This document shows, one piece after another, positions 1-64,000 of a DNA stretch of 64,000 bases (within the stretch, counting starts at the first letter, position 1; the number at the start of each line of letters is the position of its first letter). The translations under genes and the position numbers were made by a program. Where the stretch lies: contig JBAZNR010000003.1 in assembly GCA_041649175.1 (NCBI GenBank), forward strand, positions 79,449-143,448, written 5' to 3'. The notes under the pieces were generated by a model that saw only the letters and a program-made list of their open reading frames with translations, searched no databases and had not been told where the DNA came from. This DNA comes from Candidatus Omnitrophota bacterium. Lineage in GTDB: Bacteria; Omnitrophota; Gorgyraeia; Zapsychrales; JBAZNR01.

Positions 1-180
1 GTGATGACCAAAGATCCTGTTATTCTTTTCCCGGAAAGCTCTATTGCCGAAGCCTTACTTTTGATGGTTGAAAAAAAGTATGGATGTATTCCTATTGTCG
101 ACAGAAATCACCTTCTTTGCGGGATCATTACTCAAGTTGATATCTTGCGCATTGCGGCCCAGATCCTTAAAGAAAAATAG
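1..180 (+). CDS. CBS-domain protein, C-terminal fragment (5' end lies outside the window)
   Basis: Open frame from base 1 to TAG at 178-180. The translation ...YGCIPIVDRNHLLCGIITQVDILRIAAQILKEK has the look of a CBS/Bateman-domain C-terminus. Confidence 0.45.
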   Translation: MMTKDPVILFPESSIAEALLLMVEKKYGCIPIVDRNHLLCGIITQVDILRIAAQILKEK

Positions 181-204
181 CTTATTTGTGGCATTTCCCG
201 GCGG

Positions 205-233
205 TTGACAAGGTTATTCGGAGGTGTTATCCT
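205..233 (+). promoter_or_regulatory. sigma70-like promoter upstream of the MEMO1-family gene
   Basis: TTGACA (205-210), 17-nt spacer, TATCCT (228-233). It sits about 40 nt upstream of the ATG at 275. Confidence 0.3.
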
Positions 234-274
234 AGACCGACCGTGTACATTGAAATTTAAAGCCGTTTGAAAAT

Positions 275-1096
275 ATGATCCGAAAGCCTGCCGTTGCCGG
301 CTATTTTTACCCCGGCAAGAAAGAAGAATTAGAAAAGAAATTACGTTCTTTCTTAAAAGAAAGTGGCGCGCAGGCGATCCCTAAAAATAGAGTTACCGGT
401 CTTTTATTGCCGCATGCGGGATATGAATATTCGGGGCTGGTCGCTGCCGAAACGGTTTTTAGCAGCGAATTTAAAGATATTCTGATCATTTTGGGCCCGA
501 ATCATACGGGGTTAGGCGAAGCCCTTAGCGTTTTTACCGAAGGGCATTGGCAAATGCCGATGGGTGATGTTGAGATCCAAGCCGATCTTGCTAAAAAGAT
601 AGTAGAGTGTTCGCGTTTTTTGAAAAGTGATACGCTGGCTCACCAGTCGGAACATTCCGTCGAGGTCATTTTACCTTTCTTGCAATTTGTTAAGAAAGAG
701 GTCGGTATCGTTCCGATCATTCTGGCGCAGGCATCTTTGGATGTCTGCCAAGCTATTGCCAGAGATATCATAGCCGCATTGGATGCGCTAAGGCTTCGTG
801 ACCGCGTATCTATCATTGCCAGTTCGGATATGACGCATTATGAACCGCAAGAGTCGGCGCAAAAAAAAGACCATTGCGCTATTGAAGCGATCGTTAACTT
901 AGACTCCAGAGAGCTTTTAAAACGTACCGAAGAATTTAACATTTCGATGTGCGGTGTTGTTCCTGCAATTATCATGATGGAAATAGCGAAGGAATTAAAA
1001 GCCAACAGGGGATGTTTGGTGAAATATCAAACGAGCGGAAATGCAACCGGTGATTACCGTTCGGTGGTAGGTTATGCCGGGATAAAAATTATTTAA
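275..1096 (+). CDS. amrB: AmmeMemoRadiSam system protein B (MEMO1 family)
   Basis: The N-terminal AGYFYPG motif and the LLPHAGYEYSG and ...GPNH... motifs are typical of MEMO1/AmmeMemoRadiSam protein B. 273 aa. Confidence 0.7.
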   Translation: MIRKPAVAGYFYPGKKEELEKKLRSFLKESGAQAIPKNRVTGLLLPHAGYEYSGLVAAETVFSSEFKDILIILGPNHTGLGEALSVFTEGHWQMPMGDVEIQADLAKKIVECSRFLKSDTLAHQSEHSVEVILPFLQFVKKEVGIVPIILAQASLDVCQAIARDIIAALDALRLRDRVSIIASSDMTHYEPQESAQKKDHCAIEAIVNLDSRELLKRTEEFNISMCGVVPAIIMMEIAKELKANRGCLVKYQTSGNATGDYRSVVGYAGIKII

Positions 1097-1109
1097 AAAG
1101 GATTTTTTT

Positions 1110-1535
1110 ATGAGTGACGAAAAACATGTTGATGAGAGCTGGAAAGACGCGATTTCCAACGAAAAGAATTCAGAAGGCATCATTATTGGCGCGGGTTCAA
1201 GCAAGCCCAAAGAAGAAGGCCTTATCCATAACGAAGATGTTCCAAGCCATGATGAATCCACCGAGTTGCCGGAATTTAATTTCATGGCTTACATTACGAG
1301 TTTAGCTTTTCAGTCGATGATCTTTTTAGGTGAAATTCCTAATCCGATGACCAATACGATCGACAAAAATCTTCGCCAGGCAAAATTTATTATTGATACG
1401 CTGCTTATTTTAAAAGAAAAAACAGCCGGGAATCTTGATGACCAGGAAAATGACGCGCTCAACGGTTTTATTTATGAATTACAGATGAAATTTGTTCAAC
1501 ACGCTCAAAAAGAAGGGCAGGAAGGGCAATCATGA
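1110..1535 (+). CDS. DUF1844-family protein
   Basis: Acidic N-terminus followed by a PEFNFMAYITSLAFQSMIFLGEIPNP...IDTLLILKEKTAGNL...YELQMKFV pattern resembling DUF1844. The stop overlaps the next start (ATGA). Confidence 0.55.
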   Translation: MSDEKHVDESWKDAISNEKNSEGIIIGAGSSKPKEEGLIHNEDVPSHDESTELPEFNFMAYITSLAFQSMIFLGEIPNPMTNTIDKNLRQAKFIIDTLLILKEKTAGNLDDQENDALNGFIYELQMKFVQHAQKEGQEGQS

Positions 1536-1687
1536 TTGATGCCGAACTTCTCGCGATATTAGCTTGTCCGGCGTGCAAATCGGATGTTAAACATCAGGGC
1601 AATAAGATCGTCTGTGTTAAATGCGGACGGAAGTATCCTATTAAAAACGGAATTCCCATTATGCTTATTGAAGAAGCGGAAAAATAA
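1532..1687 (+). CDS. Trm112-family small protein (YcaR-like)
   Basis: A 51-aa ORF not in the supplied track: [51 protein letters not shown]. The LxILxCPxCK...CxxCxxxYPIxxGIPxxL signature is classic Trm112/UPF0434. The ATG overlaps the upstream stop. Confidence 0.6.
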
Positions 1688-1715
1688 AAGCGGCGGTTTG
1701 ACCAGGAGGAAAAAA

Positions 1716-2153
1716 TTGAAAAAAATATTAGTTATTCACGGGCCGAATTTGGGGCTTTTAGGAAAACGCGAAACGGATGTTTACGGAACAACGACTCTTG
1801 AAACGATCAATAACCTTCTTAAAAAAATAGCGGCTAAAGAAAAGGTTTCTTTAGAGATCTTTCAGTCGAACCACGAAGGAGAGATCGTCGATAAGATCGG
1901 CAGTGCTAAGAAAAATAAGATCAGCGCTATTCTTATCAATCCGGCGGCGTACACTCATACCAGCGTTGCTATTCGAGATGCGATCGCCGCAGTTGACCTT
2001 CCTGCGGTGGAAGTCCATCTTTCCAATATTTATGCCCGCGAAGAATTTCGACATACGTCTTTGATCGCGCCGGTTGTTTGCGGACAAGTCAGCGGTTTTG
2101 GGGTTCAAAGCTATTTATTGGGCCTTCAGGCAACCATTCTTCTGATCAAATAA
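1716..2153 (+). CDS. aroQ: 3-dehydroquinate dehydratase, type II
   Basis: [12 protein letters not shown]...[32 protein letters not shown] and [16 protein letters not shown] motifs. TTG start at 1716 preceded by AGGAGG (1704-1709). The track ORF begins further upstream in the same frame. Confidence 0.85.
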
Positions 2154-2154
2154 A

Positions 2155-3207
2155 GTGAATTCTAAATTTAAACAACTCACAGCTGTTTTTAAAGAACAGG
2201 GGATTGACGCGTTTTTGGTGACCAAAGACGTCAATATCCGGTATCTGACCGGTTTTCCTGCTAGCGAGTCGTGGCTTCTCGTTTGTCCGAGAAACGTTTT
2301 TTATATAACGGATTTTCGTTATATTTTAGAGGCAAAAAAAGGATTAAAAGATGTTGCGGTCGTGCGCTATGAAAAGTCGATCTTTGAAACAACTTTACAG
2401 CTAAGCCGCTCCCAAAAAGTTAAAGCACTTGGCTTTGATGAAAGGCATTTATCTTTATCTACCTTTCGTAAGCTAAAACAAAGCTTTGGAAATAAGGTAA
2501 AGCTAAAAGGGGCCGACCATCTTGTTGAAGATCTGCGCGAAATTAAAACAAAAGATGAGATCGTTAAGATTCGCAAAGCTTTAGCGCTTCATCATCAAGC
2601 GCATAAATTCCTTAAAACGGTTGTCAAGCCGGGTTTGACCGAGCGGGAGGTGTTCCGCCGCCTGGAAAGATTTGTCAAAGACCGCCAAGCAGGGTTTTCT
2701 TTTGACCCGATCATCGCCTCAGGGCCTAATTCTTGCCTTCCGCATGGCAAGGTAACGGACCGCAAGATACGAAACAATGAACCGGTCTTAGTGGACATGG
2801 GAATTGATTTGGACGGCTATAAATCTGACTTGACACGTATGTTCTTTTTGGGTAGAATGGCTCGTCAAATTCACGAAGTCAATGAGATTGTTAAAGTTGC
2901 GCAACAAAAAGCTATTGAAAAGATTCGTTGTGGACTCAAGGCTTGTGAAATTGACCAAGAGGCACGTAACCATATATCAAGAAATAAGTTAGGGGAGTTT
3001 TTCGGTCATTCGCTTGGCCACGGAGTGGGGTTAGAGATCCACGAAGCTCCGTCGATTTCGTCAAAAAGCTCTTCTTTAATAAAAGAAAATATGATCTTTA
3101 CCGTCGAACCAGCCGTGTACATTCCCAATAAATTCGGTATCCGCATTGAAGATATGGTCCTGGTCACAAAATCTGATTGTGAGGTTTTAAGTCATGTTAT
3201 CCATTAA
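2155..3207 (+). CDS. Xaa-Pro aminopeptidase / M24-family metallopeptidase
   Basis: N-terminal creatinase-like region (IDAFLVT...YLTGF) and a C-terminal M24 catalytic domain with HSLGHGVGLEIHEAP. GTG start immediately after the aroQ stop. Confidence 0.8.
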   Translation: MNSKFKQLTAVFKEQGIDAFLVTKDVNIRYLTGFPASESWLLVCPRNVFYITDFRYILEAKKGLKDVAVVRYEKSIFETTLQLSRSQKVKALGFDERHLSLSTFRKLKQSFGNKVKLKGADHLVEDLREIKTKDEIVKIRKALALHHQAHKFLKTVVKPGLTEREVFRRLERFVKDRQAGFSFDPIIASGPNSCLPHGKVTDRKIRNNEPVLVDMGIDLDGYKSDLTRMFFLGRMARQIHEVNEIVKVAQQKAIEKIRCGLKACEIDQEARNHISRNKLGEFFGHSLGHGVGLEIHEAPSISSKSSSLIKENMIFTVEPAVYIPNKFGIRIEDMVLVTKSDCEVLSHVIH

Positions 3208-3760
3208 TGAGATCACCAACGGTATTGTTCTGCGCGTGGAAGGGGAACTTTACCTCGTTGTTGATTATAGCCATGTGAAACCCGGCAAGGGCAGCGCGTT
3301 TGTTCGGGTCAAATTGAAGAAAATGAAAACCGATTTGGTGATCGAACGCACCTATCGGACTGCGGAGCGCCTGGAAGATGTTTTTATGGAAGAGCGCCGT
3401 TTTCAATATCAATACAACGCCGGCGATACGTTCCACTTTATGGATCAAACAACATTTGAAGAAATTGCTGTTTCCCGGGATGTTCTAGGGGAAAAAGTTA
3501 TTGATTATTTGCAGGATAACCTTGAATTGATCGCGGTTTACTGTGACAATAAATTGATGAAAATCCATTTGCCCAACTTTATTGTTGCGCAAATTACGGA
3601 AGCTGAGCCTGGATTTAAAGGAGATTCCTCCCGCGCTGGAACTAAACCCGCCAAAATTGCCACCGGAGCAACTGTTCAAGTCCCTCTTTTTATTAATCCT
3701 GGTGAATGGGTAAAGATCGACACGAGAACCGACCAATATGTGGAAAGGGTACAGAAATGA
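3194..3760 (+). CDS. efp: elongation factor P
   Basis: 188 aa. ...VKPGKGSAFVRVKLK... with conserved Lys in the KPGKG loop. Typical EF-P length and three-domain pattern. Confidence 0.9.
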   Translation: MLSINEITNGIVLRVEGELYLVVDYSHVKPGKGSAFVRVKLKKMKTDLVIERTYRTAERLEDVFMEERRFQYQYNAGDTFHFMDQTTFEEIAVSRDVLGEKVIDYLQDNLELIAVYCDNKLMKIHLPNFIVAQITEAEPGFKGDSSRAGTKPAKIATGATVQVPLFINPGEWVKIDTRTDQYVERVQK

Positions 3761-4218
3761 ATTTAAAAGAGATTAAAGAGATGATTAATCTCATGAATGA
3801 AAACGGCCTGACTGAATTAGAAATCGAACGAGAAGGAACAAAGATCAAGATCAAGAAAGGTTCGGGCGCCGGCGGTGAGTCGGTTGTTTTTGCCCCTGCC
3901 GAATATCGCGTTGAATCTGCCGCTTCTAGCGCTTCTGCCGCATCCCGCCAGGCCCAAGAACAAAAAATTACCAGCAACTTAAAAGAAATTTCATCCCCGA
4001 TGGTCGGAACATTTTATCGTGCTCCATCACCGGAAGCGGCACCTTTTGTTCAAGTAGGCCAGGTGGTCGAAATAGGCCAAGTGGTTTGCATTATTGAAGC
4101 TATGAAGCTGATGAACGAAATCAAATCTGAAATTCGCGGAAAAGTTACGGAAGTCTCTGTTGAAAATGCCGAACCGGTTGAGTTCGGCCAAACCTTGTTT
4201 GTTGTCGAGCCGGTTTAA
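3757..4218 (+). CDS. accB: acetyl-CoA carboxylase biotin carboxyl carrier protein
   Basis: MNLKEIKEMINLMNENGLTELEIE start (ATG 3757 overlapping the efp stop), Ala/Ser-rich linker, and C-terminal biotinyl domain with the EAMKLMNEI (AMKM) motif. Confidence 0.85.
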   Translation: MNLKEIKEMINLMNENGLTELEIEREGTKIKIKKGSGAGGESVVFAPAEYRVESAASSASAASRQAQEQKITSNLKEISSPMVGTFYRAPSPEAAPFVQVGQVVEIGQVVCIIEAMKLMNEIKSEIRGKVTEVSVENAEPVEFGQTLFVVEPV

Positions 4219-4221
4219 CGT

Positions 4222-5595
4222 ATGTTTTCTAAAATACTGATTGCTAATCGAGGCGAGATCGCCTTGCGCGTCATTCGGGCGTGCAAAGAACTCAATATCC
4301 GCACCGTAGCAGTGTATTCAAAAGCCGATCGTGAATCTCTTCATGTGCGCTTTGCCGACGAAGCAGTTTGTATCGGCGATGCCCCCAGCAAAGAAAGTTA
4401 TTTAAACATTCCCGCTATTATTTCCGCTGCCGAAATTACCGATGTGGAAGCTATCCATCCCGGATATGGTTTCCTTTCTGAAAATGCCCACTTTGCCGAG
4501 ATCTGCGAATCGTGCCACATTACATTTATCGGTCCCACGCCGCAAACGATCCGGGCGATGGGCGATAAAGTTGCGGCGCGCGAAACTATGCGAAAGATCG
4601 GTGTTCCGCTTTGTCCCGGAGGCGATTCGACCGTTAAAAGCAAAGAAGAGGCCATTAAGATCGCCAAGAAGATAAAATATCCCGTCATTATTAAAGCAGC
4701 AGCCGGCGGGGGCGGTAAGGGCATGCGCGTTTGTCATAATGATATTAGCTTGGTCAGTTCGGTAACATTAGCGCAGAATGAAGCCGAAGTCGCGTTTGGT
4801 AATCCGGCAGTTTACATTGAGAAATATATTAATGATCCGCGCCATGTGGAATTTCAGATCATGGCTGATAATTACGGCCATATTATTCATTTGGGCGAAC
4901 GGGATTGCAGTATTCAGCGCCGGCATCAAAAGCTATTGGAAGAATCCCCTTCGCCGGCTTTAGATGAAAAACTGCGCCGTAAGATCGGCGAAGTGGCGGT
5001 TAAGGGCGCCAAGGCTGTTAATTACCGGGGAGTAGGGACCATTGAGTTTTTGCTTGATTCGGACGGTTCATTTTATTTTATGGAAATGAATACACGCGTT
5101 CAAGTGGAGCACCCCGTGACTGAAATGGTAACCGGGATCGACATTGTTAAGCAGCAAATTTGTTTAGCTGCCGGGGCCAAGCTTAAGATCAAACAAGATG
5201 ACGTGAAGCTCAAAGGTGCCGCTATTGAATGCCGCATCAATGCCGAAGATCCGGAAAATAATTTTATGCCGTGCCCGGGAAAAATTGAATCATTGAATTT
5301 GCCCGGTGGCCCGGGCGTACGAGTCGACACGCATATTTATCCCGGCTACGTCATTAGCCCGTTTTACGATTCGATGGTTGCTAAGCTCATCACATACGGT
5401 AGAAATCGAGATGAAGCCATCAGGATTATGCTACGCGCCTTAGAAGAATTTTATATCAGCCCTATCAAGACAACAATTCCTTTACATATTGAAATATTGA
5501 ATAATCCGTCATTTCTTAAAGGGCAGGTTTCAACCCATTTCTTAGAAAAACTTGCAAAAACGGAAACTGAGGCTAGTAAAGATGGAAGAAAATAA
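4222..5595 (+). CDS. accC: acetyl-CoA carboxylase biotin carboxylase subunit
   Basis: [33 protein letters not shown]..., ATP-grasp motifs, GGGGKGMR. 457 aa, sits directly after accB. Confidence 0.9.
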
Positions 5596-5932
5596 AATTG
5601 ATTTTGGTTCGGTCGGAATTCATCAACGCGCTATTGCCGATATTGTGGTTTCGGCGATCCGAGATGTTAGCAGCGTAAGCCTTATTCCTAAAAATTTTAA
5701 AAGCCGTTTTTTGGAATTTGTGGGAAAGCAAACGCATTCCGGTATTGCTGTGACGATCGACCGCGACCGTCAGATCGCGATCGAGATCAATATTGAAGTC
5801 CGTTACGGTGTTAATATTGCCGATACAGCTCAGCAAGTCCAAAGCACCGTGAAATTAGCAATTGAAAGAATGGCGGATGTCGATTTAAAAGAAATCCGAG
5901 TCAATGTTCAAGGCGTTAAGCGGGATCCATAA
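5582..5932 (+). CDS. Asp23/Gls24-family envelope stress (alkaline shock) protein
   Basis: About 116 aa with the ...[18 protein letters not shown]... / ...[24 protein letters not shown]... Asp23 pattern. Start chosen at ATG 5582 (MEENKIDFG), which overlaps the accC end. Confidence 0.65.
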
Positions 5933-5960
5933 AAATATTTCTAATTAAGCAGGAGGGCCC

Positions 5961-6575
5961 ATGAGGCTTTTTACGAAGATCGCGATCTATTTTTACGTGT
6001 TAACGATTTCCATCGGTTGCGGTGTTGTGATCTTGTTCGTGACGCACACGTTCATGTTGGATGATGTGAAGTACTACATGGACCTGATCTATAGCCAACC
6101 GCGTCTGGGCACCATCGTTGGCGTTACTTCGGGGATGTTGATGGTGATCAGTCTTATGTTCGAGCGGATCATGTCGGAAGCCCGGCAAAAAGAACGGACC
6201 ATTGCTTTTGATAATCCTTCGGGACGGGTGACGATCTCTTTAGTTGCTATGGAAGATTTCATCAAGAGATTGGTTTACAAGATCTCGGAAGTTAGAGAAG
6301 TCAGGGCGGCGAATATTGTCAAAACAAAAAAAGGCATTGAAGTTGAAATGCGTTTAACGCTTAAAGCGGATGTCAATATTCCTGAAGCAACAACACGGCT
6401 TCAAGAGCTAGCTAAAAGTAAAGTGCAGGATATGCTCGGCGTTGATGAGGCTGTGATCGTTCGTGTTCATATTTCAAAGATCGTTTCCGAAGAAGTTAAG
6501 CACAAACGCGGCCGATCAGATTTTGACGATAAGATCGAACCGGCAGTTCCGTTTCACGGATATCGTGATATTTAA
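5961..6575 (+). CDS. membrane protein, possibly the AmaP-like membrane anchor partnering Asp23
   Basis: N-terminal TM segments followed by a soluble domain. Positioned immediately after an Asp23-family gene, with AGGAGGG RBS before the ATG. Confidence 0.35.
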   Translation: MRLFTKIAIYFYVLTISIGCGVVILFVTHTFMLDDVKYYMDLIYSQPRLGTIVGVTSGMLMVISLMFERIMSEARQKERTIAFDNPSGRVTISLVAMEDFIKRLVYKISEVREVRAANIVKTKKGIEVEMRLTLKADVNIPEATTRLQELAKSKVQDMLGVDEAVIVRVHISKIVSEEVKHKRGRSDFDDKIEPAVPFHGYRDI

Positions 6576-6586
6576 AAGGTAAAATT

Positions 6587-7621
6587 ATGCGCAAGATCGG
6601 TGTTCTCACGGGCGGGGCTGATTGTCCAGGGCTAAATTCAGTTATCCGCGCCATTGTCCGCAAAGCCGCAAACGAAGATTATGTCGTTTCGGGTATTAAA
6701 AACGGCTGGAACGGCTTGATCGAAAATGATATGCGTATTTTAGACCTGCGCACCACCTCTGGCATCCTCGACCGCGGCGGTACGATCCTTGGCACGAGCC
6801 GCATCAATCCTTTAAAAAATCCCGAAGAAATAAAGAAGATCAAAGAAAATTATAAGCGAAGCGGCATGGACGCGCTTATCGCCATTGGTGGGGAAGAGAC
6901 ACTTAAGGTAGCGCTTCATCTTTATCGCGAGGAAGGTCTCCATGTGGTTGGGGTTCCGAAATCTATTGATAATGCACTTTTTGGAACTGATTATGCTTTT
7001 GGTTTTGATACATCGGTCAATATTGCGACCGAATGCATTGATCGTCTTCACACCACGGCAGAAAGCCACCATCGCATTATGGTCGTTGAAGTTATGGGCC
7101 GTTATACCGGATGGATCGCCTTGGAGGCGGGAATTGCCGGCGGGGCGGATGTTATTTTGATCCCGGAAGTTCCGGCGAAAATTGAAGATGTTTGCGAATC
7201 ACTGCGCAATCGTCATAAACGCGGAAAAATGTTCAGCATCGTCGTTGTAGCGGAAGGCGCCAAGATCGAAGACCAAACCATGCCAATGGGCTACAGCGAG
7301 ACGGTCGATCAATTCGGAGAGCGCCGTTACAGCGGAGTTGGCGAAGCCATTGCGAAGATCATTGAAAAAAATACCGGATATGAAACACGCGTTAGCGTTT
7401 TAGGATATATCCAGCGCGGAGGAAGCCCATCGGCATTTGACCGTATTTTAGCAACTCGCTTTGGTGTTAAGGCGGTTGAGCTTGTTAAAGAGGGAAAATT
7501 TGGCAAGATGGTGAGCCTTAGGGATAATAAAGTCCGTTTCGTTGATATTGAAGAAGCTGTGCGGACGCGAAAGACCGTAGACCTTGACCTTTATGAAATT
7601 GCCAAGGTCTTTTTTGCTTAA
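6587..7621 (+). CDS. pfkA: 6-phosphofructokinase (PFK-A family; ATP vs PPi specificity unresolved)
   Basis: MRKIGVLTGGADCPGLNSVIRAIV..., IAIGGEETLKVA, MGRYTGWIALEAG motifs. 344 aa. Confidence 0.85.
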   Translation: MRKIGVLTGGADCPGLNSVIRAIVRKAANEDYVVSGIKNGWNGLIENDMRILDLRTTSGILDRGGTILGTSRINPLKNPEEIKKIKENYKRSGMDALIAIGGEETLKVALHLYREEGLHVVGVPKSIDNALFGTDYAFGFDTSVNIATECIDRLHTTAESHHRIMVVEVMGRYTGWIALEAGIAGGADVILIPEVPAKIEDVCESLRNRHKRGKMFSIVVVAEGAKIEDQTMPMGYSETVDQFGERRYSGVGEAIAKIIEKNTGYETRVSVLGYIQRGGSPSAFDRILATRFGVKAVELVKEGKFGKMVSLRDNKVRFVDIEEAVRTRKTVDLDLYEIAKVFFA

Positions 7622-7640
7622 AAGTTATTAGGTTTTGCTT

Positions 7641-8213
7641 ATGAAAGATTTAATTCGTCGTCGATTTGCCGAGTCCATTGAAGTTAAGCAAAAGACGCTT
7701 CAGGAAAATTTAAACAACATTGCTTTAGCCGCTGATGAGATAATCAGGTCGTTTAAGCGCGGCGGAAAGCTGATCCTTTTTGGTAACGGCGGTTCGGCGG
7801 CTGACAGTCAGCATATTGCCGCGGAATTTATCGGCCGTTTTCAAAAAGAACGCAAATCTCTCCCTGCCATTGCGCTTACCACAGACACATCCGTTCTAAC
7901 TTCGCTTGCGAATGATTATCATTTTGATCTCGTCTTTGCCCGTCAAATCGAAGGATTAGGTAAGCGGAATGATGTTGTCATTGCTATTTCAACCAGCGGA
8001 AATTCAAAGAATGTTATCGCGGCCGTTAAACAAGCCAAGAAGATGGGGATCAAAACTATTTCCTTGACCGGGTGTGGCGGGGGAAAGCTTGCCTCGCTTA
8101 CTGATATTAGCATTATTGCTTCTTCGTCTGTGACGGCTCGGATCCAGGAATCGCATATTTGCATTGCGCATGTGATTTGTGAAATCGTCGAAAACCATTT
8201 CTCTAAAAAATGA
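7641..8213 (+). CDS. gmhA: D-sedoheptulose-7-phosphate isomerase (SIS domain)
   Basis: LILFGNGGSAADSQHIAAEF..., SLTGCGGGKLA SIS-domain motifs. ATG at 7641; the track ORF starts at a TTG two codons upstream. Confidence 0.8.
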   Translation: MKDLIRRRFAESIEVKQKTLQENLNNIALAADEIIRSFKRGGKLILFGNGGSAADSQHIAAEFIGRFQKERKSLPAIALTTDTSVLTSLANDYHFDLVFARQIEGLGKRNDVVIAISTSGNSKNVIAAVKQAKKMGIKTISLTGCGGGKLASLTDISIIASSSVTARIQESHICIAHVICEIVENHFSKK

Positions 8214-8695
8214 ATTCAGCAGAAAAAATCGTTGGCGTAAAAACACTTAAGAAAAAAGTCGCTTCTTGGCGCAAGAAGGGAAAGAAAATTGCTTTTACCA
8301 ACGGTTGCTTTGATATTTTGCATTTGGGGCATGTGACGTATTTACAAAAAGCTAAAAACCATAACCGTATTTTAGTCATCGGGCTTAATAGCGACGCGTC
8401 AGTGAAAAAGATCAAAGGAAAAAACCGTCCGATCGTTACGCAAAAAGCCCGGGCCGGAGTCTTAGCGGCTTTGGCGTGCGTTGATTACGTGACGATCTTT
8501 TCGGAAGAAACGCCGTATGATCTCATTAAGAATTTAAAGCCGGATATTCTGATCAAAGGAGCCGACTGGAAGCATAAAGGAATTATCGGAGCTGACATTG
8601 TAAAGTCATGCGGTGGAAAAGTTGAATTCATTAAATTCCTTGACCACTTTTCAACAACAAATATCATTAACTCTTTGTTAAAAAAGTGCGCATGA
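8210..8695 (+). CDS. rfaE2: D-glycero-beta-D-manno-heptose-1-phosphate adenylyltransferase (RfaE domain II-like cytidylyltransferase)
   Basis: IAFTNGCFDILHLGHVTYLQKAK nucleotidyltransferase (HxGH) motif. 161 aa. Adjacent to gmhA, and its ATG overlaps the gmhA stop. Confidence 0.8.
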   Translation: MNSAEKIVGVKTLKKKVASWRKKGKKIAFTNGCFDILHLGHVTYLQKAKNHNRILVIGLNSDASVKKIKGKNRPIVTQKARAGVLAALACVDYVTIFSEETPYDLIKNLKPDILIKGADWKHKGIIGADIVKSCGGKVEFIKFLDHFSTTNIINSLLKKCA

Positions 8696-9102
8696 TCAAA
8701 ACGGATGCGGTTCATCGGCTCATTGACGCGAATTTTAACCGGGCCAAAGAGGGTTTAAGGGTTTGTGAAGATGTTTGCCGCTTTGTTTTAAATGACGGTA
8801 AGTTGTCCGGTGCATATAAAACATTGCGCCATCAGTTGTCGGGCGCGTTGTCTTTGCTGGGTATTAAACTTATGATCAACGCGCGCGATATTGAAGGGGA
8901 TGTGGGAAAGAAAACTTTTTCGTCCGAGCTTAAGCGCAAGAATATTCAGGACATTTTTTACGCGAATTCGCAGCGCGCCAAAGAATCCTTAAGGGTTTTG
9001 GAGGAATTTGCGAAATTAAAGCGAAGCCGTTCGGCACAAGATCTAAAGAAGATTCGATATTCCATTTACGCCATTGAAAGAAAAGTTGTTCAAAAATTCT
9101 AA
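8692..9102 (+). CDS. ThiE-associated N-terminal-domain-like protein (function unknown)
   Basis: MIKTDAVHRLIDANFNRAKEGLRVCEDVCRFVLND... This resembles the N-terminal extension fused to thiamine-phosphate synthase in some bacteria. It overlaps the thiE frame by about 29 nt with a +1 offset. Confidence 0.35.
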   Translation: MIKTDAVHRLIDANFNRAKEGLRVCEDVCRFVLNDGKLSGAYKTLRHQLSGALSLLGIKLMINARDIEGDVGKKTFSSELKRKNIQDIFYANSQRAKESLRVLEEFAKLKRSRSAQDLKKIRYSIYAIERKVVQKF

Positions 9103-9700
9103 CTTTTATCTGATCTTGGATAGGGAAGTTAATAGCTATCCACAGCTCTTTAATATTGCGGTTACAGCAGTTAAAAATGGGGTTGGCATTATTCAGTTGC
9201 GCGATAAAAAGGGAAGCGCGGACGAGATATTAAAATTCTCGGCAAAAATAAAGAAGGCAACAGGAAAGCGCGCTCTTTATATCGTCAATGATCGCGTGGA
9301 TTTAAGTTTGGTAAGCTGCGCTGACGGTGTTCATTTGGGCCAAGATGATTTGCCTATTTTCGTTGCGCGCAAAATCTTAGGGAAAAAAGCTGTAATCGGT
9401 GTTTCTTGCCAAACGCTGGCCCAGGCGATTACGGCGCAAAAAGAAGGCGCCGATTATATTGGTTTTGGCTCGGTATTCAAAACAAAAACAAAACCACAGC
9501 GAAGCCCGATGGATCTTAAATTGCTGCGCCGTGTTGTCCGGGGTGTTCAAATTCCTGTTTTTGCTATCGGCGGTATTGACTTGAATAATATTGCGGTTTT
9601 AAGCCGGCTAGGTGTCCGCCGAGTTGCTGTTTGCCGCGCGATCTGTTGCGCAAGAAATGTTGCCGAAGCGGCTAGCAGTTTTAAACGTGCTTTAAAGTGA
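9074..9700 (+). CDS. thiE: thiamine-phosphate synthase
   Basis: FYLILDRE..., GVGIIQLRDK, IVNDRVDLSLVSCADGVHLGQDD, IGVSCQTLAQA, GADYIGFGSVFKT, VFAIGGI: a canonical ThiE TIM-barrel motif series. Only a TTG start is available at 9074. Confidence 0.8.
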   Translation: MKEKLFKNSNFYLILDREVNSYPQLFNIAVTAVKNGVGIIQLRDKKGSADEILKFSAKIKKATGKRALYIVNDRVDLSLVSCADGVHLGQDDLPIFVARKILGKKAVIGVSCQTLAQAITAQKEGADYIGFGSVFKTKTKPQRSPMDLKLLRRVVRGVQIPVFAIGGIDLNNIAVLSRLGVRRVAVCRAICCARNVAEAASSFKRALK

Positions 9701-9729
9701 TTTTTAATAACAATCTTTTTAAGGATTTT

Positions 9730-9801
9730 GCGAGGGTAATTCACCGGTAGAATGTCAGCTTCCCAAGCTGAACGCAGCGGGTTCAATTCCCGTCCCTCGC
9801 T
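9730..9801 (+). tRNA. tRNA-Gly (anticodon CCC)
   Basis: Manual cloverleaf: 7-bp acceptor stem GCGAGGG/CCCTCGC, U8, D-stem ATTC/GAAT, anticodon stem TCAGC/GCTGA with loop TTCCCAA (anticodon CCC, U33, A37). T-stem GCGGG/CCCGT with TTCAATT loop, discriminator U. No encoded CCA. Confidence 0.8.
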
Positions 9802-9813
9802 TATGTGAATTAA

Positions 9814-10503
9814 ATGAAATTTAGGATTTATATTATCGGTGTCATTGTGAATCTTTCCTTGATCAGTCTCATTGCTGGTTGTGTCAGCACGGCGGATTAT
9901 AAGATCGACCAGCCTTCCGCATCAAAGATCTCAAAACAGGGAATTTACCATAAGGTTAGACCTGGCGAAACGCTTTGGCGCATCGCTAAACTCTACGGCG
10001 TTGATGTTGATGATATCATTCAAAGTAACCGTATTCCGAATGTCGCCCATATTGAAAAAGACCAGCTTATTTTTATTCCCGGCGCGGAAAACGAAAAAAA
10101 GACCACAACGGATGCAAGCGGTCCGAATACCGCAAGCGATACTGAATTTCTTTGGCCGCTAAAGGGTAAAGTTATTTCTTATTTTGGTGATGCTAAAGGC
10201 GCTGAGATCAATAGCGGTATTGATATCCAGTTTGAAGGCGAAGGAATTGTTTGCGCGGCTCGCGGCGGAGAAGTTGTTTTTGCCGATTTTTTAACAGGTT
10301 ATGCGCAGACCATTATTTTAGACCACGGGGACGGCTTTTTTACTGTCTACGGAAAAAATACACGTCTTTCGGCGAGAGTTGGCGACCGTGTTGCTCGGGG
10401 TAGCGCCATTGCGTTGTTAGAGAAGAATGATCCGTCATCATTTTTGCATTTTGAAGTCCGAAAGGGCGGTCAATCTAAAAATCCGCTTTATTATTTGCCA
10501 TAA
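9814..10503 (+). CDS. LysM + M23-family peptidase lipoprotein (NlpD-like)
   Basis: Signal peptide with lipobox LIAGC, LysM motif (YHKVRPGETLWRIAKLYGVDVDDII), and C-terminal M23 domain (GIDI...G..V.A...G.V...). Confidence 0.8.
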   Translation: MKFRIYIIGVIVNLSLISLIAGCVSTADYKIDQPSASKISKQGIYHKVRPGETLWRIAKLYGVDVDDIIQSNRIPNVAHIEKDQLIFIPGAENEKKTTTDASGPNTASDTEFLWPLKGKVISYFGDAKGAEINSGIDIQFEGEGIVCAARGGEVVFADFLTGYAQTIILDHGDGFFTVYGKNTRLSARVGDRVARGSAIALLEKNDPSSFLHFEVRKGGQSKNPLYYLP

Positions 10504-10504
10504 T

Positions 10505-12139
10505 ATGAACACATTTGAAATTGAAAATAGTTTCTTTGGACGAAAATCGGTTCTAGAGCTTCTTAAAAGGCGTGTGATCGACCTTAAAGAAGGCTATCGG
10601 CAAAACGTTGCTTTCTTGGGGAACCGTTATGTGGGCAAAAGTTCTATTCTGCGAAGATTTATCCATGATTTAGACGATAAAGATATTATCGAGATCTATC
10701 TCGATCTTGATAACAGCGAATCTGATTATGTGTTCACGAAATTCTCGGCAAGCCTGTTGTATAATTTTTCCCGTTGTAAAGGCCTTCCGTTGCACGACGA
10801 TCTTGACCTCTTGATCGAGTCAACCAAGAAATTTATTCCACAGACGATCGAATCGATCAAAAAGATCCAAGCAAATTTCTTAAAGGGTAAAATAGCGGAA
10901 GCGTACCGTGACCTTATTTCTTTGCCGGAAGTCTTTACTCTCGAGGCGGGGAAATTCTGCATTTTGATGATCGATGAATTCCATAATTTGGAAGACCTTA
11001 CCATTCCAAACGCTTTTCAAGAGCTTGGTAAAAAGATCATGACGCAAAAGCGCTGCCTTTATATCGTGGCAAGCTCGCAAGAAGCGCTCGCTAAAAAGAT
11101 CTTAACGGAAAAGCTCTCTCTTTTGTTCGGTAACTTTGAAGTTGTGAACGTCGAACCGTTTGATCTGAAGACCAGCCAGGAATTTATTCAGTCGCATTTA
11201 GGGCCGATCAAGATCGGAGCGAATTTAAAGAACTTTTTAGTGGATTTTACCGGAGGCCATCCGTTTTATTTAAGTTATATTTGCCAGGAGTTAACGGCTC
11301 TTAGCGCACTTCATCGTCAGGAAGAAATTTATTTGCCTATTCTGATCCAGGCCATTGAAAATACCATTTTTAATCCTTGGGGTGTTTTAGGGCGCCACTT
11401 TGAATTATTAGTGACACAACTTTGCAGTAAAAACAATCGGATGATCGCACCCGTCCTTTTCGCGCTTGCGGGAGGAAAACACAAGTTGGAAGACATCATC
11501 AAGGACTTGGAAATCAAAAAGCCTTTGGCGCTGCAAAAAATTAACCGATTAGTTGAGCAGGGCATTGTTATCCGTAACGGGAATTTCTATTATCTTCAAG
11601 ACAAGCTTTTTAGATATTGGATCAAATATGTTTATCAAAAGCGTCTTAAGGCGGTCGACGGGACAATAGACCGGCAGAAGCGCTTGTTCCATGAAGAATT
11701 TGAGCGCTTGGTTAATGATTTTCGAAATGTTTCGCAAAAAGATCTGCCGTCGCGCGTTGTGGAATTGCTGCATTGTTTTGATAATGAGGCATTCCAAATC
11801 AACGGCCGAAAATATAAACTGCCTCTTTTTGAAAAGATCGTGGCTGTTCCGCTTAAAGGCCTCGAAAATAAAAATTTTCAGATGATCAAGGCTTCCAGCG
11901 GCGAGGGCGCTTGGTACATTGTCCTCAAAGAGGCTACTTTACAGGAAATGGACGTGAATACTTTTCTCGCGGAATCAGCAAACTTAAGCGAAAAGCCTCA
12001 GCGGCGCTTGATCATTTCGCTTAATGAGCTTGATGATAATGCGCGGCTTAAGGCGCTTCAGGAAAAGATGTGGATCTGGAGCGAAAGTGAATTAAATACG
12101 TTACTTAATTTTTACGATAAACCTTATATTGTCCGATGA
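10505..12139 (+). CDS. AAA ATPase of the archaeal-type ATPase family with a C-terminal DUF234-like domain
   Basis: Walker A GNRYVGKSS and Walker B ILMIDEFHNL. The overall FGR..EL..L...GY....V.G.RRxGKS layout matches PF01637-like ATPases, with a long C-terminal extension. ATG 10505 follows the M23 stop directly. Confidence 0.55.
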   Translation: MNTFEIENSFFGRKSVLELLKRRVIDLKEGYRQNVAFLGNRYVGKSSILRRFIHDLDDKDIIEIYLDLDNSESDYVFTKFSASLLYNFSRCKGLPLHDDLDLLIESTKKFIPQTIESIKKIQANFLKGKIAEAYRDLISLPEVFTLEAGKFCILMIDEFHNLEDLTIPNAFQELGKKIMTQKRCLYIVASSQEALAKKILTEKLSLLFGNFEVVNVEPFDLKTSQEFIQSHLGPIKIGANLKNFLVDFTGGHPFYLSYICQELTALSALHRQEEIYLPILIQAIENTIFNPWGVLGRHFELLVTQLCSKNNRMIAPVLFALAGGKHKLEDIIKDLEIKKPLALQKINRLVEQGIVIRNGNFYYLQDKLFRYWIKYVYQKRLKAVDGTIDRQKRLFHEEFERLVNDFRNVSQKDLPSRVVELLHCFDNEAFQINGRKYKLPLFEKIVAVPLKGLENKNFQMIKASSGEGAWYIVLKEATLQEMDVNTFLAESANLSEKPQRRLIISLNELDDNARLKALQEKMWIWSESELNTLLNFYDKPYIVR

Positions 12140-12627
12140 AAATAGGCATTATTTCCGATACGCATTCTAAACCGATCCCAAAACAGCCATTGGAGGACTT
12201 TAAAAAAGTCGATTTTATTATCCATGCGGGAGATTTTTGTTCGGTTGATGTCATTGAACAATTAAAAAGCATTAAGGAATTAAAAGGCGTTTACGGAAAT
12301 ATGGACGGCGCTGATATCAGAAAGATCTTTCCGCGCAGCCAGATCATCAAATGCGGAAAGTTTTCTATCGGGCTTTTTCACGGGGAAGGGGCTCCGGCAG
12401 GTTTATTGGATGTCGTCAAAGAAGAATTCAAAAATAAGAAAGTTGATGTGGTTATTTTTGGCCATTCGCATCGCTCGATGAATGAAAGAATCGGCGACGT
12501 TTTATATTTTAATCCGGGAAGCCCCAATGACCATGTTTTTGCTCCGTGTTGTTCTTACGGCATTTTGGATATTGATGAGGAGATCACCGGGAAGATCATA
12601 AAAATAAAGGATGCTGCGCATGGATAA
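12136..12627 (+). CDS. metallophosphoesterase, YfcE/MJ0936 family
   Basis: IISDTHS, IHAGDF, GNMDG and FGHSH metal-binding motifs. 163 aa. The ATG overlaps the upstream stop (ATGA). Confidence 0.75.
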   Translation: MKIGIISDTHSKPIPKQPLEDFKKVDFIIHAGDFCSVDVIEQLKSIKELKGVYGNMDGADIRKIFPRSQIIKCGKFSIGLFHGEGAPAGLLDVVKEEFKNKKVDVVIFGHSHRSMNERIGDVLYFNPGSPNDHVFAPCCSYGILDIDEEITGKIIKIKDAAHG

Positions 12628-13111
12628 ACTTTGGGCGCCTTGGCGCCTCAAATATGTTTCAAGCCTAGCTAAGAAAACGAAGGGTTGTGTTTTCTGCCGG
12701 ATCCAGCGCAGCAAAGATGATAAGAAAAATTATGTATTTTTGCGGACGAAGCATTCGTTTAGCGTGCTAAATATTTATCCGTACAATAACGGCCATGTCC
12801 TGGTCATGCCGAACCGTCATGTCAATGATCTTTCAAAAATGACTTCTGCGGAAAAAGCAGACCTATTTCAGCTAATGGAAAAAACACAAAATGTTATTGC
12901 CTGCGCTCTTTCTCCCCGGGGATTTAATATCGGCATTAATGTTGGGCGCGCCGCTGGGGCAGGTTTTCCGGGGCATATTCATATTCATATTGTTCCCCGA
13001 TGGATGGGCGATATGAATTTCATGCCGATTACAGGAAACACAAAAGTTATTTCTCAGTCACTAGATATGCTTTATCAAGTTTTAAAAAAATGCGCACACG
13101 CCAAGAAATAG
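12611..13111 (+). CDS. HIT-family protein, Ap4A phosphorylase-like (Rv2613c-type)
   Basis: LWAPWRLKYV..., CVFC, VLNIYPYNNGHVLVMP, GFNIGINVGRAAGAGFPGHIHIHIVPRWMGDMNF: histidine-triad motif HIHIHIV and the LW.PWR..Y N-terminus typical of the Ap4A-phosphorylase HIT branch. The alternative start at 12620 is in the same frame. Confidence 0.7.
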   Translation: MLRMDKLWAPWRLKYVSSLAKKTKGCVFCRIQRSKDDKKNYVFLRTKHSFSVLNIYPYNNGHVLVMPNRHVNDLSKMTSAEKADLFQLMEKTQNVIACALSPRGFNIGINVGRAAGAGFPGHIHIHIVPRWMGDMNFMPITGNTKVISQSLDMLYQVLKKCAHAKK

Positions 13112-14262
13112 AAGCCTTAGAAGAAAAGAATCTCGCCTGTTTTGCGATGAAAAGCAAAGACTCTGCCGGGCGCGTTTATAAAGAGCCAGATCACCCTACC
13201 CGAACAGCTTATCAAAGAGACCGCGACCGAATAGTTCACTGCGAAGCATTTCGCAAGCTCGAATATAAAACTCAAGTATTTACTATTTTTGAAGGGGATT
13301 ATTACCGCACTCGTTTGACGCACACGATCGAAGTGGCGCAGATCGCGCGCACCATTGGGCGCAATTTATGCTTGAATGAAGATTTGATCGAAGCCATCGC
13401 TTTGGCGCATGACCTGGGCCATCCGCCGTTCGGCCACGCAGGAGAAAATACGTTAAACGATATTATGGAAAAAGCTAAGGCGGGGAGCTTCAATCATAAT
13501 TTACGCAGTTTTGAAATTGTGACGCGTTACGAAAGAAAATATCCTGATTTTATTGGGCTTAATTTAAGTGAAGAGGTTCGTGTCGGGATCCTAAAGCACG
13601 AAACCAACTATGATAAAAGCGAAGATATCGCGCATTTAAAGCATGTTGGTCCGGTCTTGGAGGCGAAGGTCGTTGATATTGCGGATGCCTTAGCTTATTT
13701 ATCGCACGATATTGATGATGGATTAACGTCCGGGTGCATTACGGCCGACGACTTAAAAGAAAGTACTCTATGGCAAAAGGCTTCAAAATTAGTTCCAGTA
13801 AACGTTGATAAAGAGATGTTCAAGTATCAGATTGTCCGGGCTCTCATCGACGTCCAGATGAAAGATCTCTTGACGCAGTCACAGAGCAATCTTGAAAAAT
13901 GCTCTTTTGCTTCATCCGGTGAAGTCAAAGAACATCATCTCAAGAATAAGCACACGCCGGTTATCGCATTTAGCGATCTTATGAAAGAGGAGCGCGACAA
14001 ACTTCAAAAGCTTTTGCACAAGAAGTTGTATGAGCATTATCGTGTTGTGCGAATGACCGATAAGGCGCGACGGATCATTGAGGATCTATTTCGTGTTTAC
14101 GAGAATAATCCCCAGCAACTTCCTTATTCGGTTTACAATAGAAGCGAAAACTATTCAGAGATGGAGAAGTATAAGATCATTTGTAATTATATCGCCGCAA
14201 TGACAGATAGGTTTGCTTTAGATGAGCACAAAAAACTCTTTGACCCATACGAAAAGGTATAA
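13090..14262 (+). CDS. dgt: dGTP triphosphohydrolase-like HD-domain protein
   Basis: AYQRDRDRIVHCEAFRKLEYKTQVF, RLTHTIEVAQIAR, AHDLGHPPFGHAGE and DIADALAYLSHDIDD motifs of the dGTPase family. ATG 13090 lies inside the end of the HIT gene, in the same frame as the longer track ORF. Confidence 0.8.
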   Translation: MRTRQEIEALEEKNLACFAMKSKDSAGRVYKEPDHPTRTAYQRDRDRIVHCEAFRKLEYKTQVFTIFEGDYYRTRLTHTIEVAQIARTIGRNLCLNEDLIEAIALAHDLGHPPFGHAGENTLNDIMEKAKAGSFNHNLRSFEIVTRYERKYPDFIGLNLSEEVRVGILKHETNYDKSEDIAHLKHVGPVLEAKVVDIADALAYLSHDIDDGLTSGCITADDLKESTLWQKASKLVPVNVDKEMFKYQIVRALIDVQMKDLLTQSQSNLEKCSFASSGEVKEHHLKNKHTPVIAFSDLMKEERDKLQKLLHKKLYEHYRVVRMTDKARRIIEDLFRVYENNPQQLPYSVYNRSENYSEMEKYKIICNYIAAMTDRFALDEHKKLFDPYEKV

Positions 14263-15292
14263 ACTCGTTTTATCGGCCGTGCATATGGTTTACCGGCTGG
14301 TTAATTCGACGTTTAATACAAAAGAACTTTTACTGCGCTTAACGCGGTTGGTTTGCCAGCTTATCCGTGCCGACGCGTCGTATATCTATATCCTTGATCC
14401 CATCAAAAGAAGGATCGTTTTGATCGCGGCGTTCAATAACCGCATCAATATGTGGATCGAAGAAAAAAGAGAGATCGAAAAAGTCCCTCAGGAAGAAAGT
14501 GCTGTTGCTCTCGGAGAAACGATCATCAAGAAGCGTTTGATCGGTTTGCCTTTAGTCGGTGAAGATAATATCGGCGCTATTTTTATCCGCCGCAATAATC
14601 GTCAGCCGGCATTTAATGATTTTGACAGGGAAATATTATCTGTGATCGCCGAACAGGCGGTTACGGCGATCAAGAATCTTCAGCTTTACGAAGGCCAACA
14701 AAAGATCATCTTGGGAAGCATTCAATCCATTGGAAAACTTTTGGAAAAACAAGGGCACGTCTCTTTGCAGCATATTCCGGGATATTCGTCCATTGTAAAA
14801 ATGTTAGCGCAAAAACTTAATATGCGTCACGCGGATATCCAGTGCCTGGAATACGCCGGCATGCTGCATGATGCGGGTTCCATGGATGTTCCGTTTGAAA
14901 TTCTTTCAAAACGCAGCCGGCTTACGGCCGAAGAATTTAAAGTTATCCGTAATCATCCCGCCCAAAGCGCGGAGCTCATCAAACCCGTCGAGTTTCTAAA
15001 GCCTGTTTTGCCGATCATTCTTTATCATCGGGAACAATACGACGGGACCGGATATCCTTCCGGGCTAAAAAGGGAACAGATCCCGCTGGGTGCTCGCGTG
15101 ATCGCCGTTGTTGATGCTTTTGAGGCGATGATCTGCGGGCGTCCTTATAAAAAAAGGCTGTCGTTGGAAAGCGCCTTGTCCGAATTAAAGAAAAACAGCG
15201 GAACGCAGTTCGACCCCAGAGTTGTTGAAGCCTTCCACGAACTTTCTAAGCAAAAAAAGTTTAGAAAGTACTTGAGTTTGATCCGGAAATAA
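14222..15292 (+). CDS. GAF + HD-GYP domain protein (probable c-di-GMP phosphodiesterase)
   Basis: N-terminal GAF-like region, then an HD-GYP signature: HDAGS ... ILYHREQYDGTGYPSGLK. The alternative start at ATG 14285 would shorten the N-terminus. Confidence 0.7.
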   Translation: MSTKNSLTHTKRYKLVLSAVHMVYRLVNSTFNTKELLLRLTRLVCQLIRADASYIYILDPIKRRIVLIAAFNNRINMWIEEKREIEKVPQEESAVALGETIIKKRLIGLPLVGEDNIGAIFIRRNNRQPAFNDFDREILSVIAEQAVTAIKNLQLYEGQQKIILGSIQSIGKLLEKQGHVSLQHIPGYSSIVKMLAQKLNMRHADIQCLEYAGMLHDAGSMDVPFEILSKRSRLTAEEFKVIRNHPAQSAELIKPVEFLKPVLPIILYHREQYDGTGYPSGLKREQIPLGARVIAVVDAFEAMICGRPYKKRLSLESALSELKKNSGTQFDPRVVEAFHELSKQKKFRKYLSLIRK

Positions 15293-15307
15293 ATTAATAA
15301 TAGACAT

Positions 15308-15970
15308 ATGAATATTAATTATAAGCAATCGCAATTCGAACTATTTCCGGCTTCTGCGGGACATACGGAAAAAGAAGAAAAACCTAGATACTTTTTTTCC
15401 AGCCTTACGCTTTCTTTAGAAAATGTTGCGGTCGTAGGTATTTTTGTTCTTTTAAGCGTTATTGTTTCGTTTTCTTTTGGTGTTGAAAGAGGCAAAAGAA
15501 TTGCGGTGGCAACGCCTAAAAGTATAAAAGAAATTCCCGCTCCAACACCGGCTGTTAATTCAAAAAATGTATTTTCTCCCAGTGACAATAAAGTCATAAC
15601 GATGAATACCAAAGCGGTGACGACAAAACAATTAGTTGTCAATAAAACGGCATTGCCGATCGTTGCCGCCCAGAACAAAAATCAACAAATTGCAAAATTG
15701 TTACCGGCTGTTAATTCTCCGGCTGTTGCGCGTCAAGACATTAAACTTTCCTCGGGCGCTTATACCATCCAAGTGGCTTCGTATAAAAAGATCGAGGTTG
15801 CCCGCAGAGAAGCCGGACGCCTTACAGGCAAGGGGCATGATATTTTTGTGCTTCCCAAGGGAAATTATGCTATCATTTGTGTCGGAAAGTTTTCCAATGA
15901 AGGCCAGGCAAAAGCATTGCTGAGCAAATTAAGACAAACATACAAAGACTGTTTAGTAAGGAGATTGTAA
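15308..15970 (+). CDS. SPOR-domain membrane protein (cell-division/peptidoglycan-binding)
   Basis: TM segment near the N-terminus, a low-complexity linker, and a C-terminal SPOR-like fold (YTIQVASYKKIEVARREAGRLTGKGHDIFVLPKGNYAIICVGKFSNEGQAKALLSKL). Confidence 0.65.
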   Translation: MNINYKQSQFELFPASAGHTEKEEKPRYFFSSLTLSLENVAVVGIFVLLSVIVSFSFGVERGKRIAVATPKSIKEIPAPTPAVNSKNVFSPSDNKVITMNTKAVTTKQLVVNKTALPIVAAQNKNQQIAKLLPAVNSPAVARQDIKLSSGAYTIQVASYKKIEVARREAGRLTGKGHDIFVLPKGNYAIICVGKFSNEGQAKALLSKLRQTYKDCLVRRL

Positions 15971-16248
15971 TGTCGATACACCCCTCTTTAAGAATTGATC
16001 CGGCGGCGGCCAAACAACGTTCTGTTTTGTCGCGCATTGAACGTATTAAAGACCTAATGAAAAAAGGGCTTTGGTCGGATAAACACGATGTGACCGGTTT
16101 ACCTAAAACACGAGTTACTCGCATTAAAGCTAAAAAAGCTGCCAAAGCCGCTGCCCCCGAAAGCGCAACGGCTGCCGCTCCCGGTTCAGCTGCTGCCGCA
16201 AAAACTGCAGCCGCTGCTTCAGCCGCGGATGCAAAAACCAAAAAATAA
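15970..16248 (+). CDS. small basic protein with Ala/Lys-rich tail (resembles the PVC-group small basic protein family)
   Basis: MSIHPSLRI...RSVLSRIERIKDLMKKGLW...GLPKTRV core followed by an AKKAAKAAAP...AAAAS histone-H1-like tail. AAGGAG RBS. The ATG overlaps the upstream stop (TAATG). Confidence 0.4.
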   Translation: MSIHPSLRIDPAAAKQRSVLSRIERIKDLMKKGLWSDKHDVTGLPKTRVTRIKAKKAAKAAAPESATAAAPGSAAAAKTAAAASAADAKTKK

Positions 16249-16251
16249 CGA

Positions 16252-17037
16252 ATGACCCTCAGAAGCGTCTGCTTGTTATTGGTGTTGTGTTTTCTGTGCG
16301 TCAACGCATGGGCAGAGCAGCAATTTCCTTTCCTTGGCACGATCACCGAAGATAATGTTAATGTGCGCTCCGGCCAGGATATCAGCTTTGAAAAGCTGGG
16401 ACAGCTAAAAAATGGCCAGGACGTTGTTGTGGTCGAGAAAAGTTACGATTGGTATAGAATAAAACTTCCGGACGGGTCTTTAGCGTATATAAGCGATAAA
16501 TTCGTGAGGACAACCATCGCGGACGTGGGTGTTGTTGCCGGAAATCATGTTAACGTCCGGGCAGGAGCCGGAGAAAAATTTAATGTGATCGGCCGCTTGG
16601 ATCGCGATACTAAAGTAAAAGTTCAAGCCAGGGAATCCGGCTGGTGCAAGATCGAACCAATGGAAGGCATTTATGGCTGGGTTTCTGCCAATTTTGTTGC
16701 TTTTAAATCTGCCGATATTCCTGCTCCTAAGGTCATCGCCGAGCCTCCTCGTAGTATTTATCCACGGCCAAAACCGGAATCAGAAAAACCCAAAGAGCCG
16801 GAATTATTTATTGCCGTCGGTCAGATCCAGGATCTGGGCCGGCATTTACCGGCAAAAGATCTTCGGTACAAGCTGACGGTCGATAATAAAACGGTTTATT
16901 ACTTGCGCGGCGCTAAAGAAGTTATCGATCCGTTCGTGAAAAGAAAAGTTAAACTGCAGGGAAATGTCACGCCGGATCCGACCCGTCAATTCACCTATCC
17001 GATCATCTCCGTTGTTAAGATTGAATTAGCTCCATGA
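16252..17037 (+). CDS. secreted protein with two bacterial SH3 (SH3b) domains
   Basis: Signal peptide (LLLVLCFLCVNAWA). Two repeats of the pattern VNVRSG...G.L..G..V.V......W.KI (positions about 35-95 and 100-160). Pro/Lys-rich linker and a C-terminal domain. Confidence 0.55.
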   Translation: MTLRSVCLLLVLCFLCVNAWAEQQFPFLGTITEDNVNVRSGQDISFEKLGQLKNGQDVVVVEKSYDWYRIKLPDGSLAYISDKFVRTTIADVGVVAGNHVNVRAGAGEKFNVIGRLDRDTKVKVQARESGWCKIEPMEGIYGWVSANFVAFKSADIPAPKVIAEPPRSIYPRPKPESEKPKEPELFIAVGQIQDLGRHLPAKDLRYKLTVDNKTVYYLRGAKEVIDPFVKRKVKLQGNVTPDPTRQFTYPIISVVKIELAP

Positions 17038-17642
17038 ATTGGTTTGATTTTATAAAGATCGCGGCTTTATTTCTTGCGGCAGTCATCTTTCATGAATATG
17101 CTCACGGATGGGTGGCCAACCGCTTGGGAGATCCGACCGCAAAACGGATGGGGCGCTTGACGTTAAATCCGATCAAACACATTGATCTTTATGGGACCAT
17201 CTTACTTCCGTTGATGCTTTTTTTGATCAATTCTCCGGTGATGTTTGGATGGGCTAAGCCTGTTCCGGTCAATTTCCTTGGCTTGCGAAATCCCAAAAAA
17301 GATATGGCTTTAGTGGGGATCGCTGGACCGGCGATCAATATTATTTTAGCTGTTCTCTTCAGCCAAATGTTAAGGCTTAACGTGTCGAATGAAGCAGAGA
17401 TGTTGATCCGTGTATTTGTCCAGATCAACTTAGTTTTAGCGATCTTCAACATGGTCCCTATTCCGCCGCTGGATGGGTCGAGGCTGGTGATGGGGTTTTT
17501 GCCAAATCGCTACGCCTATTTTTACAGCCGGCTTGAACCTTATGGGATTTTTATTGTTTTTGTGTTATTGTATTTAGGATTATTGGAAAGCCTTGTTTGG
17601 CCTTTGGTTAAAATGGGAACTTATATTTTAGGTGTATCATGA
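17034..17642 (+). CDS. site-2 protease family (M50) zinc metalloprotease
   Basis: HEYAHG zinc-binding motif in the first TM helix, multiple TM segments, 202 aa. Confidence 0.75.
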   Translation: MNWFDFIKIAALFLAAVIFHEYAHGWVANRLGDPTAKRMGRLTLNPIKHIDLYGTILLPLMLFLINSPVMFGWAKPVPVNFLGLRNPKKDMALVGIAGPAINIILAVLFSQMLRLNVSNEAEMLIRVFVQINLVLAIFNMVPIPPLDGSRLVMGFLPNRYAYFYSRLEPYGIFIVFVLLYLGLLESLVWPLVKMGTYILGVS

Positions 17643-18733
17643 CGCGATCGATCAAAGTTAATCTTAAGAATAATTCTTATAACATTATGGTTGGTTCCGG
17701 TATTCTTGCGAAAGCAGGGCAATACATTCGCTCTCTTTCCTTGGGGACCGACGCGGTTGTTATCACCAATGCTTACATAAAAAAACTTTATGGAAAACGT
17801 TTAGCGCAAAGTTTAGAAAAAAGCGGATTATCCGTTCAGATCTTTGAGGTTGCCGATACGGAAAAAAGCAAGTCTTTGAGCGTGGCATCCGCGCTTTTAG
17901 CGAAGATCGCAAAATACGATACCGGTAAAAAGATCTTTGTTGTTGCCTTTGGTGGCGGCGTTGTCGGTGATTTGGCCGGTTATGTAGCCGCTATTTATAA
18001 GCGAGGTGTTTCTTATGTTCAGGTTCCGACAACGTTTTTAGCGCAGATCGATTCCGCCATCGGCGGTAAAGTGGCGGTTGATCTGCCTTCAGGCAAGAAT
18101 TTAGTAGGAGCATTTCATCAGCCCAAATTGGTCTTAAGCGACGTTTTCTTGCTTAAAACTCTAAGCAAACGCCAGATCCGAAACGGGTTAGCTGAGGCGG
18201 TGAAATACGGGATAATCCGTGACGCTGCCTTATTTTTCTACATTGCTAGATGTTATAAACGATTGCTTAAGGCGGATACGTCTGCTTTAAATAGGCTTGT
18301 TGTCAGCTGCAGCAAGATCAAGGCGGATGTTGTATCTCGGGATGAAAAAGAAACAAAAGGAATTCGTACCATTCTTAACTTCGGCCATACGGTTGGCCAT
18401 GCGATCGAATCGGCTAGCCGCTATGAAGATTATCAACATGGGGAAGCTATTAGTTTAGGCATGCGGGTTGCGGCAGATATTTCGGTTTGTTTAAAAATGT
18501 TAAACGTCAAAGATGCAAAGCGTATTGATCAATTATTGTCTTTGATCGGATTGCCGCAGCGGATCAAGAATGTTTCTCTTTCCGGTATTTTAGAAAGGAT
18601 GCGCCGCGATAAAAAGAATAAATCGGGAAAGAATCGTTTTGTTTTGGCGCAGAAAATTGGTTCTGTAAAAGTTGTTCAGGGAATTCCCGAAGAAATTATC
18701 CGACAGGCAATCTTAAGCAGGATGTCGGTTTAA
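17639..18733 (+). CDS. aroB: 3-dehydroquinate synthase
   Basis: FGGGVVGDLAGYVAAIYKRGVSYVQVPTT, LNFGHTVGHAIE and the HGEAIS motif. 364 aa. A second shikimate-pathway gene alongside aroQ in this window. Confidence 0.85.
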   Translation: MTRSIKVNLKNNSYNIMVGSGILAKAGQYIRSLSLGTDAVVITNAYIKKLYGKRLAQSLEKSGLSVQIFEVADTEKSKSLSVASALLAKIAKYDTGKKIFVVAFGGGVVGDLAGYVAAIYKRGVSYVQVPTTFLAQIDSAIGGKVAVDLPSGKNLVGAFHQPKLVLSDVFLLKTLSKRQIRNGLAEAVKYGIIRDAALFFYIARCYKRLLKADTSALNRLVVSCSKIKADVVSRDEKETKGIRTILNFGHTVGHAIESASRYEDYQHGEAISLGMRVAADISVCLKMLNVKDAKRIDQLLSLIGLPQRIKNVSLSGILERMRRDKKNKSGKNRFVLAQKIGSVKVVQGIPEEIIRQAILSRMSV

Positions 18734-19218
18734 TTTTTCGTCGTCAACGTAATGATCTCGCCCTTGTCTAAGATCTCCACTTTATCGACCGAAATATTCA
18801 CCACGCGTTTTTCTCCGATATACTCACCGGCCTTATAGATCTGATTATTGATCAGCGCCATATGGCCGTCTTCCATGGTAATAATTCCGTTTAAAACAAG
18901 GGCTTCTGAGGAGGATGAAGGGGCTTCTGTGGCTGCGGGGGGCTGTGGTTGCGCGAACATGGTTACCGCGCCTTGCTTATTTGTTTCTTTAGGCTCTTCG
19001 GCTTGGGTTTCCTTGGTCGGTGTTTGGGCAGACCTAGATTTTGATGAAACTAAAATAAAAAATATTAAGCCACAGGACAAAAATCCAATTCCGACCAAAA
19101 CAGCAGTTCCCCAGATCCAGGGATTTTTTTCCGAAGGCTGTTGTGAAGGGGAGGCCTGCGGGATCTTTTGCGCGAGTTGGTCCTGTGTTTTTTTAAGAGC
19201 TTCGTTAATAATGCTCAT
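18730..19218 (-). CDS. GspB/ExeB-like type II secretion accessory protein
   Basis: Cytoplasmic N-terminus, one TM (WIWGTAVLVGIGFLSCGLIFFIL), a Ser/Pro-rich periplasmic linker, and a C-terminal ...LVLNGIITMEDGHMALINNQIYKAGEYIG... domain like GspB C-termini. Immediately downstream of an ExeA-like gene with a 3-nt gap. Confidence 0.45.
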   Translation of the reverse strand: MSIINEALKKTQDQLAQKIPQASPSQQPSEKNPWIWGTAVLVGIGFLSCGLIFFILVSSKSRSAQTPTKETQAEEPKETNKQGAVTMFAQPQPPAATEAPSSSSEALVLNGIITMEDGHMALINNQIYKAGEYIGEKRVVNISVDKVEILDKGEIITLTTKN

Positions 19219-19220
19219 TT

Positions 19221-20021
19221 TTATCCGACCTCTTCAATGCATTTTTTGACCATATGGTAATCAATGGTAAATGTTTCCCCAACAAATCCGGCCAGCAAGG
19301 CGCGATCGCAAAGAATGTTAACGAGCCGGGGAGTTCCGGACGAATAAAGATATATCTCTTCAACGGCTTCCGGCGTGAATGTCAATTCCCGGGAGGCGCC
19401 GGCGACGTTGAGTCGATGGGTAATATAGTTCTTTAATTCTGCCTTAGCGAGTGGGCGTATATGGTAACGGACCGCGACGCGTTGATTTAATTGGCGCAGG
19501 GAAGAAAGTTTGAGCTTATCTCCAAGCTCCGGCTGTCCAACAAGAATGAGCTGCAAAAGTTTTTCTTTTTCGGTTTCCAGGTTGGATAAGAGGCGCACTT
19601 GTTCCAATTGACTTTCTTTAAGGTTCTGAGCTTCGTCGATGATAACGACAACATTATTTCCATGACTTGATTCTTGAAGTAGAAATTCGTTCAAAGCTTC
19701 AATAAGGGCGGCCTTGTTCTTATTTTTTGGGGTTAACCCAAAGTCTTTCATAATAAGTTGTAATAATTGAAGTTCGGAGAAATTTGGATAAAGAATGAAG
19801 GCTGTTTTCGTGCGGTTGTCCAGCGTATTTAAAAGGGCCCGGCACAACGTTGTTTTTCCGGTTCCGATCTCACCAGTAATGACTAAAATACCTTTTCTTT
19901 GCTGAATGCCGTAAGCTAAATGCGAAAAAGCTTCTTGATGGCAGCTGCTGGAATAGAAAAAACTCGGGTCGGAAGTGATGCTAAAAGGATTTTCCTTGAG
20001 TCCGTAAAATGCTTTATACAT
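19221..20021 (-). CDS. exeA: ExeA/GspA-like AAA ATPase
   Basis: MYKAFYGLKENPFSITSDPSFFY...H.EAFSHLAYGI...GILVITGEIGTGKTTLCRALL: the characteristic ExeA N-terminus and Walker A, then Walker B VVIIDEAQNL. Confidence 0.75.
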   Translation of the reverse strand: MYKAFYGLKENPFSITSDPSFFYSSSCHQEAFSHLAYGIQQRKGILVITGEIGTGKTTLCRALLNTLDNRTKTAFILYPNFSELQLLQLIMKDFGLTPKNKNKAALIEALNEFLLQESSHGNNVVVIIDEAQNLKESQLEQVRLLSNLETEKEKLLQLILVGQPELGDKLKLSSLRQLNQRVAVRYHIRPLAKAELKNYITHRLNVAGASRELTFTPEAVEEIYLYSSGTPRLVNILCDRALLAGFVGETFTIDYHMVKKCIEEVG

Positions 20022-20090
20022 GTGCCCGATTATATCACGCGAGGCCTTTGAAGAAAAGGGCAGATTTATTTTTAGCTTAGAAAAAAAGAG

Positions 20091-20118
20091 TTGCCGCTAA
20101 AACAAAACATGATATACT
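20091..20118 (+). promoter_or_regulatory. sigma70-like promoter in the divergent exeA/pilZ intergenic region
   Basis: TTGCCG (20091-20096), 16-nt spacer, TATACT (20113-20118). Confidence 0.3.
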
Positions 20119-20188
20119 CTAAGTGGATGAAAGCCACGGCATCCTAAATGAAACGTTAAAAGCGTTTGCATTAAAAAGGATACGTGGC

Positions 20189-20542
20189 ATGTTTATTTCA
20201 GAGGAAGAAAAGACCGACAAAAGACAATTCAGGCGAGCCCGGTTTAACGAAGCTGTTCATTTCCAGGCCAGAGATGCCGGCAGGTCCGGTGGATGCCTTT
20301 CGTGCGACATCAGCGAAACCGGAATGAAGATCAATATAGATGATTTTGTTCCTGTCCATAGCGAAATGATCCTCCAAACGAAGCTAGCCAATATTGACAC
20401 AGTGGTTGATTTGAAAGGTAAAGTAGCCTGGCTGCAACAAATTCCGTATTCCGACCGGTATTATGTTGGTGTTGAATTTACCAATGTTGACCCCGTCCAA
20501 AGAGAAGGAATCCGCAGTTACCTCAGATCACATCGGTTCTAA
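20189..20542 (+). CDS. PilZ-domain protein (c-di-GMP binding)
   Basis: RRARFNEAVHF ... CDISETGMKI matches the PilZ RxxxR ... D/NxSxxG signature. ATG 20189 with AAAGGA 8 nt upstream. The GTG at 20123 used by the track lies upstream of the predicted -10 box, so I consider it less likely. Confidence 0.6.
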   Translation: MFISEEEKTDKRQFRRARFNEAVHFQARDAGRSGGCLSCDISETGMKINIDDFVPVHSEMILQTKLANIDTVVDLKGKVAWLQQIPYSDRYYVGVEFTNVDPVQREGIRSYLRSHRF

Positions 20543-20603
20543 CCAGTTTTAAAAATCACGAAGGCCTATTGATGAACTCTAGGAAAGGAGTATAATATCT
20601 ACC

Positions 20604-20792
20604 ATGGCTGAAGAAAAAAAGGAAGCAAAGCAAGAGGTAAAAGTTGTTGAAGCGGTTAAGAATTGTACTGGCTGCAACAAGCCGATGAAAAAGGTCAAGC
20701 GATATTACCGCAACGGGAAATATTATTGCAATAAAAGGTGTTTTAAGAACGCCAATACGAAAGATTCTGCGAAAGAATCCGACAAAGAGTAG
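20604..20792 (+). CDS. small Lys-rich Cys4 zinc-ribbon protein (TRASH/YHS-like spacing)
   Basis: CTGC-x17-CNKRC. Near-consensus promoter TTGATG-16-TATAAT (20569-20596) ends 7 nt before the ATG, so the transcript may be leaderless. Confidence 0.4.
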   Translation: MAEEKKEAKQEVKVVEAVKNCTGCNKPMKKVKRYYRNGKYYCNKRCFKNANTKDSAKESDKE

Positions 20793-20814
20793 GCCTTAAC
20801 AAAGGAACGTTTCT

Positions 20815-21183
20815 TTGATCAATCATTCCCAAGAACGACGTAAACATCGGCGCCTGGATAATAACATTGCCCTTAAGATCTCCGGCTCCGATGCCGATAT
20901 TGTCACGGAGACAAGAAATCTTAGCTGTTCGGGGGCATATTGCAAAGTTGATAAATCTCTTGAGCTGATGGCGAAGCTTAAGATCCATTTGCTTCTTCCA
21001 TTCAAAAAAAATAAGAAAACAACAACGAAGCGTGTATCCTGCCAAGGCGTGGTTGTCCGCGTAGATCCTCAGCCGCAGAGCGATTTTTGCTATGCGGCGA
21101 TTTATTTTAATGATATTTCGGAAAAAGACCGAAAGCATATTGAAGATTATATCGAATCCGTTCTAGCGCCAAAGACGAGCTAA
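20815..21183 (+). CDS. PilZ-domain protein
   Basis: ERRKHRRLDNNIALKI ... TETRNLSCSGAYC (RxxxR ... NxSxxG). Confidence 0.55.
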   Translation: MINHSQERRKHRRLDNNIALKISGSDADIVTETRNLSCSGAYCKVDKSLELMAKLKIHLLLPFKKNKKTTTKRVSCQGVVVRVDPQPQSDFCYAAIYFNDISEKDRKHIEDYIESVLAPKTS

Positions 21184-21316
21184 CCTTTTCCTTTTTTTAG
21201 ATCACAGATCAATGTTTCTCGACCATTATATTTGCCATCTCGTTGGGTTTGATTTAAACAAAGAATCCATCGCTATTGATGGCATTGTTCAAAAGGGAGG
21301 CTAAAAGAAATTTATC

Positions 21317-21490
21317 ATGGAAAATGCGATCAATGTGAGCGTAACGCCCATTCAGTTATTATTGTCTTTGCTGTTTCAGGTTTGGATCATTGTTTTTCCG
21401 ATCATCATTATTAGGAAATTGAATCACTTAACAGCTTTGCTGCAAGAGCAATTTAGCTCAGACGAAGAATCGTCATCCGATCAATCGTAA
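21317..21490 (+). CDS. small hydrophobic protein (57 aa), hypothetical
   Basis: Not in the supplied track. MENAINVSVTPIQLLLSLLFQVWIIVFPIIIIRKLNHLTALLQEQFSSDEESSSDQS. GGGAGG RBS. Fills the gap before rluA. Confidence 0.3.
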   Translation: MENAINVSVTPIQLLLSLLFQVWIIVFPIIIIRKLNHLTALLQEQFSSDEESSSDQS

Positions 21491-21491
21491 A

Positions 21492-22187
21492 ATGCAAAGA
21501 TCGTTCATCGAATCCGGCTCAAGGATTATCCCTATTTTATATGAGGATAATTATTACGTGGTTTTTGATAAGCCGGCAGGCCTTCTGGTCATTCCCACAC
21601 CCCAAAAAGAAAAAAATACCCTTGTTGATATCGTTAATTCTTGGTATTCTGCCAAAGAAAAAGGTGCTTATCTGCATCCGTGCCATCGCATTGACCGCGA
21701 TACCAGCGGGATCATTCTTTTTGCCAAGGGCAAACATCATCAGCAGTTAATGATGGATGAGTTTAAAAAGCGTCATGTTAAGAAAAAATATATCGCTTTT
21801 TTAAACGGAAGACTTTTGAGAAGGCAGGCGGAAATACGCAGTGCGGTTAAAGATTTTGACCAGCAAAGGTATTCGCAAAATCTTCCGCCCAAGTTAGCCA
21901 TTACGCGTTATCATGTTGTGGAGATCAGAAAGGCATTTACCATTGCGGAGGTTTATCCTGTAACAGGCCGGACGAACCAGATCCGTATCCAATTTAGCCA
22001 GATCGGATATCCGCTTTTAGGCGACCGGAAATATGCGATCGGCAAGGATTTTCTCGTTAAGTTTCGCCGCGTGGCGTTACATGCGCAAGAGTTGCAGTGG
22101 CGGCATCCTATTCTAAACAAAACGGTGAAGGTGATAGCGCCTTTGCCTAAAGATATGGAGGAATTTCTTGTCAGAAATCAAGATTAA
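21492..22187 (+). CDS. RluA-family pseudouridine synthase
   Basis: VVFDKPAGLLV ... HRIDRDTSGIILFAK catalytic-Asp motif. 231 aa. Confidence 0.8.
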   Translation: MQRSFIESGSRIIPILYEDNYYVVFDKPAGLLVIPTPQKEKNTLVDIVNSWYSAKEKGAYLHPCHRIDRDTSGIILFAKGKHHQQLMMDEFKKRHVKKKYIAFLNGRLLRRQAEIRSAVKDFDQQRYSQNLPPKLAITRYHVVEIRKAFTIAEVYPVTGRTNQIRIQFSQIGYPLLGDRKYAIGKDFLVKFRRVALHAQELQWRHPILNKTVKVIAPLPKDMEEFLVRNQD

Positions 22188-22482
22188 GGGCCAGGCCCTC
22201 AATGAACTAGCGAAAATGTGCCATCAGGTCGCCGTTGAAAAAGGATTTTGGGACAAAGAACGCAATCTTGGTGAAGCTTTGATGTTGATCGTCACGGAGT
22301 TAGCCGAAGCGATGGAAGCGCATCGCCTGCAAGATCAAGAAAACTTTAAAGAAGAGCTTGCCGATACATTTATCCGCCTGCTTGATCTATGCGGCGGCCT
22401 AAATATTGATATTGAAGAAGAGATCGCTAAAAAGTATGAACGTAATAAAAAACGGCCGTATCGTCACGGAAAGATCTGCTAA
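22168..22482 (+). CDS. MazG-like nucleotide pyrophosphohydrolase (small single-domain type)
   Basis: LIVTELAEAMEAHR...EELADTFIRLLDL: the paired EExxE/D metal-binding helices of the MazG/NTP-PPase fold. Confidence 0.55.
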   Translation: MSEIKIKGQALNELAKMCHQVAVEKGFWDKERNLGEALMLIVTELAEAMEAHRLQDQENFKEELADTFIRLLDLCGGLNIDIEEEIAKKYERNKKRPYRHGKIC

Positions 22483-22514
22483 CGCGTGTTAACCCATAAC
22501 CCATAGGAAAAAAT

Positions 22515-23018
22515 ATGCGTAAAATTCTCATTGTCGTGTGTGTTTCAATTCTTTGCCTTTCGGGAGGATGCTGCTTTTTAAGTTCGAATTGTGTTTCTTC
22601 GAGCGGGTTGGACCGAGATTTTGAAAGATTTATCAGTTTAAGAAAGAAGTTGTCGGAAGAGCGAAACGAGCGCCGCATTAAAAACATAGAATTTGCCATC
22701 GCCGAATACTATTTTAAGATCAATGATTTTGTGGATGCCAGGCTTGCTTTTGAAGACTATAAGAAAAATCGGCTTGCGGATTTGCATATCCTTTTGGCGA
22801 ATTGTTATCTTTACAAGATAGCTCAAACCGCTGGCCAAGCACAAATAACGGAAGATCTTAAGAAAGAAATTTTTAATAAACAGTTCGTGCTCTTGTTCGA
22901 CCGCTACAAAAGCATTAAGTATAAATCTTTGCTTGGCAGCCAGTACGAAATCCTCTATTTTGTCGACAAAATCGATGTTTTCTTAAACGGAGATGTTTTT
23001 GTCCAGATTGTCCCTTAG
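22515..23018 (+). CDS. lipoprotein, hypothetical
   Basis: Signal peptide and Cys-rich lipobox region (LCLSGGCC). No recognisable domain. Confidence 0.4.
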   Translation: MRKILIVVCVSILCLSGGCCFLSSNCVSSSGLDRDFERFISLRKKLSEERNERRIKNIEFAIAEYYFKINDFVDARLAFEDYKKNRLADLHILLANCYLYKIAQTAGQAQITEDLKKEIFNKQFVLLFDRYKSIKYKSLLGSQYEILYFVDKIDVFLNGDVFVQIVP

Positions 23019-25080
23019 GGATTGCGCCAGATTTCTATTGCCGTTTGGGCTTTGCTTTTTGGTTGTTGCCCCCGTTTATCCGCTTACGAGTTTTCTCTCC
23101 AGGATAATCCTTAACCAGGTCAATGTTTCTGCCGGAAAAACGTTACAAGTCAGCGGACTGATCTTTTCTCGGCCCGGAAAAATGATTTTACAGGAAGTGT
23201 TTTTAGAATTTCCTGAAAACCGTATTTTCTTGGCCGACCGTGGATTTGTTTATTACGCCTTATCTGATCTGTGGAAAGGAGATTTGGTGATCAGAAAAGC
23301 TGTTATGAAAAACGGCCACATTGACCGCTGGAAAAAAGAAATCGTTCAAAATATACAGCAATCATTAATAGCAAAGCAAGGAATTCATCAAAAGAGAGAT
23401 GAAAAAGTTTTTGATGTCCCCGAGTACCAGAATATTTGTTTTCAAAATTTTGCGGTTAAGCTTCCCGATCTTCCCGGAAGTAAGGATGCCGGAATACTTC
23501 TTTTAGATTTTTGCCTCACGGCGAGCAATTCTTACGGTAAATGCCAAGGGCAGGTGCGTTATCGCGGACCGATCGCGGAAAAAAGTTTTGCGCAGAAGAT
23601 CTTTATCCAGGGTGTTAATTTCCTAGCTGATGTTGAATTTTTATCGGGCGATCTTCTGATCAATCACGCGGATTTCTCCTATAAACAATTTGTTTTTCGA
23701 GGAACGGGGATGATCAGGGATCTTGCCTATCAGCCGAATATTTCCATTAAATTCCATTCGGATCCGGTTCGCCTGGATCAAATGGCGAATTTAAAACAGC
23801 TTTCGCCTCAGGGCGGCGAAATAAGCTTAACCGGCGAGCTGATCGGAAATCTTGAACGCATTGATTTTCAGTCAGAATTATCCATGCCATCGGTAGAATT
23901 GAATATCGACAAAGATCTTTTAAAACTAGACAATCTTACAGGGCGTTTCCGATATCAATTGCCGGGTAATACGCTCGTTGTTGAGCAATTAAGCGGGATC
24001 GTAGATGATGAAACGCAATTTAATTTACGCGGGAATGTGATTAACATTTTCTCTCCGCGCCTGGACCTTCGTTGTGATATTTTTCAGCGTCCGGATAAAC
24101 GTGAAAGATCAAGGAAGGCCAAGCTCATTCTTGCGGCCTTTTTTAAAGGGCGATGGGGAAAAGACGGTTTTTTGGGGCAAGTTGACATTGTCCATGATTA
24201 TTCTAAGGATAAGCAATATCGATGTCGCATGAAGGATCTTTTATTCTTTCCGGGAAGATCTTCCAAGTCATGGGACGTCAAAACACATGGTGTTTTCTTT
24301 GAAGAGCTAAAAAGAGAAGAAAAATCGTCAAAGGTGGTTCAGGGTTTTGAATTTAAAACTGCCGATTTAAAGTTCCATACGAAAGGCAAAACGACATGGC
24401 TGGATGATTTTTCGATGCCGGGCTATGGCGGAGTGGTTTTGGCTAAGGGGGCGATCAATTTTCGAAATGGGCTTAGCCGCTATTTTCTACAGCTTAATTT
24501 TGAGAATTTAGATTTAAAAAATGTTAAGCTATTTGACCCTCTTACTTGTGACATTTCAGGCATTGTCAGCGGCTCGATCGAAATAAAAAACCAGGACGTA
24601 TCTGTTCTTCGAGGTACAATTGCGGCGCAAAATTTTTCGTTGAAAAATTTTGCGCCCCTAGACAAGGTTTCGGAATTTATCGGCATAGATTCCTTGCGAG
24701 AGGTTCAGGGGAAAAATGTTATTATTGATTTTGAATTGACCGACCAGAAAACGCTGATTAGCCGCCTGGACCTAGACGGTGACCATGTTCAATTGCGTTC
24801 TCGCTTTGACGTTGATCAGCGTCCTTGGCTGGATGGCGTTGTGGCGCTTAGCTTACCTAGGGCTTCTTTAGAACAATCAAAAATATTCAAGACTTTGCTT
24901 TCCATTGCGCGTGAACGGGATCAATTATTAGATTTTGTTGTTCATGTAAGCGGTTTTTCAACATCGCTTCGCACCGAGCTTATCGAGAGCAATTTTCGGG
25001 ACAAATTAAAAGAACAGATCGGGGTCAAGGTCCAGCGCTATATTGAACAAAAAGTTAATCAAGCTGTTGAGGGCCCGTAG
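22993..25080 (+). CDS. large membrane-anchored hypothetical protein (possibly AsmA/TamB-like)
   Basis: 695 aa, N-terminal TM, long beta-rich body. Overlaps the preceding lipoprotein gene by 26 nt. Confidence 0.35.
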   Translation: MFLSRLSLRDCARFLLPFGLCFLVVAPVYPLTSFLSRIILNQVNVSAGKTLQVSGLIFSRPGKMILQEVFLEFPENRIFLADRGFVYYALSDLWKGDLVIRKAVMKNGHIDRWKKEIVQNIQQSLIAKQGIHQKRDEKVFDVPEYQNICFQNFAVKLPDLPGSKDAGILLLDFCLTASNSYGKCQGQVRYRGPIAEKSFAQKIFIQGVNFLADVEFLSGDLLINHADFSYKQFVFRGTGMIRDLAYQPNISIKFHSDPVRLDQMANLKQLSPQGGEISLTGELIGNLERIDFQSELSMPSVELNIDKDLLKLDNLTGRFRYQLPGNTLVVEQLSGIVDDETQFNLRGNVINIFSPRLDLRCDIFQRPDKRERSRKAKLILAAFFKGRWGKDGFLGQVDIVHDYSKDKQYRCRMKDLLFFPGRSSKSWDVKTHGVFFEELKREEKSSKVVQGFEFKTADLKFHTKGKTTWLDDFSMPGYGGVVLAKGAINFRNGLSRYFLQLNFENLDLKNVKLFDPLTCDISGIVSGSIEIKNQDVSVLRGTIAAQNFSLKNFAPLDKVSEFIGIDSLREVQGKNVIIDFELTDQKTLISRLDLDGDHVQLRSRFDVDQRPWLDGVVALSLPRASLEQSKIFKTLLSIARERDQLLDFVVHVSGFSTSLRTELIESNFRDKLKEQIGVKVQRYIEQKVNQAVEGP

Positions 25081-25104
25081 GTTTTTGTCCTCTCGATTAG
25101 GGCA

Positions 25105-25133
25105 TTGACCATCTGATTGGAAAACGATATAAT
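25105..25133 (+). promoter_or_regulatory. near-consensus sigma70 promoter
   Basis: TTGACC (25105-25110), 17-nt spacer, TATAAT (25128-25133), upstream of the lipoprotein gene. Confidence 0.45.
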
Positions 25134-25188
25134 GGGGCAGTTTTAATAGCTCAACAACCTAGTGACGGATTTGAAAGGGGCAGGTTTA

Positions 25189-25644
25189 ATGAAAAAGATA
25201 TTATCCATAGCGATGGCGCTTCTGCTGGCAGGATGTGTCACGGTTAAGATCCCAAAGTACCTTCAAGATGAATTTCCTTATAAAAAACAATATTTTCATA
25301 ATTTTGACGATACGTTAGCCGCCACAACCAAGGCCCTGGAGAATTTAGGCTGGCGTATTTCTGAAACAACCCACCCGTCGGTTTTTGAGCATGGCCCTGA
25401 CACCCAGGAAAGCGGTCCGCGACAGGTCCTTATTTTTACTGAGGTCCGCCAAACGCCTTTGATCTTGTCTTCGCGGTATATGAGCCTCAATGTTTATCTG
25501 AAGCAAGCAGATGGTAATAGCACGGATGTTGAAATTCGTTATGTCTCGGTGATGCCGGTCTTGTTTAAGAGCGTCCAAAATTATAAGAATGATTCTGTCG
25601 TCTATAAGATCTTTGATCAGATCTCAGAATTACTAGAAAAATAG
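25189..25644 (+). CDS. lipoprotein, hypothetical
   Basis: MKKILSIAMALLLAGC signal/lipobox. AGGGGCAGG RBS. The track ORF starts at an upstream in-frame Met (25162). Confidence 0.45.
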   Translation: MKKILSIAMALLLAGCVTVKIPKYLQDEFPYKKQYFHNFDDTLAATTKALENLGWRISETTHPSVFEHGPDTQESGPRQVLIFTEVRQTPLILSSRYMSLNVYLKQADGNSTDVEIRYVSVMPVLFKSVQNYKNDSVVYKIFDQISELLEK

Positions 25645-25674
25645 CCGCGTTTCTTTTCTCGTCTCGGTTCTGGC

Positions 25675-27654
25675 ATGGAAAAATTCATCCTGAAGTCCAA
25701 GTTTCGCCCTGTTGCGGAACAGCAAAAGGCTGCTCGTCAGCTTATGAGCGGCATAAAGCAGGGTCATAAGGCCCAAGTCCTTTTGGGCGTAACGGGAAGC
25801 GGAAAGACCTTTACGCTGGCGAATGTTATTAAAGAGCTTAATCGACCCGCCCTAGTTATCTCGCATAATAAAACCCTAGCCGCTCAGCTTTATAGTGAGT
25901 TCAAAGAATTTTTTCCGCAAAACGCTGTTGAATATTTTGTTAGTTACTACGATTATTACCAGCCGGAAGCTTACATCCCCCAAACCGATGTTTATATCGA
26001 AAAAGATGCGTCCATCAATGATCGCCTGGACCGCCTGAGATTATCAGCGACGACGTCTTTGATGTCCCGGCGCGATGTCATTATCGTATCAAGTGTTTCG
26101 TGTATCTATAATTTGGGAGCGCCTTCGGACTACAAAGAATCACTCGTGCATTTAGAGAAAGAACAAAAAATCGACCGCGATCAGGTTATCGCAAGATTGG
26201 TGGATATTCAGTATGAGCGCAATGATTATGAATTTTCCAGAGGGAAGATCAGGGTGCGAGGAGATGTGGTGGAAGTTTTTCCGGCTTATCGGCAGGACGC
26301 GCTGCGGGTAGAATTTTGCGGTGATTCGATCGAAAAGATCACCCAGATCGATCCCTTAACGTCAAAAACACAAGTTGAGCTGGAGAAGATCGCTATTTAC
26401 CCGGCTAAACATTTTGTTGTTTCTTCGCCTCGCGTTGAAGAGGCCATTGAAACGATCCACCGGGAATTAGCTCAGCGCGTGGATGTTCTCAATAAGCAGG
26501 GAAAATTGCTTGAGGCTCAGCGTCTGAATTCCCGAACACGCTATGATATGGAGATGCTAAAAGAAATCGGATATTGCCACGGCATTGAAAATTATTCTTG
26601 TCCGCTTTCGGGCAGGCCGCCGGGAAGCAGGCCGTTCTCGCTTTTGGACTATTTTCCAAATGATTTTATTACCATTATTGATGAGTCGCATGTAACGGTT
26701 CCGCAGATCAACGGAATGTATGAGGGGGATCGTTCGCGCAAAGAAACTTTAGTCCAACATGGATTTCGCCTTCCATCATGTTTGGATAATCGTCCGTTGA
26801 AATTCAAAGAATTTATGGAAATCATAGGGCAAAGGGTTTATGTCTCCGCGACGCCGACAGATTTTGAGAAAAACGATAGCGGGCAAAGGATCACTGAGCA
26901 GATCATTCGTCCTACCGGTATTGTTGATCCGCCCATTGTTGTCCGTCCTTCTCGAGGGCAAGTGGACGATCTCGTTAAAGAGATCTGCGAACGCGCCAAG
27001 AAAAAAGAACGGACTTTGGTGACAACGTTAACTAAGAAAATGTCCGAAGACCTTTCCGCTTATTTAGAAGAACAAGGAATAAAGGTAAAGTATCTACATT
27101 CGGACATTGAAACGATCGACCGAACAAAGATCTTAAAAGAACTTCGTCAGAAGAAATTTGACTGCCTGGTAGGGATTAATTTATTAAGAGAAGGTTTGGA
27201 CTTGCCCGAAGTTTCTCTGGTGGCGATCTTTGATGCCGACAAAGAAGGATTTTTGCGCTCCCAAACATCGCTCATTCAAACGGCCGGCCGCGCGGCCCGA
27301 AATATGAACGGCATGGTCATTATGTATGCGGATACGGTCACGACAGCTATGCGTAAAACCATCGAAGAATGCGAGCGGCGGCGAGAAATACAGCTAGCGT
27401 TCAATAAAAAACATCACATTACACCTACCTCGATCAAGAAAGCGATCCGGGAGGGAATTGAAGGATCAGAAGAAGCGCAGGAAATCGTCCTGGATGCCGT
27501 AGGGCAAAAAAGCGAAGAGTATGAGCTTTCGGAATTTGTCAGTGCATTAGAGCAGGAAATGGAGCTAGCCGCGCGCAATCTTCAATTCGAGCGGGCCGCG
27601 ATCTTGCGGGATAAGATCAAAGAACTAAAGAATATCAAAGTGAAAAACCGCTAA
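25675..27654 (+). CDS. uvrB: excinuclease ABC subunit B
   Basis: LLGVTGSGKTFTLANVI Walker A, YYDYYQPEAYIP beta-hairpin region, C-terminal UvrB/UvrC interaction helix. 659 aa. Confidence 0.9.
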   Translation: MEKFILKSKFRPVAEQQKAARQLMSGIKQGHKAQVLLGVTGSGKTFTLANVIKELNRPALVISHNKTLAAQLYSEFKEFFPQNAVEYFVSYYDYYQPEAYIPQTDVYIEKDASINDRLDRLRLSATTSLMSRRDVIIVSSVSCIYNLGAPSDYKESLVHLEKEQKIDRDQVIARLVDIQYERNDYEFSRGKIRVRGDVVEVFPAYRQDALRVEFCGDSIEKITQIDPLTSKTQVELEKIAIYPAKHFVVSSPRVEEAIETIHRELAQRVDVLNKQGKLLEAQRLNSRTRYDMEMLKEIGYCHGIENYSCPLSGRPPGSRPFSLLDYFPNDFITIIDESHVTVPQINGMYEGDRSRKETLVQHGFRLPSCLDNRPLKFKEFMEIIGQRVYVSATPTDFEKNDSGQRITEQIIRPTGIVDPPIVVRPSRGQVDDLVKEICERAKKKERTLVTTLTKKMSEDLSAYLEEQGIKVKYLHSDIETIDRTKILKELRQKKFDCLVGINLLREGLDLPEVSLVAIFDADKEGFLRSQTSLIQTAGRAARNMNGMVIMYADTVTTAMRKTIEECERRREIQLAFNKKHHITPTSIKKAIREGIEGSEEAQEIVLDAVGQKSEEYELSEFVSALEQEMELAARNLQFERAAILRDKIKELKNIKVKNR

Positions 27655-27673
27655 AGGTTTTCAGAAAGCTAAA

Positions 27674-28225
27674 GTGAAAAACTTCTTTAAGCTCAGCAAT
27701 ACAAATGTGTTTTTATTTTTTGCCTGTGTTGCTGTGTTGGCCTTGGTGGTTCCTTTTTTAGTTCACGCGCGCTCAGCAGTGATCTATGTGATGAATATTT
27801 CTTTGGCGGCGGCGAATTCGTTTTTGATCTTTCTTCTTTTGACCAGCGTATTGCACAACAAGAAAACGGCGTTCACTTGGGGGATCGTGTTTCTGGCCGG
27901 TATTCTGATCGTCGCTCGGTTAGAGGCTAGCGTGACTTTAAAAGAATTTGCGTTCTTATTCTTCGCTTTAAAATCATTCTTAGCTTTTGTGAAAAGCGAT
28001 AAAACCAACAAAAAGAATTATATTGTTTTAGCGGTTTTTATGTTCGGGTTTTCTTTGTTATTCAGCAAAAAAGCGCTCATCCTGCCGGCTATTTTCGCCC
28101 TCTATGATTTTTATTTCTTTTCCGACCAGAAAATACTAAGAGTTATGAAGAAGTGGATCATTTACGCGCCGTTTATTGTCATTGGCTTTGCCTATTTCTT
28201 CTTATCAAAATATCCGAATTCTTAA
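27674..28225 (+). CDS. polytopic membrane protein, hypothetical
   Basis: About 5-6 hydrophobic segments. No recognisable motif. Confidence 0.35.
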   Translation: MKNFFKLSNTNVFLFFACVAVLALVVPFLVHARSAVIYVMNISLAAANSFLIFLLLTSVLHNKKTAFTWGIVFLAGILIVARLEASVTLKEFAFLFFALKSFLAFVKSDKTNKKNYIVLAVFMFGFSLLFSKKALILPAIFALYDFYFFSDQKILRVMKKWIIYAPFIVIGFAYFFLSKYPNS

Positions 28226-28231
28226 AGAAAA

Positions 28232-28260
28232 TTGCGAAAGGCTGGCACAGGGAGTATAAT
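28232..28260 (+). promoter_or_regulatory. sigma70-like promoter upstream of coaX
   Basis: TTGCGA (28232-28237), 17-nt spacer, TATAAT (28255-28260). Confidence 0.4.
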
Positions 28261-28293
28261 ACGAGAAACTTTTACCGGAATTAAAATGAGAAT

Positions 28294-29076
28294 GTGATTA
28301 TGGATAAAAAATATATTTTAGCGATCGACATTGGCAATACAACCGTTGCGCTGGCGGTCTTGCGTGGGGAGCGTGTTGTGAAAGTTTGGCGCGTAGAAAG
28401 CGTTTTGGAAAGCCGTGATTTAAAAGCGGAGCTAACGGTAGTTTTTAAAAGGATCAAGAACAATTATCCTGCGATCAGTAAAATAATATCCTGCAGTGTT
28501 GTTCCACGCGTGTCCCAAGTTGTCGCGTCCATCATTAAACAAGTTTTCAGGAAAGATCTTTATTTTGTCGGAGCTGACATCAAGGTTCCGATGAGAAATT
28601 GTTACCGTAATCCGCGTCAGGTTGGGCAGGACCGGTTGGTGGGCGCATATGCGGCAAAGATCCTTTACGGAGTTCCGGTGATCGTTATTGACTCCGGTAC
28701 GGCCATCACGTTTGATATTATTTCGAAAAAAGGGGAATATTTAGGGGGGATGATCATTCCCGGGCTTCGTCTTTCAACGGAATCTTTATTCAAGCGCACA
28801 GCGCTTTTGCCGAAAATAAAGATAAAAACTCCCAAGGAGATCATTGGGCGTGATACCGAAAGTAGTATTTTAAGCGGGATCTTTTATGGGTACGGGGCTT
28901 TATGCGATGGCTTGATCGATTTGATCGCGCAAAAATTAAAAGCAAAACCAAAAGTTATCCTGACTGGAGGCCATGCTCGTCTCATCCGCCGTTTTATCCG
29001 CCGTTCGAATTGTGTCATTGAAGAGGATTTGGTCTTTAAGGGAATTCATCTGATCGACCAGCACTGTTCTCGGTAG
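28294..29076 (+). CDS. coaX: type III pantothenate kinase
   Basis: ILAIDIGNTTVALAV..., VIVIDSGTAITFD, GGMIIPG: CoaX/ASKHA-fold motifs. The start may be the third codon (ATG 28300). Confidence 0.8.
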   Translation: MIMDKKYILAIDIGNTTVALAVLRGERVVKVWRVESVLESRDLKAELTVVFKRIKNNYPAISKIISCSVVPRVSQVVASIIKQVFRKDLYFVGADIKVPMRNCYRNPRQVGQDRLVGAYAAKILYGVPVIVIDSGTAITFDIISKKGEYLGGMIIPGLRLSTESLFKRTALLPKIKIKTPKEIIGRDTESSILSGIFYGYGALCDGLIDLIAQKLKAKPKVILTGGHARLIRRFIRRSNCVIEEDLVFKGIHLIDQHCSR

Positions 29077-29085
29077 CAAGGTTTG

Positions 29086-29112
29086 TTAGCACTCTGAATT
29101 TTAGAGCGCTAA
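29086..29112 (+). promoter_or_regulatory. CIRCE operator copy 1 (HrcA binding site, one mismatch)
   Basis: TTAGCACTC-N9-GAGCGCTAA versus the consensus TTAGCACTC-N9-GAGTGCTAA. Confidence 0.7.
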
Positions 29113-29120
29113 AAAAATTC

Positions 29121-29149
29121 TTGACAAAATTTTTGATTTTCGGTACATT
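29121..29149 (+). promoter_or_regulatory. groESL sigma70 promoter
   Basis: TTGACA (29121-29126), 17-nt spacer, TACATT (29144-29149). The -10 box overlaps CIRCE copy 2. Confidence 0.55.
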
Positions 29150-29174
29150 AGCACTCTGAAGTTAAGAGTGCTAA
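29148..29174 (+). promoter_or_regulatory. CIRCE operator copy 2 (perfect consensus)
   Basis: TTAGCACTC-TGAAGTTAA-GAGTGCTAA exactly matches the CIRCE consensus, immediately upstream of groES. Confidence 0.85.
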
Positions 29175-29237
29175 CTTTGTTTAGCGGGAAATTTTGAAAA
29201 GTTTTTCAAGTTCAACATTTTAAAGGAGGTGTTTGTC

Positions 29238-29528
29238 GTGGAGATCAAACCATTAGGCGACAGAATTGTCGTAAAGCCTTTAGAGGCTGAAGAAAAAACA
29301 AAGGGCGGAATTGTCCTGCCGGATACAGCAAAGGAAAAGCCGCAAGAGGGCAAAGTCGTTGCTGTCGGAAAAGGAAAAGTTTTAGACAATGGCACAGTTC
29401 ATCCTTTGGAAGTGAAAGCCGGAGACCGTATCCTTTATGGAAAATATAGCGGAAGTGAAATAACGACGCGTGAAGGTGACGAGCTGTTGATCATGCGCGA
29501 AGAAGATGTTTTGGCTGTCATCAAGTAA
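29238..29528 (+). CDS. groES: co-chaperonin GroES
   Basis: [29 protein letters not shown]... GTG start 7 nt after AGGAGG (29225-29230). The track ORF starts at an ATG inside the RBS. Confidence 0.9.
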
Positions 29529-29544
29529 TATTAGGCAATTTTAA

Positions 29545-31209
<1,665 letters not shown>

Positions 31210-31250
31210 TCCCCGCGCAGGAAAAGCTGAAAACGGATTATTTTAATGGA

Positions 31251-31310
31251 GCCCCGCACCTTTTAAAAATTCATTTTTCAAGAATGATAAAAGGTGCGGG
31301 GCACTTTTTA
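31251..31310 (+). terminator. hairpin terminator downstream of groEL
   Basis: 14-bp stem GCCCCGCACCTTTT / AAAAGGTGCGGGGC with a 24-nt loop, followed by ACTTTTTATT. Confidence 0.55.
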
Positions 31311-31313
31311 TTA

Positions 31314-31342
31314 TTGACATTTCAAGGCAAAATCCGTATAGT
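31314..31342 (+). promoter_or_regulatory. consensus-like sigma70 promoter for the guaB-like/guaA pair
   Basis: TTGACA (31314-31319), 17-nt spacer, TATAGT (31337-31342). Confidence 0.45.
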
Positions 31343-31421
31343 ATATCCCAATTAAGTAATGATTTTCCTTTCATCAATACGCAATTATAAATTTTCTTAA
31401 CGTTAAGGAGGCAAAGGATTT

Positions 31422-32582
31422 ATGGCTGAATGGGTTGGTATTGGCCGGCGCGCAAGGCGCTGTTATGGTTTTGATGAGATCGCGTTAGTTCCCGGAATGG
31501 TGACGGTAAATCCTAATGAAGTAGACACCAGTTGGGCCATCGGAAAAATGAAATTTTCTGTTCCGATCGTCGCGGCGGCGATGGACGGAGTTGTGGACGT
31601 TAAATTTGCCGTAGCCATGGGAAAACTCGGTGGAATTGCTGTTTTGAATCTCGACGGTATTCAGACGCGCTATGAAAATCCTGATGAAGTTTTAAATAAA
31701 ATTGCCAGCGCAACCCCTCAAGAAGCCACCAAACTTGTTCAAAGTGTTTATCTTACTCCCGTTAAAGAAAAATTGATCGCCAAGCGTATTCGCGAGATCA
31801 AGTCACATAAAGTTCCCGCCGTTGTCAGCTGTATCCCTCAAAATGCTAAAAATTTCTGTGATATTGCCCAAGATGCCGGCTGTGATATTTTTGTCGTTCA
31901 ATCGACGGTCGCGACGACGCATCATATTGCCACAGAATATAAAGTTTTAGACTTAGAAAAGTTTTGTAAGAAAGCAAAAATTCCTATTATCATCGGAAAT
32001 TGCGTTACCTACGAAGTCGCTTTAGAGTTGATGGAAATCGGCGCTTCGGCGCTTTTAGTCGGCGTTGGCCCCGGAGCGGCATGTACCACGCGCGGTGTTT
32101 TAGGCATCGGTGTTCCGCAAGTCACATCAACCGTTGATACGGCCGCGGCCCGTGAATATTTCTTCAAAAGAAGGGGAAAATATATCCCTATCATCACAGA
32201 CGGCGGTATGCGCATTGGCGGGGAGATCTGCAAAGCCATCGCGTCCGGCGGTGATGCGGTTATGGTAGGCTCAGCATTTGCCAAAGCCAAAGAAGCTCCC
32301 GGCCGAGGGTATCATTGGGGCATGGCGACATCGCATGCGAATTTACCCCGCGGAACACGCATTAATGTCGGAACGACCGGGGCATTAAAAGAGATCCTTT
32401 TTGGGCCGGCGCAGGTTGATGACGGTTCACAAAATCTCATGGGTGCTCTTAAAACATCCATGGGGTCATTGGGTGCTTCCAATATTAAAGAAATGCATGA
32501 TGTGGAGATGATCATCGCTCCCTCAATTCAAACAGAAGGAAAGATCTTCCAGGTTGGCCAACGGGTAGGAATGGGAAAATAA
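31422..32582 (+). CDS. guaB: IMP dehydrogenase-family protein lacking the CBS subdomain (GuaB-like short form)
   Basis: 386 aa. FDEIALVPG..., [11 protein letters not shown], catalytic-loop [19 protein letters not shown]. There is no Bateman/CBS insertion. AAGGAGG RBS. Directly upstream of guaA. Confidence 0.7.
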
Positions 32583-32583
32583 T

Positions 32584-34128
32584 ATGAAAACAAAAGATGT
32601 TATTCTAATTTTAGATTTCGGTTCACAATATACACAGTTGATCGCACGCCGTATCCGTGAAAGCAAGGTTTTTAGCAAGATCGTTCCGTATAATATTTCG
32701 ATGGAAGAGATCGAGAAATATAATCCCAAAGGATTGGTTTTATCCGGCGGGCCGATGAGCGTTTATGATAAAAACGCTCCGTTGCCGCACAAAGAGATCT
32801 TCAAGCTGGGCAAACCTATTCTAGGGATTTGCTATGGCATGCAGGCGATCACGCATATGCTAGGCGGAAAAGTGAAAGAAACTCCCAAGAGGGAATTTGG
32901 CAGGGCGGAATTATTCATCGATAGCAGTAAAGGGCTTTTTGAAAGCCTTCCGAGCAATCTAACATGCTGGATGAGCCATGGCGATGAGATCAAAAAGCTC
33001 CCGCAAGGATTTACCGCCATTGCGCACACCTTAAATAATCCGATCGCGGCCATTGCCAATAAACCAAAAAAGGTTTATGGCGTTCAGTTCCATCCTGAAG
33101 TTGTTCATACACAGCGCGGCCAGCAGATCATCTCTAATTTCTTATTTCAGATCTGCGGTTGTTTTCCTCGCTGGACCATGGATCGGTTTGTCCATGAAAC
33201 GGTGAAAAACATCAGAGAAGTTGTCGGTAAAAAAAGAGTTGTTTTAGGTTTAAGCGGCGGGGTTGACTCGTCTATAACGGCGATGTTGCTCCAGCAGGCG
33301 ATCGGCAAACAGCTATACTGCATTTTTGTCGATAACGGACTTTTGCGAAAAAACGAAGCGTCGACTGTCGAGAAAACTTTTAAGGGCGCTTTTAAGATGA
33401 ACTTAGCCTGCGTTGACGCGCAAAAAAGATTTTTACAACGTCTTAAAAACGTTACGGATCCCGAACAAAAACGAAAGATCATTGGCGATGAATTTGTTAA
33501 GGTTTTTCAAGAAGCCGCTAAGAAGATCAAAGGTGTTGAATTCTTAGGCCAGGGAACTTTGTATCCGGATGTTATTGAATCCTTTTCGCCTTTAGGCGGC
33601 CCGTCAGCGACGATAAAAACGCATCATAATGTCGGCGGATTGCCTAAGGATATGAAATTAAAGCTCATCGAGCCTTTGCGCGACCTATTCAAAGATGAGG
33701 TTCGCATGATCGGCAAATACATAAACCTTCCCGAGAATATGATCAAGCGCCAGCCTTTTCCAGGCCCGGGCTTGGCAATTCGTATTGTTGGTGAAGTGAC
33801 CGAAGAGCGTCTCAACATTTTACGCGAAGCTGATGAAAGAGTTTTAGAGGAAGTCAAAAAGGCCGGGCTTTATAATGATATTTGGCAATCGTTTGCGGTC
33901 TTGCTTCCCATTAAAACGGTTGGCGTCATGGGTGATCAAAGAACGTATGAAAACGCGATCGCGCTTCGTTGCGTCAGCAGTGCCGACGGCATGACAGCCG
34001 ATTGGGTTAAGCTTCCGCATGAACTATTAGAAAAGATCTCCAATCGCATTATCAATGAAGTTCAGGGTGTTAATCGCGTGGTTTATGATATTAGTTCTAA
34101 ACCGCCGGCGACCATTGAGTGGGAATAG
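32584..34128 (+). CDS. guaA: GMP synthase (glutamine-hydrolysing)
   Basis: N-terminal class I amidotransferase ([18 protein letters not shown]; GICYGMQ), PP-loop SGGVDSS, C-terminal dimerisation domain. 514 aa. Confidence 0.9.
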
Positions 34129-34215
34129 GTTTGAGCCGCTTACGATATTGATGTTTTAAAGTGTAGTTACGTAAAAATTTTCCTCCAATCTGTATCCTCG
34201 CGAAGCTGATACGTT

Positions 34216-37200
34216 ATGATGTATCATTCTGATTTTGTTCATCTGCACGTTCACACGCAGTACAGTCTTCTAGACGGTGCCTGCCGCATCAAAGAACTCG
34301 TCAAAAAAGCCGCGGATTGTAAAATGCCCGCTTTGGGAATGACCGATCATGGCAATATGTTCGGCGCGGTCGAGTTTTATCAAGCGGCCGTTAAAAATGG
34401 TGTAAAGCCTATTATTGGATGCGAATCTTACGTCGCGCCGGGCAGCCGTTTGGAAAAAGGAACGGGGCAAGGCGGGGCATCGCATTTAGTTTTGTTCGCG
34501 CGAAACGAACAAGGCTACCGCAATTTGATGAAACTCATTTCTTTAGGATATTTGGAAGGATTTTATTATCGTCCGCGTTTAGATAAAGAGATCCTTAGCA
34601 AATATTCCGACGGGCTTTTATCGACATCGGCATGTATGCGCGGGGAAGTAGCCTGGAATATCCGTCAAGGAAATTATGCGGCGGCCGTTAAGGCTGCGGA
34701 TGAACTTTCTCATATTTTCGGAAAAGGGAATTTTTATTTGGAGCTGATGGAAAATCAAATTCCCGATCAAAAGATCGTCAACGAAGGATTGCTTAAGATC
34801 GCCAAAGACTTAAGCTTGCCGTTGGTTGCCACCAATGATGTTCATTACATCGAGCAAAATCAAGCCTCCGCCCATGAAGCGCTTTTGTGTATTCAAACAC
34901 AAACGACTTTAGATGATCCTAATCGCATGAGGCTTAAGACAGAAGAATTTTATTTTAAAGACCCGGAAGTTATGAAGCAGATGTTTTCTCATGTCCCGGA
35001 TGCCATCAGTAATACCTTGGCCATTGCCGAAAAATGTAATCTCGAATTAGAATTCAACAAGATCCACATTCCGCACTACGATCCGCCGGGTGGAAAATCC
35101 AAAGAAGATTTTATCCGCGAACTTTGTATGGAAGGAATTAAAAAACGTTTTGGCACCGCTAATAAAGAAATTTTGGCGCGCTTAGAGCATGAACTGACGG
35201 TCATTAAAAAAATGGGTTTTATTAGTTATTTTTTGATCGTTTGGGATTTTATTCATTATGCCAAGCAAAGCGGAATTCCCGTCGGGCCAGGGCGCGGTTC
35301 GGCGGCCGGGAGCTTGGTCAGTTATCTTTTGGAAATTACGAATTTAGATCCGCTAAAATACGGATTACTTTTTGAACGGTTTTTAAATCCCGAACGTTTA
35401 AAGATGCCTGATATTGATATTGATTTCTGTTACGAGCGCCGTCCCGAGGTCATCGCCTATGTGACGAATAAATACGGAAAAGATAATGTCGCGCAAATCA
35501 TTACCTTTGGAACAATGCAAGCGCGCGCCGCCATCCGCGACGTCGGAAGAGTTATGGGCGTTGCCTATAGCGACGTAGATAAGATCGCCAAAATGATTCC
35601 CGGAGATCCCAATATCACCCTTGAAGATGCCGTAAAAATAGAACCGCAATTAAGCCAGCTTTGTAAAACCGATGAAAAATCCGCACGGATCATTGAAACG
35701 GCGAAAGTTTTAGAAGGCTTAAGCCGCCATGCCTCTATTCACGCGGCGGGCGTTGTGATCTCTGATAAGCCTCTAACCGAATATGTCCCGCTTTTTAAGA
35801 CAAGTGACGGCCAGATCACCACCGGTTATTCTATGGATGGCATTTCAAAGATCGGCCTGCTTAAAATGGACTTTTTGGGTTTGCGCACGCTAACGGTTAT
35901 CAGTGAAGGCGTGAAGCTCATCAAAAGGATACACGACGTAACTATAGAGATCGATAAGATCCCCATCGATGATCTTAAAACTTTTGAATTATTAAGCCAT
36001 GCCAATAGTTTTGGCATTTTTCAGCTGGAAAGTTCGGGGATGCGCGAATTATTAAAACGCATCAAGCCGACACAATTCGAAGACCTGATCTCTATTTTAG
36101 CTTTGTATCGTCCGGGTCCTATCGGCAGCGGCATGTTGGATGATTTTATTAAACGTAAAAAAGGGGAAATACAATTTCGTTATGATCATCCGAAGTTGGA
36201 ATCGATCTTAAAAGAAACCTACGGCATTATCGTTTTCCAGGAGCAGGTTATGCAAATTGCGAGTGTCTTGGCAGGTTTTAGCATGACGCAAGCCGATCAC
36301 TTGCGCCAGGCGATGAGTAAAAAAGACCCCTTAGTTATGGATCAGATGCGAAAAGATTTTATTTTAGGATGCCATAAAGCGAATAATATCGCCGAAGGGC
36401 TGGCAAATAAAATCTTTGACCTTATTGACTATTTCGCCGGTTATGGGTTTAACCGAAGCCATTCGGCGGCATACGCGCTTATTTCATACCAGACGGCTTA
36501 TTTAAAAGCGAATTATCCGGTTGAATTTATGTGTGCGCTTTTGACTTCAGAAAAAGATAATACCGATAAGGTCGTGGAATATGTTAAAGAATCGGAAGCC
36601 ATGGGGATCAAGGTGCTTCCGCCGGATGTCAATGAAAGTTTGGCGGCGTTTAACGTTATTGACGAGAAAACTATCCGCTACGGATTGATCGCGGTCAAAA
36701 ATATCGGAAGCTTAGCCATTGAATCCATTGTTGAACAAAGAAAACTCGGGAAATATAAATCTCTTTTCGATTTTTGCGAACGGGTAGATCTGCGCCTGGC
36801 CAACCGAAAGGTTGTGGAAAGCTTGATCAAATGCGGGGCATTCGACAGCTTTGGATTTTATCGTTCGCAAATGATGAGCATGGTTGATCAAGCGTTAGAA
36901 TCGGGCGCAAGGTCTCAGAAGGAAAAATTATCGGGGCAGTTTTCATTTTTCGGAATGGGTAATGATGGATTTCAGAAAAATGAAGATCTTCCTCAGATCA
37001 AAGAATGGCCGCAAGCGCAAATTTTAGCTTTTGAACGGGAGCTTTTAGGTTTTTACGTCAGCGGGCATCCTTTAACGCGTTATGATATTGAAATTAAAGC
37101 ATTTACAGATTACACCACCAAGGAATTTTATCGGGCAACCGAAGGGCAGGAGATCAAGTTTGTTGGGCTTATCGGATCGGTGAAGCTGACAACGACCAAG

Positions 37201-37641
37201 CGAACCAATGAACGTATGGCTATTTTGAAAGTCGAAGATATGGAAGGAGAAGCCGAAGCGGTTGTTTTTCCGTCCGCTTATCCGACCGTAGCGGCCCAAC
37301 TTAAGGAAGGTACGGTTGTGGTGGTTAAAGGCCGGGTGAGCTTCCGAGATAATACGCCTAAGATCATGGTCAGCGATATTAAGCAAATGGATGAAGTTTA
37401 TAAGTCTATTACGGCGATAAGTATTGAATTATCAGGGGTTAACGAAGAGGCTTTAAAGTCCTTAAAAGAAAAATTGGCGCTTTTTCCCGGAAAGGTCCCG
37501 GTTTATTTGCGATTAGACACCAATTCTTATAAAAGCGTGCAAATTTTGGTCGGGGAAGATTTTTTTGTTGCGCCTAGTGAAGTTTTATTAAGCGATCTTA
37601 AAGACTTGGTGGGAGCCGGAAATTTTTCCTTGACACTGTAA
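34216..37641 (+). CDS. dnaE: DNA polymerase III alpha subunit
   Basis: FVHLHVHTQYSLLDGA PHP domain, polymerase core, OB-fold. 1141 aa. Confidence 0.95.
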   Translation: MMYHSDFVHLHVHTQYSLLDGACRIKELVKKAADCKMPALGMTDHGNMFGAVEFYQAAVKNGVKPIIGCESYVAPGSRLEKGTGQGGASHLVLFARNEQGYRNLMKLISLGYLEGFYYRPRLDKEILSKYSDGLLSTSACMRGEVAWNIRQGNYAAAVKAADELSHIFGKGNFYLELMENQIPDQKIVNEGLLKIAKDLSLPLVATNDVHYIEQNQASAHEALLCIQTQTTLDDPNRMRLKTEEFYFKDPEVMKQMFSHVPDAISNTLAIAEKCNLELEFNKIHIPHYDPPGGKSKEDFIRELCMEGIKKRFGTANKEILARLEHELTVIKKMGFISYFLIVWDFIHYAKQSGIPVGPGRGSAAGSLVSYLLEITNLDPLKYGLLFERFLNPERLKMPDIDIDFCYERRPEVIAYVTNKYGKDNVAQIITFGTMQARAAIRDVGRVMGVAYSDVDKIAKMIPGDPNITLEDAVKIEPQLSQLCKTDEKSARIIETAKVLEGLSRHASIHAAGVVISDKPLTEYVPLFKTSDGQITTGYSMDGISKIGLLKMDFLGLRTLTVISEGVKLIKRIHDVTIEIDKIPIDDLKTFELLSHANSFGIFQLESSGMRELLKRIKPTQFEDLISILALYRPGPIGSGMLDDFIKRKKGEIQFRYDHPKLESILKETYGIIVFQEQVMQIASVLAGFSMTQADHLRQAMSKKDPLVMDQMRKDFILGCHKANNIAEGLANKIFDLIDYFAGYGFNRSHSAAYALISYQTAYLKANYPVEFMCALLTSEKDNTDKVVEYVKESEAMGIKVLPPDVNESLAAFNVIDEKTIRYGLIAVKNIGSLAIESIVEQRKLGKYKSLFDFCERVDLRLANRKVVESLIKCGAFDSFGFYRSQMMSMVDQALESGARSQKEKLSGQFSFFGMGNDGFQKNEDLPQIKEWPQAQILAFERELLGFYVSGHPLTRYDIEIKAFTDYTTKEFYRATEGQEIKFVGLIGSVKLTTTKRTNERMAILKVEDMEGEAEAVVFPSAYPTVAAQLKEGTVVVVKGRVSFRDNTPKIMVSDIKQMDEVYKSITAISIELSGVNEEALKSLKEKLALFPGKVPVYLRLDTNSYKSVQILVGEDFFVAPSEVLLSDLKDLVGAGNFSLTL

Positions 37642-37682
37642 CATATTGCTGATACTTTACTTATGATTAGGAGGAACAAAAG

Positions 37683-37955
37683 ATGACTAAGAAAGACATT
37701 GTTCTTCGGATTACCGACATGACGGGCATTAAGCAGGTGGACGTCAAAAAGGTTGTACAAAAGACTTTTGATTCCATTGTGGAAAGCCTCATGCGGTCAG
37801 AAAAAGTTGAGCTGCGCAATTTTGGTGTTTTTAAGATCAAAGAACGCCGCGCTCGCTTTGGCAGAAATCCAAGAACGGGAGAGAGTGTTCCGGTGCCGCC
37901 TCGTAAGGTCGTTGTCTTTAAACCCGGCCTTGAAATGAAGAAAAAGATCAAGTAG
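37683..37955 (+). CDS. hup: HU/IHF-family DNA-binding protein
   Basis: 90 aa. ...ELRNFGVFKIKERRARFGRNPRTGESVPVPPRKVVVFKPG... beta-arm motif. AGGAGG RBS. Confidence 0.85.
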   Translation: MTKKDIVLRITDMTGIKQVDVKKVVQKTFDSIVESLMRSEKVELRNFGVFKIKERRARFGRNPRTGESVPVPPRKVVVFKPGLEMKKKIK

Positions 37956-38009
37956 TTCTTTTGACCATTTCAACTTTGCATGCGGAATTGAAAAATAGAA
38001 AATGAAAAA

Positions 38010-38050
38010 GGGCGTCCGCCCCGCCGTGAAATATGGCGGGGCGGACGCCC
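38010..38050 (+). terminator. GC-rich hairpin between hup and hisS (probable intrinsic terminator or attenuator)
   Basis: Perfect 16-bp stem GGGCGTCCGCCCCGCC / GGCGGGGCGGACGCCC with a 9-nt loop. It is flanked by an A-run upstream and only a weak T tract downstream. Confidence 0.45.
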
Positions 38051-38082
38051 TTAAGACTAATACTAAAAGGTTATTCGTTTTT

Positions 38083-39369
38083 ATGGCACAACAATTTTCC
38101 CGTCCCCGCGGTACCGGCGATATTCTTCCCGAAGAATCCCTTTTGTGGCAGGACATTGAACAAAAAGCCCGCAAAATCTTTTCTATCTACGGCTATCAAG
38201 AGATCCGCACGCCCGCCTTTGAAGAGACGGCTCTTTTTACCCGTTCTCTAGGTGAAACGAGCGACGTGGTCCAAAAACAAATGCTCAATTTGGAAAAAGA
38301 AGGCCTTTCTCTTCGCCCAGAGGGAACAGCATCGGTTGTCCGCTCTTACATTGAAAACTCTTTAGATAAAAAACAAAATTTAAATAAGCTTTACTATATC
38401 GGTGCTATGTTTCGCGGTGAACGTCCTCAAAAAGGACGGCTTCGCCAATTCCATCAGATCGGTGTGGAAGCCATTGGCGCGGATGCTCAGAATTTGCCCT
38501 ATCTTGACGCGGAAGTCATTATCTTGAGCGCCAATCTCTTGAAAAGTTTCGGTCTCAAGGAAGACGAGTTTACGGTCAAGATCAATACTCTAGGCTCAAA
38601 AGAAGATAAAGAAAATTTCTCGGGTATTCTTCGTGAAAAACTTAAAAACCATCTTTCAACTCTTTGCGAAGATTGCCAGAATAGATTTCAGAAAAACGTT
38701 TTACGCGTTTTGGACTGCAAAAATAAAACGTGCAAAGACATTGTCGGCAAAATAGATATCGGCCATTCGTATCTTTCCAAAGAAAGTCAGGCCTATTTTG
38801 AAAGTGTCAAAGAAGCCTTAAAAGAACAAAATATTGCTTTTAGCGTTGAGCCCAATTTAGTCCGCGGTTTAGATTATTATACGCATACGGTTTTTGAGAT
38901 TTCCAGCGCCGCTTTAGGAAGTCAAGACGCGCTCGGGGCAGGTGGACGTTACAATAATTTGATCACTGTTTTAGGTGGTCCGCAAGTTCACGCGACGGGT
39001 TTTGCCTTAGGCATAGAACGGATCCTACTGGCGCTCGCCGGAAAAGAAACGGCGCAAAAAACGACTTCCCAAGTTTTTGTAGTCGGCTTAGATGAACGCG
39101 GTTTTAAAACAGGATTTCAAATTGTCCATCAACTCCGCGCGTCGGGTTATCCTAGCGATATGGTTTATAAGATCACAGCGCTAAAAAATGTTTTAAGTCT
39201 TTTGAATAAAATCAATGCCAAAGCTGTTATTATACTGGGCGAAGATGAGGTCAATAAGCGGGTTTTAAGTTTTAAAAATTTAGAAACACGCGAACAAGAA
39301 TCTTTAAATATCGGTGATTGGGAAAAATTATTTCCCCTATTAGAAAAGGCGGGAGTCAAGAAGATATGA
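38083..39369 (+). CDS. hisS: histidyl-tRNA synthetase
   Basis: MAQQFSRPRGTGDILPEE..., class II motifs, HisRS-type anticodon-binding domain. The track ORF extends upstream through the hairpin. ATG 38083 gives the canonical N-terminus. Confidence 0.85.
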   Translation: MAQQFSRPRGTGDILPEESLLWQDIEQKARKIFSIYGYQEIRTPAFEETALFTRSLGETSDVVQKQMLNLEKEGLSLRPEGTASVVRSYIENSLDKKQNLNKLYYIGAMFRGERPQKGRLRQFHQIGVEAIGADAQNLPYLDAEVIILSANLLKSFGLKEDEFTVKINTLGSKEDKENFSGILREKLKNHLSTLCEDCQNRFQKNVLRVLDCKNKTCKDIVGKIDIGHSYLSKESQAYFESVKEALKEQNIAFSVEPNLVRGLDYYTHTVFEISSAALGSQDALGAGGRYNNLITVLGGPQVHATGFALGIERILLALAGKETAQKTTSQVFVVGLDERGFKTGFQIVHQLRASGYPSDMVYKITALKNVLSLLNKINAKAVIILGEDEVNKRVLSFKNLETREQESLNIGDWEKLFPLLEKAGVKKI

Positions 39370-40760
39370 TGCGTACGCATACATGCGGAGAACTTAATAA
39401 AAGTAATATTGACCAAACAGCGACACTATGCGGATGGGTTCATCGCCGTCGCGACCACGGAAAACTCATCTTTATTGATATCCGTGATCGTTACGGTTTA
39501 ACCCAGGTTGTTTTCATTCCTTCCGTATCCAAAGACGCTCATAAAATAGCGCAAGAGTTGGGTCCGGAATTTGTTATTAAAATAACCGGAAAAGTGGGGC
39601 CGCGTCCGAAGGGAACAGATAATCCGAAACTTCCCACCGGAGAGATCGAGATCGCCGCGACCGAATTGGAGATCTTAAACCGCGCGCAAGTTCCGGTTTT
39701 TGAGATCGATGACAGCATAGAAGTGGCCGAAGAATTACGGTTAACCTATCGCTATTTAGATATCCGCCGCCAAAAAGTTTTGCAGGCGCTTATTACGCGC
39801 CATAAATTGTGTTCGGTTATCAGAAAATTCTTAGACAAGCAGGGATTTTTAGAAATTGAAACTCCCGTTTTAACGAAATCCACTCCCGAAGGGGCGCGCG
39901 ACTTTTTAGTTCCGTCGCGCTTAAATCCGGGAGAATTTTTCGCGCTTCCGCAATCGCCGCAATTATTCAAACAAATTTTGATGGTTTCGGGCATTGATAA
40001 ATATTTTCAGATCGTTAAATGTTTCCGCGACGAAGACCTGCGCGCCGACCGTCAACCGGAATTCACTCAGCTGGATATGGAAATGTCTTTTGTCACCAAA
40101 GAAGACGTTTTTACTTTAACCGAAGCGCTCTTTAAAGAGATCTTCAAGGAAGTCAAAGGCATTGATATTCAAACGCCTTTTCCTCGGCTTACGCATCGCG
40201 AGGCGATGGAAAAATATAAAAGCGATAAACCCGACCTGCGTAAGCCCGGCGAAGAGTTTTCTCTTTCTTGGATTGTGGATTTTCCTTTGCTCAAATATAA
40301 TAACGAAGAGAAACGTTGGGAAAGTGAGCATCATCCTTTCACGTCCATCAACGAAGAGGACATGAAATATATTGATTCTAAGGAATTTGATAAGATCAGA
40401 GCGCATTCTTATGATCTGGTCATCAACGGCCATGAAGTCGGCAGCGGTTCGGTGCGTATCCATCGCCGGGAAATTCAACAAAAGATCTTTGATCTGATCG
40501 GATTTAAACAGGAAGAAGCCGAGAAGCGTTTTGGATTCTTACTGCGCGCCTTTGAATACGGCGCTCCGCCGCACGCGGGCGTTGCCTATGGCATTGACCG
40601 ATTAGTAGGAATTTTATCCGGACTTGATTCTATTCGTGATACAATGGCATTTCCAAAAACTCAAAAGGGTAGCTGTATGATGACCGATGCGCCATCAGCG
40701 GTTGATCAAAAACAATTAAAAGAATTAGGATTAATTACTATTAACAAAGGAGGAAAATGA
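39366..40760 (+). CDS. aspS: aspartyl-tRNA synthetase, bacterial-type core but without the GAD insertion domain
   Basis: MMRTHTCGEL..., LPQSPQLFKQILM, FRDEDLRADRQPEFTQLDMEMSF, GSGSVRIHRREIQQKIF, GAPPHAGVAYGIDRL. 464 aa. The ATG overlaps the hisS stop (ATGA). Confidence 0.85.
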   Translation: MMRTHTCGELNKSNIDQTATLCGWVHRRRDHGKLIFIDIRDRYGLTQVVFIPSVSKDAHKIAQELGPEFVIKITGKVGPRPKGTDNPKLPTGEIEIAATELEILNRAQVPVFEIDDSIEVAEELRLTYRYLDIRRQKVLQALITRHKLCSVIRKFLDKQGFLEIETPVLTKSTPEGARDFLVPSRLNPGEFFALPQSPQLFKQILMVSGIDKYFQIVKCFRDEDLRADRQPEFTQLDMEMSFVTKEDVFTLTEALFKEIFKEVKGIDIQTPFPRLTHREAMEKYKSDKPDLRKPGEEFSLSWIVDFPLLKYNNEEKRWESEHHPFTSINEEDMKYIDSKEFDKIRAHSYDLVINGHEVGSGSVRIHRREIQQKIFDLIGFKQEEAEKRFGFLLRAFEYGAPPHAGVAYGIDRLVGILSGLDSIRDTMAFPKTQKGSCMMTDAPSAVDQKQLKELGLITINKGGK

Positions 40761-41290
40761 TGTTTAAGAATTCATGGAAACTTTTGACAGGAATTTTGAT
40801 CGTTGTCTTTTTTGCCGGTTGTGCGGCCCGTACGTATACGCAAGTGAAAGACCGGGTTGATCAAGACCGTGCTGTTGGTAATGCCGGTTATTTAAGCGGC
40901 AATGCTCCCGCGCAAGATACAAGCAATTTAAAGACAACGCGCACGACGTATGTCTTGGAACTTCAAACACCGTCCGCCAAAAAACAAAATGCTGAAATGG
41001 ACAAAATGATCAAAGAAGCCGAAGAGATCGCCCAGCGCGCTCGTCAAGCCCAGGCTTTGGAATCGAGCAGGTCAATGCCGCCACCCGCGCCTGTGGTGAG
41101 AATCCAAGAAGAAGTTTCTTCCGGCGTTGTTGAATATACCGTTCAAGAGGGAGATACTTTGCAGAAGATCTCGAAGAAGTTTTTTGATAGCTATAGCAAA
41201 TGGCAGAAGATCTATGATCTCAATAAAGAAAAGATCAGCAATCCTAACCGTATTAAACCCGGTACGGTTTTAATGATCCCGAAGGAATAG
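40757..41290 (+). CDS. LysM-domain lipoprotein
   Basis: Lipobox FFAGC. C-terminal LysM (YTVQEGDTLQKISKKFFDSYSKWQKIYDLNKEKISNPNRIKPGTVLMIP). Confidence 0.6.
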   Translation: MMFKNSWKLLTGILIVVFFAGCAARTYTQVKDRVDQDRAVGNAGYLSGNAPAQDTSNLKTTRTTYVLELQTPSAKKQNAEMDKMIKEAEEIAQRARQAQALESSRSMPPPAPVVRIQEEVSSGVVEYTVQEGDTLQKISKKFFDSYSKWQKIYDLNKEKISNPNRIKPGTVLMIPKE

Positions 41291-41306
41291 CTTTTAGATA
41301 GCCTTT

Positions 41307-42257
41307 ATGGAAAAAGTCATCAAACTCGGCAATAACCGGGATTTACAGATGTTGTTCGGCAAACACGATGCCAATCTCAAAATGATCGAAAACGAGATTG
41401 GCGTTCGTGTTATACGCCAAGGAGACGGGCTTCGCTTAAGCGGCTCCGATATCCAGATAAAAAAAGCTGTTGATCTTTTTGATTATCTTTTGGATATTAT
41501 CAGCGGCGGAAAAGATCTCAAAAAAAGCGATATTGTTTACGCGCTCAAACTTTCCGGATCAGAACAAGAAATTGATTTCAGAGAACTCGCCAAAGAAAAA
41601 ATAGATGTTCCCGCGCACGGTGCGATGGTCACCCCAAAAACCAAAGGCCAAGTCGCCTATATTGACGCCATTAAACATTTTGATATTGTTTTTGGACTTG
41701 GCCCCGCCGGAACAGGAAAAACTTATCTAGCCATGGCCATGGCTGTCAACGCGTTAAAAAAAGGCCTTGTCCGCCGTATTATATTGACCCGTCCGGCCAT
41801 TGAGGCAGGCGAGAACTTAGGGTTTTTACCCGGCACCATGGTAGAAAAAGTTTTGCCGTATTTGCGCCCTGTTTATGACGCGCTTTACGACATGATCGAA
41901 GTTGAAAAGGTTGAGGAGTTCACGCTTAAAGGAATTATTGAAGTCGCACCTCTTGCGTATATGCGCGGAAGAACGCTTAATGACGCGTTCATCATTTTAG
42001 ATGAAGCGCAAAATTGTACCTCCGAACAATTAAAGATGTTTTTAACGCGTTTAGGTTTTGATTCAAAGACGGTTATTACCGGCGATCTCACTCAAAGTGA
42101 TCTTCCCGATGGAAAACCTGCCGGACTTCTCGGCGCTCAAGAGATCTTAAAGAATATCGAAGGAATAAAATTCATTTATCTGACCGGCGAAGATGTTGTC
42201 CGCCACGAACTTGTTCAACGTATCATTGAAGCCTATGAAACCTCGAGTAAAAAATAG
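41307..42257 (+). CDS. phoH: PhoH-family ATPase
   Basis: VFGLGPAGTGKTYLAMAMAV Walker A, ILDEAQN Walker B. 316 aa. First gene of a phoH-pgpH-ybeY arrangement. Confidence 0.85.
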   Translation: MEKVIKLGNNRDLQMLFGKHDANLKMIENEIGVRVIRQGDGLRLSGSDIQIKKAVDLFDYLLDIISGGKDLKKSDIVYALKLSGSEQEIDFRELAKEKIDVPAHGAMVTPKTKGQVAYIDAIKHFDIVFGLGPAGTGKTYLAMAMAVNALKKGLVRRIILTRPAIEAGENLGFLPGTMVEKVLPYLRPVYDALYDMIEVEKVEEFTLKGIIEVAPLAYMRGRTLNDAFIILDEAQNCTSEQLKMFLTRLGFDSKTVITGDLTQSDLPDGKPAGLLGAQEILKNIEGIKFIYLTGEDVVRHELVQRIIEAYETSSKK

Positions 42258-43689
42258 CGATCAAATTAATCCCTTGTGGCTAGTGGCCGCCATCGGCCTT
42301 TTGTTGAGCGCTTTTTGTTTTCTAGCAAATCTTTCCCTGATCATTCCGCTTATCTTGCTTTTTCTGGGGGTTTACTTAGCTTATTTTAAAAAAGCAAGCC
42401 TCAGGCTTTTTCTAAATCTTGGGCTTCTTTTGGCGCTGCTGATTTTTATCGTCCATTCGTTCAATCAATACACCACATTCTCATACTTTTATATTCCGGT
42501 GGCCGGCATTGCTATGCTGGCTATTCTTTTATACAACGATATCCAGATCGCGTTTATCATGGCGCTTATTTCAAGCTTGGTCACGGGGCTTATGATCGGG
42601 GGAGACTTTCAGCTTTCTTTAGTTTTTCTGGTGGGAAGTTTTATGGCTATCTTTTCCGTGCGGGAAGCCAGGACGCGCGGTCATTTGATCACCGCGGGGC
42701 TTTTTATTGGCGGCGTGCAATTTTTAGGAGCCATTTTGCTCAATCCTTCCATCATAAGCCTTCCGCCGGATATTGCTTTTCCCAGCCGGGTATCATTAAA
42801 TCACTTATTATGGTTATCGGATATTTGGAATTATCTAAAGCCTTTATTTTTTAACGGTTTTATTTGCGCGGGTTTAGCTATTGCCGTATCGATCATCTTT
42901 GAATCTATTTTTGGCGTTTTAACGAATTTCCGTCTTTTAGAATTAGCAGATTTCAATCAGCCGCTATTAAAGAGAATGATCTTAGAAGCCCCGGGAACTT
43001 ATCACCACAGTTTAGTGGTGAGCAACTTATCGGAAGCGGCGGCTAACGCCATCGGAGCGAATGCCTTATTAACGCGCGTTGGCGCTTACTATCACGATAT
43101 CGGAAAATTAGTTAAGCCCGAATATTTCAACGAAAATCAAATTCAAGACGGCGACGGTAATAAGCATGATAACCTTGAGCCGAACATGAGCCGGCTGGTT
43201 ATTTTAAATCATGTCAAAGAAGGCGTTGAATTGGCCAAACAATATAAACTCAATCAACAGATCATTGATTTTATCCCTCAGCATCACGGAACAAGTTTGA
43301 TCTTTTATTTTTATCAAAGGGCCCTTGAGGATCAGGACGGCCAGGGCGAAGTTAAAGAAGAGGCGTTTCGTTATCCCGGCCCTAAGCCGCAAAACAAAGA
43401 AACAGCCATTACGCTTTTAGCCGATTCTGTCGAAGGGGCCAGTCGTTCTTTGGATGAGCCAACACCCAGCCGCATCGATGAATTGGTGCGTAAGGTCATT
43501 AACAATAAATTTATTGACGGGCAATTGGATGAATGCGATCTAACGCTTAAAGACCTTGAACGCATCAGCGCTACGTTTAGCCGCGTGTTAAGCGCCATGC
43601 ATCACTCCCGTGTTAAATATCCGGAAAAAAAGAATGGCAACGGACATCACGATAAAAAATCTTCAGACAGCAATTCCGATACGCCATAA
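42235..43689 (+). CDS. pgpH: 7TM-HD membrane phosphohydrolase (PgpH/YqfF-like, HDIG domain)
   Basis: Seven predicted TM helices then an HD domain (HHSLVVSNL...GAYYHDIGKL). Conserved position after phoH and before ybeY. Start uncertain (ATG 42235 or 42193). Confidence 0.7.
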   Translation: MKPRVKNSDQINPLWLVAAIGLLLSAFCFLANLSLIIPLILLFLGVYLAYFKKASLRLFLNLGLLLALLIFIVHSFNQYTTFSYFYIPVAGIAMLAILLYNDIQIAFIMALISSLVTGLMIGGDFQLSLVFLVGSFMAIFSVREARTRGHLITAGLFIGGVQFLGAILLNPSIISLPPDIAFPSRVSLNHLLWLSDIWNYLKPLFFNGFICAGLAIAVSIIFESIFGVLTNFRLLELADFNQPLLKRMILEAPGTYHHSLVVSNLSEAAANAIGANALLTRVGAYYHDIGKLVKPEYFNENQIQDGDGNKHDNLEPNMSRLVILNHVKEGVELAKQYKLNQQIIDFIPQHHGTSLIFYFYQRALEDQDGQGEVKEEAFRYPGPKPQNKETAITLLADSVEGASRSLDEPTPSRIDELVRKVINNKFIDGQLDECDLTLKDLERISATFSRVLSAMHHSRVKYPEKKNGNGHHDKKSSDSNSDTP

Positions 43690-44068
43690 TCAGATCTTAA
43701 AGGCCGCAAAGGAGTTTTTGCGCGCTAAGCGTGTTGAAGATGCGCAGCTTTCCCTCGTTTTTACTTCCACAAGCACCATCAAGCAACTGAACAAAAAATA
43801 CCTTAACCGAAGTTACGCGACGGATGTTTTAGCGTTTGATCTCGGAGATAAAAAAAGTTCCGCGAAAAATTTTCACGGTGAAATTATTATCTGCGCTCAA
43901 ACCGCGCAGAGAAATTCTAAGATCTTTCGCACTCGCCTGGCGGATGAACTCTTGCTTTACGTGGCGCACGGCATTTTACATATTTTAGGATTTGATGATC
44001 ACGAGCCTAAAGACATTAAGCGTATGCGCCGCGAAGAACAAAAACTTCTTAAACTCATTTCCGCATGA
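43634..44068 (+). CDS. ybeY: rRNA maturation endoribonuclease YbeY
   Basis: HGILHILGFDDHE zinc-binding H3xH5xH motif near the C-terminus. About 144 aa. Confidence 0.8.
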   Translation: MATDITIKNLQTAIPIRHNQILKAAKEFLRAKRVEDAQLSLVFTSTSTIKQLNKKYLNRSYATDVLAFDLGDKKSSAKNFHGEIIICAQTAQRNSKIFRTRLADELLLYVAHGILHILGFDDHEPKDIKRMRREEQKLLKLISA

Positions 44069-44808
44069 TCCGCAAAGCCGAAGCCATCGTTTTAAAAAGT
44101 TTTGATTTCCGCGAAACCAGCCGCATTGTTACTTTTTTCACCAAAGATTACGGAAAAGTGAAGGGGATCTTAAAAGGTATTAGAAAAGATCCAAAAAAAT
44201 TCGGCAGTAGCGTGGATAAATTTACCGTTAACGATATTGTGTTTTATCATCACGCCAATTCCGAAATTCATCTGGTCGGGCAGTGCGATCTTAAAAATTA
44301 TTTCTTTCCTATCCGCGGCGATCTCAGGCGCTCTTTAGCTGCCAGCTACGCGTTGGAACTCATTGACGCCATGATGCCTTTGGAGCAGCCCAACGAAGAT
44401 ATTTATAAGCTTTTGACGGATTATTTAAGCAGTTTACAGGCGGCGGATGATGTGGATCGGATGGTCCATATTTTTCAGGTGAAAGTTTTATTCACATCGG
44501 GGTTTCGTCCGCATTTAGATTCCTGTCTTATCTGCGGAAAGAAGATCTTAAATATGGCGCGCTTTAGCATGCAATTAGGCGGATTGATGTGTAAAGATTG
44601 CCGCCCTAATGATACATCCGCCACCGTTATCTCAAAAGGAACCGTTGCCACCATTCTTCATATTGAACGAAATAGCTGGACTAACGGGCTTCGTTTAGGA
44701 TTATCCGCTCCAATAAAAAAAGAATTAAAGTACGTCTTAAATAACTTTCTCGTTTATCATTTAGAACGCCCGCTTAAATCCACGCGTTATCTGCACGAGA
44801 AATTTTAA
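44065..44808 (+). CDS. recO: DNA repair protein RecO
   Basis: EAIVLKSFDFRETSRIVTFFTKDYGKV OB-fold N-terminus and a C-terminal Cys4 (CLICGKK...CKDC). The ATG overlaps the ybeY stop. Confidence 0.75.
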   Translation: MIRKAEAIVLKSFDFRETSRIVTFFTKDYGKVKGILKGIRKDPKKFGSSVDKFTVNDIVFYHHANSEIHLVGQCDLKNYFFPIRGDLRRSLAASYALELIDAMMPLEQPNEDIYKLLTDYLSSLQAADDVDRMVHIFQVKVLFTSGFRPHLDSCLICGKKILNMARFSMQLGGLMCKDCRPNDTSATVISKGTVATILHIERNSWTNGLRLGLSAPIKKELKYVLNNFLVYHLERPLKSTRYLHEKF

Positions 44809-44838
44809 CCTAATTTTTGTCTGAAAGGCAAAAATTAC

Positions 44839-45059
44839 CCGGAGGGCCGATAAATTTAAATTCCTCCGGAATTTAAATTTGCATATCGGGGTTATCCCGA
44901 ATTTTGTTTTGGGCAAAATTCGGGATAGGGATCAATAAGCTTGCCTGAATAGGTTTCCTAAAAGGGAGAACTGGACTGATGGCGCGAATCTGAAGATAAT
45001 TTCTCTAGTGGCTATATAGAAGAATTATCTTCACTGAGCGAAAGAAGTCCAGTTCTCCC
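44839..45059. repeat. cluster of nested perfect palindromes in the convergent recO/helicase intergenic region
   Basis: (i) AAATTTAAATTCC-TCC-GGAATTTAAATTT (44852-44880), nested in CCGGAGG...CCTCCGG. (ii) TATCCCGAATTTTG-7nt-CAAAATTCGGGATA (44893-44927). (iii) GGGAGAACTGGACT (44964-44977) ... AGTCCAGTTCTCCC (45046-45059), enclosing GAAGATAATT (44992-45001) ... AATTATCTTC (45023-45032). Confidence 0.5.
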
Positions 45060-45084
45060 CATAGACTGATATATCTTAAGAATT

Positions 45085-47286
45085 TTAAGCTTTAGATAAT
45101 TTTTCCGCTTGCGCCTGAATATCTTTGGCGAGAGTTTTTCCGATTTGAGGGATTTGGGCGAGTTCATCGAGGCCGGTAAGCTTAAGGTCAGAAAGCCGTT
45201 TAAAACCTTTGGAGAAAAGATTTCGAGCGCGAACGCGTCCCACACCTTTCAGGCTTACTAATTCCAAAAGTTCTTCGCGAATTCCGTAATGAACCTGACG
45301 GCGCAGGTCTTCTAAGGTAAACGTTAAATTGCGGAATTTAAAAAGGTCCGCGATCACACCGGCCGCGTAAAGGATCCATCCGGTGGATTCCACGTGACGG
45401 TGAATGTCACCGGGCCCGACGCCAAAATCATCGCAAAGCGTTTCTTCCTTTTCTTCATTGATCCAACGGTAGAGAAGTTGTGTTGTTTTAAGAGAAGCTA
45501 AATAAAAATAAAGGTCTTCTAAGGCCGCCACATCGTTTTGCGTTACGATCAGGCTGTCGTGATTGCCATCGGCGAACTGTTCCAACTTTTCATAATCATC
45601 TTTTCCGATATGGAGAAGTTCTGAATCAGGACAGCAGCAGCTTAAGTGCAAAAGCCCTATCGCGGAAAATGATCTTTTCTCTTCCGCTTTCTTTAATCCG
45701 TCGCGCAAAATAATTCCGGTCAAAGGATCAATATAAAGGCGGCTTACACATTGGCCGAACGGTGTGGCAAAATATTTAAATCCGTTTTTCTCCACAAAAT
45801 CTTCCTTGTGAAGAAAATCAAAGATCTGGCTGATCATTTCGATCAAATTTCCGGTGCGTTTTTGATGCGCCAGAAAGGTGTGTGAAATAAATTCGAACAT
45901 TTCATTGATATCATGAACATATCCGGCGGCAATGGACGATAAAATGTGCATACGAAGCGCTGATTCATTATCTAGCTTTGAAATGACGGGCTCAGTTTTG
46001 GCGTTGATGTAACGGTCAAACAAGGCACTTGATTCCGAAAATGTTTTGGCAATAATAACGGCTTCGCCGTATTCGTCATATTTGGGCCGTCCGGCGCGTC
46101 CGGCGCATTGTTTATATTCAAAGGCCGGAATGTAAGCGGCACCAATACCTGCTTCATAACGTTTGCAATCGCGGATAATGGCTCTTCGGGCGGGGAGGTT
46201 AACGCCCGCCGCCAAAGTCGGCGTTGAGCAAATTACTTTGATAAGATTTTTCTTAAAACTATTTTCAATAAGTTTTCTTTGACCTGGTTTTAATCCGGCG
46301 TGATGAAAAGCGGCGCCGCAAACAATAACATCGGCTAATTTCCGGCAAATTTTTGTGGATTCATCGCGCGAACCAAGAATTTCTTTGGCAATGCGGGCGA
46401 GTTCTGCTTTTTCTTCCGGTGTTAACACCATAGCGGAAACTTCACTGACCAAGCGGCTGGCGGCTTGCGCGGAACGCCGGCTATTCACAAAAACCAAAAC
46501 CTGTCCTTTACCGCGCAAAGTATCAAGGGTAAGTTTGCTGACATCATCTTCGGGTTCTTCTTTAACAAGGCGCACGCCGTGTTTGTTAAAAACGATCTGC
46601 TCGTTAAAATAAACACCTTCTTTTAAGGGAACCGGACGCCAATCGCTGGTGACAAGCTCTGCTCCCAGCCAATCGGCCATTTCCTGGGCATTGCTGACCG
46701 TAGCGCTTAAAGCTAATATCTGAACGTTTGCGTTAAGCTGCTTGATGCGGGCGGTTAATATCTCTAAAGTGGGCCCGCGGGAACCGTCATTGATAAAATG
46801 AATTTCGTCTAAGACAACAACCTTTAAATTATGGATAAGCCATTTAGCCCGGAAACGTAAAAGCGAATCAACTTTTTCGGCGGTGGCGATGAGGATCTGA
46901 TAGCGGTTAAGGAAATTTGTGGGGCTGTCAAAATCTCCGGTGGCGATGCCGACTTTAATTCCCAGGGGCTCATATTTTTCTTTAAATTCGTCGAATTTTT
47001 CACTGGCTAAGGCTTTTAAAGGAGCGATGTAAAGGCAACGGGCATCATCTTGCAGAATGGCTTTGATCATACACAGCTCGGCAATGAGTGTTTTTCCGGC
47101 GGCGGTGGGAATAGCCAAGAGCAGATTTTTGCCTTCCAAGACGCCTTTTTCAATGGCGGCTTCTTGAGGAGGATAAAAGTTTTTGATGCCCGAATCAGTG
47201 ATGATTTTGGTCGCGGAAGCGGGGAAATTATGCTTTTGTAAAAGTTCTTCGGCGTTCATAGGAATAATAGGCATTACTTCTAACAT
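45085..47286 (-). CDS. Hel308/Ski2-like superfamily-2 DNA helicase
   Basis: 733 aa. Motif I AIPTAAGKT, motif II VVLDEIH, SAT, a winged-helix/ratchet region and a C-terminal helix-hairpin-helix domain (LVSLKGVGRVRARNLFSKGF...LAQIPQIGKTLAKDI), as in archaeal Hel308. The only long minus-strand gene in the window apart from exeAB. Confidence 0.75.
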   Translation of the reverse strand: MLEVMPIIPMNAEELLQKHNFPASATKIITDSGIKNFYPPQEAAIEKGVLEGKNLLLAIPTAAGKTLIAELCMIKAILQDDARCLYIAPLKALASEKFDEFKEKYEPLGIKVGIATGDFDSPTNFLNRYQILIATAEKVDSLLRFRAKWLIHNLKVVVLDEIHFINDGSRGPTLEILTARIKQLNANVQILALSATVSNAQEMADWLGAELVTSDWRPVPLKEGVYFNEQIVFNKHGVRLVKEEPEDDVSKLTLDTLRGKGQVLVFVNSRRSAQAASRLVSEVSAMVLTPEEKAELARIAKEILGSRDESTKICRKLADVIVCGAAFHHAGLKPGQRKLIENSFKKNLIKVICSTPTLAAGVNLPARRAIIRDCKRYEAGIGAAYIPAFEYKQCAGRAGRPKYDEYGEAVIIAKTFSESSALFDRYINAKTEPVISKLDNESALRMHILSSIAAGYVHDINEMFEFISHTFLAHQKRTGNLIEMISQIFDFLHKEDFVEKNGFKYFATPFGQCVSRLYIDPLTGIILRDGLKKAEEKRSFSAIGLLHLSCCCPDSELLHIGKDDYEKLEQFADGNHDSLIVTQNDVAALEDLYFYLASLKTTQLLYRWINEEKEETLCDDFGVGPGDIHRHVESTGWILYAAGVIADLFKFRNLTFTLEDLRRQVHYGIREELLELVSLKGVGRVRARNLFSKGFKRLSDLKLTGLDELAQIPQIGKTLAKDIQAQAEKLSKA

Positions 47287-47339
47287 AAAAGGGAAGCGAT
47301 GTCAATGAAGCCAGCGTTATCTCTTCGTCGTTTATTTTA

Positions 47340-47368
47340 TTGACCGGAAAATTTAAAGCTATTATAAT
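47340..47368 (+). promoter_or_regulatory. sigma70-like promoter for dtd
   Basis: TTGACC (47340-47345), 17-nt spacer, TATAAT (47363-47368). Confidence 0.45.
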
Positions 47369-47428
47369 CTTAAAGTATTGAATTTAAATATATTTAGAAA
47401 TATTCTTGTCATCCCGCCGGAGAGTTTT

Positions 47429-47872
47429 GTGAAATTAGTTATTCAAAGAGTTAAAAGCGCCGAAGTTGCCGTTGACAAACAAATTGTCGGGAAGATCAAG
47501 GCAGGAATGCTTGTATTTTTAGGCATTGCCAAAGGCGACGGCGACAGGGAAGTTGATTATCTTACCGAAAAGATCCTTCAATTACGTATTTTTGATGACG
47601 CGCAAGGTAAAATGAACCGCTCTATTCAGGAAGCGGGCGGGGAATTTTTAGTCGTTTCGCAGTTCACACTTTTGGGAGATTGTGATAAAGGCCGCCGCCC
47701 GTCTTTCGACGGAGCGGCGGCCCCTCATTTAGCCGAATCGCTCTATAACCAGTTCGTGGAAAAACTCCGTAGCTTTGGCGTGAAAGTGGAAACCGGAAAA
47801 TTCCAGGCGATGATGGACGTTTCTTTGGTGAATGATGGCCCCGTCACCTTCATTTTAGAGAGTAGAAGTTAA
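47429..47872 (+). CDS. dtd: D-aminoacyl-tRNA deacylase
   Basis: VKLVIQRVKSAEVAV...GMLVFLGIAKGD...SQFTLLGD...NDGPVTFILES (SQFTL and NxGPxT motifs). GTG 47429 gives the canonical N-terminus. The track ORF starts at an upstream in-frame TTG, inside the predicted promoter. Confidence 0.8.
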   Translation: MKLVIQRVKSAEVAVDKQIVGKIKAGMLVFLGIAKGDGDREVDYLTEKILQLRIFDDAQGKMNRSIQEAGGEFLVVSQFTLLGDCDKGRRPSFDGAAAPHLAESLYNQFVEKLRSFGVKVETGKFQAMMDVSLVNDGPVTFILESRS

Positions 47873-47906
47873 AAAAGTACGTGTCCCCGGAAATTCAAAA
47901 TTGATA

Positions 47907-48064
47907 TGAGGCGATGTCGAGAGATTATTCATGTGCTGCTGATCCAGCAGCAAAGTACTCAGAGGCTCACTTAAGCCGTATGGATCATTGATGTTTGCAA
48001 TTTCTTGCATCTTTGATTCTTGCATCAAGGGCAGTAAGCAAAAATAGTTCTCGACGTCGCCTTA
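47907..48064 (+). ncRNA. candidate retron msr-msd non-coding RNA
   Basis: The segment GGCGATGTCGAGAG (47910-47923) pairs with TTCTCGACGTCGCC (48048-48061), with two G-U pairs, and the stem is extendable to about 17 bp. This is an a1/a2-like arrangement ending 9 nt before the RT ATG. Internal stem-loops include TGCTGCTG-ATC-CAGCAGCA (47934-47952), GGCT-CACTTA-AGCC and a TTGATG...CATCAA hairpin carrying a TCTTGCATC direct repeat. Confidence 0.5.
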
Positions 48065-48073
48065 GGATTTATA

Positions 48074-49552
48074 ATGAACATTAAATTAAATAAGTCAGCC
48101 AATGTTCTTAAAGAAAAATTCAATGCTTTACAGTCAAATTACGACCTAGCGAATTTGCTGGAAATTCCATATGCACATCTAACATATTATTTATACGGCA
48201 TTAAGGAGGAAAGAAAATATACACAAATTCAAATACCAAAACGAAGGAGCGGCAGTAGAACAATTTCTATTCCTTCTGATGGCTTAAAAATAATACAGGG
48301 GAAGTTGAATCAAATTTTTCAAGCCGTGTATGTTCCGCGATTTTGTGTGTTTAGCTACATCAAAGGCGGAGATATTGTTAAAAACGCTCGAAAACATTCT
48401 GGTCGAAAATATGTTTTTAAGATAGATTTAGAAAATTTCTTTCCTTCAATTAATTTTTGGCGAGTTCGCGGTATGTTCAAGGCCAATCCGTATAGTAAAA
48501 ATGATGAAATCTCTACCGCATTAGCTAAGCTATGCTGTCTCAAGGATGAACTCCCTCAGGGGGCTCCTACCTCACCGATTATTTCAAATATGATTTGCCG
48601 AAAAATGGATTCTGAACTTATAGGTTTGGCTAGAGAAAACCGATGCGACTATACGCGATACGCTGATGACTTAGTTTTCTCCACTTCTCTCAGAAATTTT
48701 CCAGTGGATATAGCTGTGGTGAAGTCAGGCGAAGTTTTTCCGGGAGAAGAGTTGGTAAACGTAATTACTGGGAATTTCTTTAAAATTAACTTGAATAAAG
48801 TTCGGCTTCAGACTGCAAATCGCCGGCAAATTGTTACAGGGTTAGTTACTAACAAAATTGTTAATGTGAAGCGGAATTATTTAAATCAAATTAGGGCAAT
48901 GATTCATGCTTGGGATAAATTTGGATTTAACGAAGCCGAAAAAGTTTTTCAAGATAAATTTGATAAATATCGAGCTGTATTTAAGGCTCTTCCCTCATTT
49001 CGCTGGGTCGTAGGGGGGAAAATTGAATTCGTTGGCTTTGTGAGGGGCAGGGAAAGCAAAGTTTATCGATTGCTGAAATATCAATTTCGCAAGCTAATTG
49101 CCAGAGATTTTCCAGGAGAAAGAGAGAAAATAATGAGTCATGAGTTTTCTGCTTTTATCTGTCATGCTAGCGAGGATAAAAAGGCCATTGCAAAACCACT
49201 CGAGAAGCGACTTATCGGCAAGGGTTTTGATGTCTGGTTTGATGAGAGTCAGCTTCGAGTGGGAGATAGTTTGAGGGCAAAGATTGATGGTGGATTGAGG
49301 AAATCGAAATATGGAATTGTTATTTTATCTAAATCTTTCTTTGAAAAGAAATGGCCACAAGCGGAGCTTGATGCGTTAGTCACCTTGCAAAATACTGATG
49401 GCAGGAAGAGGATACTTCCTATCTGGTATAATATTGAGCAAGCTGATGTTGAAGCGTTTAGCCCTATGTTAGCAGCGCTTGTTGGCTTGCGAACTAAAAT
49501 TCTACATCTTGATGAAATTGTTGAAAAATTAGCGGACGAGCTAAAAAACTAA
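48074..49552 (+). CDS. retron-type reverse transcriptase fused to a C-terminal TIR domain
   Basis: RT motifs: RTISIPSDGLKIIQGKLNQIF, KIDLENFFPSI, LPQGAPTSPIISNM, YTRYADDLVFS, and NRRQIVTGLVTNK containing the VTG triplet characteristic of retron RTs. The C-terminal 135 aa (FICHASEDKKAIAKPLEKRLIGKGFDVWFDESQLRVGDSL...YGIVILSKSFFEKKWPQAELDAL) follow the TIR-domain pattern including the conserved Glu. Coding GC is about 25-35%, well below the flanks. Confidence 0.85.
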   Translation: MNIKLNKSANVLKEKFNALQSNYDLANLLEIPYAHLTYYLYGIKEERKYTQIQIPKRRSGSRTISIPSDGLKIIQGKLNQIFQAVYVPRFCVFSYIKGGDIVKNARKHSGRKYVFKIDLENFFPSINFWRVRGMFKANPYSKNDEISTALAKLCCLKDELPQGAPTSPIISNMICRKMDSELIGLARENRCDYTRYADDLVFSTSLRNFPVDIAVVKSGEVFPGEELVNVITGNFFKINLNKVRLQTANRRQIVTGLVTNKIVNVKRNYLNQIRAMIHAWDKFGFNEAEKVFQDKFDKYRAVFKALPSFRWVVGGKIEFVGFVRGRESKVYRLLKYQFRKLIARDFPGEREKIMSHEFSAFICHASEDKKAIAKPLEKRLIGKGFDVWFDESQLRVGDSLRAKIDGGLRKSKYGIVILSKSFFEKKWPQAELDALVTLQNTDGRKRILPIWYNIEQADVEAFSPMLAALVGLRTKILHLDEIVEKLADELKN

Positions 49553-49589
49553 TAATCTGCTAGTAATTTCTAGGATGCGCGCTTAATTC

Positions 49590-49700
49590 ATGGCTAAGTT
49601 TATCGACACTCACGTTCATCTTGATCAAGTCGAAAGCATTACCGAAGGAAAAACTTGGCTTAGCCGCGTCGAAGGGTTTATTGTGGAGAGTAAGAGTTAG
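49590..49700 (+). pseudogene. truncated duplicate of the tatD 5' end (36 codons)
   Basis: MAKFIDTHVHLDQVESITEGKTWLSRVEGFIVESKS-stop aligns with the intact TatD N-terminus at 50425 (MLKLIDTHAHLDQIENITEELKLAVQAGVEAVV). 14 of the first 19 residues are identical. Shared nucleotide blocks are atcgacactcacg and cattaccgaag. Confidence 0.5.
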
Positions 49701-49717
49701 CAATTAAGCAAAGTGTC

Positions 49718-49734
49718 CGTGAGGTTGCCTCACG
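49718..49734 (+). terminator. short hairpin plus T-rich tract after the tatD fragment
   Basis: CGTGAGG-TTG-CCTCACG followed by ...GTTATTTTAAATT. Confidence 0.3.
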
Positions 49735-49790
49735 TAGAGCGTTATTTTAAATTCAAGGAATGACGAGAAATAATACAGGGGTAGCTTAAA

Positions 49791-50384
49791 ATGGAATTAA
49801 TATTCTTTATTTCAATTGTTATTGTGGGCGTTATAACTACCGTAATTAGTTTTATCCCATCAAAGAAGATGCTAAAAGGTATTAAAATTACACTTTTTGT
49901 CGTAATAATCCTATGCCTAATATTCCAAGCTTGGTATGGATGGAACGACAAAAAAGCATCTCACGTTAAAGATCTTAAAGATGCATGGTACCAAGATGAA
50001 TCCTTGCGGGGTCAAGCATTAATTTCGGACGATATCAGGCAACTTAAAGACAAGGAAAAGAAGGGGCTGTTAAGCGGCGATGATTATTTGTTATACATAG
50101 CAAGGTATTTAGAAAGCATTGATCAAACTTTAAAATTTCGAGATGGGAAGAATACTTGGGAATGGATTACTGCATATTATAATGAAGTAAGTAAAATTCC
50201 TTCATATTTTTCTTTGGCGGATTGGAAGGAAGCGGAGAAGTTAATTTATGGTTCAATGGTTAATGAGATTGATGATCATTTTGCGGCCAGAGGAAGATCC
50301 GGAGGTGGGGTACGACCGAAAGTACTAGAGATATTTAAAACAGAACGCGAAAGAACTATAAAAGCAAAAGAGCTGGAAAAATGA
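49791..50384 (+). CDS. hypothetical protein with two N-terminal TM helices and a charged cytoplasmic domain
   Basis: MELIFFISIVIVGVITTVISFI...ITLFVVIILCLIFQAWYGW, then a 140-aa soluble domain with no motif I recognise. Low GC like the RT gene. Confidence 0.4.
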   Translation: MELIFFISIVIVGVITTVISFIPSKKMLKGIKITLFVVIILCLIFQAWYGWNDKKASHVKDLKDAWYQDESLRGQALISDDIRQLKDKEKKGLLSGDDYLLYIARYLESIDQTLKFRDGKNTWEWITAYYNEVSKIPSYFSLADWKEAEKLIYGSMVNEIDDHFAARGRSGGGVRPKVLEIFKTERERTIKAKELEK

Positions 50385-50424
50385 GAGTAACAGATTTTGA
50401 ATTTTGGGAATGTATACCTAACTT

Positions 50425-51201
50425 ATGTTAAAACTCATCGACACTCACGCCCACTTGGATCAGATTGAAAACATTACCGAAGAACTAAAGCTTGCCGTGC
50501 AGGCGGGGGTTGAGGCAGTGGTGGCGGTTGGCGTTGACTTAAAATCCAATCAGAAAAATTTGGAGCTTAAAGGCAAAGCACAAACGCCGAAAATATTTAC
50601 CGCGCTGGGCATTCATCCGCAAAGTTTGGAAGTTTTTGATGAAGAGGAAATTGAAAAAGGCATTCGGTTTATCCGCGAACATATTAAAGACGCGATCGCT
50701 ATTGGCGAAATTGGTTTAGATTTTTGGTATAAGTGGGCCAAGAAAGACGAAATAAAAAAAGAACAGCAACGCGCTATTTTTAAACGCCAACTTGAAATTG
50801 CCGCAGAATTTAATTTGCCCGCTATTATTCACAGCCGCGGTACGTGGAAAGAATGTTTAGATATGGCTCAGGCCGCCGGCATCAAGAAAGCCAACTTTCA
50901 TTGGTATAGCGGCCCGGAGGATATTTTGGATGAAATTATAAAGTGTGGGTATTTTATCTCCGCGTCTCCCGCGGTTGCCGGCAGTCCTCAGCATCAAAAA
51001 GCAGTTTTGCATGTTCCCATTGAACAGCTGCTCATTGAAACGGATTCGCCCGTATTCTACAGAGAAGGCGAAAATGGTTTTCGTGCCGGGCCTAAAGATG
51101 TCGCGCGCACCTTAAAGCATTATTGCGCGCTGACGAGTATGGCACCGGACAAAGCGGCGGAAATCTTTTATCAAAACTCAAAAAGGTTTTTTGCGATATA
51201 G
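50425..51201 (+). CDS. tatD: TatD-family metal-dependent hydrolase/DNase
   Basis: LIDTHAHLD, AIGEIGLDF, IHSRG, ETDSP motifs. 258 aa. Confidence 0.85.
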   Translation: MLKLIDTHAHLDQIENITEELKLAVQAGVEAVVAVGVDLKSNQKNLELKGKAQTPKIFTALGIHPQSLEVFDEEEIEKGIRFIREHIKDAIAIGEIGLDFWYKWAKKDEIKKEQQRAIFKRQLEIAAEFNLPAIIHSRGTWKECLDMAQAAGIKKANFHWYSGPEDILDEIIKCGYFISASPAVAGSPQHQKAVLHVPIEQLLIETDSPVFYREGENGFRAGPKDVARTLKHYCALTSMAPDKAAEIFYQNSKRFFAI

Positions 51202-51205
51202 GTGA

Positions 51206-51457
51206 ATGATGAGAAATATTCTTAGCAATAGAAAAGCTTTTGTTTCTTTGATCGGGCTTTTTTTAGCGATCATCATTATCGCTTTTGTCGGTTATAAGGC
51301 TTACGGAGTTTATTTGGGGAAACCTTCATCCGGCCAAAGATCGTCAGGGCAGGACCATAGCATCGCAACGCAAGCAGGAACTTTTCAACATACAAAGGAA
51401 AGAATAAGAGATATTAATAAAATGCTTCAACAGCAAGCGCAACAATTGCCGGAATAG
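51206..51457 (+). CDS. small membrane protein, hypothetical
   Basis: 83 aa, one TM (FVSLIGLFLAIIIIAFVGY), Gln/Ser-rich tail. Confidence 0.3.
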   Translation: MMRNILSNRKAFVSLIGLFLAIIIIAFVGYKAYGVYLGKPSSGQRSSGQDHSIATQAGTFQHTKERIRDINKMLQQQAQQLPE

Positions 51458-51518
51458 GCATTTTGCGAGCCTTTTGCTCATGGGCAGGCCCAAATTCGCT
51501 TCAAGGCTCACAAAATGC
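51458..51518 (+). promoter_or_regulatory. long imperfect hairpin upstream of purU (attenuator/terminator-like, no U tract)
   Basis: GCATTTTGCGAGCCTT (51458-51473) pairs with AAGGCTCACAAAATGC (51503-51518), 15 of 16 bp. The 29-nt loop contains GGGCAGGCCC. Confidence 0.3.
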
Positions 51519-51552
51519 CTCTTAATGATCGTTCACTTTAGAAAGGAACAAA

Positions 51553-52404
51553 ATGTCCAACGCTATTTTACTGATTTCCTGCAAAGACCAAAAAGGAATT
51601 ACCGCCACCGTCACCAATTTTGTTTTTGAAAATGGCGGCAATATTGAACATGCCGACCAACATATTGATAAAGAAACCAATACGTTTTTTATGCGCCTCG
51701 AATGGGCGCTAGAAAACTTTAAAGTCCAGAAATCAAAGATAAAAACCGCCTTTGGGCCGATCGCTCATCAATTTGCCATGGAGTGGAGTATTTATTTTAG
51801 CGACGATATTCCGCGCGTGGCCATTTTTACATCGGCTCAGCTGCATTGTTTTGAAGACCTTTTGTGGCGGTATAAATCGGGACAATTTAAATGCGAAATT
51901 CCGCTGGTCATTAGCAATCATACCAACGCTAAGGGAATTACTAAAAGTTTCAGCATCCAATTCCATCATTTTCCTATTGCCAAGCAAAACAAGCTTGCGC
52001 AAGAAAGGCTTGAGGCTGAGCTTTTGAAAAAAGAACGCATTGATTGCATTGTTCTGGCGCGCTACGGGCAGATCTTCACCAAATATTTTGTGAATCAGTA
52101 CCGCAATAGGATTATCAACATCCATCATTCCTTTTTGCCGGCGTTCGCGGGAAAAAGCCCTTACGCGCAAGCTTATCAAAAGGGTGTAAAAATTATTGGC
52201 GCCACCAGCCATTATGTGACCGAGAAATTAGACGAAGGCCCGATCATTGAACAGGATACGGTTCGTGTCAGCCACCGCGACGCCTTAAACGACTTGGTTT
52301 TAAAAGGCCAGGATCTGGAGCGAGGCGTTTTAAGCCGGGCACTGCGCTGGCATTTAGAACATAAGATCCTGGTTTATAATAATAAAACGGTTATTTTTGA
52401 TTAG
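51553..52404 (+). CDS. purU: formyltetrahydrofolate deformylase
   Basis: N-terminal ACT domain (ILLISCKDQKGITATVTNFV), then a formyltransferase domain (NIHHSFLPAFAG..., IIGATSHYVTEKLDEGPII). 283 aa. Confidence 0.85.
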   Translation: MSNAILLISCKDQKGITATVTNFVFENGGNIEHADQHIDKETNTFFMRLEWALENFKVQKSKIKTAFGPIAHQFAMEWSIYFSDDIPRVAIFTSAQLHCFEDLLWRYKSGQFKCEIPLVISNHTNAKGITKSFSIQFHHFPIAKQNKLAQERLEAELLKKERIDCIVLARYGQIFTKYFVNQYRNRIINIHHSFLPAFAGKSPYAQAYQKGVKIIGATSHYVTEKLDEGPIIEQDTVRVSHRDALNDLVLKGQDLERGVLSRALRWHLEHKILVYNNKTVIFD

Positions 52405-52440
52405 CGGCTAATAGAGGCAGTTTTAGAAAGCGAGGCTTGA

Positions 52441-54366
52441 ATGATTGTTTTCTTGATCTGGGTTCTTTCGGTCATTATTTGCGCTGTCATTGCCAAAGAA
52501 AAAAAATATGGCATGGGAAGTTTTATCGCGCTGGCGATTTTCTTTGGGCCGCTGGCTTTAATTATCGCTCTTTTAGTTCCGGTCAATAAAACGCCGCAAG
52601 CAGTTTCTGGAATTCATTCTTTAGGTGATGCCAAAAATGAATTGGAAACGCTCAAGCGGGTAATGAACCGTTTGCAGGGAAGAATAGGTGAGTTAGAAGC
52701 GGGCATTGCCCGCCTATCAGGTTTTTCATCCGAAGCGGGCAATGCCCAGCCTCCGGCGCCGGTGCAGGATGAACCTCAAAGCGTTGTACAGGAGAAAAAA
52801 CAGGAACGGTTCGAACTTGTCTTTGGGCAGTATTGGCTTAGCCGTATCGGCATTATTGTTTTTGTTTTAGGCATCGCATTTTTTATCAGCTACACGTTCC
52901 AATATTTAACCGCCTCCGCGAAGATCGCCACAGGATTTTTATTATCCGCCTGCCTTTTATATTTCGGCAATAAATTAGAACAAAAAGAAAAATACGTCAA
53001 GATCGGTTGGGCGGTTTTAGGTGGCGGCTGGGGGCTTTTATATTTATCCGCTTATGCCATGCATTATATCGACGCGACAAAAATTATTACAAGTTCTGTT
53101 GTCGGCATTTGGATCTTGGCTGTGGCCAGCGCCATTGTCGTTATTTACAATTTAAAATATCGTTCTTGGGTCGTCTCATCCGTCAGTTATTTATTGGCGT
53201 TTATCACCGCGGGCTTGGGCGCGATGGAATATTCCACTATTCTTTATTGGACGTTTTTAACGGCAAGTGTTGCGTATCTGGCGTATCGGTTTCAGTGGCA
53301 TAAATTTTTATTGTTGGGTATTTGCGGCAGTTATTTGACCTATATTTTCTGGATCCATCCGCAAATGCTTTTGGATTTTATGGTTCCCTCAAAAGCAAGC
53401 GTTCCTTTGTATCAATTTCATCTCGGAATTTCCATCCTTGCGGTTAGCTGGATCATTTTTTCGGCGGTTTTATTCTTTTTCGATCTTAAGGAAAAGGAAA
53501 GGTCAAAATATATTTTGGGAGCGAACTTGCTCAACGGCGTCTTTTTCGCCTTTTTGGGATTAAATGAGATTTACCGCGCGCTTCCTCATCTTGTCCTTAG
53601 CTGGGACGCGCGTTTTTGGTTCATTTTTACTTTAGCGCTTGTCTATTTTGGCTTCGCGTATTATTCAAGGCATTTGGGAAAAAGCAGGGGCGTTGTTCTC
53701 AATGCCGGCTTGGCTTTGTCTTTTGTGGCAATGTCTATTTTGATCAAAATTCCCAGTCTAAATATCGGGTTTTTCTGGCTTTTGGAAATGCTGATCATCT
53801 TCGCTTTAGGTTTTTATTACAAAGAAATGGTTTATCGCATTTTGGGAAGTATTTTAGGATTTCTTGTGTTTATCCGTTTATTTTGCGTGGATTATTTTTC
53901 TTATAAGACATACGCACTTTTTGGCTTTGATATCAAACATCGCATTCTCATTTTCAGTTTCGCGGCCCTTTGCTTTTTTATTTTGGGCGCTTTTGTGAGA
54001 AGAAAAGCAATTGCGCAAAGTCTTGCAAGAATAGAGAAGGACTTCTATAATGCCTTTGCTGTCATTGGAACAGTTTTGCTTATTTTCCTCTTAGAAAAAG
54101 AGGTGGCCAGGAAGTGGCTGACCTTAAGCTGGACTTTAGAGGGAATTAGCATTTTAACGGCGGGATTTCTTTTACGGAATCGGATTTACCGGTTTTGCGC
54201 GCTTAGCGCCATCAGCCTTGCTTGCGTGAGGCTGGTTTTGATCGACATGGCCGGGCTTAACGCGATCTATAAGATCCTGACCTTTATTTTGTTCGGTGTT
54301 GTTTTGGTGGCGGTATCTTTGGTTTATTCGAAGCTTGTCAGTAAATTAGAAAACGAGAGCGAATAA
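52441..54366 (+). CDS. large polytopic membrane protein (DUF2339-like), hypothetical
   Basis: 641 aa. N-terminal TM pair, a coiled-coil segment (ELETLKRVMNRLQGRIGELEAGIARL), then about 14 more TM segments. Confidence 0.45.
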   Translation: MIVFLIWVLSVIICAVIAKEKKYGMGSFIALAIFFGPLALIIALLVPVNKTPQAVSGIHSLGDAKNELETLKRVMNRLQGRIGELEAGIARLSGFSSEAGNAQPPAPVQDEPQSVVQEKKQERFELVFGQYWLSRIGIIVFVLGIAFFISYTFQYLTASAKIATGFLLSACLLYFGNKLEQKEKYVKIGWAVLGGGWGLLYLSAYAMHYIDATKIITSSVVGIWILAVASAIVVIYNLKYRSWVVSSVSYLLAFITAGLGAMEYSTILYWTFLTASVAYLAYRFQWHKFLLLGICGSYLTYIFWIHPQMLLDFMVPSKASVPLYQFHLGISILAVSWIIFSAVLFFFDLKEKERSKYILGANLLNGVFFAFLGLNEIYRALPHLVLSWDARFWFIFTLALVYFGFAYYSRHLGKSRGVVLNAGLALSFVAMSILIKIPSLNIGFFWLLEMLIIFALGFYYKEMVYRILGSILGFLVFIRLFCVDYFSYKTYALFGFDIKHRILIFSFAALCFFILGAFVRRKAIAQSLARIEKDFYNAFAVIGTVLLIFLLEKEVARKWLTLSWTLEGISILTAGFLLRNRIYRFCALSAISLACVRLVLIDMAGLNAIYKILTFILFGVVLVAVSLVYSKLVSKLENESE

Positions 54367-54369
54367 AGT

Positions 54370-55830
54370 ATGGCAAAAAAAATCCAAGCCTCTATAGAGA
54401 ATGCGTCGATTTTAAGAAAATTCACCATTCTCTTTCTTCTGATCTCGGTTATTCCGGTGAGCATCTTGTATTATCTCTACGTTCAGCTTAAAGATAACGG
54501 AAAGCTGGATATGACGGCCAGCAATTTGAACATGACGCTGATCTTTGTTGTTCTGGGCGTTGCCGTCGGATATCTGGCGCTGCGTTCATTATTGGCCAGC
54601 GTTGTTGAGATCGCTCACTCCAAAAAAGGCCAGCTTAAAGAAATGCTGGGTTCCGAAAAATTCCAGGAAATAACCTCCGGCAATCAAAATGAAATTGCCA
54701 TTTTAGCAAAATCTTTCAATGAAATTACCTCACGTTTGGAAGCGAATATCCGAAGCTTAGAAGTCGCCAAAAAAACCCTTCATTCGGTTTTGGCCAAAGT
54801 GGGCGAGGGGATCTCGTCGATGCAAAACATTGATAATTTCCTTACGCTTATTATTGAAACCGTGACCGATGCTCTGCAAGGGCGCGTTGGTGTTTTGATG
54901 CTGGTGGATGAATCCCAAAAAGAGCTTTTTGCAAAATCTATTTACGGGCATACGCTAGCGGCGGGAGAACAAATTCGTATTAAGTTTGATGAGGGAACAG
55001 CCGGGCTCGCTTTTAAAACAAAACGGGCTATTATTATTCCTCGCTTGTCATCGGACCATGAAAGCGGCGCGCAAAATATTTTATTCCAAGAACCGCTTTT
55101 ATGCGCGCCGCTTATTTTGCGCGATAAAGTTGTGGGGGTTATTTCGGTCAGCGGCAAAAAAGACGATAGCAATTTTAACGAAGAAGAGTTGAATTTGTTG
55201 AATAATTTAGCCATGCAAACAGCCGTGGCGGTAGAAAATGCCAACCTCAACCGCGACGCCGAAAAAACATATTTTGAAACGATTTCCGCTTTGGCTTTGG
55301 CGGTGGACGCCAAAGATCATTATTCGCGCGGGCATTTAGACCGCGTGGCGAAATATGTCGTTCAAATTGCCGAGAAGCTTAAATTAAGCCAGGAAGAAAT
55401 TCGTATTTTACGCGACGCGGCTCGCCTGCACGATATTGGTAAAATTGGAATTTCCGATGATGTCCTCAATAAACCGGGGCCGTTGGATACCGACGGCTGG
55501 TCTATTATGCGCCGCCATACCGAGATCGGAGAGGGCATTATCAAGCCGATCAGTTCACTGCGCAATCTTTGCGATATTGTCCGTCATCATCATGAAATGT
55601 TGGACGGCAGCGGCTATCCCGATGGGCTTAAAGGTGATCAGATCAAACCTTTGGTGAGGATCTTAACGGTGGCGGATATTTTTGACGCGCTGACTACTGA
55701 CCGGCCTTATCGTAAAGCATTTTCTTTCGCCGAAGGGGCGAAGAAACTTCGCGAAATGAATGATAAGATCGATCAAAAAATCGTCGATGCTTTCTTAGAA
55801 GCCTTAAATGCCGAACGGCAATTATCATAA
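54370..55830 (+). CDS. membrane-anchored HAMP-GAF-HD-GYP signalling protein
   Basis: N-terminal TM pair with a linker, a GAF-like region, and an HD-GYP domain: RLHDIGKIG ... RHHHEMLDGSGYPDGLKGDQI. Confidence 0.7.
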   Translation: MAKKIQASIENASILRKFTILFLLISVIPVSILYYLYVQLKDNGKLDMTASNLNMTLIFVVLGVAVGYLALRSLLASVVEIAHSKKGQLKEMLGSEKFQEITSGNQNEIAILAKSFNEITSRLEANIRSLEVAKKTLHSVLAKVGEGISSMQNIDNFLTLIIETVTDALQGRVGVLMLVDESQKELFAKSIYGHTLAAGEQIRIKFDEGTAGLAFKTKRAIIIPRLSSDHESGAQNILFQEPLLCAPLILRDKVVGVISVSGKKDDSNFNEEELNLLNNLAMQTAVAVENANLNRDAEKTYFETISALALAVDAKDHYSRGHLDRVAKYVVQIAEKLKLSQEEIRILRDAARLHDIGKIGISDDVLNKPGPLDTDGWSIMRRHTEIGEGIIKPISSLRNLCDIVRHHHEMLDGSGYPDGLKGDQIKPLVRILTVADIFDALTTDRPYRKAFSFAEGAKKLREMNDKIDQKIVDAFLEALNAERQLS

Positions 55831-55878
55831 GCTTTCAAAAGTTTCTTGATGTGCCCGCAGGACAACTTAGATATTATC

Positions 55879-56652
55879 ATGCATAAAATTACCAATAAAC
55901 AGATGATCGGGGAAAACTTCAAGCGCCTGGAAGTGCAAGCGCCGAATATCGCGCGCACGGCCAAGCCAGGCCAATTTGTGATGGTGATGGTCGATGAGGA
56001 CAGCGACCGAATTCCTTTAGCGGTCGTGGAATCTGACGAGCGCAGAGGCGTGATCACCTTGGTTTTTGAAGAGGTTGGGCCGGTCACGAAAAGTTTAGGC
56101 GAAAAACAGATCGGTAGCTTTTTATTTGCTTTGACCGGCCCCTTAGGGATGCCGATCGAAGTTAAAAAGGTTGGTACCGTTGTTTGTATCGCCGAAGGCG
56201 CCAACACGGCGCAGATCCTTCCTATCTGCCGTTCCTTAAAAAAGGCCGGCAATAAAGTGATCAGCATTGTCGGCGTTAAAACAAAAAAGAAACTTACCTT
56301 AGAAAGCCATTTGCGTTCGGCCTCGTATAAACTTTTGGTTCTGACTGAAGACGGTTCCTATGAAAAACGGGGAATGCCGATCAACATTTTGGGAAAAGTT
56401 TTAAAAGAAGAAGACGTTGATCTGGTCTATGTTTTTGGATCTGTTGAATTATTGCGATCAGTCACGGCGATAACGAAAAAAGAAAAGATCAAAACTCTTG
56501 TCGGGCTTAGCCCGGTGATGGTCGATGGTTTGGGTTTATGCGGTTCTTGCCGCGTGCGCGTCGGTGATAGGGAAGTTTTTGCTTGCACCGATGGGCCGAT
56601 CTTTAACGGGCACGACGTTGATTTTGATTATTTAAAAGCGCGAATGGCGTAA
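55879..56652 (+). CDS. nfnA: ferredoxin-NADP reductase-like electron-transfer subunit (NfnA / SudB / PyrK-type) with C-terminal [2Fe-2S] site
   Basis: FAD/NAD-binding fold (AKPGQFVMVMV; VCIAEGANTAQI) and C-terminal Cys cluster GLCGSCRV...C. Partner gene immediately downstream. Confidence 0.65.
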   Translation: MHKITNKQMIGENFKRLEVQAPNIARTAKPGQFVMVMVDEDSDRIPLAVVESDERRGVITLVFEEVGPVTKSLGEKQIGSFLFALTGPLGMPIEVKKVGTVVCIAEGANTAQILPICRSLKKAGNKVISIVGVKTKKKLTLESHLRSASYKLLVLTEDGSYEKRGMPINILGKVLKEEDVDLVYVFGSVELLRSVTAITKKEKIKTLVGLSPVMVDGLGLCGSCRVRVGDREVFACTDGPIFNGHDVDFDYLKARMA

Positions 56653-56658
56653 ATTCTT

Positions 56659-58008
56659 ATGCAAAAAAATAATATTCCGGCTTTGCCGGCGCAAAAAAGG
56701 ATCAAGAGCTTTGCGGAAGTTTCTTTAGGATTTAACAAGAAACAAGCTTTAGATGAAGCGATGCATTGTCCGCAACCTTCTGATCCGGCGCATGTTCATC
56801 GTTGCCCTTTGGGCGTGGATGTTCTAGGATTTATCCGCTTTATCCGGGAAGGAAAAATGCGGGAGGCTTTGCTTAAAATCAGAGAGCGAAATCATTTTCC
56901 GGGTGTTTGCGGGCGTGTTTGTTCGGCGCCATGCCAGAAAAATATTTATGAAGGCGAAACATGGGTAACGGATATCCGCGCTTTAGAACGTTTCGCGTTT
57001 GATTTTGGTGATAAAAAAGAACATAAAGCTCAAAGCCCAAAACAGACGGAACAAAAGATCGCGATTATCGGTTCCGGCCCGGCGGGATTGACCGCTGCCG
57101 CGGATCTGGCGCAGCTGGGCTACGGAGTTGTCATTTTTGAAGCAATGCATAAAGCCGGCGGGGCTTTGTGGTATGGAATTCCGGAATTCCGTTTGCCTAA
57201 AAAAGTTCTTAACAGTGAAATTGATTATGTGAAATCTCTTGGCGTTGAAATTAAACTCAATGCAGTCATCAATCAAAATTATTCTGTTGAGCAGCTTTTA
57301 TCGGAAGGTTACGAAGCTGTTCTTTTAGCGTCCGGCAGCGGGTCGCCTAAAATATCCGGCCTTCGCGGAGAACATTTTAAAGGCGTTTACTTAGCCGAAG
57401 AATATCTGATGCGCAGCAACTCAAGATCCGCATCCCTATCATTCAAAGGGAAAAAGGCGGTGGTGATCGGCGTTGGCAATGTTGCTTTTGATTGCGCGCG
57501 TACCAGCGTTCGTTTAGGCTGCGATACAACGCTTGTCTGCGAGGGAACCGAAGATGATCTGATGATGGCAAAAGCAGAGATCGAATTTGCAAAAGAAGAA
57601 GGCGTTAAGCTGGAAGTCTTGACCAAGCCTTTAGAAATTCTGTCACACGAAAATCATTGTACCCGAGGTGTGCGTTTTATTAAATTGGATTTTGCCGATC
57701 CTGGCTCTTCCGGAGAATGGAAGCTGACGCCTGTGCAGGGTTCGGAATTTGTTTTGGATGCCGACATTGTTATTATCGCGGCGGGGCATAAGCCGAATTG
57801 TTTGGCGGCAAGATCCACAGAAGACTTAAAAGTCAACAAAGACGGAAGTATTTGGACCAAGAAAAATAGTTTTGCGACATCCGTAGAGAAAGTTTTCGCC
57901 ACCGGTGCCGTAGCACAGCCGGGCAATCTTATTATGTCTATGGTTTTAGCCAAAAGAGCCACCCAGGAAATTGACTCGTACCTAAAAGAAAAATTATCCG
58001 CAAAATAA
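56659..58008 (+). CDS. nfnB: glutamate synthase small-subunit-like NADPH oxidoreductase (NfnB / SudA-type)
   Basis: N-terminal [4Fe-4S] Cys motifs (CPLG...C; CGRVCSAPC), FAD site IAIIGSGPAGLTAA, second Rossmann VVIGVGNVAFDCA. 449 aa. Confidence 0.7.
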   Translation: MQKNNIPALPAQKRIKSFAEVSLGFNKKQALDEAMHCPQPSDPAHVHRCPLGVDVLGFIRFIREGKMREALLKIRERNHFPGVCGRVCSAPCQKNIYEGETWVTDIRALERFAFDFGDKKEHKAQSPKQTEQKIAIIGSGPAGLTAAADLAQLGYGVVIFEAMHKAGGALWYGIPEFRLPKKVLNSEIDYVKSLGVEIKLNAVINQNYSVEQLLSEGYEAVLLASGSGSPKISGLRGEHFKGVYLAEEYLMRSNSRSASLSFKGKKAVVIGVGNVAFDCARTSVRLGCDTTLVCEGTEDDLMMAKAEIEFAKEEGVKLEVLTKPLEILSHENHCTRGVRFIKLDFADPGSSGEWKLTPVQGSEFVLDADIVIIAAGHKPNCLAARSTEDLKVNKDGSIWTKKNSFATSVEKVFATGAVAQPGNLIMSMVLAKRATQEIDSYLKEKLSAK

Positions 58009-58856
58009 TGAGCGACAAAAAGAAGATCACTCTCGCATATATTAAAAATTGCAAAAAACGCCGCCAGAAGATCACGGTGCTGACGGCCTATGATCACCCC
58101 TTAGCGTCTTTGGTGGATCAAGCCGGCATTGATATTGTTTTAGTGGGTGATTCTTTGGCGAACGTGGTTTTAGGTTTAGCATCAACGCGCGAAGTTGGCA
58201 TGAGCGAGATGATCTATCACGCGAAGGCCGTTCGCCGCGCGATTAAAAAAGCTTTTTTGATCGGCGATATGCCCTTTGAATCGTATCAAATTGACGCAGG
58301 GCTGGCGGTGGGTAATGCCCGGCGTTTCGTGGAAGAGGCCGGCTGCGACGCGGTGAAATTAGAATGGTTCGATCAGTGCTTAGAGGCGACCAAAGCGATC
58401 GTTGGTGAAGGAATTCCGGTGATGGGCCACGTGGGTTTAACGCCACAGACGGCCGACAAGTTAGGCGGGCTTAAGGTCCAGGGAAAAGAAGCTGGATCAG
58501 CCCGGCAGATCATCCGCCAAGCGATCGATTTTGAAAAAGCGGGTTGTTTTAGTATTGTTTTAGAATGCGTTCCCGCTCAAGTTGCCAAGATCATTAGCGA
58601 ACGATTGACGATCCCGACTATTGGAATTGGCGCCGGAAAATATTGCGATGGACAAGTTCTGGTAACCTATGATCTTTTAGGGTTACTAACCGGTTTTCAA
58701 CCTCGTTTTGTGAAGCGTTACGCCCATCTCGATAAAATAATTCTAAAAGCACTGACAAAATACCGTAAAGATGTTTTGCGCGGAAGTTTTCCGGGAAAAA
58801 AGCACAGCTTTGAAATTTCCAAAGAAGAACTACGCAGCCTTAAGGGATCAGACTAA
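58008..58856 (+). CDS. panB: 3-methyl-2-oxobutanoate hydroxymethyltransferase
   Basis: ITVLTAYD, VLVGDSLANVVLG, CDAVKLE, GHVGLTPQ motifs. 282 aa. Confidence 0.85.
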   Translation: MSDKKKITLAYIKNCKKRRQKITVLTAYDHPLASLVDQAGIDIVLVGDSLANVVLGLASTREVGMSEMIYHAKAVRRAIKKAFLIGDMPFESYQIDAGLAVGNARRFVEEAGCDAVKLEWFDQCLEATKAIVGEGIPVMGHVGLTPQTADKLGGLKVQGKEAGSARQIIRQAIDFEKAGCFSIVLECVPAQVAKIISERLTIPTIGIGAGKYCDGQVLVTYDLLGLLTGFQPRFVKRYAHLDKIILKALTKYRKDVLRGSFPGKKHSFEISKEELRSLKGSD

Positions 58857-58864
58857 AAACTATT

Positions 58865-59833
58865 ATGAATTGTAAAAATCATCCCGCAGAAAAAGCGAAT
58901 TACACCTGCGAAAGCTGTAAGGCCAATTTTTGCACGCCTTGCATCACCGCGCGTCAGATCACGCCCGGATTTACGGCGTATATTTGTAAAGAATGCGGAG
59001 GAAAATGCAATCCCTTTGGCGACGAAAAGGCAAAACCACCCGTTAAGCCGCGCAAGGTCATCTTTCTGGAAGAAACAAAGATCGACGAGAAAAGCGTGAA
59101 GAAAGAAAAAGCTCAAGCGCCGGCCGCGCAAATCCCAAAGAAAGCTGGCCAGCCGAATTTTTGGAAGAGCTTGCCGGGAACGCTTATCTTTCCTTTAAGA
59201 GGGAAAGGGGTTTTCGTTGTTCTTATTTTGAGCGCTATCGTATTTGCCTCGGAATATTTTGCCGAAATCGTTCATACAAATCCGTTTTTACAAATTCTAT
59301 GGGTTATATTTTTTACTTATTCTTTTGTCTATGGCCTTAAAGTTTTGGATGACGCCATTAAAGGAGAGCCGCGTTTAAGCGCCTGGATCGATCTAAAGTT
59401 TTGGTTGAATATTATTTGGCCGATGGTGTATGTGATTCTTGCTTCGCTCTTGTGCTTTTTACCGGCCGCTGCGTATTTTCTACTAAAACAAAAATTTGAC
59501 GTGATCTTCTTTCCACTTTTGGGAGGCGGCGTATTCTTTCTGCCTATGTTTTTTGTGCGAGTGATGGCCTTTAAGAAACCGGCGACGATAAATCCCATAA
59601 AAACAGTGACATCGATCGCGCGAACATTTTTTGCTTACTTGATCTTATGCGTATTGATCTTTGGGTTGACATTCGGCTGGTTTTACTTGACGATGGATTT
59701 TTCTTTGGATTATCTTACCGGCTATGAACAAATTGTTTCCGTGCTGAGCAGCTTTGTTTTTGTTTATTTTCTTTTGATCGTGGCACGGCTATTAGGGATT
59801 TTTGGGCGGTTTTATCAACAGAAGATCGGTTAA
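58865..59833 (+). CDS. membrane protein with N-terminal B-box-like zinc finger, hypothetical
   Basis: CKNHPAEKANYTCESCKANFCTPC...CKEC Cys cluster, then 5-6 TM segments. Confidence 0.4.
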   Translation: MNCKNHPAEKANYTCESCKANFCTPCITARQITPGFTAYICKECGGKCNPFGDEKAKPPVKPRKVIFLEETKIDEKSVKKEKAQAPAAQIPKKAGQPNFWKSLPGTLIFPLRGKGVFVVLILSAIVFASEYFAEIVHTNPFLQILWVIFFTYSFVYGLKVLDDAIKGEPRLSAWIDLKFWLNIIWPMVYVILASLLCFLPAAAYFLLKQKFDVIFFPLLGGGVFFLPMFFVRVMAFKKPATINPIKTVTSIARTFFAYLILCVLIFGLTFGWFYLTMDFSLDYLTGYEQIVSVLSSFVFVYFLLIVARLLGIFGRFYQQKIG

Positions 59834-59851
59834 AAAGGAAATTTATCCAAG

Positions 59852-60181
59852 ATGAAAAAATGCCCGTTTTGCGCGGAAGAAATTCAGGACGAAGCGACCA
59901 AATGTCGTTTTTGCGGGGAATTCTTAACGCAAGAAGCGAAAGAGCAAAAGCTCAAATGGTATTACCGCACGCCTTTTTTGATCTTTGGGTTTTTCATTGC
60001 CGGGCCGCTCATTTTGCCGGTTGTCTGGACCAATCCCAAATTCAGCCGGACGACGAAAATTGTCATTACGGTGCTTGCGTTGGGCGTTACGGGGCTGTTG
60101 ATCCAGTTGTCCGCGGTAACCATTGACGCGATGCTAAAACATATTCAGGATCTCGATAGCACCTTTAAGGGAATTTTGTAA
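59852..60181 (+). CDS. zinc-ribbon membrane protein, hypothetical
   Basis: CPFC-x11-CRFC zinc ribbon, then two TM helices. 109 aa. Confidence 0.4.
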   Translation: MKKCPFCAEEIQDEATKCRFCGEFLTQEAKEQKLKWYYRTPFLIFGFFIAGPLILPVVWTNPKFSRTTKIVITVLALGVTGLLIQLSAVTIDAMLKHIQDLDSTFKGIL

Positions 60182-60328
60182 TTCTTGCAAAAAAGGCAAA
60201 GCAAAATCCTTGCTTTTTAAAAAACTTTCAGATAGAATAAGCCCCAATTGATTTGCCGTGTATGAAAATGGCTAATGGCAGTATCACGACGTGAAGGATA
60301 TTTCTTGAAACCGAACTCAATAGTAGAT

Positions 60329-61633
60329 ATGGAAAAGATTGTCGCTCTTTGTAAACGACGGGGATTCATTTTTCAGTCTTCAGAGATTTACGGAGGGTTG
60401 TCTAGCGTTTGGGATTACGGCCCTTTTGGCGCGGAGCTTAAGCGTAACGTTAAAAATGCCTGGTGGAAGACGGTTATTCACGAACGCGATGATGTGGTCG
60501 GGCTTGACACCGGAATCTTAATGCATCCTTCGACCTGGAAAGCCTCAGGGCATATTGATACCTTCAATGACCTGGTTGTTGATTGTAAGAAATGTAAAAA
60601 AAGATTTCGCCCGGATCATTTAAAGGGTAAATGCCCCTCTTGCGGCGGAACAGATTTTACCGAGCCTCGCGCGTTTAATCTGATGCTCAAAACTTATTTA
60701 GGTCCCATCGAAAATGAAGAAGGGCTAACCTATCTTCGACCCGAAACAGCCCAAGGTATTTTTGTTAACTTTCTGAATATTTTAGATACGACCCATCGCA
60801 AATTACCTTTTGGCGTGGCGCAGACCGGAAAATCATTCCGCAATGAAATTACTCCCGGAAATTTCACATTCCGCACGCGTGAATTCGAACAAATGGAAAT
60901 TGAATATTTCACTCATCCTAAAGACGCTGAAGATTGTCATAAAAAATGGATCGAAGAACGTTTTAATTGGTATTTGAAATTAGGGCTTAAGAAAGATAAA
61001 CTGCGTTTACGCGCGCACGACAAAGATGAATTGGCGCATTATTCAACCGCTTGCACCGATATTGAATATGAATTTCCTTTTGGATGGTCTGAATTGGAAG
61101 GCATTGCCAATCGCACCGATTTTGATCTGAAGCAACATTCGCAGGTTTCCGGAAGAGATCTGCGTTTTCAAGACAACATCACTAATGAGAAATTCTTTCC
61201 CTTTGTGATCGAGCCTTCCGGCGGGGTAGACCGGGCGACATTGGCATTTTTAGTTGATGCGTATCATGAAGAGCAAATTCAAGGCGCCAATAAAGAAGAA
61301 AACACGCGCGTTGTTTTAAGGCTCAGTAAAGAATTAGCGCCGGTTAAAATTGCGGTTTTACCGCTTCTTAAGAAAAATGCCGATATTGTTACCTTGGCTA
61401 AAAAGATCAAGCAAGATTTGCAAAAAGATTTTGTGACAGTGTATGATGACAGCGCGGCCATAGGAAAGCTTTACCGCCGTCAAGACGAAGTAGGCACTTT
61501 TTATTGTATTACGGTTGATGTCCAATCTTTAGAAGACAAGCAGGTCACCGTTCGCGATAGAGATACAATGAAGCAAGAAAGAATTTCCGTAGATCGTCTA
61601 CGAGAATATTTAGCAAAACAGTTTCTCACTTAA
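60329..61633 (+). CDS. glyQS: glycyl-tRNA synthetase (alpha2 dimeric type)
   Basis: MEKIVALCKRRGFIFQSSEIYGGLSSVWDYGPFG..., FRNEITP, RTREFEQMEIEYF, C-terminal anticodon-binding domain. The track ORF starts at an upstream in-frame Met (60275). Confidence 0.9.
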   Translation: MEKIVALCKRRGFIFQSSEIYGGLSSVWDYGPFGAELKRNVKNAWWKTVIHERDDVVGLDTGILMHPSTWKASGHIDTFNDLVVDCKKCKKRFRPDHLKGKCPSCGGTDFTEPRAFNLMLKTYLGPIENEEGLTYLRPETAQGIFVNFLNILDTTHRKLPFGVAQTGKSFRNEITPGNFTFRTREFEQMEIEYFTHPKDAEDCHKKWIEERFNWYLKLGLKKDKLRLRAHDKDELAHYSTACTDIEYEFPFGWSELEGIANRTDFDLKQHSQVSGRDLRFQDNITNEKFFPFVIEPSGGVDRATLAFLVDAYHEEQIQGANKEENTRVVLRLSKELAPVKIAVLPLLKKNADIVTLAKKIKQDLQKDFVTVYDDSAAIGKLYRRQDEVGTFYCITVDVQSLEDKQVTVRDRDTMKQERISVDRLREYLAKQFLT

Positions 61634-61663
61634 TAATCAGTAGAAAGGATGGTTTTGAAAGCA

Positions 61664-64000
61664 ATGGCTAAGAAATACGTGTATTTTTTTGGCGGCGGAA
61701 AAGCCGAGGGCAAAGCGGATATGAAGAATTTATTAGGCGGTAAAGGCGCTAACCTGGCTGAAATGGCAGGGCATAAAGATCTTAAATTACCCGTTCCGCC
61801 GGGATTTACGCTTTCTACGGATGTCTGTACTCATTATTACGCGAATAAAAGGAAATACCCTACCACGCTTAACGCGGAAGTTTTAGCAGCCTTGAAACGC
61901 GTCGAGCAGGTTTTAAAGAAGAAATTCGGCGATGTCAATGATCCGCTGTTAGTTTCTGTTCGTTCTGGTGCTCGCAAATCCATGCCGGGTATGATGGAAA
62001 CCGTTTTAAACGTAGGTCTAACCGAAAAAACCATTGTCGGTTTAGTGAAGAAGACGAAAAACGAACGTTTCGTTTATGATGCCTATCGACGCTTAATTAC
62101 CATGTATTCCGACGTTGTTATGGAAAAAGCCGCCGGTATCGAGCCTGCCGAAGGCAAAGGTGTGCGTCAGCAATTAGAGCATATTTTAGAAGCAACAAAA
62201 AAACAACGCGGCGCTAAGACGGATTCTGATCTGACCGCTGATGATTTGAAGAAATTATGCGTTCAGTACAAAGCGAAGATCAAGGAAGTTTTAAAGAAAG
62301 AATTCCCCGAAGACCCCTTTGAACAACTCTGGGGCGGTATCGGCGCCGTATTCGCGTCATGGAACGGCAAGCGCGCTATTTCATATCGGCGTATTGAAGG
62401 CATCCCGGATGAATGGGGAACGGCCGTCAATGTTCAGGCGATGGTGTTCGGTAATATGGGCGATAGTTCATCGACCGGAGTTGCTTTTACCCGTAATCCC
62501 GGAAATGGCGATAATCATTTCTACGGAGAATATTTGGTCAATGCCCAAGGCGAAGACGTTGTGGCAGGTATTCGTACACCCGCGCCTATTAACGGATATT
62601 CCAAAAGCGATCACAATAAAAATCTCAAAACTTTGGAAGAAACAAAACCCAAGGCCTATAAACAATTGGATGATATCCGCAAACGGCTAGAAAAGCATTA
62701 TCACGATATGCAGGATATTGAGTTCACCATCGAAAATGATGAACTTTTCATGTTGCAATGCCGTTCCGGAAAACGTAACGGCCCGGCGGCCGTTAAGATG
62801 GCCATCGACATGGTGAAAGAAAAATTGATCACCAAAGAAGAAGCCGTTATGCGCGTGACTCCGTCGCAGTTAGACGAATTGCTTCATCCTATCATTGATC
62901 CGAATATTGAAAAAACAGCCAAGGCTTTAGCTAAAGGCCTTCCGGCCGGCCCGGGCGCTGCGGCAGGGCACATTGTGTTTACCGCCAATGACGCGGTCAA
63001 TTGGGTGAAAAACGGAAAGAAAGTTATTTTAGTGCGTGCTGAAACAAATCCGGAAGACGTTGAAGGTATGCGCGCGGCCGAAGCTATTCTGACCGCCCGC
63101 GGCGGCATGACCTCTCACGCGGCTTTGGTTGCCCGCGGTTGGGGAAAATGCTGTATCGTCGGATGCTCTGATCTTGACATCGATGCTCACACGAAGACAA
63201 TGAAAATCGGCAATGAAGTTCTTAACGAAGGCGATGTCATTACGCTTAACGGAACAAAAGGCCGTTTCTATAAAGGCCAGCTTCCTATGATCAATGCGGC
63301 GGAAGACAATAAGGAATTCAACGATTTTCTTAAGATCTGCGATACGGTGCGCACATTAAAAATTCGCACCAATGCCGATACCCCGGAAGATGCGGCTAAG
63401 GCGCGCGCGTTTGGCGCAGAAGGCATTGGACTTTTCCGTACCGAACATATGTTTTACGGCAAAGGTTCCGAAGAGGCTCTTTTTAAACTTCGCAAGATGA
63501 TCGTTTCTAAAAGCCTTGATGAACGTCGTCGGGCTCTGGATGAATTATTTCCGCATGTGAAAAAGGATATTAAGGGAACCTTGGCAGCTATGGACGGATT
63601 TCCGGTCACCATTCGTTTATTGGATCCGCCATTGCATGAATTCGTTCCGCATAATCCTGACCAACTGCAGGGTTTGGCCACCAGCTTGAATATTTCTTTA
63701 GATGAGCTGGCAAAACGCGCTAATGCCTTGCATGAAACAAATCCCATGATGGGCCATCGCGGTGTCCGTTTAGGCATTACTTATCCGGAAGTTACCGAAA
63801 TGCAAGTTCGCGCGATTTTAGAGGCGGCGGCAGAATTGATCAAGGAAGGTAAAAATATCATTCCGGAGATCATGATTCCCGTCACTTGTGATGTCAGCGA
63901 AGTGAAGCATCAACAAGAAATCGTGAAAACTGTTTACAAAGAAACATTGGCGAAATATAACATTAAGAAGATCTCCTATATGTTCGGAACGATGATCGAA
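61664..64000 (+). CDS. ppdK: pyruvate, phosphate dikinase (3' end beyond the window)
   Basis: MAKKYVYFFGGGKAEG...LLGGKGANLAEM, central phospho-His domain GGMTSHAALVARGWGKCCIVGC, C-terminal PEP-utilising TIM barrel. The frame runs open to base 64000. Confidence 0.9.
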   Translation, partial: MAKKYVYFFGGGKAEGKADMKNLLGGKGANLAEMAGHKDLKLPVPPGFTLSTDVCTHYYANKRKYPTTLNAEVLAALKRVEQVLKKKFGDVNDPLLVSVRSGARKSMPGMMETVLNVGLTEKTIVGLVKKTKNERFVYDAYRRLITMYSDVVMEKAAGIEPAEGKGVRQQLEHILEATKKQRGAKTDSDLTADDLKKLCVQYKAKIKEVLKKEFPEDPFEQLWGGIGAVFASWNGKRAISYRRIEGIPDEWGTAVNVQAMVFGNMGDSSSTGVAFTRNPGNGDNHFYGEYLVNAQGEDVVAGIRTPAPINGYSKSDHNKNLKTLEETKPKAYKQLDDIRKRLEKHYHDMQDIEFTIENDELFMLQCRSGKRNGPAAVKMAIDMVKEKLITKEEAVMRVTPSQLDELLHPIIDPNIEKTAKALAKGLPAGPGAAAGHIVFTANDAVNWVKNGKKVILVRAETNPEDVEGMRAAEAILTARGGMTSHAALVARGWGKCCIVGCSDLDIDAHTKTMKIGNEVLNEGDVITLNGTKGRFYKGQLPMINAAEDNKEFNDFLKICDTVRTLKIRTNADTPEDAAKARAFGAEGIGLFRTEHMFYGKGSEEALFKLRKMIVSKSLDERRRALDELFPHVKKDIKGTLAAMDGFPVTIRLLDPPLHEFVPHNPDQLQGLATSLNISLDELAKRANALHETNPMMGHRGVRLGITYPEVTEMQVRAILEAAAELIKEGKNIIPEIMIPVTCDVSEVKHQQEIVKTVYKETLAKYNIKKISYMFGTMIE

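Follow-up and report, generated by a model that had tools for sequence, protein, structure and literature searches.

A probable type XII retron with its own msr-msd RNA in an Omnitrophota genome

The insert and its RT-TIR gene

The window analysed here is a stretch of 64,000 nt from a 659-kb contig of a Candidatus Omnitrophota MAG. Between its genes dtd and tatD lies an insert of low GC content (47873-50424, about 2.55 kb), which holds a structured ncRNA, a gene fusing a reverse transcriptase (RT) to a TIR domain, a pseudo-fragment of the 5' part of tatD (49590-49700), and ORF197 (49791-50384), which codes for a protein of 197 aa. The GC content is 0.34-0.40 in the insert versus 0.41-0.47 in its flanks. 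On a syntenic contig from a related Omnitrophota (L178), dtd and tatD overlap and nothing is found between them, so that the site is empty. We infer that the retron described below arrived within a small, horizontally acquired insert between these two genes. A search for direct repeats flanking the insert returned only short, chance-like matches.

The neighbours of the RT-TIR gene are a helicase gene, dtd, ORF197, tatD, a purU-like gene and a gene for a DUF2339 protein. ORF197 was considered as a partner of the retron and set aside: it matches no known domain, and none of the other fetched loci has a homolog of it. Elsewhere, homologous RT-TIR genes adjoin restriction-modification, Shedu, AbiV and AIPR genes.

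The RT-TIR gene (48074-49552, + strand), labelled only 'TIR domain-containing protein' in GenBank, codes for 492 aa, with the RT at residues 1-349, a flexible linker at 350-355 and the TIR domain at 356-492. All motifs which the first-pass annotation had read in this frame were recovered in place: IPSDG, KIDLENFFPSI, QGAPTSP, YADD and NRRQIVTGLVTNK, the last with its VTG triplet, in the RT, and FICHASEDK...VWFDE...KKWPQAELD at the C-terminus. The catalytic motif YADD is encoded at 48659-48670 (+ strand, residues 196-199). Among 42 RT-TIR homologs, YADD (Y196, D198 and D199 included) and QGAPTSP are invariant, as are Q, T and G of RQxVTG, V being nearly so. All 40 family-invariant columns are kept in the window protein, which is itself counted in the set that defines invariance.

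The encoded RT belongs to the retron clade and its catalytic motif is intact; the flexible linker joins it to a TIR domain similar to AbTIR, in which the catalytic glutamate is retained. Profile searches bore out both domain identities proposed at first pass. Pfam RVT_1 (1e-16, residues 54-245) and TIR_2 (1.2e-20, residues 361-455, 74.6 bits for a cut-off of 28 bits) both scored above their cut-offs, and the top PADLOC matches, spanning the whole protein, were the two RT-TIR_XII models (best E-value 2.7e-146, residues 9-491), followed, in a ranking by HMM only, by RT-Protease_XI (8e-124) and RT-Toprim_I-C, an order that would agree with a place of the RT in clade 8. In NCBIfam the top match was NF042941, Retron_TIR_antiphage, with 442.9 bits over residues 23-467. 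Because this is under the 600-bit equivalog cut-off, the window protein is a divergent member of the family, and no equivalog by the NCBI rule; its identity to any relative is about 50% at most. Altogether, the retron models of PADLOC and NCBIfam score it at 200-490 bits. Other matches were faint: 51 bits for the group II intron maturase model TIGR04416 (cut-off 300), 19-29 bits for Drt2, Drt3a and Drt4 (cut-offs 200-450), and 23 bits for a Thoeris type III protein (cut-off 220).

The AlphaFold model of the protein has a mean pLDDT of 91.4, and the only segment of at least 3 residues below 50 is the linker, 350-355. With this model, Foldseek ranked Eco2 first, and the nearest solved structures of the RT part were all retron RTs. 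Likewise, a profile search of the PDB returned retron Ec67 first (2.5e-92), the best TIR match being AbTIR (7.7e-49). The TIR domain of AbTir (7uxu) superposes on the model with an rmsd of 1.1 Å and 50% identity. The active-site segment W427-P-Q-A-E431 (49352-49366, + strand) aligns to ...DWTNYELD of AbTIR; among the 42 homologs E431 is invariant, and W427 is kept in at least 90%. The likeness to the NADases AbTIR, TcpB and PdTIR (about 50% identity) extends across the whole TIR domain and includes the W-x3-E segment, but these are secreted or stand-alone proteins, of virulence or unknown role and with coiled-coil N-termini, whereas the TIR domain of the window is tethered to an RT.

A conserved RNA directly upstream of the RT gene

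Between the dtd stop codon (47872) and the RT start (48074) lie 201 nt. The first-pass annotation had pointed there to a 14-nt complementarity with two G-U pairs, GGCGATGTCGAGAG (47910-47923) with TTCTCGACGTCGCC (48048-48061), extending to a stem of 17 bp, and had read it as the a1/a2 pair of a retron. The stem is present. Its 5' arm, a1 (47907-47923), pairs with a2 (48048-48064) over 17 bp, 14 of them Watson-Crick and 3 G-U, with 124-126 nt between the arms, both on the + strand; a2 ends 10 nt ahead of the RT start codon, and its 3' end touches the ribosome-binding site TAGGA (48063-48067). It scored 39, beyond all 300 dinucleotide-preserving shuffles of the 201-nt spacer (mean 19.8, sd 2.6, maximum 30). 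Among inverted repeats of the whole 64-kb window with 60-260 nt between their arms, it ranks second, after a CIRCE operator pair. The region is also as structured as had been proposed, since RNAfold gave -63.3 kcal/mol for 47900-48073 (z = -5.19), and none of 200 shuffles was as stable.

From the 5' end of a1 to the 3' end of a2, the retron RNA (msr-msd) measures 158 nt (47907-48064, + strand). The a1/a2 stem closes it, and enclosed are an msr hairpin, which is conserved, and an interior that varies. The inner stem, helix H2 of the family, is formed in the minimum-free-energy structure by ATTATT (47924-47929) and AATAGT (48042-48047), and outer and inner stems make one nearly continuous helix of 23 bp. 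The last nucleotide of a1, G47923, directly 5' of the inner stem, is by its position the candidate branching (priming) G. It is bulged in the minimum-free-energy structure, with respect to the inner stem and the msr hairpin it sits where close homologs have their linker G, and it corresponds to the G preceding AUUUG in an Ec67-family RNA; the priming site of Ec67 is G15 (PMC12916289). The msr hairpin, UGCUGCUG-AUC-CAGCAGCA (47934-47952, helix H3), has a perfect 8-bp stem, and its loop carries the family-conserved motif UGAUCC. The conserved motif CACUUAAGCC follows at 47968-47977 (alignments A2 and A3), and helix H4, which covaries in the family, closes the msd region by pairing 47975-47977 (GCC) with 48030-48032 (GGC). 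The interior that it encloses (47978-48029), an imperfect and poor hairpin predicted to be the core of the msd template, shows no sequence conservation among homologs, and its flanks are conserved. The last of these elements, the segment AGUAAGCAAAAAUAGU (48033-48047), takes in the inner stem's 3' strand and follows the family consensus A-AAG-n-AGAAUAC, in which columns with A, G and A do not vary in A2. All these elements are on the + strand.

In 47000-50500, a search of Rfam 15 up to an E-value of 10 found no family at its gathering score or as more than a chance match (E about 2 or above); over the whole window, Rfam matched a single tRNA. The stretch from dtd to a1 yielded no convincing sigma-70 promoter: its one sigma-70-like site (47901-47928, 9 matches out of 12) would start transcription inside the RNA. 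A minus-strand ORF of 57 aa overlapping the RNA (47855-48028) was dismissed as a gene because the region evolves as a paired RNA.

Wherever it was found, the RNA family lies immediately 5' of a related RT gene. At all 10 fetched homologous RT-TIR loci, an a1/a2 pair of the same geometry and unrelated sequence precedes the RT gene; these pairs have 9-20 bp, lie 125-145 nt apart and end 5-42 nt before the RT start, or overlap it by 5 nt at L163. We built a covariance model, R1, from 11 sequences, the window and these 10 closest loci. It matched the window at 47907-48059 with 100 bits, its sole match on both strands of the 64 kb. In 40 loci that were not used for training it also found the RNA next to the RT gene on its 5' side, in every case on the same strand as the RT; these matches ended at points between 45 nt within the predicted RT ORF and 111 nt ahead of its start. 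In the alignment of these 51 sequences, 93.6% of the cells were paired versus 27-48% in slid controls, double changes were seen at 24 of the 25 pairs, and covariation reached 0.722 versus 0.233 in shuffles; the alignment was fitted to the structure of R1, which biases pair counts upward. The 40 non-training loci alone formed 94.6% of the predicted pairs (29-47% when slid). Helix H2 (TATTT/AATAC) had changes on both sides at its 5 pairs, H3 was paired at 97.6% with compensatory UA to CG changes in both directions, and in H4 the column pair 116/232 occurred as CG 11 times, GC 10 times and AU 5 times. Both the pairs with changed sequence at the 10 loci and the strong compensatory variation upstream of the 40 independent relatives uphold the retron reading of a1/a2.

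For the outer stem, the covariation stems from the other loci, because the window RNA is without the 3-4 nt 5' linker of its closest relatives and its a1/a2 arms fall out of register in the model-based alignment (7 of 11 pairs); its row is in register at the msr hairpin. A MAFFT/RNAalifold consensus of the 11 sequences gave a negligible covariation term (-0.44 kcal/mol) because a1 and a2 were partly misaligned there; the model-based alignment corrected most a1/a2 rows, the window's own excepted.

The first-pass annotation had credited the locus with its own distinct ncRNA. This stands for the msd interior, which is unique, and fails for the msr half and the overall architecture, which belong to a conserved family. 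Indeed, R1 matched the RNA upstream of the E. coli Retron-TIR weakly and with exact positions (17.1 bits, E-value 1.3e-4, filters off; it was missed under default filters), and did the same on the RNA of an Ec67-family retron (10.7 bits, E-value 0.007), and from these matches only the msd appears unique to the window. The same RNA family was found upstream of RTs whose fused domain is TIR, trypsin protease, Toprim or Schlafen/AlbA_2, of RTs with two C-terminal regions unmatched in Pfam, and of RT-only genes (about 360 aa); since RT-protease, RT-Toprim and other fusions share the family, the window ncRNA is not private. The two large locus scans of genome and metagenome contigs were made by RT-motif patterns; they yielded mostly C-terminal domains other than TIR, which helped to show how widely the RNA is shared but sampled type XII poorly, and the closest RT-TIR loci were fetched individually.

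Known relatives and competing explanations

The locus is very probably a type XII retron, in which a single anti-phage RT-TIR protein works with its own msr-msd RNA, and the analysis supports well that a known anti-phage system is present here, complete though divergent, and no new kind of system. As in the Retron-TIR, or type XII, of E. coli and Shigella (NF042941; PADLOC RT-TIR_XII), one protein combines an N-terminal retron RT with a C-terminal TIR domain. The E. coli copies are annotated 'TIR domain-containing anti-phage reverse transcriptase', and their ncRNA is likewise directly upstream and on the same strand, with a1 ACGGCTCTGCC and a2 GGCAGAGCCG 115 nt apart, at the very site matched by R1. 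The window retron differs from them by a protein identity of about 38%, by an RNA similarity that is marginal (17 bits), and by its uncultivated Omnitrophota host; the missing 5' linker sets its RNA apart as well. The Retron-TIR of Shigella dysenteriae NCTC2966 is reported to defend against T5 (Gao et al. 2020), and a commentary on that work states that defence by the tested retrons requires msDNA synthesis and structure. Type XII was defined by a TIR_2 domain at the C-terminus of an RT of clade 8, with its ncRNA listed as not determined (Mestre et al. 2020). Type XI, an RT with a C-terminal trypsin-like protease in place of the TIR domain, belongs to the same clade; its RT models match the window protein nearly as well, and the same ncRNA family lies upstream of its RT genes (L026, L102).

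Retron Eco2/Ec67 (type I-C, RT-Toprim) provides the closest solved RT, and it too is a single protein with the effector after the RT thumb. Ec67-family RNA aligns to R1 with a1, the linker G and AUUUG in equivalent places, and the environmental RT-Toprim genes L175, L088 and L092 have the same RNA family (44-56 bits). The Eco2 effector, however, is a Toprim nuclease cutting tRNA, not a TIR domain. In Eco2, the effector is caged by the msDNA until DenB, a phage nuclease, sets it free; this trimeric cage and this trigger have been demonstrated for Eco2 alone, and counterparts in the window retron are an assumption. The activation step proposed here follows this analogy, because no published mechanism for type XII was found in the literature searched. 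The ncRNA would be transcribed together with the RT gene, possibly from the dtd promoter. The RT would bind the msr hairpin, prime at the 2'-OH of a G, for which G47923 at the inner end of a1 is the candidate, and copy the msd into a branched multicopy single-stranded DNA. The TIR domains would be held inactive in a complex of RT-TIR and msDNA, until the msDNA is cut, modified or bound by a phage factor, which would set them free to assemble. They would then hydrolyse NAD+, so that the infected cell stops growing (abortive infection).

It is improbable, to our mind, that within the same retron the TIR domain serves chiefly as a signal generator, making an isomer of cyclic ADP-ribose, like AbTIR and the ThsB proteins of Thoeris, that activates a separate effector encoded elsewhere in the genome, NAD+ depletion then not being the killer. 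What speaks for this is the closeness to AbTIR noted above (about 50% identity, rmsd 1.1 Å, same W-x3-E spacing), and that AbTIR-family enzymes make 2'cADPR. In Thoeris (ThsA/ThsB), a TIR domain also takes part in anti-phage defence, but the neighbours of the window RT-TIR include no gene for a ThsA-type effector (SIR2, SLOG or Macro), and the sensor here would be the RT/msDNA module. Against a separate effector stand also ORF197, with neither domain nor homologs at the other loci, the genes downstream of homologous RT-TIR genes, which all differ, and PADLOC, where type XII consists of a single gene.

A decaying or domesticated remnant, retron-like in sequence and having lost msDNA and defence, would fit a single isolated copy among housekeeping genes, with no evident promoter of its own, a score under the NCBIfam cut-off, and an adjoining tatD pseudo-fragment that shows local rearrangement. 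However, the ORF of 492 codons is intact and has kept the 40 invariant columns (with the reservation made above on their definition), the RNA, whose msr hairpin is perfect and whose a1/a2 stem has 17 bp, scores 100 bits with the family model, and the protein is modelled at a pLDDT of 91.4, all of which makes decay a very improbable explanation. We give hardly any credence to the idea that the RT is of another defence-associated or group II intron kind, the repeat being a terminator or attenuator of dtd or a cis-regulatory leader. The repeat does directly follow the dtd stop codon, and the weak NCBIfam matches to Drt2, Drt3a, Drt4 and the intron maturase go in this direction; yet the latter reach 19-51 bits for cut-offs of 200-450, versus 200-490 bits for retron models. 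Moreover, no Rfam intron or riboswitch family matches, 124-126 nt separate the arms, the spacer yielded no terminator-like site, the RNA accompanies the RT gene in genomes where the upstream genes are unrelated, and it aligns with the msr-msd region of the Ec67 family.

Beyond the type XII assignment itself, a broader and unlikely reading would have one ncRNA-RT chassis carrying freely swapped effectors across an environmental branch of retrons, the Omnitrophota element possibly also being a sensor whose TIR domain emits a cyclic ADP-ribose signal and does not just drain NAD+. At least some of the effector architectures found with this RNA family fall outside the retron types published so far. 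Parts of the chassis idea are already present in the modularity and clade 8 of Mestre et al. and in the clade 8 ncRNAs that Khan et al. validated.

Significance

This locus leaves the understanding of how retrons work unchanged. Because no type XII mechanism was found in the literature searched, a member with clean RNA and protein models is a reasonable structural candidate. A by-product of the analysis is a covariation-supported ncRNA model for RT-TIR, RT-protease and RT-Toprim-like retrons, with no counterpart in Rfam 15, which could improve the annotation of retrons and, for engineering, could define where a1/a2, msr and msd begin and end. For the Omnitrophota, a phylum known only from metagenomes, the locus adds a well-documented retron.

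The RT-TIR protein

The first-pass annotation had quoted RT and TIR motifs from a single reading frame, and every one of them is present in the ORF at 48074-49552 (+ strand, ATG at 48074, 492 codons). The YADD motif lies at 48659-48670 and Glu431, with which the KKWPQAELD segment ends, at 49364-49366, both on the + strand. Its reading as an RT fused to a TIR domain was checked with Pfam, which returned RVT_1 (residues 54-245) and TIR_2 (residues 361-455), each well above its cut-off, and with PADLOC, where two RT-TIR_XII models came top and covered residues 9-491 (E 2.7e-146). The next PADLOC matches, RT-Protease_XI and RT-Toprim_I-C, concerned the RT part only. In NCBIfam, the top match was Retron_TIR_antiphage, at 442.9 bits; this falls below the 600-bit equivalog cut-off of that family, and GenBank therefore names the protein, from a Candidatus Omnitrophota MAG, just "TIR domain-containing protein". 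Its closest relatives, two of which are likewise from Omnitrophica, are only about 50% identical to it.

Across 42 aligned RT-TIR proteins, Y196, D198 and D199, the QGxPxSP block, Q252, T255 and G256 of the VTG region, and Glu431 were invariant. A profile search of PDB sequences ranked retron Ec67/Eco2 first for the RT part (2.5e-92), and AbTIR, TcpB/BtpA and PdTIR were the best matches for the TIR part (~1e-45 to 1e-49). The alignment to AbTIR spans the full TIR domain and places W427-x3-E431 opposite DWTNYELD. AlphaFold models the protein with high confidence (pLDDT 91.4) and places a single disordered hinge at residues 350-355, between the two domains; Foldseek retrieved Eco2 chains first and the TIR domain of AbTir with an rmsd of 1.1 Å and 50% identity. 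Of the PDB matches listed by the profile search and by Foldseek, each with its own copy of the PDB, none was an RT-TIR retron.

The ncRNA upstream of the RT gene

A 201-nt spacer separates the dtd stop codon (47872) from the ATG at 48074. The inverted repeat that the first-pass annotation placed there was recovered by a repeat tool as arms 47909-47922 and 48049-48062, and extends to a 17-bp a1/a2 stem (47907-47923 with 48048-48064) when G-U pairs are permitted. This stem scores 39; when the spacer was shuffled 300 times with dinucleotides preserved, the best long-range stem averaged 19.8 ± 2.6, with a maximum of 30, so that none reached the observed score. Across the 64-kb window, only one long-range repeat outscores it, a CIRCE operator pair. 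RNAfold, run on the ncRNA region as had been proposed, closes 47907-48064 by a helix of 22-23 bp whose sole interruption is a bulged G47923 (-63.3 kcal/mol, z = -5.19). By the shuffles, the window-wide ranking and the fold, the repeat is real and a chance origin is excluded.

Other inverted repeats are found in the window. The top-scoring long-range one, at 29086-29175, consists of two CIRCE-type repeats, TTAGCACTC-N9-GAGCGCTAA and TTAGCACTC-N9-GAGTGCTAA, on either side of TTGACA...TACATT and upstream of ORFs of 99 and 546 aa, the size of groES and groEL; the layout resembles that of an ordinary HrcA operator. Strong inverted repeats also lie at 51456-51520 (AGGCATTTTGCGAGCCT/AGGCTCACAAAATGCCT), directly 3' of an 83-aa ORF, and at 44964-45059 (GGGAGAACTGGACT/AGTCCAGTTCTCCC), in the gap between an ORF end at 44808 and the helicase gene starting at 45085.

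The upstream RNA was compared with that of ten close RT-TIR homolog loci. An a1/a2 pair was present in all ten, as an inverted repeat of 9-20 bp with arms 125-145 nt apart and with sequences that vary by locus (GGCATCTGCAGG, AAGCATCCGCAGG, TGCTGGGCACTTGCG, CCGCAGGTCAATT, TGGGTGTTTGGGGG, GGGGCTGGT). The 3' arm ends 5-42 nt 5' of the RT start, except in one locus (L163), where it runs 5 nt past the start. Of the sequence enclosed by the arms, the window and the ten homologs share the 5' third and the final ~20 nt, with no conservation in the middle. Four elements recur: a short inner stem (TATTT/AATAC), a hairpin whose loop contains UGAUCC, the motif CUUUAAGCC, and A-AAG-n-AGAAUAC, 5' of a2.

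A covariance model, R1, was trained on these 11 sequences and searched against 175 loci and the window, matches being counted at E ≤ 0.01. It matches the window once (47907-48059, 100 bits), as well as 40 loci outside the training set. All matches are on the RT strand, and the end of the RNA ranges from 45 nt within the predicted RT ORF to 111 nt 5' of the ORF start. In the resulting 51-sequence alignment, which is fitted to the structure of R1 so that pair counts call for caution, standard pairs occupy 93.6% of cells, against 27-48% when the 3' partners are slid by 1-3 columns. Both sides have changed in 24 of 25 pairs, and the covariation score is 0.722 versus 0.233 in shuffles. The 40 non-training loci alone give 94.6% paired (29-47% slid), each of the four helices being 88%-97% paired. 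In the window's RNA, a1 passes into the inner stem without the 5' linker of 3-4 nt present in its relatives, and for this reason its outer and inner stems are out of register in the R1 alignment (7/11 outer pairs); the evidence for its own a1/a2 is thus direct complementarity. Its msr hairpin and the helix closing the msd region (H4) are in register.

Effector types and links to characterised retrons

RT-TIR is encoded at 19 of the 51 R1-positive loci. Ten of the non-TIR RT proteins were scanned against PADLOC and Pfam. Together with the remaining loci, they comprise RT-trypsin protease proteins of type XI (L026, L102), full-length RT-Toprim_I-C-like proteins (L175, L088, L092), an RT-Schlafen/AlbA_2 fusion (L003, 3992-5575), RTs with C-terminal regions of ~170 aa without a Pfam match (L084, 3001-4548; L006, 4001-5566), and stand-alone RTs of ~360 aa (L083, L004, L002, L001). 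PF04471 and PF19960 domains occur in further related RT proteins of the homolog list. Retron architectures that are as yet unclassified may be present among these last proteins, the Schlafen/AlbA_2 fusion, the RTs with Pfam-unmatched C-termini and the stand-alone RTs.

An ncRNA common to several effector types agrees with the modularity described by Mestre et al. 2020, where RT clade 8 holds types XI and XII and the ncRNA type of both is given as "nd". Clade 8, type XI ncRNAs are stated as validated by Khan et al. 2024, whose supplementary table includes two type XII retrons with expression vectors, from Salmonella Muenster and P. aeruginosa; the type XII ncRNA is therefore not new to the field. 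No family matching it was found in Rfam 15.

The E. coli Retron-TIR, annotated as "TIR domain-containing anti-phage reverse transcriptase", occurs in 83 complete genomes and has a1 (ACGGCTCTGCC) and a2 (GGCAGAGCCG) both 5' of the gene. With filters off, R1 aligns to exactly this a1-a2 interval (17.1 bits, E 1.3e-4 for 601 nt). It also aligns end to end to an Ec67-family retron RNA (GCACATGCAGG-TAG-ATTTGTTGG...GAGTA-CCTGCATGTGC; 10.7 bits, E 0.007), in which the G directly before AUUUG is presumably G15. Priming of msDNA synthesis in Eco2/Ec67 takes place at G15 (PMC12916289). By position, its equivalent would be the linker G in close homologs and G47923 in the window, a candidate priming G.

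Insertion at tatD, proposed mode of action and alternative readings

The retron does not lie in a defence island: around it are dtd, tatD, a purU-like gene and the genes of a Hel308-like helicase and a DUF2339 membrane protein. Elsewhere, RT-TIR homologs adjoin restriction-modification, Shedu (SduA_C), HEPN_AbiV, AIPR and integrase genes, a setting typical of defence genes. GC content is 0.34-0.40 across ~47750-50500, versus 0.41-0.47 on either side. Gene order in a related Omnitrophota contig (L178) matches that of the window (recO-like, helicase, dtd, tatD, small ORF and purU), with 40-76% protein identity. Since dtd there runs a few bases into tatD and no sequence separates the two genes, 47873-50424 (2.55 kb) is an insertion relative to that genome. 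The insert contains a pseudo-copy of the tatD 5' end (49590-49700, ~110 nt, ~76% identical to the intact start at 50425-50530), followed by ORF197 (49791-50384, + strand, 197 aa), a predicted membrane protein, hydrophobic over its first ~50 residues, 5' of the intact tatD. Neither Pfam nor PADLOC matched ORF197, and none of the other fetched loci has a homolog of it; it was rejected as a conserved retron partner because no homolog lies near any other retron. The contig with the closest TatD (L177) carries a tatD 5' fragment (1530-1586), HTH and Fic genes, then an intact tatD (2820), which repeats the layout of the window around different cargo. The 5' end of tatD may serve repeatedly as an integration site in Omnitrophota.

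The helicase (45085-47286, - strand, 733 aa) is Ski2/Hel308-like, with Pfam "Archaeal helicase, domain 4" and a C-terminal HhH in a bacterial contig, and is conserved in L178 with 76% identity and synteny. PADLOC also matches it in part to Hachiman HamB helicases, which probably reflects generic helicase similarity. Near the retron, a strong sigma-70-like promoter occurs only 5' of dtd (47340-47368, TTGACC-17-TATAAT, 11/12 matches), hence a possible dtd read-through; a weak site (47901-47928) overlaps a1. The retron RNA may rely on this read-through, or on a promoter type outside the coverage of the scan.

The window holds the parts of a retron, and these parts are conserved. Retron-TIR gives E. 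coli defence against T5, and according to a commentary on Gao et al. 2020, retron defence needs msDNA synthesis and structure. In Eco2, an msDNA-scaffolded trimer cages the fused effector, which is released when the phage nuclease DenB degrades the msDNA. At the window locus, ncRNA and RT would be co-transcribed, and the RT would prime at G47923 and reverse transcribe ~47975-48047. RT-TIR bound to msDNA would be inactive; by analogy, phage interference with the msDNA would let the TIR domains assemble and consume NAD+. AbTIR is an NAD+ hydrolase by its PDB molecule name, and a TIR domain that signals rather than depletes is unlikely. We consider it quite improbable that the element is a non-functional relic. 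A non-retron RT, together with a terminator or leader reading of the repeat, is hardly credible: both are contradicted by the HMM scores, by arms lying 124-126 nt apart, and by an RNA that travels with the RT gene. That the element is a retron is nearly certain, and the full statement, a type XII retron ending in NAD+ depletion with the activation step taken by analogy, is very probable.

The first-pass annotation, a retron-like RT-TIR module with an upstream ncRNA, was thus correct in observation and interpretation. The element is a divergent type XII retron, of a known kind, in an under-sampled phylum; what goes beyond routine annotation is only the covariance model for the ncRNA that the retron types share and the cargo found repeatedly at the 5' end of tatD.

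What the first reader, a model, noticed from the sequence alone, without database searches (positions are those of the whole stretch)
47873..50424. Low-GC accessory island at a dtd/tatD hotspot, with a diverged duplicate of the tatD 5' end inside it
Seen in sequence. The run from the dtd stop to the tatD start is markedly AT-rich: sampled 60-mers in the RT gene are about 25% GC, against about 42% in flanking dtd. Between the RT-TIR gene and the 2-TM gene lies a 36-codon ORF, MAKFIDTHVHLDQVESITEGKTWLSRVEGFIVESKS, that is clearly homologous to the first ~36 residues of the intact TatD 725 nt downstream. It shares the nucleotide blocks atcgacactcacg and cattaccgaag. This layout (displaced old 5' end, cargo, then an intact gene) is what is left when an integrative cassette inserts into the 5' end of a gene and brings a replacement 5' end with it. 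The two shared blocks are candidate recombination core sites. No integrase or transposase is visible, so the mobilisation mechanism is unclear. Two successive insertions (RT-TIR first, then the 2-TM gene) are also possible.
Basis: partly seen in the sequence, partly recalled or inferred. Interest (0 to 1): 0.7.

Follow-up and report, generated by a model that had tools for sequence, protein, structure and literature searches.

The report
Retron plus element remnant beside tatD
A small block of foreign DNA between two housekeeping genes of an uncultured Omnitrophota bacterium holds a complete retron-type anti-phage system and the leftover of a mobile element that inserted into the start of the tatD gene and brought a spare gene start; this is a tidy but fairly ordinary defence-island case.

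Summary
Window 47873-50424 has 37.5% GC against a 43.4% window mean. It is the lowest-GC and most tetranucleotide-deviant stretch of the window. ORF 49590-49700 is a real copy of the first 58 nt of tatD.

The island has two units:
- A complete type XII retron: ncRNA 47907-48064 plus an RT-TIR fusion gene. It sits in the old dtd-tatD spacer.
- An ~835-bp unit with no recombinase, bounded by direct repeats of tatD +1..+58. It carries one intact 197-aa membrane-protein gene.

In other Omnitrophota, homologues of that gene usually lie between an excisionase-like gene and a large serine recombinase, inside >12-kb integrative elements.

Seven relatives, including the closest (65% TatD identity), have dtd directly next to tatD. 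Five other lineages have different cargo upstream of tatD, some of it defence-like.

One other lineage (L028) carries an independent tatD 5' duplicate with the same +58 breakpoint, around an HTH-Fic cassette.

Differences between the repeat copies are biased to third codon positions. That fits two functional alleles brought together.

Best reading: site-specific insertion into the tatD 5' end with a replacement 5' end, followed by decay of the element. The recombinase is unknown. This is a new member of known kinds, of moderate interest.

The parts
47429..47872 (+). dtd (D-Tyr-tRNA deacylase), the left core flank
   Evidence: Pfam Tyr_Deacylase E=8e-60. The gene is called at these coordinates on the source contig. 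It is conserved next to Hel308(-) and tatD in relatives.
47907..48064 (+). Retron ncRNA (msr-msd). The terminal inverted repeats are a1 47907-47922 and a2 48049-48064. The msr hairpin lies at about 47934-47952.
   Evidence: Fold energy -63.3 kcal/mol, z=-5.6. The same architecture lies upstream of two RT-TIR homologues of 50% identity. In the three-way alignment, 7 of 29 pairs carry compensatory changes.
48074..49552 (+). RT-TIR fusion protein (492 aa), the type XII retron reverse transcriptase and effector
   Evidence: PADLOC RT-TIR_XII E=2.7e-146 over the full length. Pfam RVT_1 54-245 and TIR_2 361-455. The motifs NARKH (NAxxH), YADD and IVTG are read directly from the translation. These motifs are defined in PMC7736814.
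49590..49647 (+). Left direct repeat: the displaced or duplicated tatD 5' end (+1..+58). It is the head of the 36-codon ORF 49590-49700.
   Evidence: 43/58 nt identical to 50425-50482, with 0 of 2000 shuffles as good. There is no significant homology beyond +58.
49637..49647 (+). CATTACCGAAG, the candidate crossover core (left copy)
   Evidence: It matches the resident copy 11/11, while +1..+47 is no closer to the resident (32/47) than to the orthologue L037 (32/47). It sits exactly at the homology boundary. The L028 pair ends at the same codon position.
49718..49734 (+). Hairpin CGTGAGG-TTG-CCTCACG in the 143-nt unique stretch between the left repeat and the 197-aa gene
   Evidence: Read from the sequence. 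The L028 fragment is likewise followed by a 16-bp-stem hairpin. Its function is unknown.
49791..50384 (+). 197-aa protein with two N-terminal TM helices and a helical C-terminal domain. It is the only cargo between the repeats.
   Evidence: No hit in Pfam, PADLOC or PHROG. 21 homologues share 43-78% identity with many invariant residues. The AF2 model has pLDDT 73.7 and is all-helical, with no PDB fold match. Homologues lie between an HTH_17 gene and a large serine recombinase gene.
50381..50389 (+). ATGAGAGTA: an overlapping start that matches the first three codons (MRV) of the serine recombinase gene that follows the 197-aa gene in relatives
   Evidence: Identical to the L025 recombinase start. 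Nucleotide homology to the relatives ends at about 50388, and the remaining 35 nt match nothing.
50425..50482 (+). Right direct repeat: +1..+58 of the intact tatD, with the core copy at 50472-50482
50425..51201 (+). Intact tatD, the right core flank
   Evidence: Pfam TatD_DNase positions 1-252 of 253, E=5e-58. The downstream order tatD, ~85-aa gene, purU is shared with L037.

Best explanation
The region is a composite accessory island in a lineage-wide variable slot upstream of tatD in a Candidatus Omnitrophota genome.

Unit 1 (47907-49552) is a complete type XII retron. A structured msr-msd ncRNA is followed by a reverse transcriptase fused to a TIR effector. By analogy with tested Retron-TIR systems, it makes msDNA and acts as an abortive-infection anti-phage system. 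The analogy is inferred, not shown here. The unit sits in what used to be the dtd-tatD spacer, leaving 33 nt on its left and 37 nt on its right.

Unit 2 (about 49648-50482) is the decayed, recombinase-less remnant of an integrative element, comparable to a cis-mobilizable element (CIME). The element recombined site-specifically inside the tatD coding region at codon 19/20 (+58, core CATTACCGAAG). It carried its own copy of tatD +1..+58, so tatD stayed intact and the previous 5' end was left behind as a 36-codon pseudo-ORF.

Shown: the direct repeats, their boundaries, the intact tatD, empty sites in relatives, an independent second case with the same breakpoint, and the mobile-element pedigree of the surviving cargo gene.

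Inferred: that a site-specific recombinase did it, that the recombinase gene was later deleted, and which repeat copy is the native one.
For: 1. Foreign composition. GC is 0.375 against 0.434, the lowest in the window, and GC3 is 0.31-0.33 against 0.45-0.48. The island is rank 1 of 246 for tetranucleotide deviation.

2. Retron. PADLOC RT-TIR_XII scores E=2.7e-146 over the full length, with RVT_1 + TIR_2 in Pfam. The ncRNA has a 16-bp a1/a2 stem and z=-5.6. It is conserved, with compensatory changes, in two other RT-TIR loci. The type XII definition is in PMC7736814.

3. Empty sites. dtd and tatD are adjacent in L003, L005, L006, L008, L011, L031 and L037. L037 is the closest relative at 65% TatD identity and has the same downstream synteny.

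4. Other occupants of the slot. L010 has a secreted protein plus a PDC-S01 ATPase. L032 has a 418-aa protein. L004 and L009 have a large secreted protein. L028 has DUF4145 and HTH-Fic genes, the Fic protein matching PDC-S04/SoFic.

5. Repeats. They cover +1..+58 only, with nothing significant on either side. L028/L029/L030 carry an independent tatD' fragment, 52/58 identical to their own tatD and at most 42/58 to any other. It ends at the same codon-20 position and brackets a 1.2-kb HTH-Fic cassette with no recombinase. The fragments and element arms of the two genomes are unrelated to each other, so these were independent events at one site.

6. Differences between the repeat copies are biased to third codon positions: 13 of 21, p=0.007. 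That is expected if two functional tatD alleles were juxtaposed rather than one copy decaying in place.

7. The boundary block is 11/11 identical between the window copies, while +1..+47 is at inter-lineage distance.

8. The 197-aa gene has a mobile-element pedigree. In L019-21, L023-27 and L034-36 it sits between an HTH_17 excisionase-like gene and a large serine recombinase (phrog_95 integrase, E=5e-112), in elements that also carry a D5-type primase-helicase (seen in the longer loci) and exceed 12 kb in L034-36. In L019-21, L026 and L034-36 the element abuts the 5' end of miaB. The window keeps the ATGA overlap and the first 9 nt of that recombinase gene.

9. Precedents. Tyrosine-recombinase elements integrate at 5' or 3' gene ends without disrupting the gene, and decayed elements that retain attL/attR are called CIMEs (PMC5704250). 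SXT integrates at the 5' end of prfC (PMC4542580).
Against: - No integrase or recombinase lies in or near the unit, and no relic of the serine-recombinase module was found anywhere in the 64-kb window.
- The only recombinase linked to the cargo gene's family is a large serine recombinase. Such enzymes normally leave very short repeats (PMC5704250), not 58 bp.
- Reducing a >12-kb element to a near-exact single gene needs two deletions.
- The second case (L028) is also tiny and recombinase-free. That could mean small cassettes are moved in trans or by homologous recombination rather than being decay products.
- The element arms of the window and L028 share nothing.
- No relative closer than 65% TatD identity exists in the databases searched. 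The empty site is therefore not from a near-isogenic genome, and the native copy cannot be identified.
- The third-position bias in the window alone is weak (p=0.09).
Confidence: 0.55

Rival explanations
1. Import by general recombination. A chromosomal segment from a related donor (cargo plus the donor's tatD), or a small circle carrying a tatD 5' segment, entered by transformation. It integrated by RecA-dependent single crossover, or by homology-facilitated illegitimate recombination, using the conserved tatD 5' end as the anchor. No dedicated recombinase was involved.
For: No recombinase is present in either the window or L028. The repeat is the most conserved part of tatD, about 40/58 identical even between distant lineages, so it is a plausible homology anchor. 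The third-position bias fits a donor allele equally well. Other occupants of the slot (L010, L032) have no repeats at all, so cargo there turns over by other means.
Against: The right boundary (+58) and the left boundary (about the ATG) are the same in two independent events with unrelated cargo. That is unexpected for illegitimate joins. 58 bp at 74% identity is a poor RecA substrate. An identical 11-nt block sits exactly at the boundary.
Confidence: 0.2
2. An old local tandem duplication of the tatD 5' end, possibly predating the window/L028 split and kept similar by gene conversion. The cargo between the copies was swapped later.
For: The window copies are as diverged as orthologues from different genera (43/58 against 35-45/58). 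That is compatible with an old event.
Against: L037, which is as close to the window as L028 is, has a clean empty site. The two fragments are no closer to each other (40/58) than to the intact genes. Sequence after +58 is unrelated between the two genomes. The L028 copies are 52/58 identical, which indicates a recent event. The cargo has foreign composition.
Confidence: 0.1
3. The 197-aa membrane protein is an accessory effector of the retron, making a three-part system of ncRNA, RT-TIR and a 2-TM protein. The tatD fragment would then be incidental.
For: The gene is adjacent and co-oriented with the retron. 2-TM effectors are known for other retron types: clade 3 RTs are linked to 2-TM proteins (PMC7736814).
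Against: PADLOC models RT-TIR_XII as a single-gene system. None of the RT-TIR homologue loci carries a 197-aa homologue, and none of the 197-aa loci carries an RT. A tatD pseudo-fragment and 238 nt separate the two genes. The homologues have a different, conserved partnership with HTH_17 and a serine recombinase.
Confidence: 0.03
4. The 58-bp repeat is a target-site duplication made by staggered cleavage during transposase- or Cas1-like insertion.
For: The two copies flank the inserted DNA directly, and the same boundaries recur in two genomes.
Against: No known transposase makes duplications of this length. A target-site duplication starts identical, yet the window copies differ at 15 of 58 positions with a synonymous bias. 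No transposase, casposase or terminal inverted repeats were found.
Confidence: 0.03

Closest known systems
Type XII retron (Retron-TIR; classification of Mestre et al. 2020, PMC7736814)
   Same: A retron-clade RT with NAxxH, YADD and VTG motifs is fused at its C-terminus to a TIR_2 domain. It matches the PADLOC RT-TIR_XII model over its full length. An upstream ncRNA has terminal inverted repeats, an msr hairpin and internal stems.
   Different: The host phylum is Omnitrophota, and identity to the nearest homologues is at most 50%. Mestre et al. listed the type XII ncRNA as not determined, whereas here a conserved structure is visible in three loci. msDNA production and defence were not tested.
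CIMEs (cis-mobilizable elements): decayed ICEs or IMEs that keep attL/attR but have lost their integration genes, plus tandem accretion at one att site (PMC5704250)
   Same: [quoted passage not shown] It has no recombinase, and its cargo gene elsewhere belongs to an integration module. A second, unrelated cargo unit (the retron) lies next to it at the same locus.
   Different: No parent element with an integrase at tatD has been found. The unit is only ~835 bp with one gene. The retron is not bounded by a further repeat, so strict accretion is not shown.
[quoted passage not shown] From my own knowledge: e14 and phage 21 in icd, which carry a diverged replacement gene end.
   Same: Insertion is inside the coding end of a housekeeping gene. 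The element supplies a diverged but functional replacement end, so the gene stays intact and a displaced pseudo-end remains.
   Different: Those elements encode a tyrosine integrase and are tens of kb long. Here no integrase is present, and the repeat (58 bp at 74% identity, with an 11-bp identical block at the boundary) brackets a single gene.
Integrative elements of Omnitrophota that encode a large serine recombinase
   Same: They carry the 197-aa gene at 65-78% protein identity. They sit against the 5' end of a core gene (miaB), which stays intact.
   Different: The window lacks the recombinase, the HTH_17 gene and the primase. Serine recombinases normally leave very short repeats. The left end of the miaB elements could not be reached, so I could not check for a displaced miaB 5' end.
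Defence hotspots between conserved core genes (own knowledge: E. coli and P. aeruginosa hotspot surveys)
   Same: A fixed pair of core genes flanks variable, low-GC cargo that is often defence-related in different lineages. Examples here are the retron XII, a Fic protein matching PDC-S04/SoFic, and a PDC-S01 ATPase.
   Different: Here part of the turnover leaves a duplicated gene start with a fixed breakpoint. That points to a site-specific component.

Membership tests
Retron type XII (RT-TIR) | Retron-clade reverse transcriptase with the NAxxH motif (region X), the YADD catalytic motif and the VTG triplet (RT7) | tested here: met
   NARKH, YADD and IVTG are read from the translation. The motifs are defined in PMC7736814. 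The best PADLOC hits are all retron RT models.
Retron type XII (RT-TIR) | C-terminal fusion of the RT to a TIR_2 domain in a single-gene system | tested here: met
   Pfam TIR_2 at 361-455, E=1.2e-20. PADLOC RT-TIR_XII covers 9-491 of 492 residues, E=2.7e-146.
Retron type XII (RT-TIR) | Adjacent msr-msd ncRNA whose terminal inverted repeats pair and enclose internal hairpins | tested here: met
   The ncRNA spans 47907-48064, with z=-5.6. Its architecture is conserved in L012 and L016, and 7 of 29 pairs are compensatory. There is no Rfam hit, so this rests on structure prediction from only three sequences.
Retron type XII (RT-TIR) | Production of msDNA and anti-phage activity that depends on the TIR domain | not testable with these tools
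   This needs expression, an msDNA gel and phage challenge.
CIME-like decayed integrative element | [quoted passage not shown] | tested here: met
   The repeats are 49590-49647 and 50425-50482, with 0 of 2000 shuffles as good. Homology is confined to +1..+58.
CIME-like decayed integrative element | Lacks its own integration and transfer genes | tested here: met
   The only gene between the repeats is the 197-aa ORF, which has no Pfam, PADLOC or PHROG hit. No serine-recombinase module is present in the 64-kb window.
CIME-like decayed integrative element | Descent from an element that encoded an integrase for the same site | tested here: inconclusive
   Homologues of the cargo gene sit directly upstream of a large serine recombinase, and the window keeps 9 nt of its start. 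Those elements target miaB, not tatD, and no tatD-integrated element with an integrase was found.
CIME-like decayed integrative element | An unoccupied target site exists in related genomes | tested here: met
   Seven relatives have dtd followed by 0-220 nt and then tatD, including L037 at 65% TatD identity. No relative is closer than 65%.
Integrative element encoding a large serine recombinase | Encodes a large serine recombinase (Resolvase + Recombinase + Zn_ribbon_recom) | tested here: not met
   tblastn of the L035 recombinase against the window gave no hit.
Integrative element encoding a large serine recombinase | Very short direct repeats at the ends | tested here: not met
   The repeat is 58 bp. 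The criterion comes from PMC5704250.
Tyrosine-integrase element that targets a gene end and restores it (SXT-prfC type) | The target gene remains intact because the element supplies a replacement end, and an identical core lies at the distal edge of the repeat | tested here: met
   tatD is full length. An 11-nt identical block lies at +48..+58 in the window, and a 7-nt block at +52..+58 in L028.
Tyrosine-integrase element that targets a gene end and restores it (SXT-prfC type) | Encodes a tyrosine integrase next to an att site | tested here: not met
   No such ORF lies between dtd and tatD. The rest of the window was not scanned with an integrase profile.

The most novel reading that the evidence does not exclude
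The first 58 nt of tatD may be a dedicated docking site in Omnitrophota for very small, recombinase-less cassettes of one or two genes, often defence genes. These would be moved in trans by a recombinase encoded elsewhere. It would be a cassette-capture platform functionally like an integron or a pdif-module system, but built on the start of a housekeeping gene. Each cassette would carry its own tatD +1..+58 copy as its recombination site.
Probability: 0.12. Interest if true: 0.7.

Novelty: new member of a known kind. Interest (0 to 1): 0.36.

Why it matters
- It extends type XII retrons to Candidatus Omnitrophota and provides a candidate conserved ncRNA structure. The founding classification left that structure undetermined for this type.
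- It documents a variable, partly defence-loaded slot upstream of tatD across an uncultured phylum.
- It gives two independent examples of insertion at exactly codon 20 of tatD with a replacement gene start. That defines a concrete site at which to look for the responsible recombinase and for mobile defence cassettes in these genomes.
- It links an uncharacterised, well-conserved 197-aa membrane protein to the integration module of serine-recombinase elements.
- None of this overturns current views. It is a clean worked example rather than a new principle.

Tried and rejected
- Rfam, at gathering threshold and at permissive E-values: no family matches the retron ncRNA or anything else in the island.
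- Exact-protein look-ups of the window's TatD and 197-aa protein returned only the source contig and near-identical copies, with no alternative arrangement.
- The 5.8-billion-protein search found no TatD above 65% identity, so there is no near-isogenic empty site.
- The closest RT-TIR homologues (50% identity) sit in unrelated defence islands, not near tatD. The retron therefore did not bring the tatD fragment from a tatD-adjacent site.
- The 197-aa protein has no hits in viral contigs, phages or plasmids. The JGI metagenome scan gave only three loci, all with the serine-recombinase module.
- The structure model of the 197-aa protein (pLDDT 73.7) gave no PDB fold match. The afdb50 library was unavailable.
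- I looked for a displaced miaB 5' fragment at the left end of the serine-recombinase elements. The left end lies beyond the 10-kb flank and none was found in range.
- I looked for homology after +58 and upstream of the ATG in both genomes. Nothing was significant. The apparent protein similarity out to residue 34 is therefore not relied on.
- I looked for shared element arms between the window and L028 and found none.
- I looked for a relic of the recombinase 3' end in the 35 nt before tatD and found none.
- No short direct repeats flank the retron unit.
- The promoter and terminator scan found no more sites than expected by chance.


Full report
**Source and setting**

The window is part of a 659-kb contig of a Candidatus Omnitrophota MAG (ENA ERZ27247363 k141_2245591). 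The local gene order is ybeY, recO, a Hel308-like helicase on the minus strand, dtd, the island, tatD, an 83-aa gene, purU and a DUF2339 gene.

**1.

- The stretch 47873-50424 has GC 0.375, against a window mean of 0.434 (sd 0.015 for windows of equal length). It is the lowest such window.
- It is also the most tetranucleotide-deviant, rank 1 of 246.
- GC3 of its two genes is 0.33 and 0.31, against 0.45-0.48 for five flanking core genes.
The mean is 38%.
- ORF 49590-49700 encodes the quoted 36 residues and lies 725 nt before tatD.
- Over +1..+58 the two copies share 43/58 nt. The local score is 50 against a shuffle mean of 12, with 0 of 2000 shuffles as good.
- After +58 and upstream of the ATG nothing is significant. 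The duplicate is therefore codons 1-19 plus one base.

**2. Unit 1 is a type XII retron**

- The 492-aa protein matches PADLOC RT-TIR_XII over its full length (E=2.7e-146). Pfam finds RVT_1 and TIR_2.
- Its translation shows NARKH (NAxxH), YADD and IVTG, the retron hallmarks described in PMC7736814. That paper defines type XII as an RT fused to a C-terminal TIR_2 domain (clade 8) and lists its ncRNA as not determined.
- The 200 nt between dtd and the RT fold into a 158-nt structure (47907-48064). A 16-bp stem between the two ends closes it, and a hairpin and further stems lie inside (z=-5.6).
- The regions upstream of two RT-TIR homologues of 50% identity (L012, L016) fold the same way. In a three-way alignment, 7 of 29 pairs show compensatory changes, including the msr hairpin with its conserved GAUCC loop.
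- Rfam has no match.
- The retron occupies the former dtd-tatD spacer, with 33 nt left on one side and 37 nt on the other. Relatives have spacers of about 75-220 nt.
- Its closest homologues sit in unrelated defence islands, never beside tatD or a 197-aa homologue.

**3. The slot is variable across the phylum**

| State of the slot | Lineages |
|---|---|
| dtd and tatD adjacent (0-220 nt gap) | L003, L005, L006, L008, L011, L031, L037 |
| Secreted protein plus an ATPase matching candidate-defence model PDC-S01 | L010 |
| 418-aa protein | L032/33 |
| Large secreted protein | L004, L009 |
| 168-aa and DUF4145 genes, then an HTH-Fic pair (Fic matches PDC-S04/SoFic) | L028-30 |

L037 is the closest relative available (65% TatD identity). 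It has the same tatD, ~85-aa gene, purU order downstream as the window. No relative closer than 65% exists in the 5.8-billion-protein collection.

**4. A second, independent tatD duplicate**

- L028/L029/L030, from three samples, carry a tatD 5' fragment 1290 nt upstream of their intact tatD, with the HTH-Fic pair between the copies.
- Their two copies are 52/58 identical and at most 42/58 identical to any other lineage.
- Homology again runs from about the start codon to +58 and then stops. Identity ends in the first base of codon 20 in both genomes.
- The fragments of the two genomes are no closer to each other than to the intact genes.
- The sequences beyond the repeats are unrelated between the genomes. 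A self-scan of 11 lineages found a duplicate only in L028, which with the window makes two cases.
- These were therefore two independent events at one position.

**5. What the repeat copies say**

- In the window, +1..+47 of the fragment is as far from the resident gene (32/47) as from the orthologue in L037 (32/47). The last 11 nt, CATTACCGAAG, are identical to the resident copy and to no other. This is the pattern of a shared core beside arms of different ancestry.
It says nothing specific.
- Differences between the copies fall mainly on third codon positions: window 4/3/8, L028 1/0/5, together 13 of 21, p=0.007. That fits two functional alleles brought side by side rather than one copy decaying in place.
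- Which copy is native cannot be settled. The intact copy is slightly closer to the orthologues, but the fragment may simply have drifted.

**6. The cargo between the repeats**

- The 197-aa protein has two N-terminal TM helices and a helical C-terminal domain. It has no family or fold match.
- It has 21 homologues of 43-78% identity with many invariant residues.
- In L019-21, L023-27 and L034-36 the gene lies between an HTH_17 excisionase-like gene and a large serine recombinase (phrog_95 integrase, E=5e-112). Its stop overlaps the recombinase start. These elements also carry a D5-type primase, and in L034-36 and L023 a 1270-aa gene (weak nSTAND NTPase match). The elements exceed 12 kb in L034-36 and abut the 5' end of an intact miaB.
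- In L022 a homologue sits alone at the edge of another island next to efp.
- In the window, nucleotide homology to these loci starts at the start codon and ends 4 nt past the stop. The ATGA overlap and the first three recombinase codons (ATGAGAGTA, as in L025) survive. The next 35 nt match nothing.
- No other part of the module is found in the 64-kb window.

**7. Interpretation**

The most economical account is site-specific insertion of an integrative element into tatD at +58. The element carried its own tatD start, so tatD was kept intact. It then decayed to a repeat-bounded remnant without a recombinase. This is the CIME concept, and the neighbouring retron makes the locus a composite island (PMC5704250). 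SXT in prfC is a precedent for 5'-end targeting (PMC4542580).

Weak points:
- No integrase is present.
- There is a mismatch between a 58-bp repeat and the serine recombinase that accompanies the cargo gene elsewhere.
- Both known cases are tiny. This keeps open a trans-mobilised cassette system or recombination through the conserved tatD start.

I put 0.55 on site-specific insertion plus decay. The rivals get 0.2 for general or illegitimate recombination and 0.1 for an old local duplication. The remainder is spread over a retron accessory role for the 197-aa gene, a target-site duplication, and unlisted possibilities.

**8. Verdict**

The retron is a new member of a known type in a new phylum. 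The tatD-start duplication is a new instance of a known kind of event, with a newly defined site. Interest is moderate.

Noticed in passing
L035:10591-12369 and L026:1288-2967 (miaB starts at about L035:12300 and L026:2868): In the Omnitrophota elements that carry the 197-aa gene, the serine recombinase ORF runs 70-100 nt into the 5' coding region of an intact miaB, in another frame. In both lineages it ends at the same conserved FGCQMN-coding stretch. Either the element carries a replacement miaB start, or the recombinase tail is host-encoded after integration.
   Followed up: partly
L026:674-1291 and L027:5318-6761: There are signs of decay in sister elements. In L026 the 197-aa gene is split into two ORFs. 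In L027 no long recombinase ORF follows the 197-aa gene.
   Followed up: no
window 48288-48309 and 49768-49789: AAATAATACAGGGG is an exact 14-nt match (19/22 overall). One copy is inside the RT coding region and the other ends 2 nt before the 197-aa start codon. About 0.03 such pairs are expected by chance in 4 kb. It could be a microhomology used in a rearrangement, or coincidence.
   Followed up: no
L031:7789-8000: The 212-nt dtd-tatD spacer of this empty-site relative is packed with GGTTACC/GGTAAC/AGGTTGC-like short repeats. The L037 spacer (719-869) is a long imperfect palindrome. Both suggest structured or regulatory DNA at the junction.
   Followed up: no
window 45085-47286 (- strand): A 733-aa Hel308/Ski2-like helicase with an 'archaeal helicase domain 4' and an HHH_5 tail is conserved next to dtd in all Omnitrophota relatives examined. 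It hits PADLOC HamB models only through its generic helicase core.
   Followed up: partly
window 50425-51201: The housekeeping TatD matches the PADLOC QatD model (E=1e-29). No Qat partner genes are nearby and the gene is syntenic across the phylum. This is family similarity, not a Qat defence system.
   Followed up: partly
L034/L035:1-3800: The serine-recombinase elements carry a 1270-aa gene with a weak nSTAND NTPase signature, followed by DUF4062-like and DUF6933 genes. This may be defence cargo.
   Followed up: no
L028:1594-1628: A strong hairpin (GGAGCGGATTTTGCCC-GCT-GGGCAAAATCCGCTCC) follows the L028 tatD fragment. After it come a TTGACA/TATATT promoter-like pair and palindromic operator-like sites ahead of the HTH-Fic genes. 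The cassette therefore appears to bring its own transcription signals.
   Followed up: no
L012:7512-8585 and L016:6437-9252: The nearest RT-TIR homologues are followed directly by other defence-like genes: DUF4917 in L012, and DUF4268 plus AIPR in L016. In L016 a restriction-modification pair lies upstream. Type XII retrons in Omnitrophota therefore sit in larger defence islands.
   Followed up: no

Follow-up and report, generated by a model that had tools for sequence, protein, structure and literature searches.

A two-transmembrane protein gene beside a type XII retron in Omnitrophota, the probable survivor of a decayed serine-recombinase element

Genes and features at the locus

The gene that we analyzed (49791 to 50384, + strand) is located in a 64-kb stretch of DNA from a Candidatus Omnitrophota metagenome-assembled genome; the whole stretch is referred to below as the window. 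The gene starts with ATG and encodes a protein of 197 amino acids, called the 2TM protein here, and it is the sole intact gene of what is probably a relic unit. On its 5' side lie the neighboring gene dtd (47378-47872), a candidate retron ncRNA whose long terminal stem resembles a1/a2 (47907 to 48068, + strand), and an RT-TIR gene of a type XII retron (48074 to 49552, + strand). The RT-TIR and 2TM genes are set apart by a repeat of the 5' end of tatD, a hairpin, and a remnant of an HTH_17 gene. GC content was 0.34-0.36 in the 2TM gene and 0.34-0.42 in the RT-TIR gene, compared with 0.42-0.47 in the flanks, confirming the low GC common to the two genes that had been pointed out in an earlier, sequence-only reading of this DNA.

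The same reading had described an open reading frame of 197 codons with two N-terminal transmembrane helices, and this description was borne out by the ORF itself, by hydropathy, and by structure prediction. Hydropathy analysis gave two hydrophobic segments, at about residues 3-23 and 30-52. AlphaFold2, supplied with a 42-sequence alignment of the family, returned a model with a pLDDT of 80.2 and a pTM of 0.43, in which the first helix spans residues 2-21 and the second spans residues 29-91, so that the second transmembrane segment and the following stalk form one helix of 63 residues. The stalk is followed by a head of four helices (residues 96-196), with pLDDT exceeding 90 over residues 131-160. 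The head is also the best-conserved part of the protein over the wide 2TM family, with the pattern '...YY.EV.KIP.YF...EWKE.EK.IY...ERER..KAKER'. Y129, P137, W145, and E149 are invariant in the 42-sequence alignment, and all four are kept in the protein of the window.

The part of the protein after the second helix had been described as a charged cytoplasmic domain without a recognizable motif. Its charge was confirmed (27 K/R and 27 D/E among the 145 residues from 53 to 197), as was the lack of a family match, but the cytoplasmic location was not supported. The loop between the two helices carries a charge of +4/0 in the protein of the window, and +2 to +4 with few acidic residues across the family, while the charge after the second helix is mixed. 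Because the loop is positive and the stretch after the second helix is mixed, the positive-inside rule favors a topology with the C-terminus out, and the head would then lie outside the cytoplasm rather than inside.

Remote homology searches and structure prediction yielded an all-helical model and no family or fold match. Nothing above threshold was found in Pfam, NCBIfam, PADLOC, or PHROGs; the protein matched no PDB sequence and gave no match in Foldseek, and its AlphaFold2 model resembled nothing in BFVD or PDB. PADLOC gave matches at chance level only for the protein of the window, and two of the 42 family members marginally matched the generic PADLOC '2TM effector' model (8e-4). Profile scans with Pfam and PADLOC detected no nucleotide-sensing or other sensor domain. 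A sub-threshold match to PF13826 (Monooxy_af470-like) was seen in 8 of the 42 members (3.7e-5 at best; the one member that was checked scored 16.8 bits, the cut-off being 25), and it was rejected since the confident AlphaFold2 model is all-helical.

The family is small. A word-indexed search retrieved 22 homologs, all of them about 195-200 amino acids long and aligned over the full length, with identities of 43-78%. The named homologs come from Candidatus Omnitrophota metagenome-assembled genomes, as does the window; for this phylum, 176 complete genomes have been reported (bioRxiv 10.64898/2026.06.07.730766). When a profile was searched against 1.84 billion cluster representatives, 52 clusters only were found at E<=1e-3. 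The viral contigs of IMG/VR contained no relative.

A recombinase module and its remnants at tatD

We recovered 17 distinct genomic contexts of the family, which are the window and 16 others; the comparison loci are metagenome contigs, three of them named as Omnitrophota. In eight of the 17 contexts (L002, L008, L012, L013, L014, L015, L016, and L018), the 2TM gene was the middle gene of a trio in the order HTH_17, 2TM, and large serine recombinase (LSR). The HTH_17 protein has 58-63 residues and is excisionase/AlpA-like, and the LSR has about 590 residues with Resolvase, Recombinase, and Zn_ribbon_recom domains. The HTH_17 stop codon precedes the 2TM start by 1-6 nt, and the 2TM stop overlaps the LSR start as ATGA or TAGTG; judging from this arrangement, the three genes appear to be translationally coupled. 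The 2TM proteins of these trios are 59-78% identical to the protein of the window over about 100% of its length.

A D5_N/Pox_D5 primase-helicase is encoded upstream in L002, L008, L014, and L011, and the upstream region of L018 carries defense cargo (a restriction R subunit, a PLDc_2 (PLD) nuclease, and a trypsin-like protease). From these gene orders, the trio appears to form the end of integrative elements that carry either a D5-type primase-helicase or defense cargo. In L002/L017 and in L013 the LSR gene adjoins miaB, and its last codons overlap the 5' end of miaB in another frame, which fits a habit of targeting the 5' ends of genes. In L017, the 8 kb searched on the upstream side contained no left-end copy of miaB, and no attL or attR could be defined for any of the intact elements.

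In the other nine contexts, the 2TM gene had no adjacent LSR gene. Neighbors in these regions include genes for type III restriction-modification, SduA_C, ThsB_TIR, PDDEXK, AAA_13, a caspase-helicase, and a methyltransferase, and all-against-all BLAST of the neighbors revealed none that these contexts have in common. Neither HTH_17 nor LSR relics were detectable beside the orphan copies of L004, L005, L019, L021, L028, L030, and L031. In L032, an island at the same miaB site, HTH_17 was kept, the LSR gene was gone, and the 2TM gene was located at the other end of the island. Neighborhood mapping over the 17 contexts thus placed the homologs in mobile elements and defense islands, and not in housekeeping surroundings. 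The 2TM family is small and unannotated, and it is consistently tied to mobile and defense DNA.

In the window, both partners of the trio were found as remnants. The 3' end of an HTH_17 gene is left at 49752 to 49784 (+ strand), where the frame reads ..KE*REIIQG*, compared with KEWRETLKG* in intact elements, the tryptophan codon having become a stop. In an anchored ungapped comparison, the 30 nt before its TAG (49782-49784) were identical to the end of the HTH_17 gene of L012 at 25 of 30 positions (p~2e-9), and blastn-short aligned the relic at 86% over 36 nt. This relic also explains the GGGG at 49778-49781 (positions -13 to -10, 9 nt 5' of the ATG), which had been read as resembling a ribosome-binding site. 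The GGGG is indeed present, but it belongs to the final glycine codon region and stop of the relic gene (GGGGTAG), where intact elements have AAAGG(G/A)nTAG.

On the 3' side, the start of an LSR gene was recognized at 50381 to 50389 (+ strand), overlapping the 2TM stop codon. This sequence, ATGAGAGTA (MRV), is the LSR start of L012, L014, and L016 (MRVALYTRVSTEDQ...), and the sequences are unrelated beyond codon 3. The LSR relic is 9 nt long, with 4 of these in the stop region of the 2TM gene itself, so it is weak when considered alone; taken together with the HTH_17 relic, it becomes convincing. In an alignment of the window with four intact modules (alignment A2), homology extended from the last HTH_17 codons to LSR codon 3. 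Beyond these relics, tblastn over the 64-kb window detected no LSR, D5 primase, or HTH_17. Since the whole HTH_17 gene expected immediately upstream is reduced to a remnant of about 33 nt with an in-frame stop, and the LSR gene to three codons at the 2TM stop, the window therefore holds a remnant and not a functional module. Two separate deletions are needed to produce this layout. The promoter region 5' of HTH_17 in the intact modules (columns ~25-60 of alignment A2) is also missing in the window.

The relic unit is bracketed by two copies of tatD codons 1-19. The left copy (tatD', 49590 to 49646, + strand; MAKFIDTHVHLDQVESITE), probably the attL side or the original 5' end of the host gene, was detected by tblastn with 74% identity over 19 amino acids, and the right copy (50425 to 50481, + strand) opens the intact tatD gene (50425-51201). 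The two are identical at 42 of 57 nt (p~5e-12), and a 26-nt degenerate core of the repeat occurs exactly twice in the 64-kb window, where 0 occurrences are expected. A tatD fragment between the RT-TIR and 2TM genes had been noted from the sequence alone, together with a hairpin, and both were verified. The hairpin, CGTGAGG-TTG-CCTCACG (49718 to 49734, + strand), is located between tatD' and the HTH_17 relic, and the RNA of 49700-49790 folds at -21.4 kcal/mol (z -2.3). It lacks a T-run and was not called by the terminator scan; a role as insulator or terminator is conceivable. The promoter and terminator scan of the locus returned nothing above the shuffle expectation.

A relative, L022/L023, helped us to interpret the repeat. 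Its TatD is 64% identical to that of the window, and the downstream synteny tatD-purU-DUF2339 is conserved. It carries a tatD duplication as well (52 of 60 nt identical, with the same end codon), which encloses an unrelated pair of HTH_3 and Fic genes. Because the relative shares the duplication around different cargo, the first ~20 codons of tatD have evidently served repeatedly as an insertion point in this lineage. The sequences 5' of the left tatD copies are alike at 13 of 16 nt in the two genomes, which is only suggestive that the left copy is the original 5' end of the host gene and that the right copy came with the insert. In that case the RT-TIR gene would lie outside the unit bounded by the repeats and would have been acquired separately, between dtd and the place where tatD originally began. 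The closest tatD orthologs, at 64% identity, are too distant for an empty-site comparison at the DNA level.

The tatD repeat of att type and the relics of HTH_17 and LSR point, therefore, to an LSR module, and not the retron, as the vehicle that brought the 2TM gene. We consider it likely, with a probability of about 0.8, that the 2TM gene is the only one that a decayed integrative element has left intact and that it is independent of the retron. An element with the HTH_17/2TM/LSR module would have inserted at about codon 20 of tatD, as related Omnitrophota elements would do at the 5' ends of housekeeping genes, and the insertion would have left the duplicated 5' end of tatD on either side. 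Later deletions would have spared only the 2TM gene, about 33 nt of HTH_17, and 9 nt of the recombinase gene. As far as sequence comparison goes, the insertion at tatD and the deletions are documented by the repeats and relics themselves. The suggestion of the sequence-only reading that the gene might be an independent and possibly new module is thus supported as regards independence, and is better worded as the surviving gene of an HTH_17/2TM/LSR integration module.

Stranded remains of this kind have precedents. PICI-like and SCC-like elements are islands with an integrase and a primase that leave remnants behind. In tycheposon islands, degenerate elements, partial att copies, tandem occupants, and fragmentary integrases have been described (bioRxiv 10.1101/2020.12.28.424599). 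As in these three classes, the elements considered here combine a site-specific recombinase, an excisionase-like gene, a primase-helicase, and variable cargo, and are located beside a conserved gene, flanked on either side by part of the target sequence, while broken integrases and stranded cargo stay behind in the island. They differ in inserting at the 5' end of a protein-coding gene (tatD or miaB) instead of a tRNA gene, in using an LSR in all cases seen, and in having hosts from the phylum Omnitrophota. Nor has a counterpart been described in those elements for the 2TM gene of the integration module.

Selection on the 2TM gene and its possible role

We compared the 2TM gene with its homologs and with its module partners. 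dN/dS was 0.07-0.19 between the gene of the window and its homologs, and ranged from 0.04 to 0.19 overall, a sign of purifying selection. At the same time, its protein changes fast. In closely related modules, amino-acid change in the 2TM protein was about 3x that in HTH_17 and LSR, with dN of ~0.10-0.15 in close pairs for 2TM versus 0.015-0.05 for the two partners. The identity patterns of the three genes were not parallel. Between L002 and L008, the 2TM proteins were 82% identical versus 95% and 97% for the flanking genes, and between L002 and L015 identity was 80% for 2TM, 44% for LSR, and 57% for HTH_17. In at least two cases, the window and L032, the 2TM gene outlived the integrase. Because no partner is shared across contexts, selection is purifying, change is fast, and the gene survives without the integrase and occurs in LSR-free islands, these comparisons favor a function that is autonomous and useful to the carrier.

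For the window itself, it was considered whether the 2TM gene is a silent relic, not yet degraded and currently without function, regardless of the family's role in other genomes. The conserved promoter region 5' of HTH_17 has been deleted, promoter-like sites are no commoner than in shuffled sequences, a hairpin lies upstream, and both flanking genes are destroyed, as this explanation would predict. Against it, the frame is full-length, its start and stop fall where they do in the family, and the four invariant residues are kept; nearly all of both neighbors was removed while the 2TM gene was spared, and the outcome was the same in L032. Transcription by read-through from the RT-TIR gene or from tatD' is also possible. 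We therefore regard a silent gene as unlikely, but as the most serious of the alternatives.

A role in the service of the element, as a recombination directionality or regulatory factor, or as a membrane tether or a lysis or transfer factor, seems improbable to us. It is suggested by the position of the 2TM gene, which in eight loci is enclosed by, and coupled to, the genes for the xis-like HTH_17 protein and the LSR, and serine integrases are well known for the diversity of their recombination directionality factors. Such a role is at odds with the intact 2TM genes of the window and L032, where the LSR is gone, and of recombinase-free islands, and with L013, where conversely the LSR is intact and the 2TM gene is frameshifted. 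The identities of the 2TM protein are also decoupled from those of LSR and HTH_17, and a membrane protein with two transmembrane helices is unlikely as a cofactor of DNA recombination.

An autonomous function that benefits the carrier has parallels among known proteins of similar build and placement. Sie2009 of the lactococcal P335 phages is a superinfection-exclusion membrane protein encoded in the lysogeny module. Exclusion genes of the Ltp type likewise belong to that module, and the prophage expresses them, as in Streptococcus phage TP-J34 (PMC3952083). Like these, the 2TM protein is small and membrane-anchored, is encoded beside the integrase in the integration module (8 loci), stands without a partner gene, and varies among elements that are otherwise alike. 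Ltp is a lipoprotein, in contrast to the protein of the window with its transmembrane hairpin, and the element here is not a recognizable phage in view of the IMG/VR result, whereas Ltp and Sie are phage-borne. The 2TM protein has no sequence or fold similarity to Ltp or Sie, and more widely it matched no exclusion (Sie), Abi, or effector family by sequence or fold in PHROGs, Pfam, PADLOC, BFVD, or PDB, so that gene context is what points to exclusion.

The protein also resembles the two-transmembrane Abi effectors of type IV retrons, CBASS, Pycsar, and Thoeris, in having about 200 residues, two N-terminal transmembrane helices followed by a soluble domain, and a place in defense islands. Unlike these effectors, the family has no conserved signal-generating or RT partner and no sensor domain, and its conserved linkage is to a serine recombinase.

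By analogy with these proteins, a superinfection-exclusion or Abi-type membrane protein of the integration module is the function that we tentatively propose, at somewhat less than even odds. The 2TM protein would exclude incoming phages or rival elements, acting alone while anchored in the membrane. If the head faces the periplasm, entry of DNA might be blocked at the inner membrane; alternatively, the protein might cause abortive damage to the membrane. The fuller proposal, that it is a new single-gene exclusion system against phages or mobile elements, seen so far only in Omnitrophota-type genomes, kept by the host after decay of the element, and with its head at the periplasmic face, is slightly more doubtful still.

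The neighboring retron

The RT-TIR gene matched the PADLOC model RT-TIR_XII, which is labeled 'single gene', at 2.7e-146. Pfam assigned RVT_1 to residues 54-245 and TIR_2 to residues 361-455, and the NCBIfam model Retron_TIR_antiphage matched at 1.3e-132 with 443 bits, which is below its equivalog cut-off of 600 bits. Type XII has been defined as an RT fused to TIR_2, without an associated protein cluster (Mestre et al. 2020, PMC7736814). The neighbor at 48074-49552 is like this class in having an RT with a C-terminal TIR_2 domain and a structured RNA upstream, and a 2TM gene is not included in the single-gene class as defined. The region 47873-48073, 5' of the RT-TIR gene, folds at -64.5 kcal/mol (z -4.48), and 0 of 200 shuffled sequences were as stable; Rfam gave no match over 47300-50600. 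The structured 200 nt fits a self-contained unit of ncRNA and RT-TIR.

The sequence-only reading had offered a second effector or accessory partner of the RT-TIR gene as one role of the 2TM protein. The 2TM gene follows the RT-TIR gene at a distance of 238 bp, shares its strand, and has a similar low GC. We found no RT-TIR gene in any of the 16 other contexts of the 2TM family. The nearest RT-TIR homologs (L024-L027, about 50% identity) are also from Omnitrophota and lie in other defense islands, beside genes for DUF4917, an MvaI-type restriction-modification system, DUF4268, AIPR, and HNH; tblastn of these loci detected no member of the 2TM family. The two families also differ in spread, with about 2,000 RT-TIR homologs at E<=1e-40 across phyla versus the 52 clusters of the 2TM family.

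TIR genes of other kinds were seen near the 2TM gene in two contexts. In L019, a protein of 260 amino acids encoded directly 5' of the 2TM gene has a weak match to CAP12-PCTIR_TIR, below the Pfam threshold, and the 2TM gene of L030 is preceded, five genes upstream, by a ThsB_TIR gene. None of the eight closest trio homologs has a TIR neighbor, and we regard the TIR genes of L019 and L030 as probably reflecting their background frequency in defense islands.

Membrane effectors do occur in systems of this sort: 2TM effectors are found in type IV retrons, and type II Thoeris has the TM-Macro protein ThsA. For the window, nevertheless, a membrane disruptor that is triggered by a nucleotide signal made by the TIR domain, or any other partner of the RT-TIR gene, is highly improbable despite the closeness of the two genes and the TIR genes of L019 and L030, since the att repeat and the relics of the LSR module lie between them, the retron is of a single-gene type with its own candidate ncRNA, neither family accompanies the other in the loci compared, and the 2TM protein has no nucleotide-sensing domain.

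The tempting but false lead of a retron that combines a TIR effector with a second one in the membrane is thereby removed. The island would have two components of unrelated origin, namely a type XII retron that is complete in itself and what is left of a serine-recombinase element that inserted into the 5' end of tatD. What is defined here is a compact HTH_17/2TM/LSR module, a recurrent insertion site at about codon 20 of tatD, and a small family of membrane proteins that tracks mobile and defense DNA in a phylum that is uncultured and little studied. Should the 2TM protein indeed be an exclusion or defense protein, it would represent a new single-gene system and would also serve as a marker of island boundaries in Omnitrophota.

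Intact and rearranged 2TM modules

In the alignment of the window with four intact modules of HTH_17, 2TM and large serine recombinase (LSR) genes (A2), a highly conserved block, CTTGTATAAGGTTGTATAnTACGGTATACTGGGCAC, was found 5' of the HTH_17 gene in four elements (columns ~25-60; ~225-260 in locus L012), and TTGTATA/GGTATAC motifs were repeated within it. The block is probably the promoter/operator of the module; it is missing from the window in this alignment. The final LSR codons (..KRILLRTFGCQMNV..) overlap the 5' end of miaB in another reading frame (10250-10400 in contig L017, 2900-3000 in contig L013); either the element supplies the miaB start or the LSR tail is encoded in target DNA.

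Contig L013 shows the reverse of the state in the window: what appears to be a frameshift has broken its 2TM gene (674-1291) into two ORFs of 114 and 70 aa, and the neighbouring recombinase is intact. In another locus, L032, the 2TM and HTH_17 genes occupy opposite ends of an island between efp and miaB (10001-16806), with the HTH_17 gene adjoining miaB, and the interior of the island codes for a DUF2971-like protein of 496 aa and a caspase (Peptidase_C14)-helicase fusion of 1008 aa. This layout resembles a circularly permuted or rearranged form of the usual module.

A 2TM homolog was also found in a block that is identical in two MAGs (L005, ~2387-4883; L006, ~2643-5139), whereas the DNA upstream of the tRNA gene at which the block begins (anticodon loop CTGAAAA) is wholly different between them. 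The block spans the homolog and two further genes, whose products (131 and 266 aa) look secreted, their N-termini resembling signal peptides.

Sub-threshold Pfam matches to PF13826 (Monooxy_af470-like) were obtained for 8 of the 42 members in the family alignment (A3), at member residues ~70-135 (best E 3.7e-5). They were judged spurious and the assignment was rejected, because the AF2 model of the 2TM protein is all-helical.

Surroundings of the RT-TIR gene

The 200-nt interval that separates dtd from the RT-TIR gene (window 47873-48073, + strand) was predicted to fold at -64.5 kcal/mol, far more stably than shuffled sequences (z -4.48). The predicted fold has a long terminal stem, ~47907-47929 paired with ~48042-48068, which resembles the a1/a2 repeats of retron msr-msd RNA; no Rfam family matched these 200 nt. 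Directly upstream of dtd lies a Ski2/Hel308-like helicase gene (45085-47286, - strand; 733 aa), whose product is 30% identical, over 526 aa, to the helicase portion of the caspase-helicase of locus L004.

Duplication of the tatD 5' end

Two different Omnitrophota genomes each carry two copies of the first ~19-20 tatD codons, at 49590-49646 and 50425-50481 in the window and at 1530-1589 and 2820-2879 in L022. The end-point of the duplication is common to both, but the cargo between the copies differs, being a 2TM relic in the window and HTH_3 and Fic genes in L022. The duplication is the mark of a recurrent insertion site within a protein-coding 5' end.
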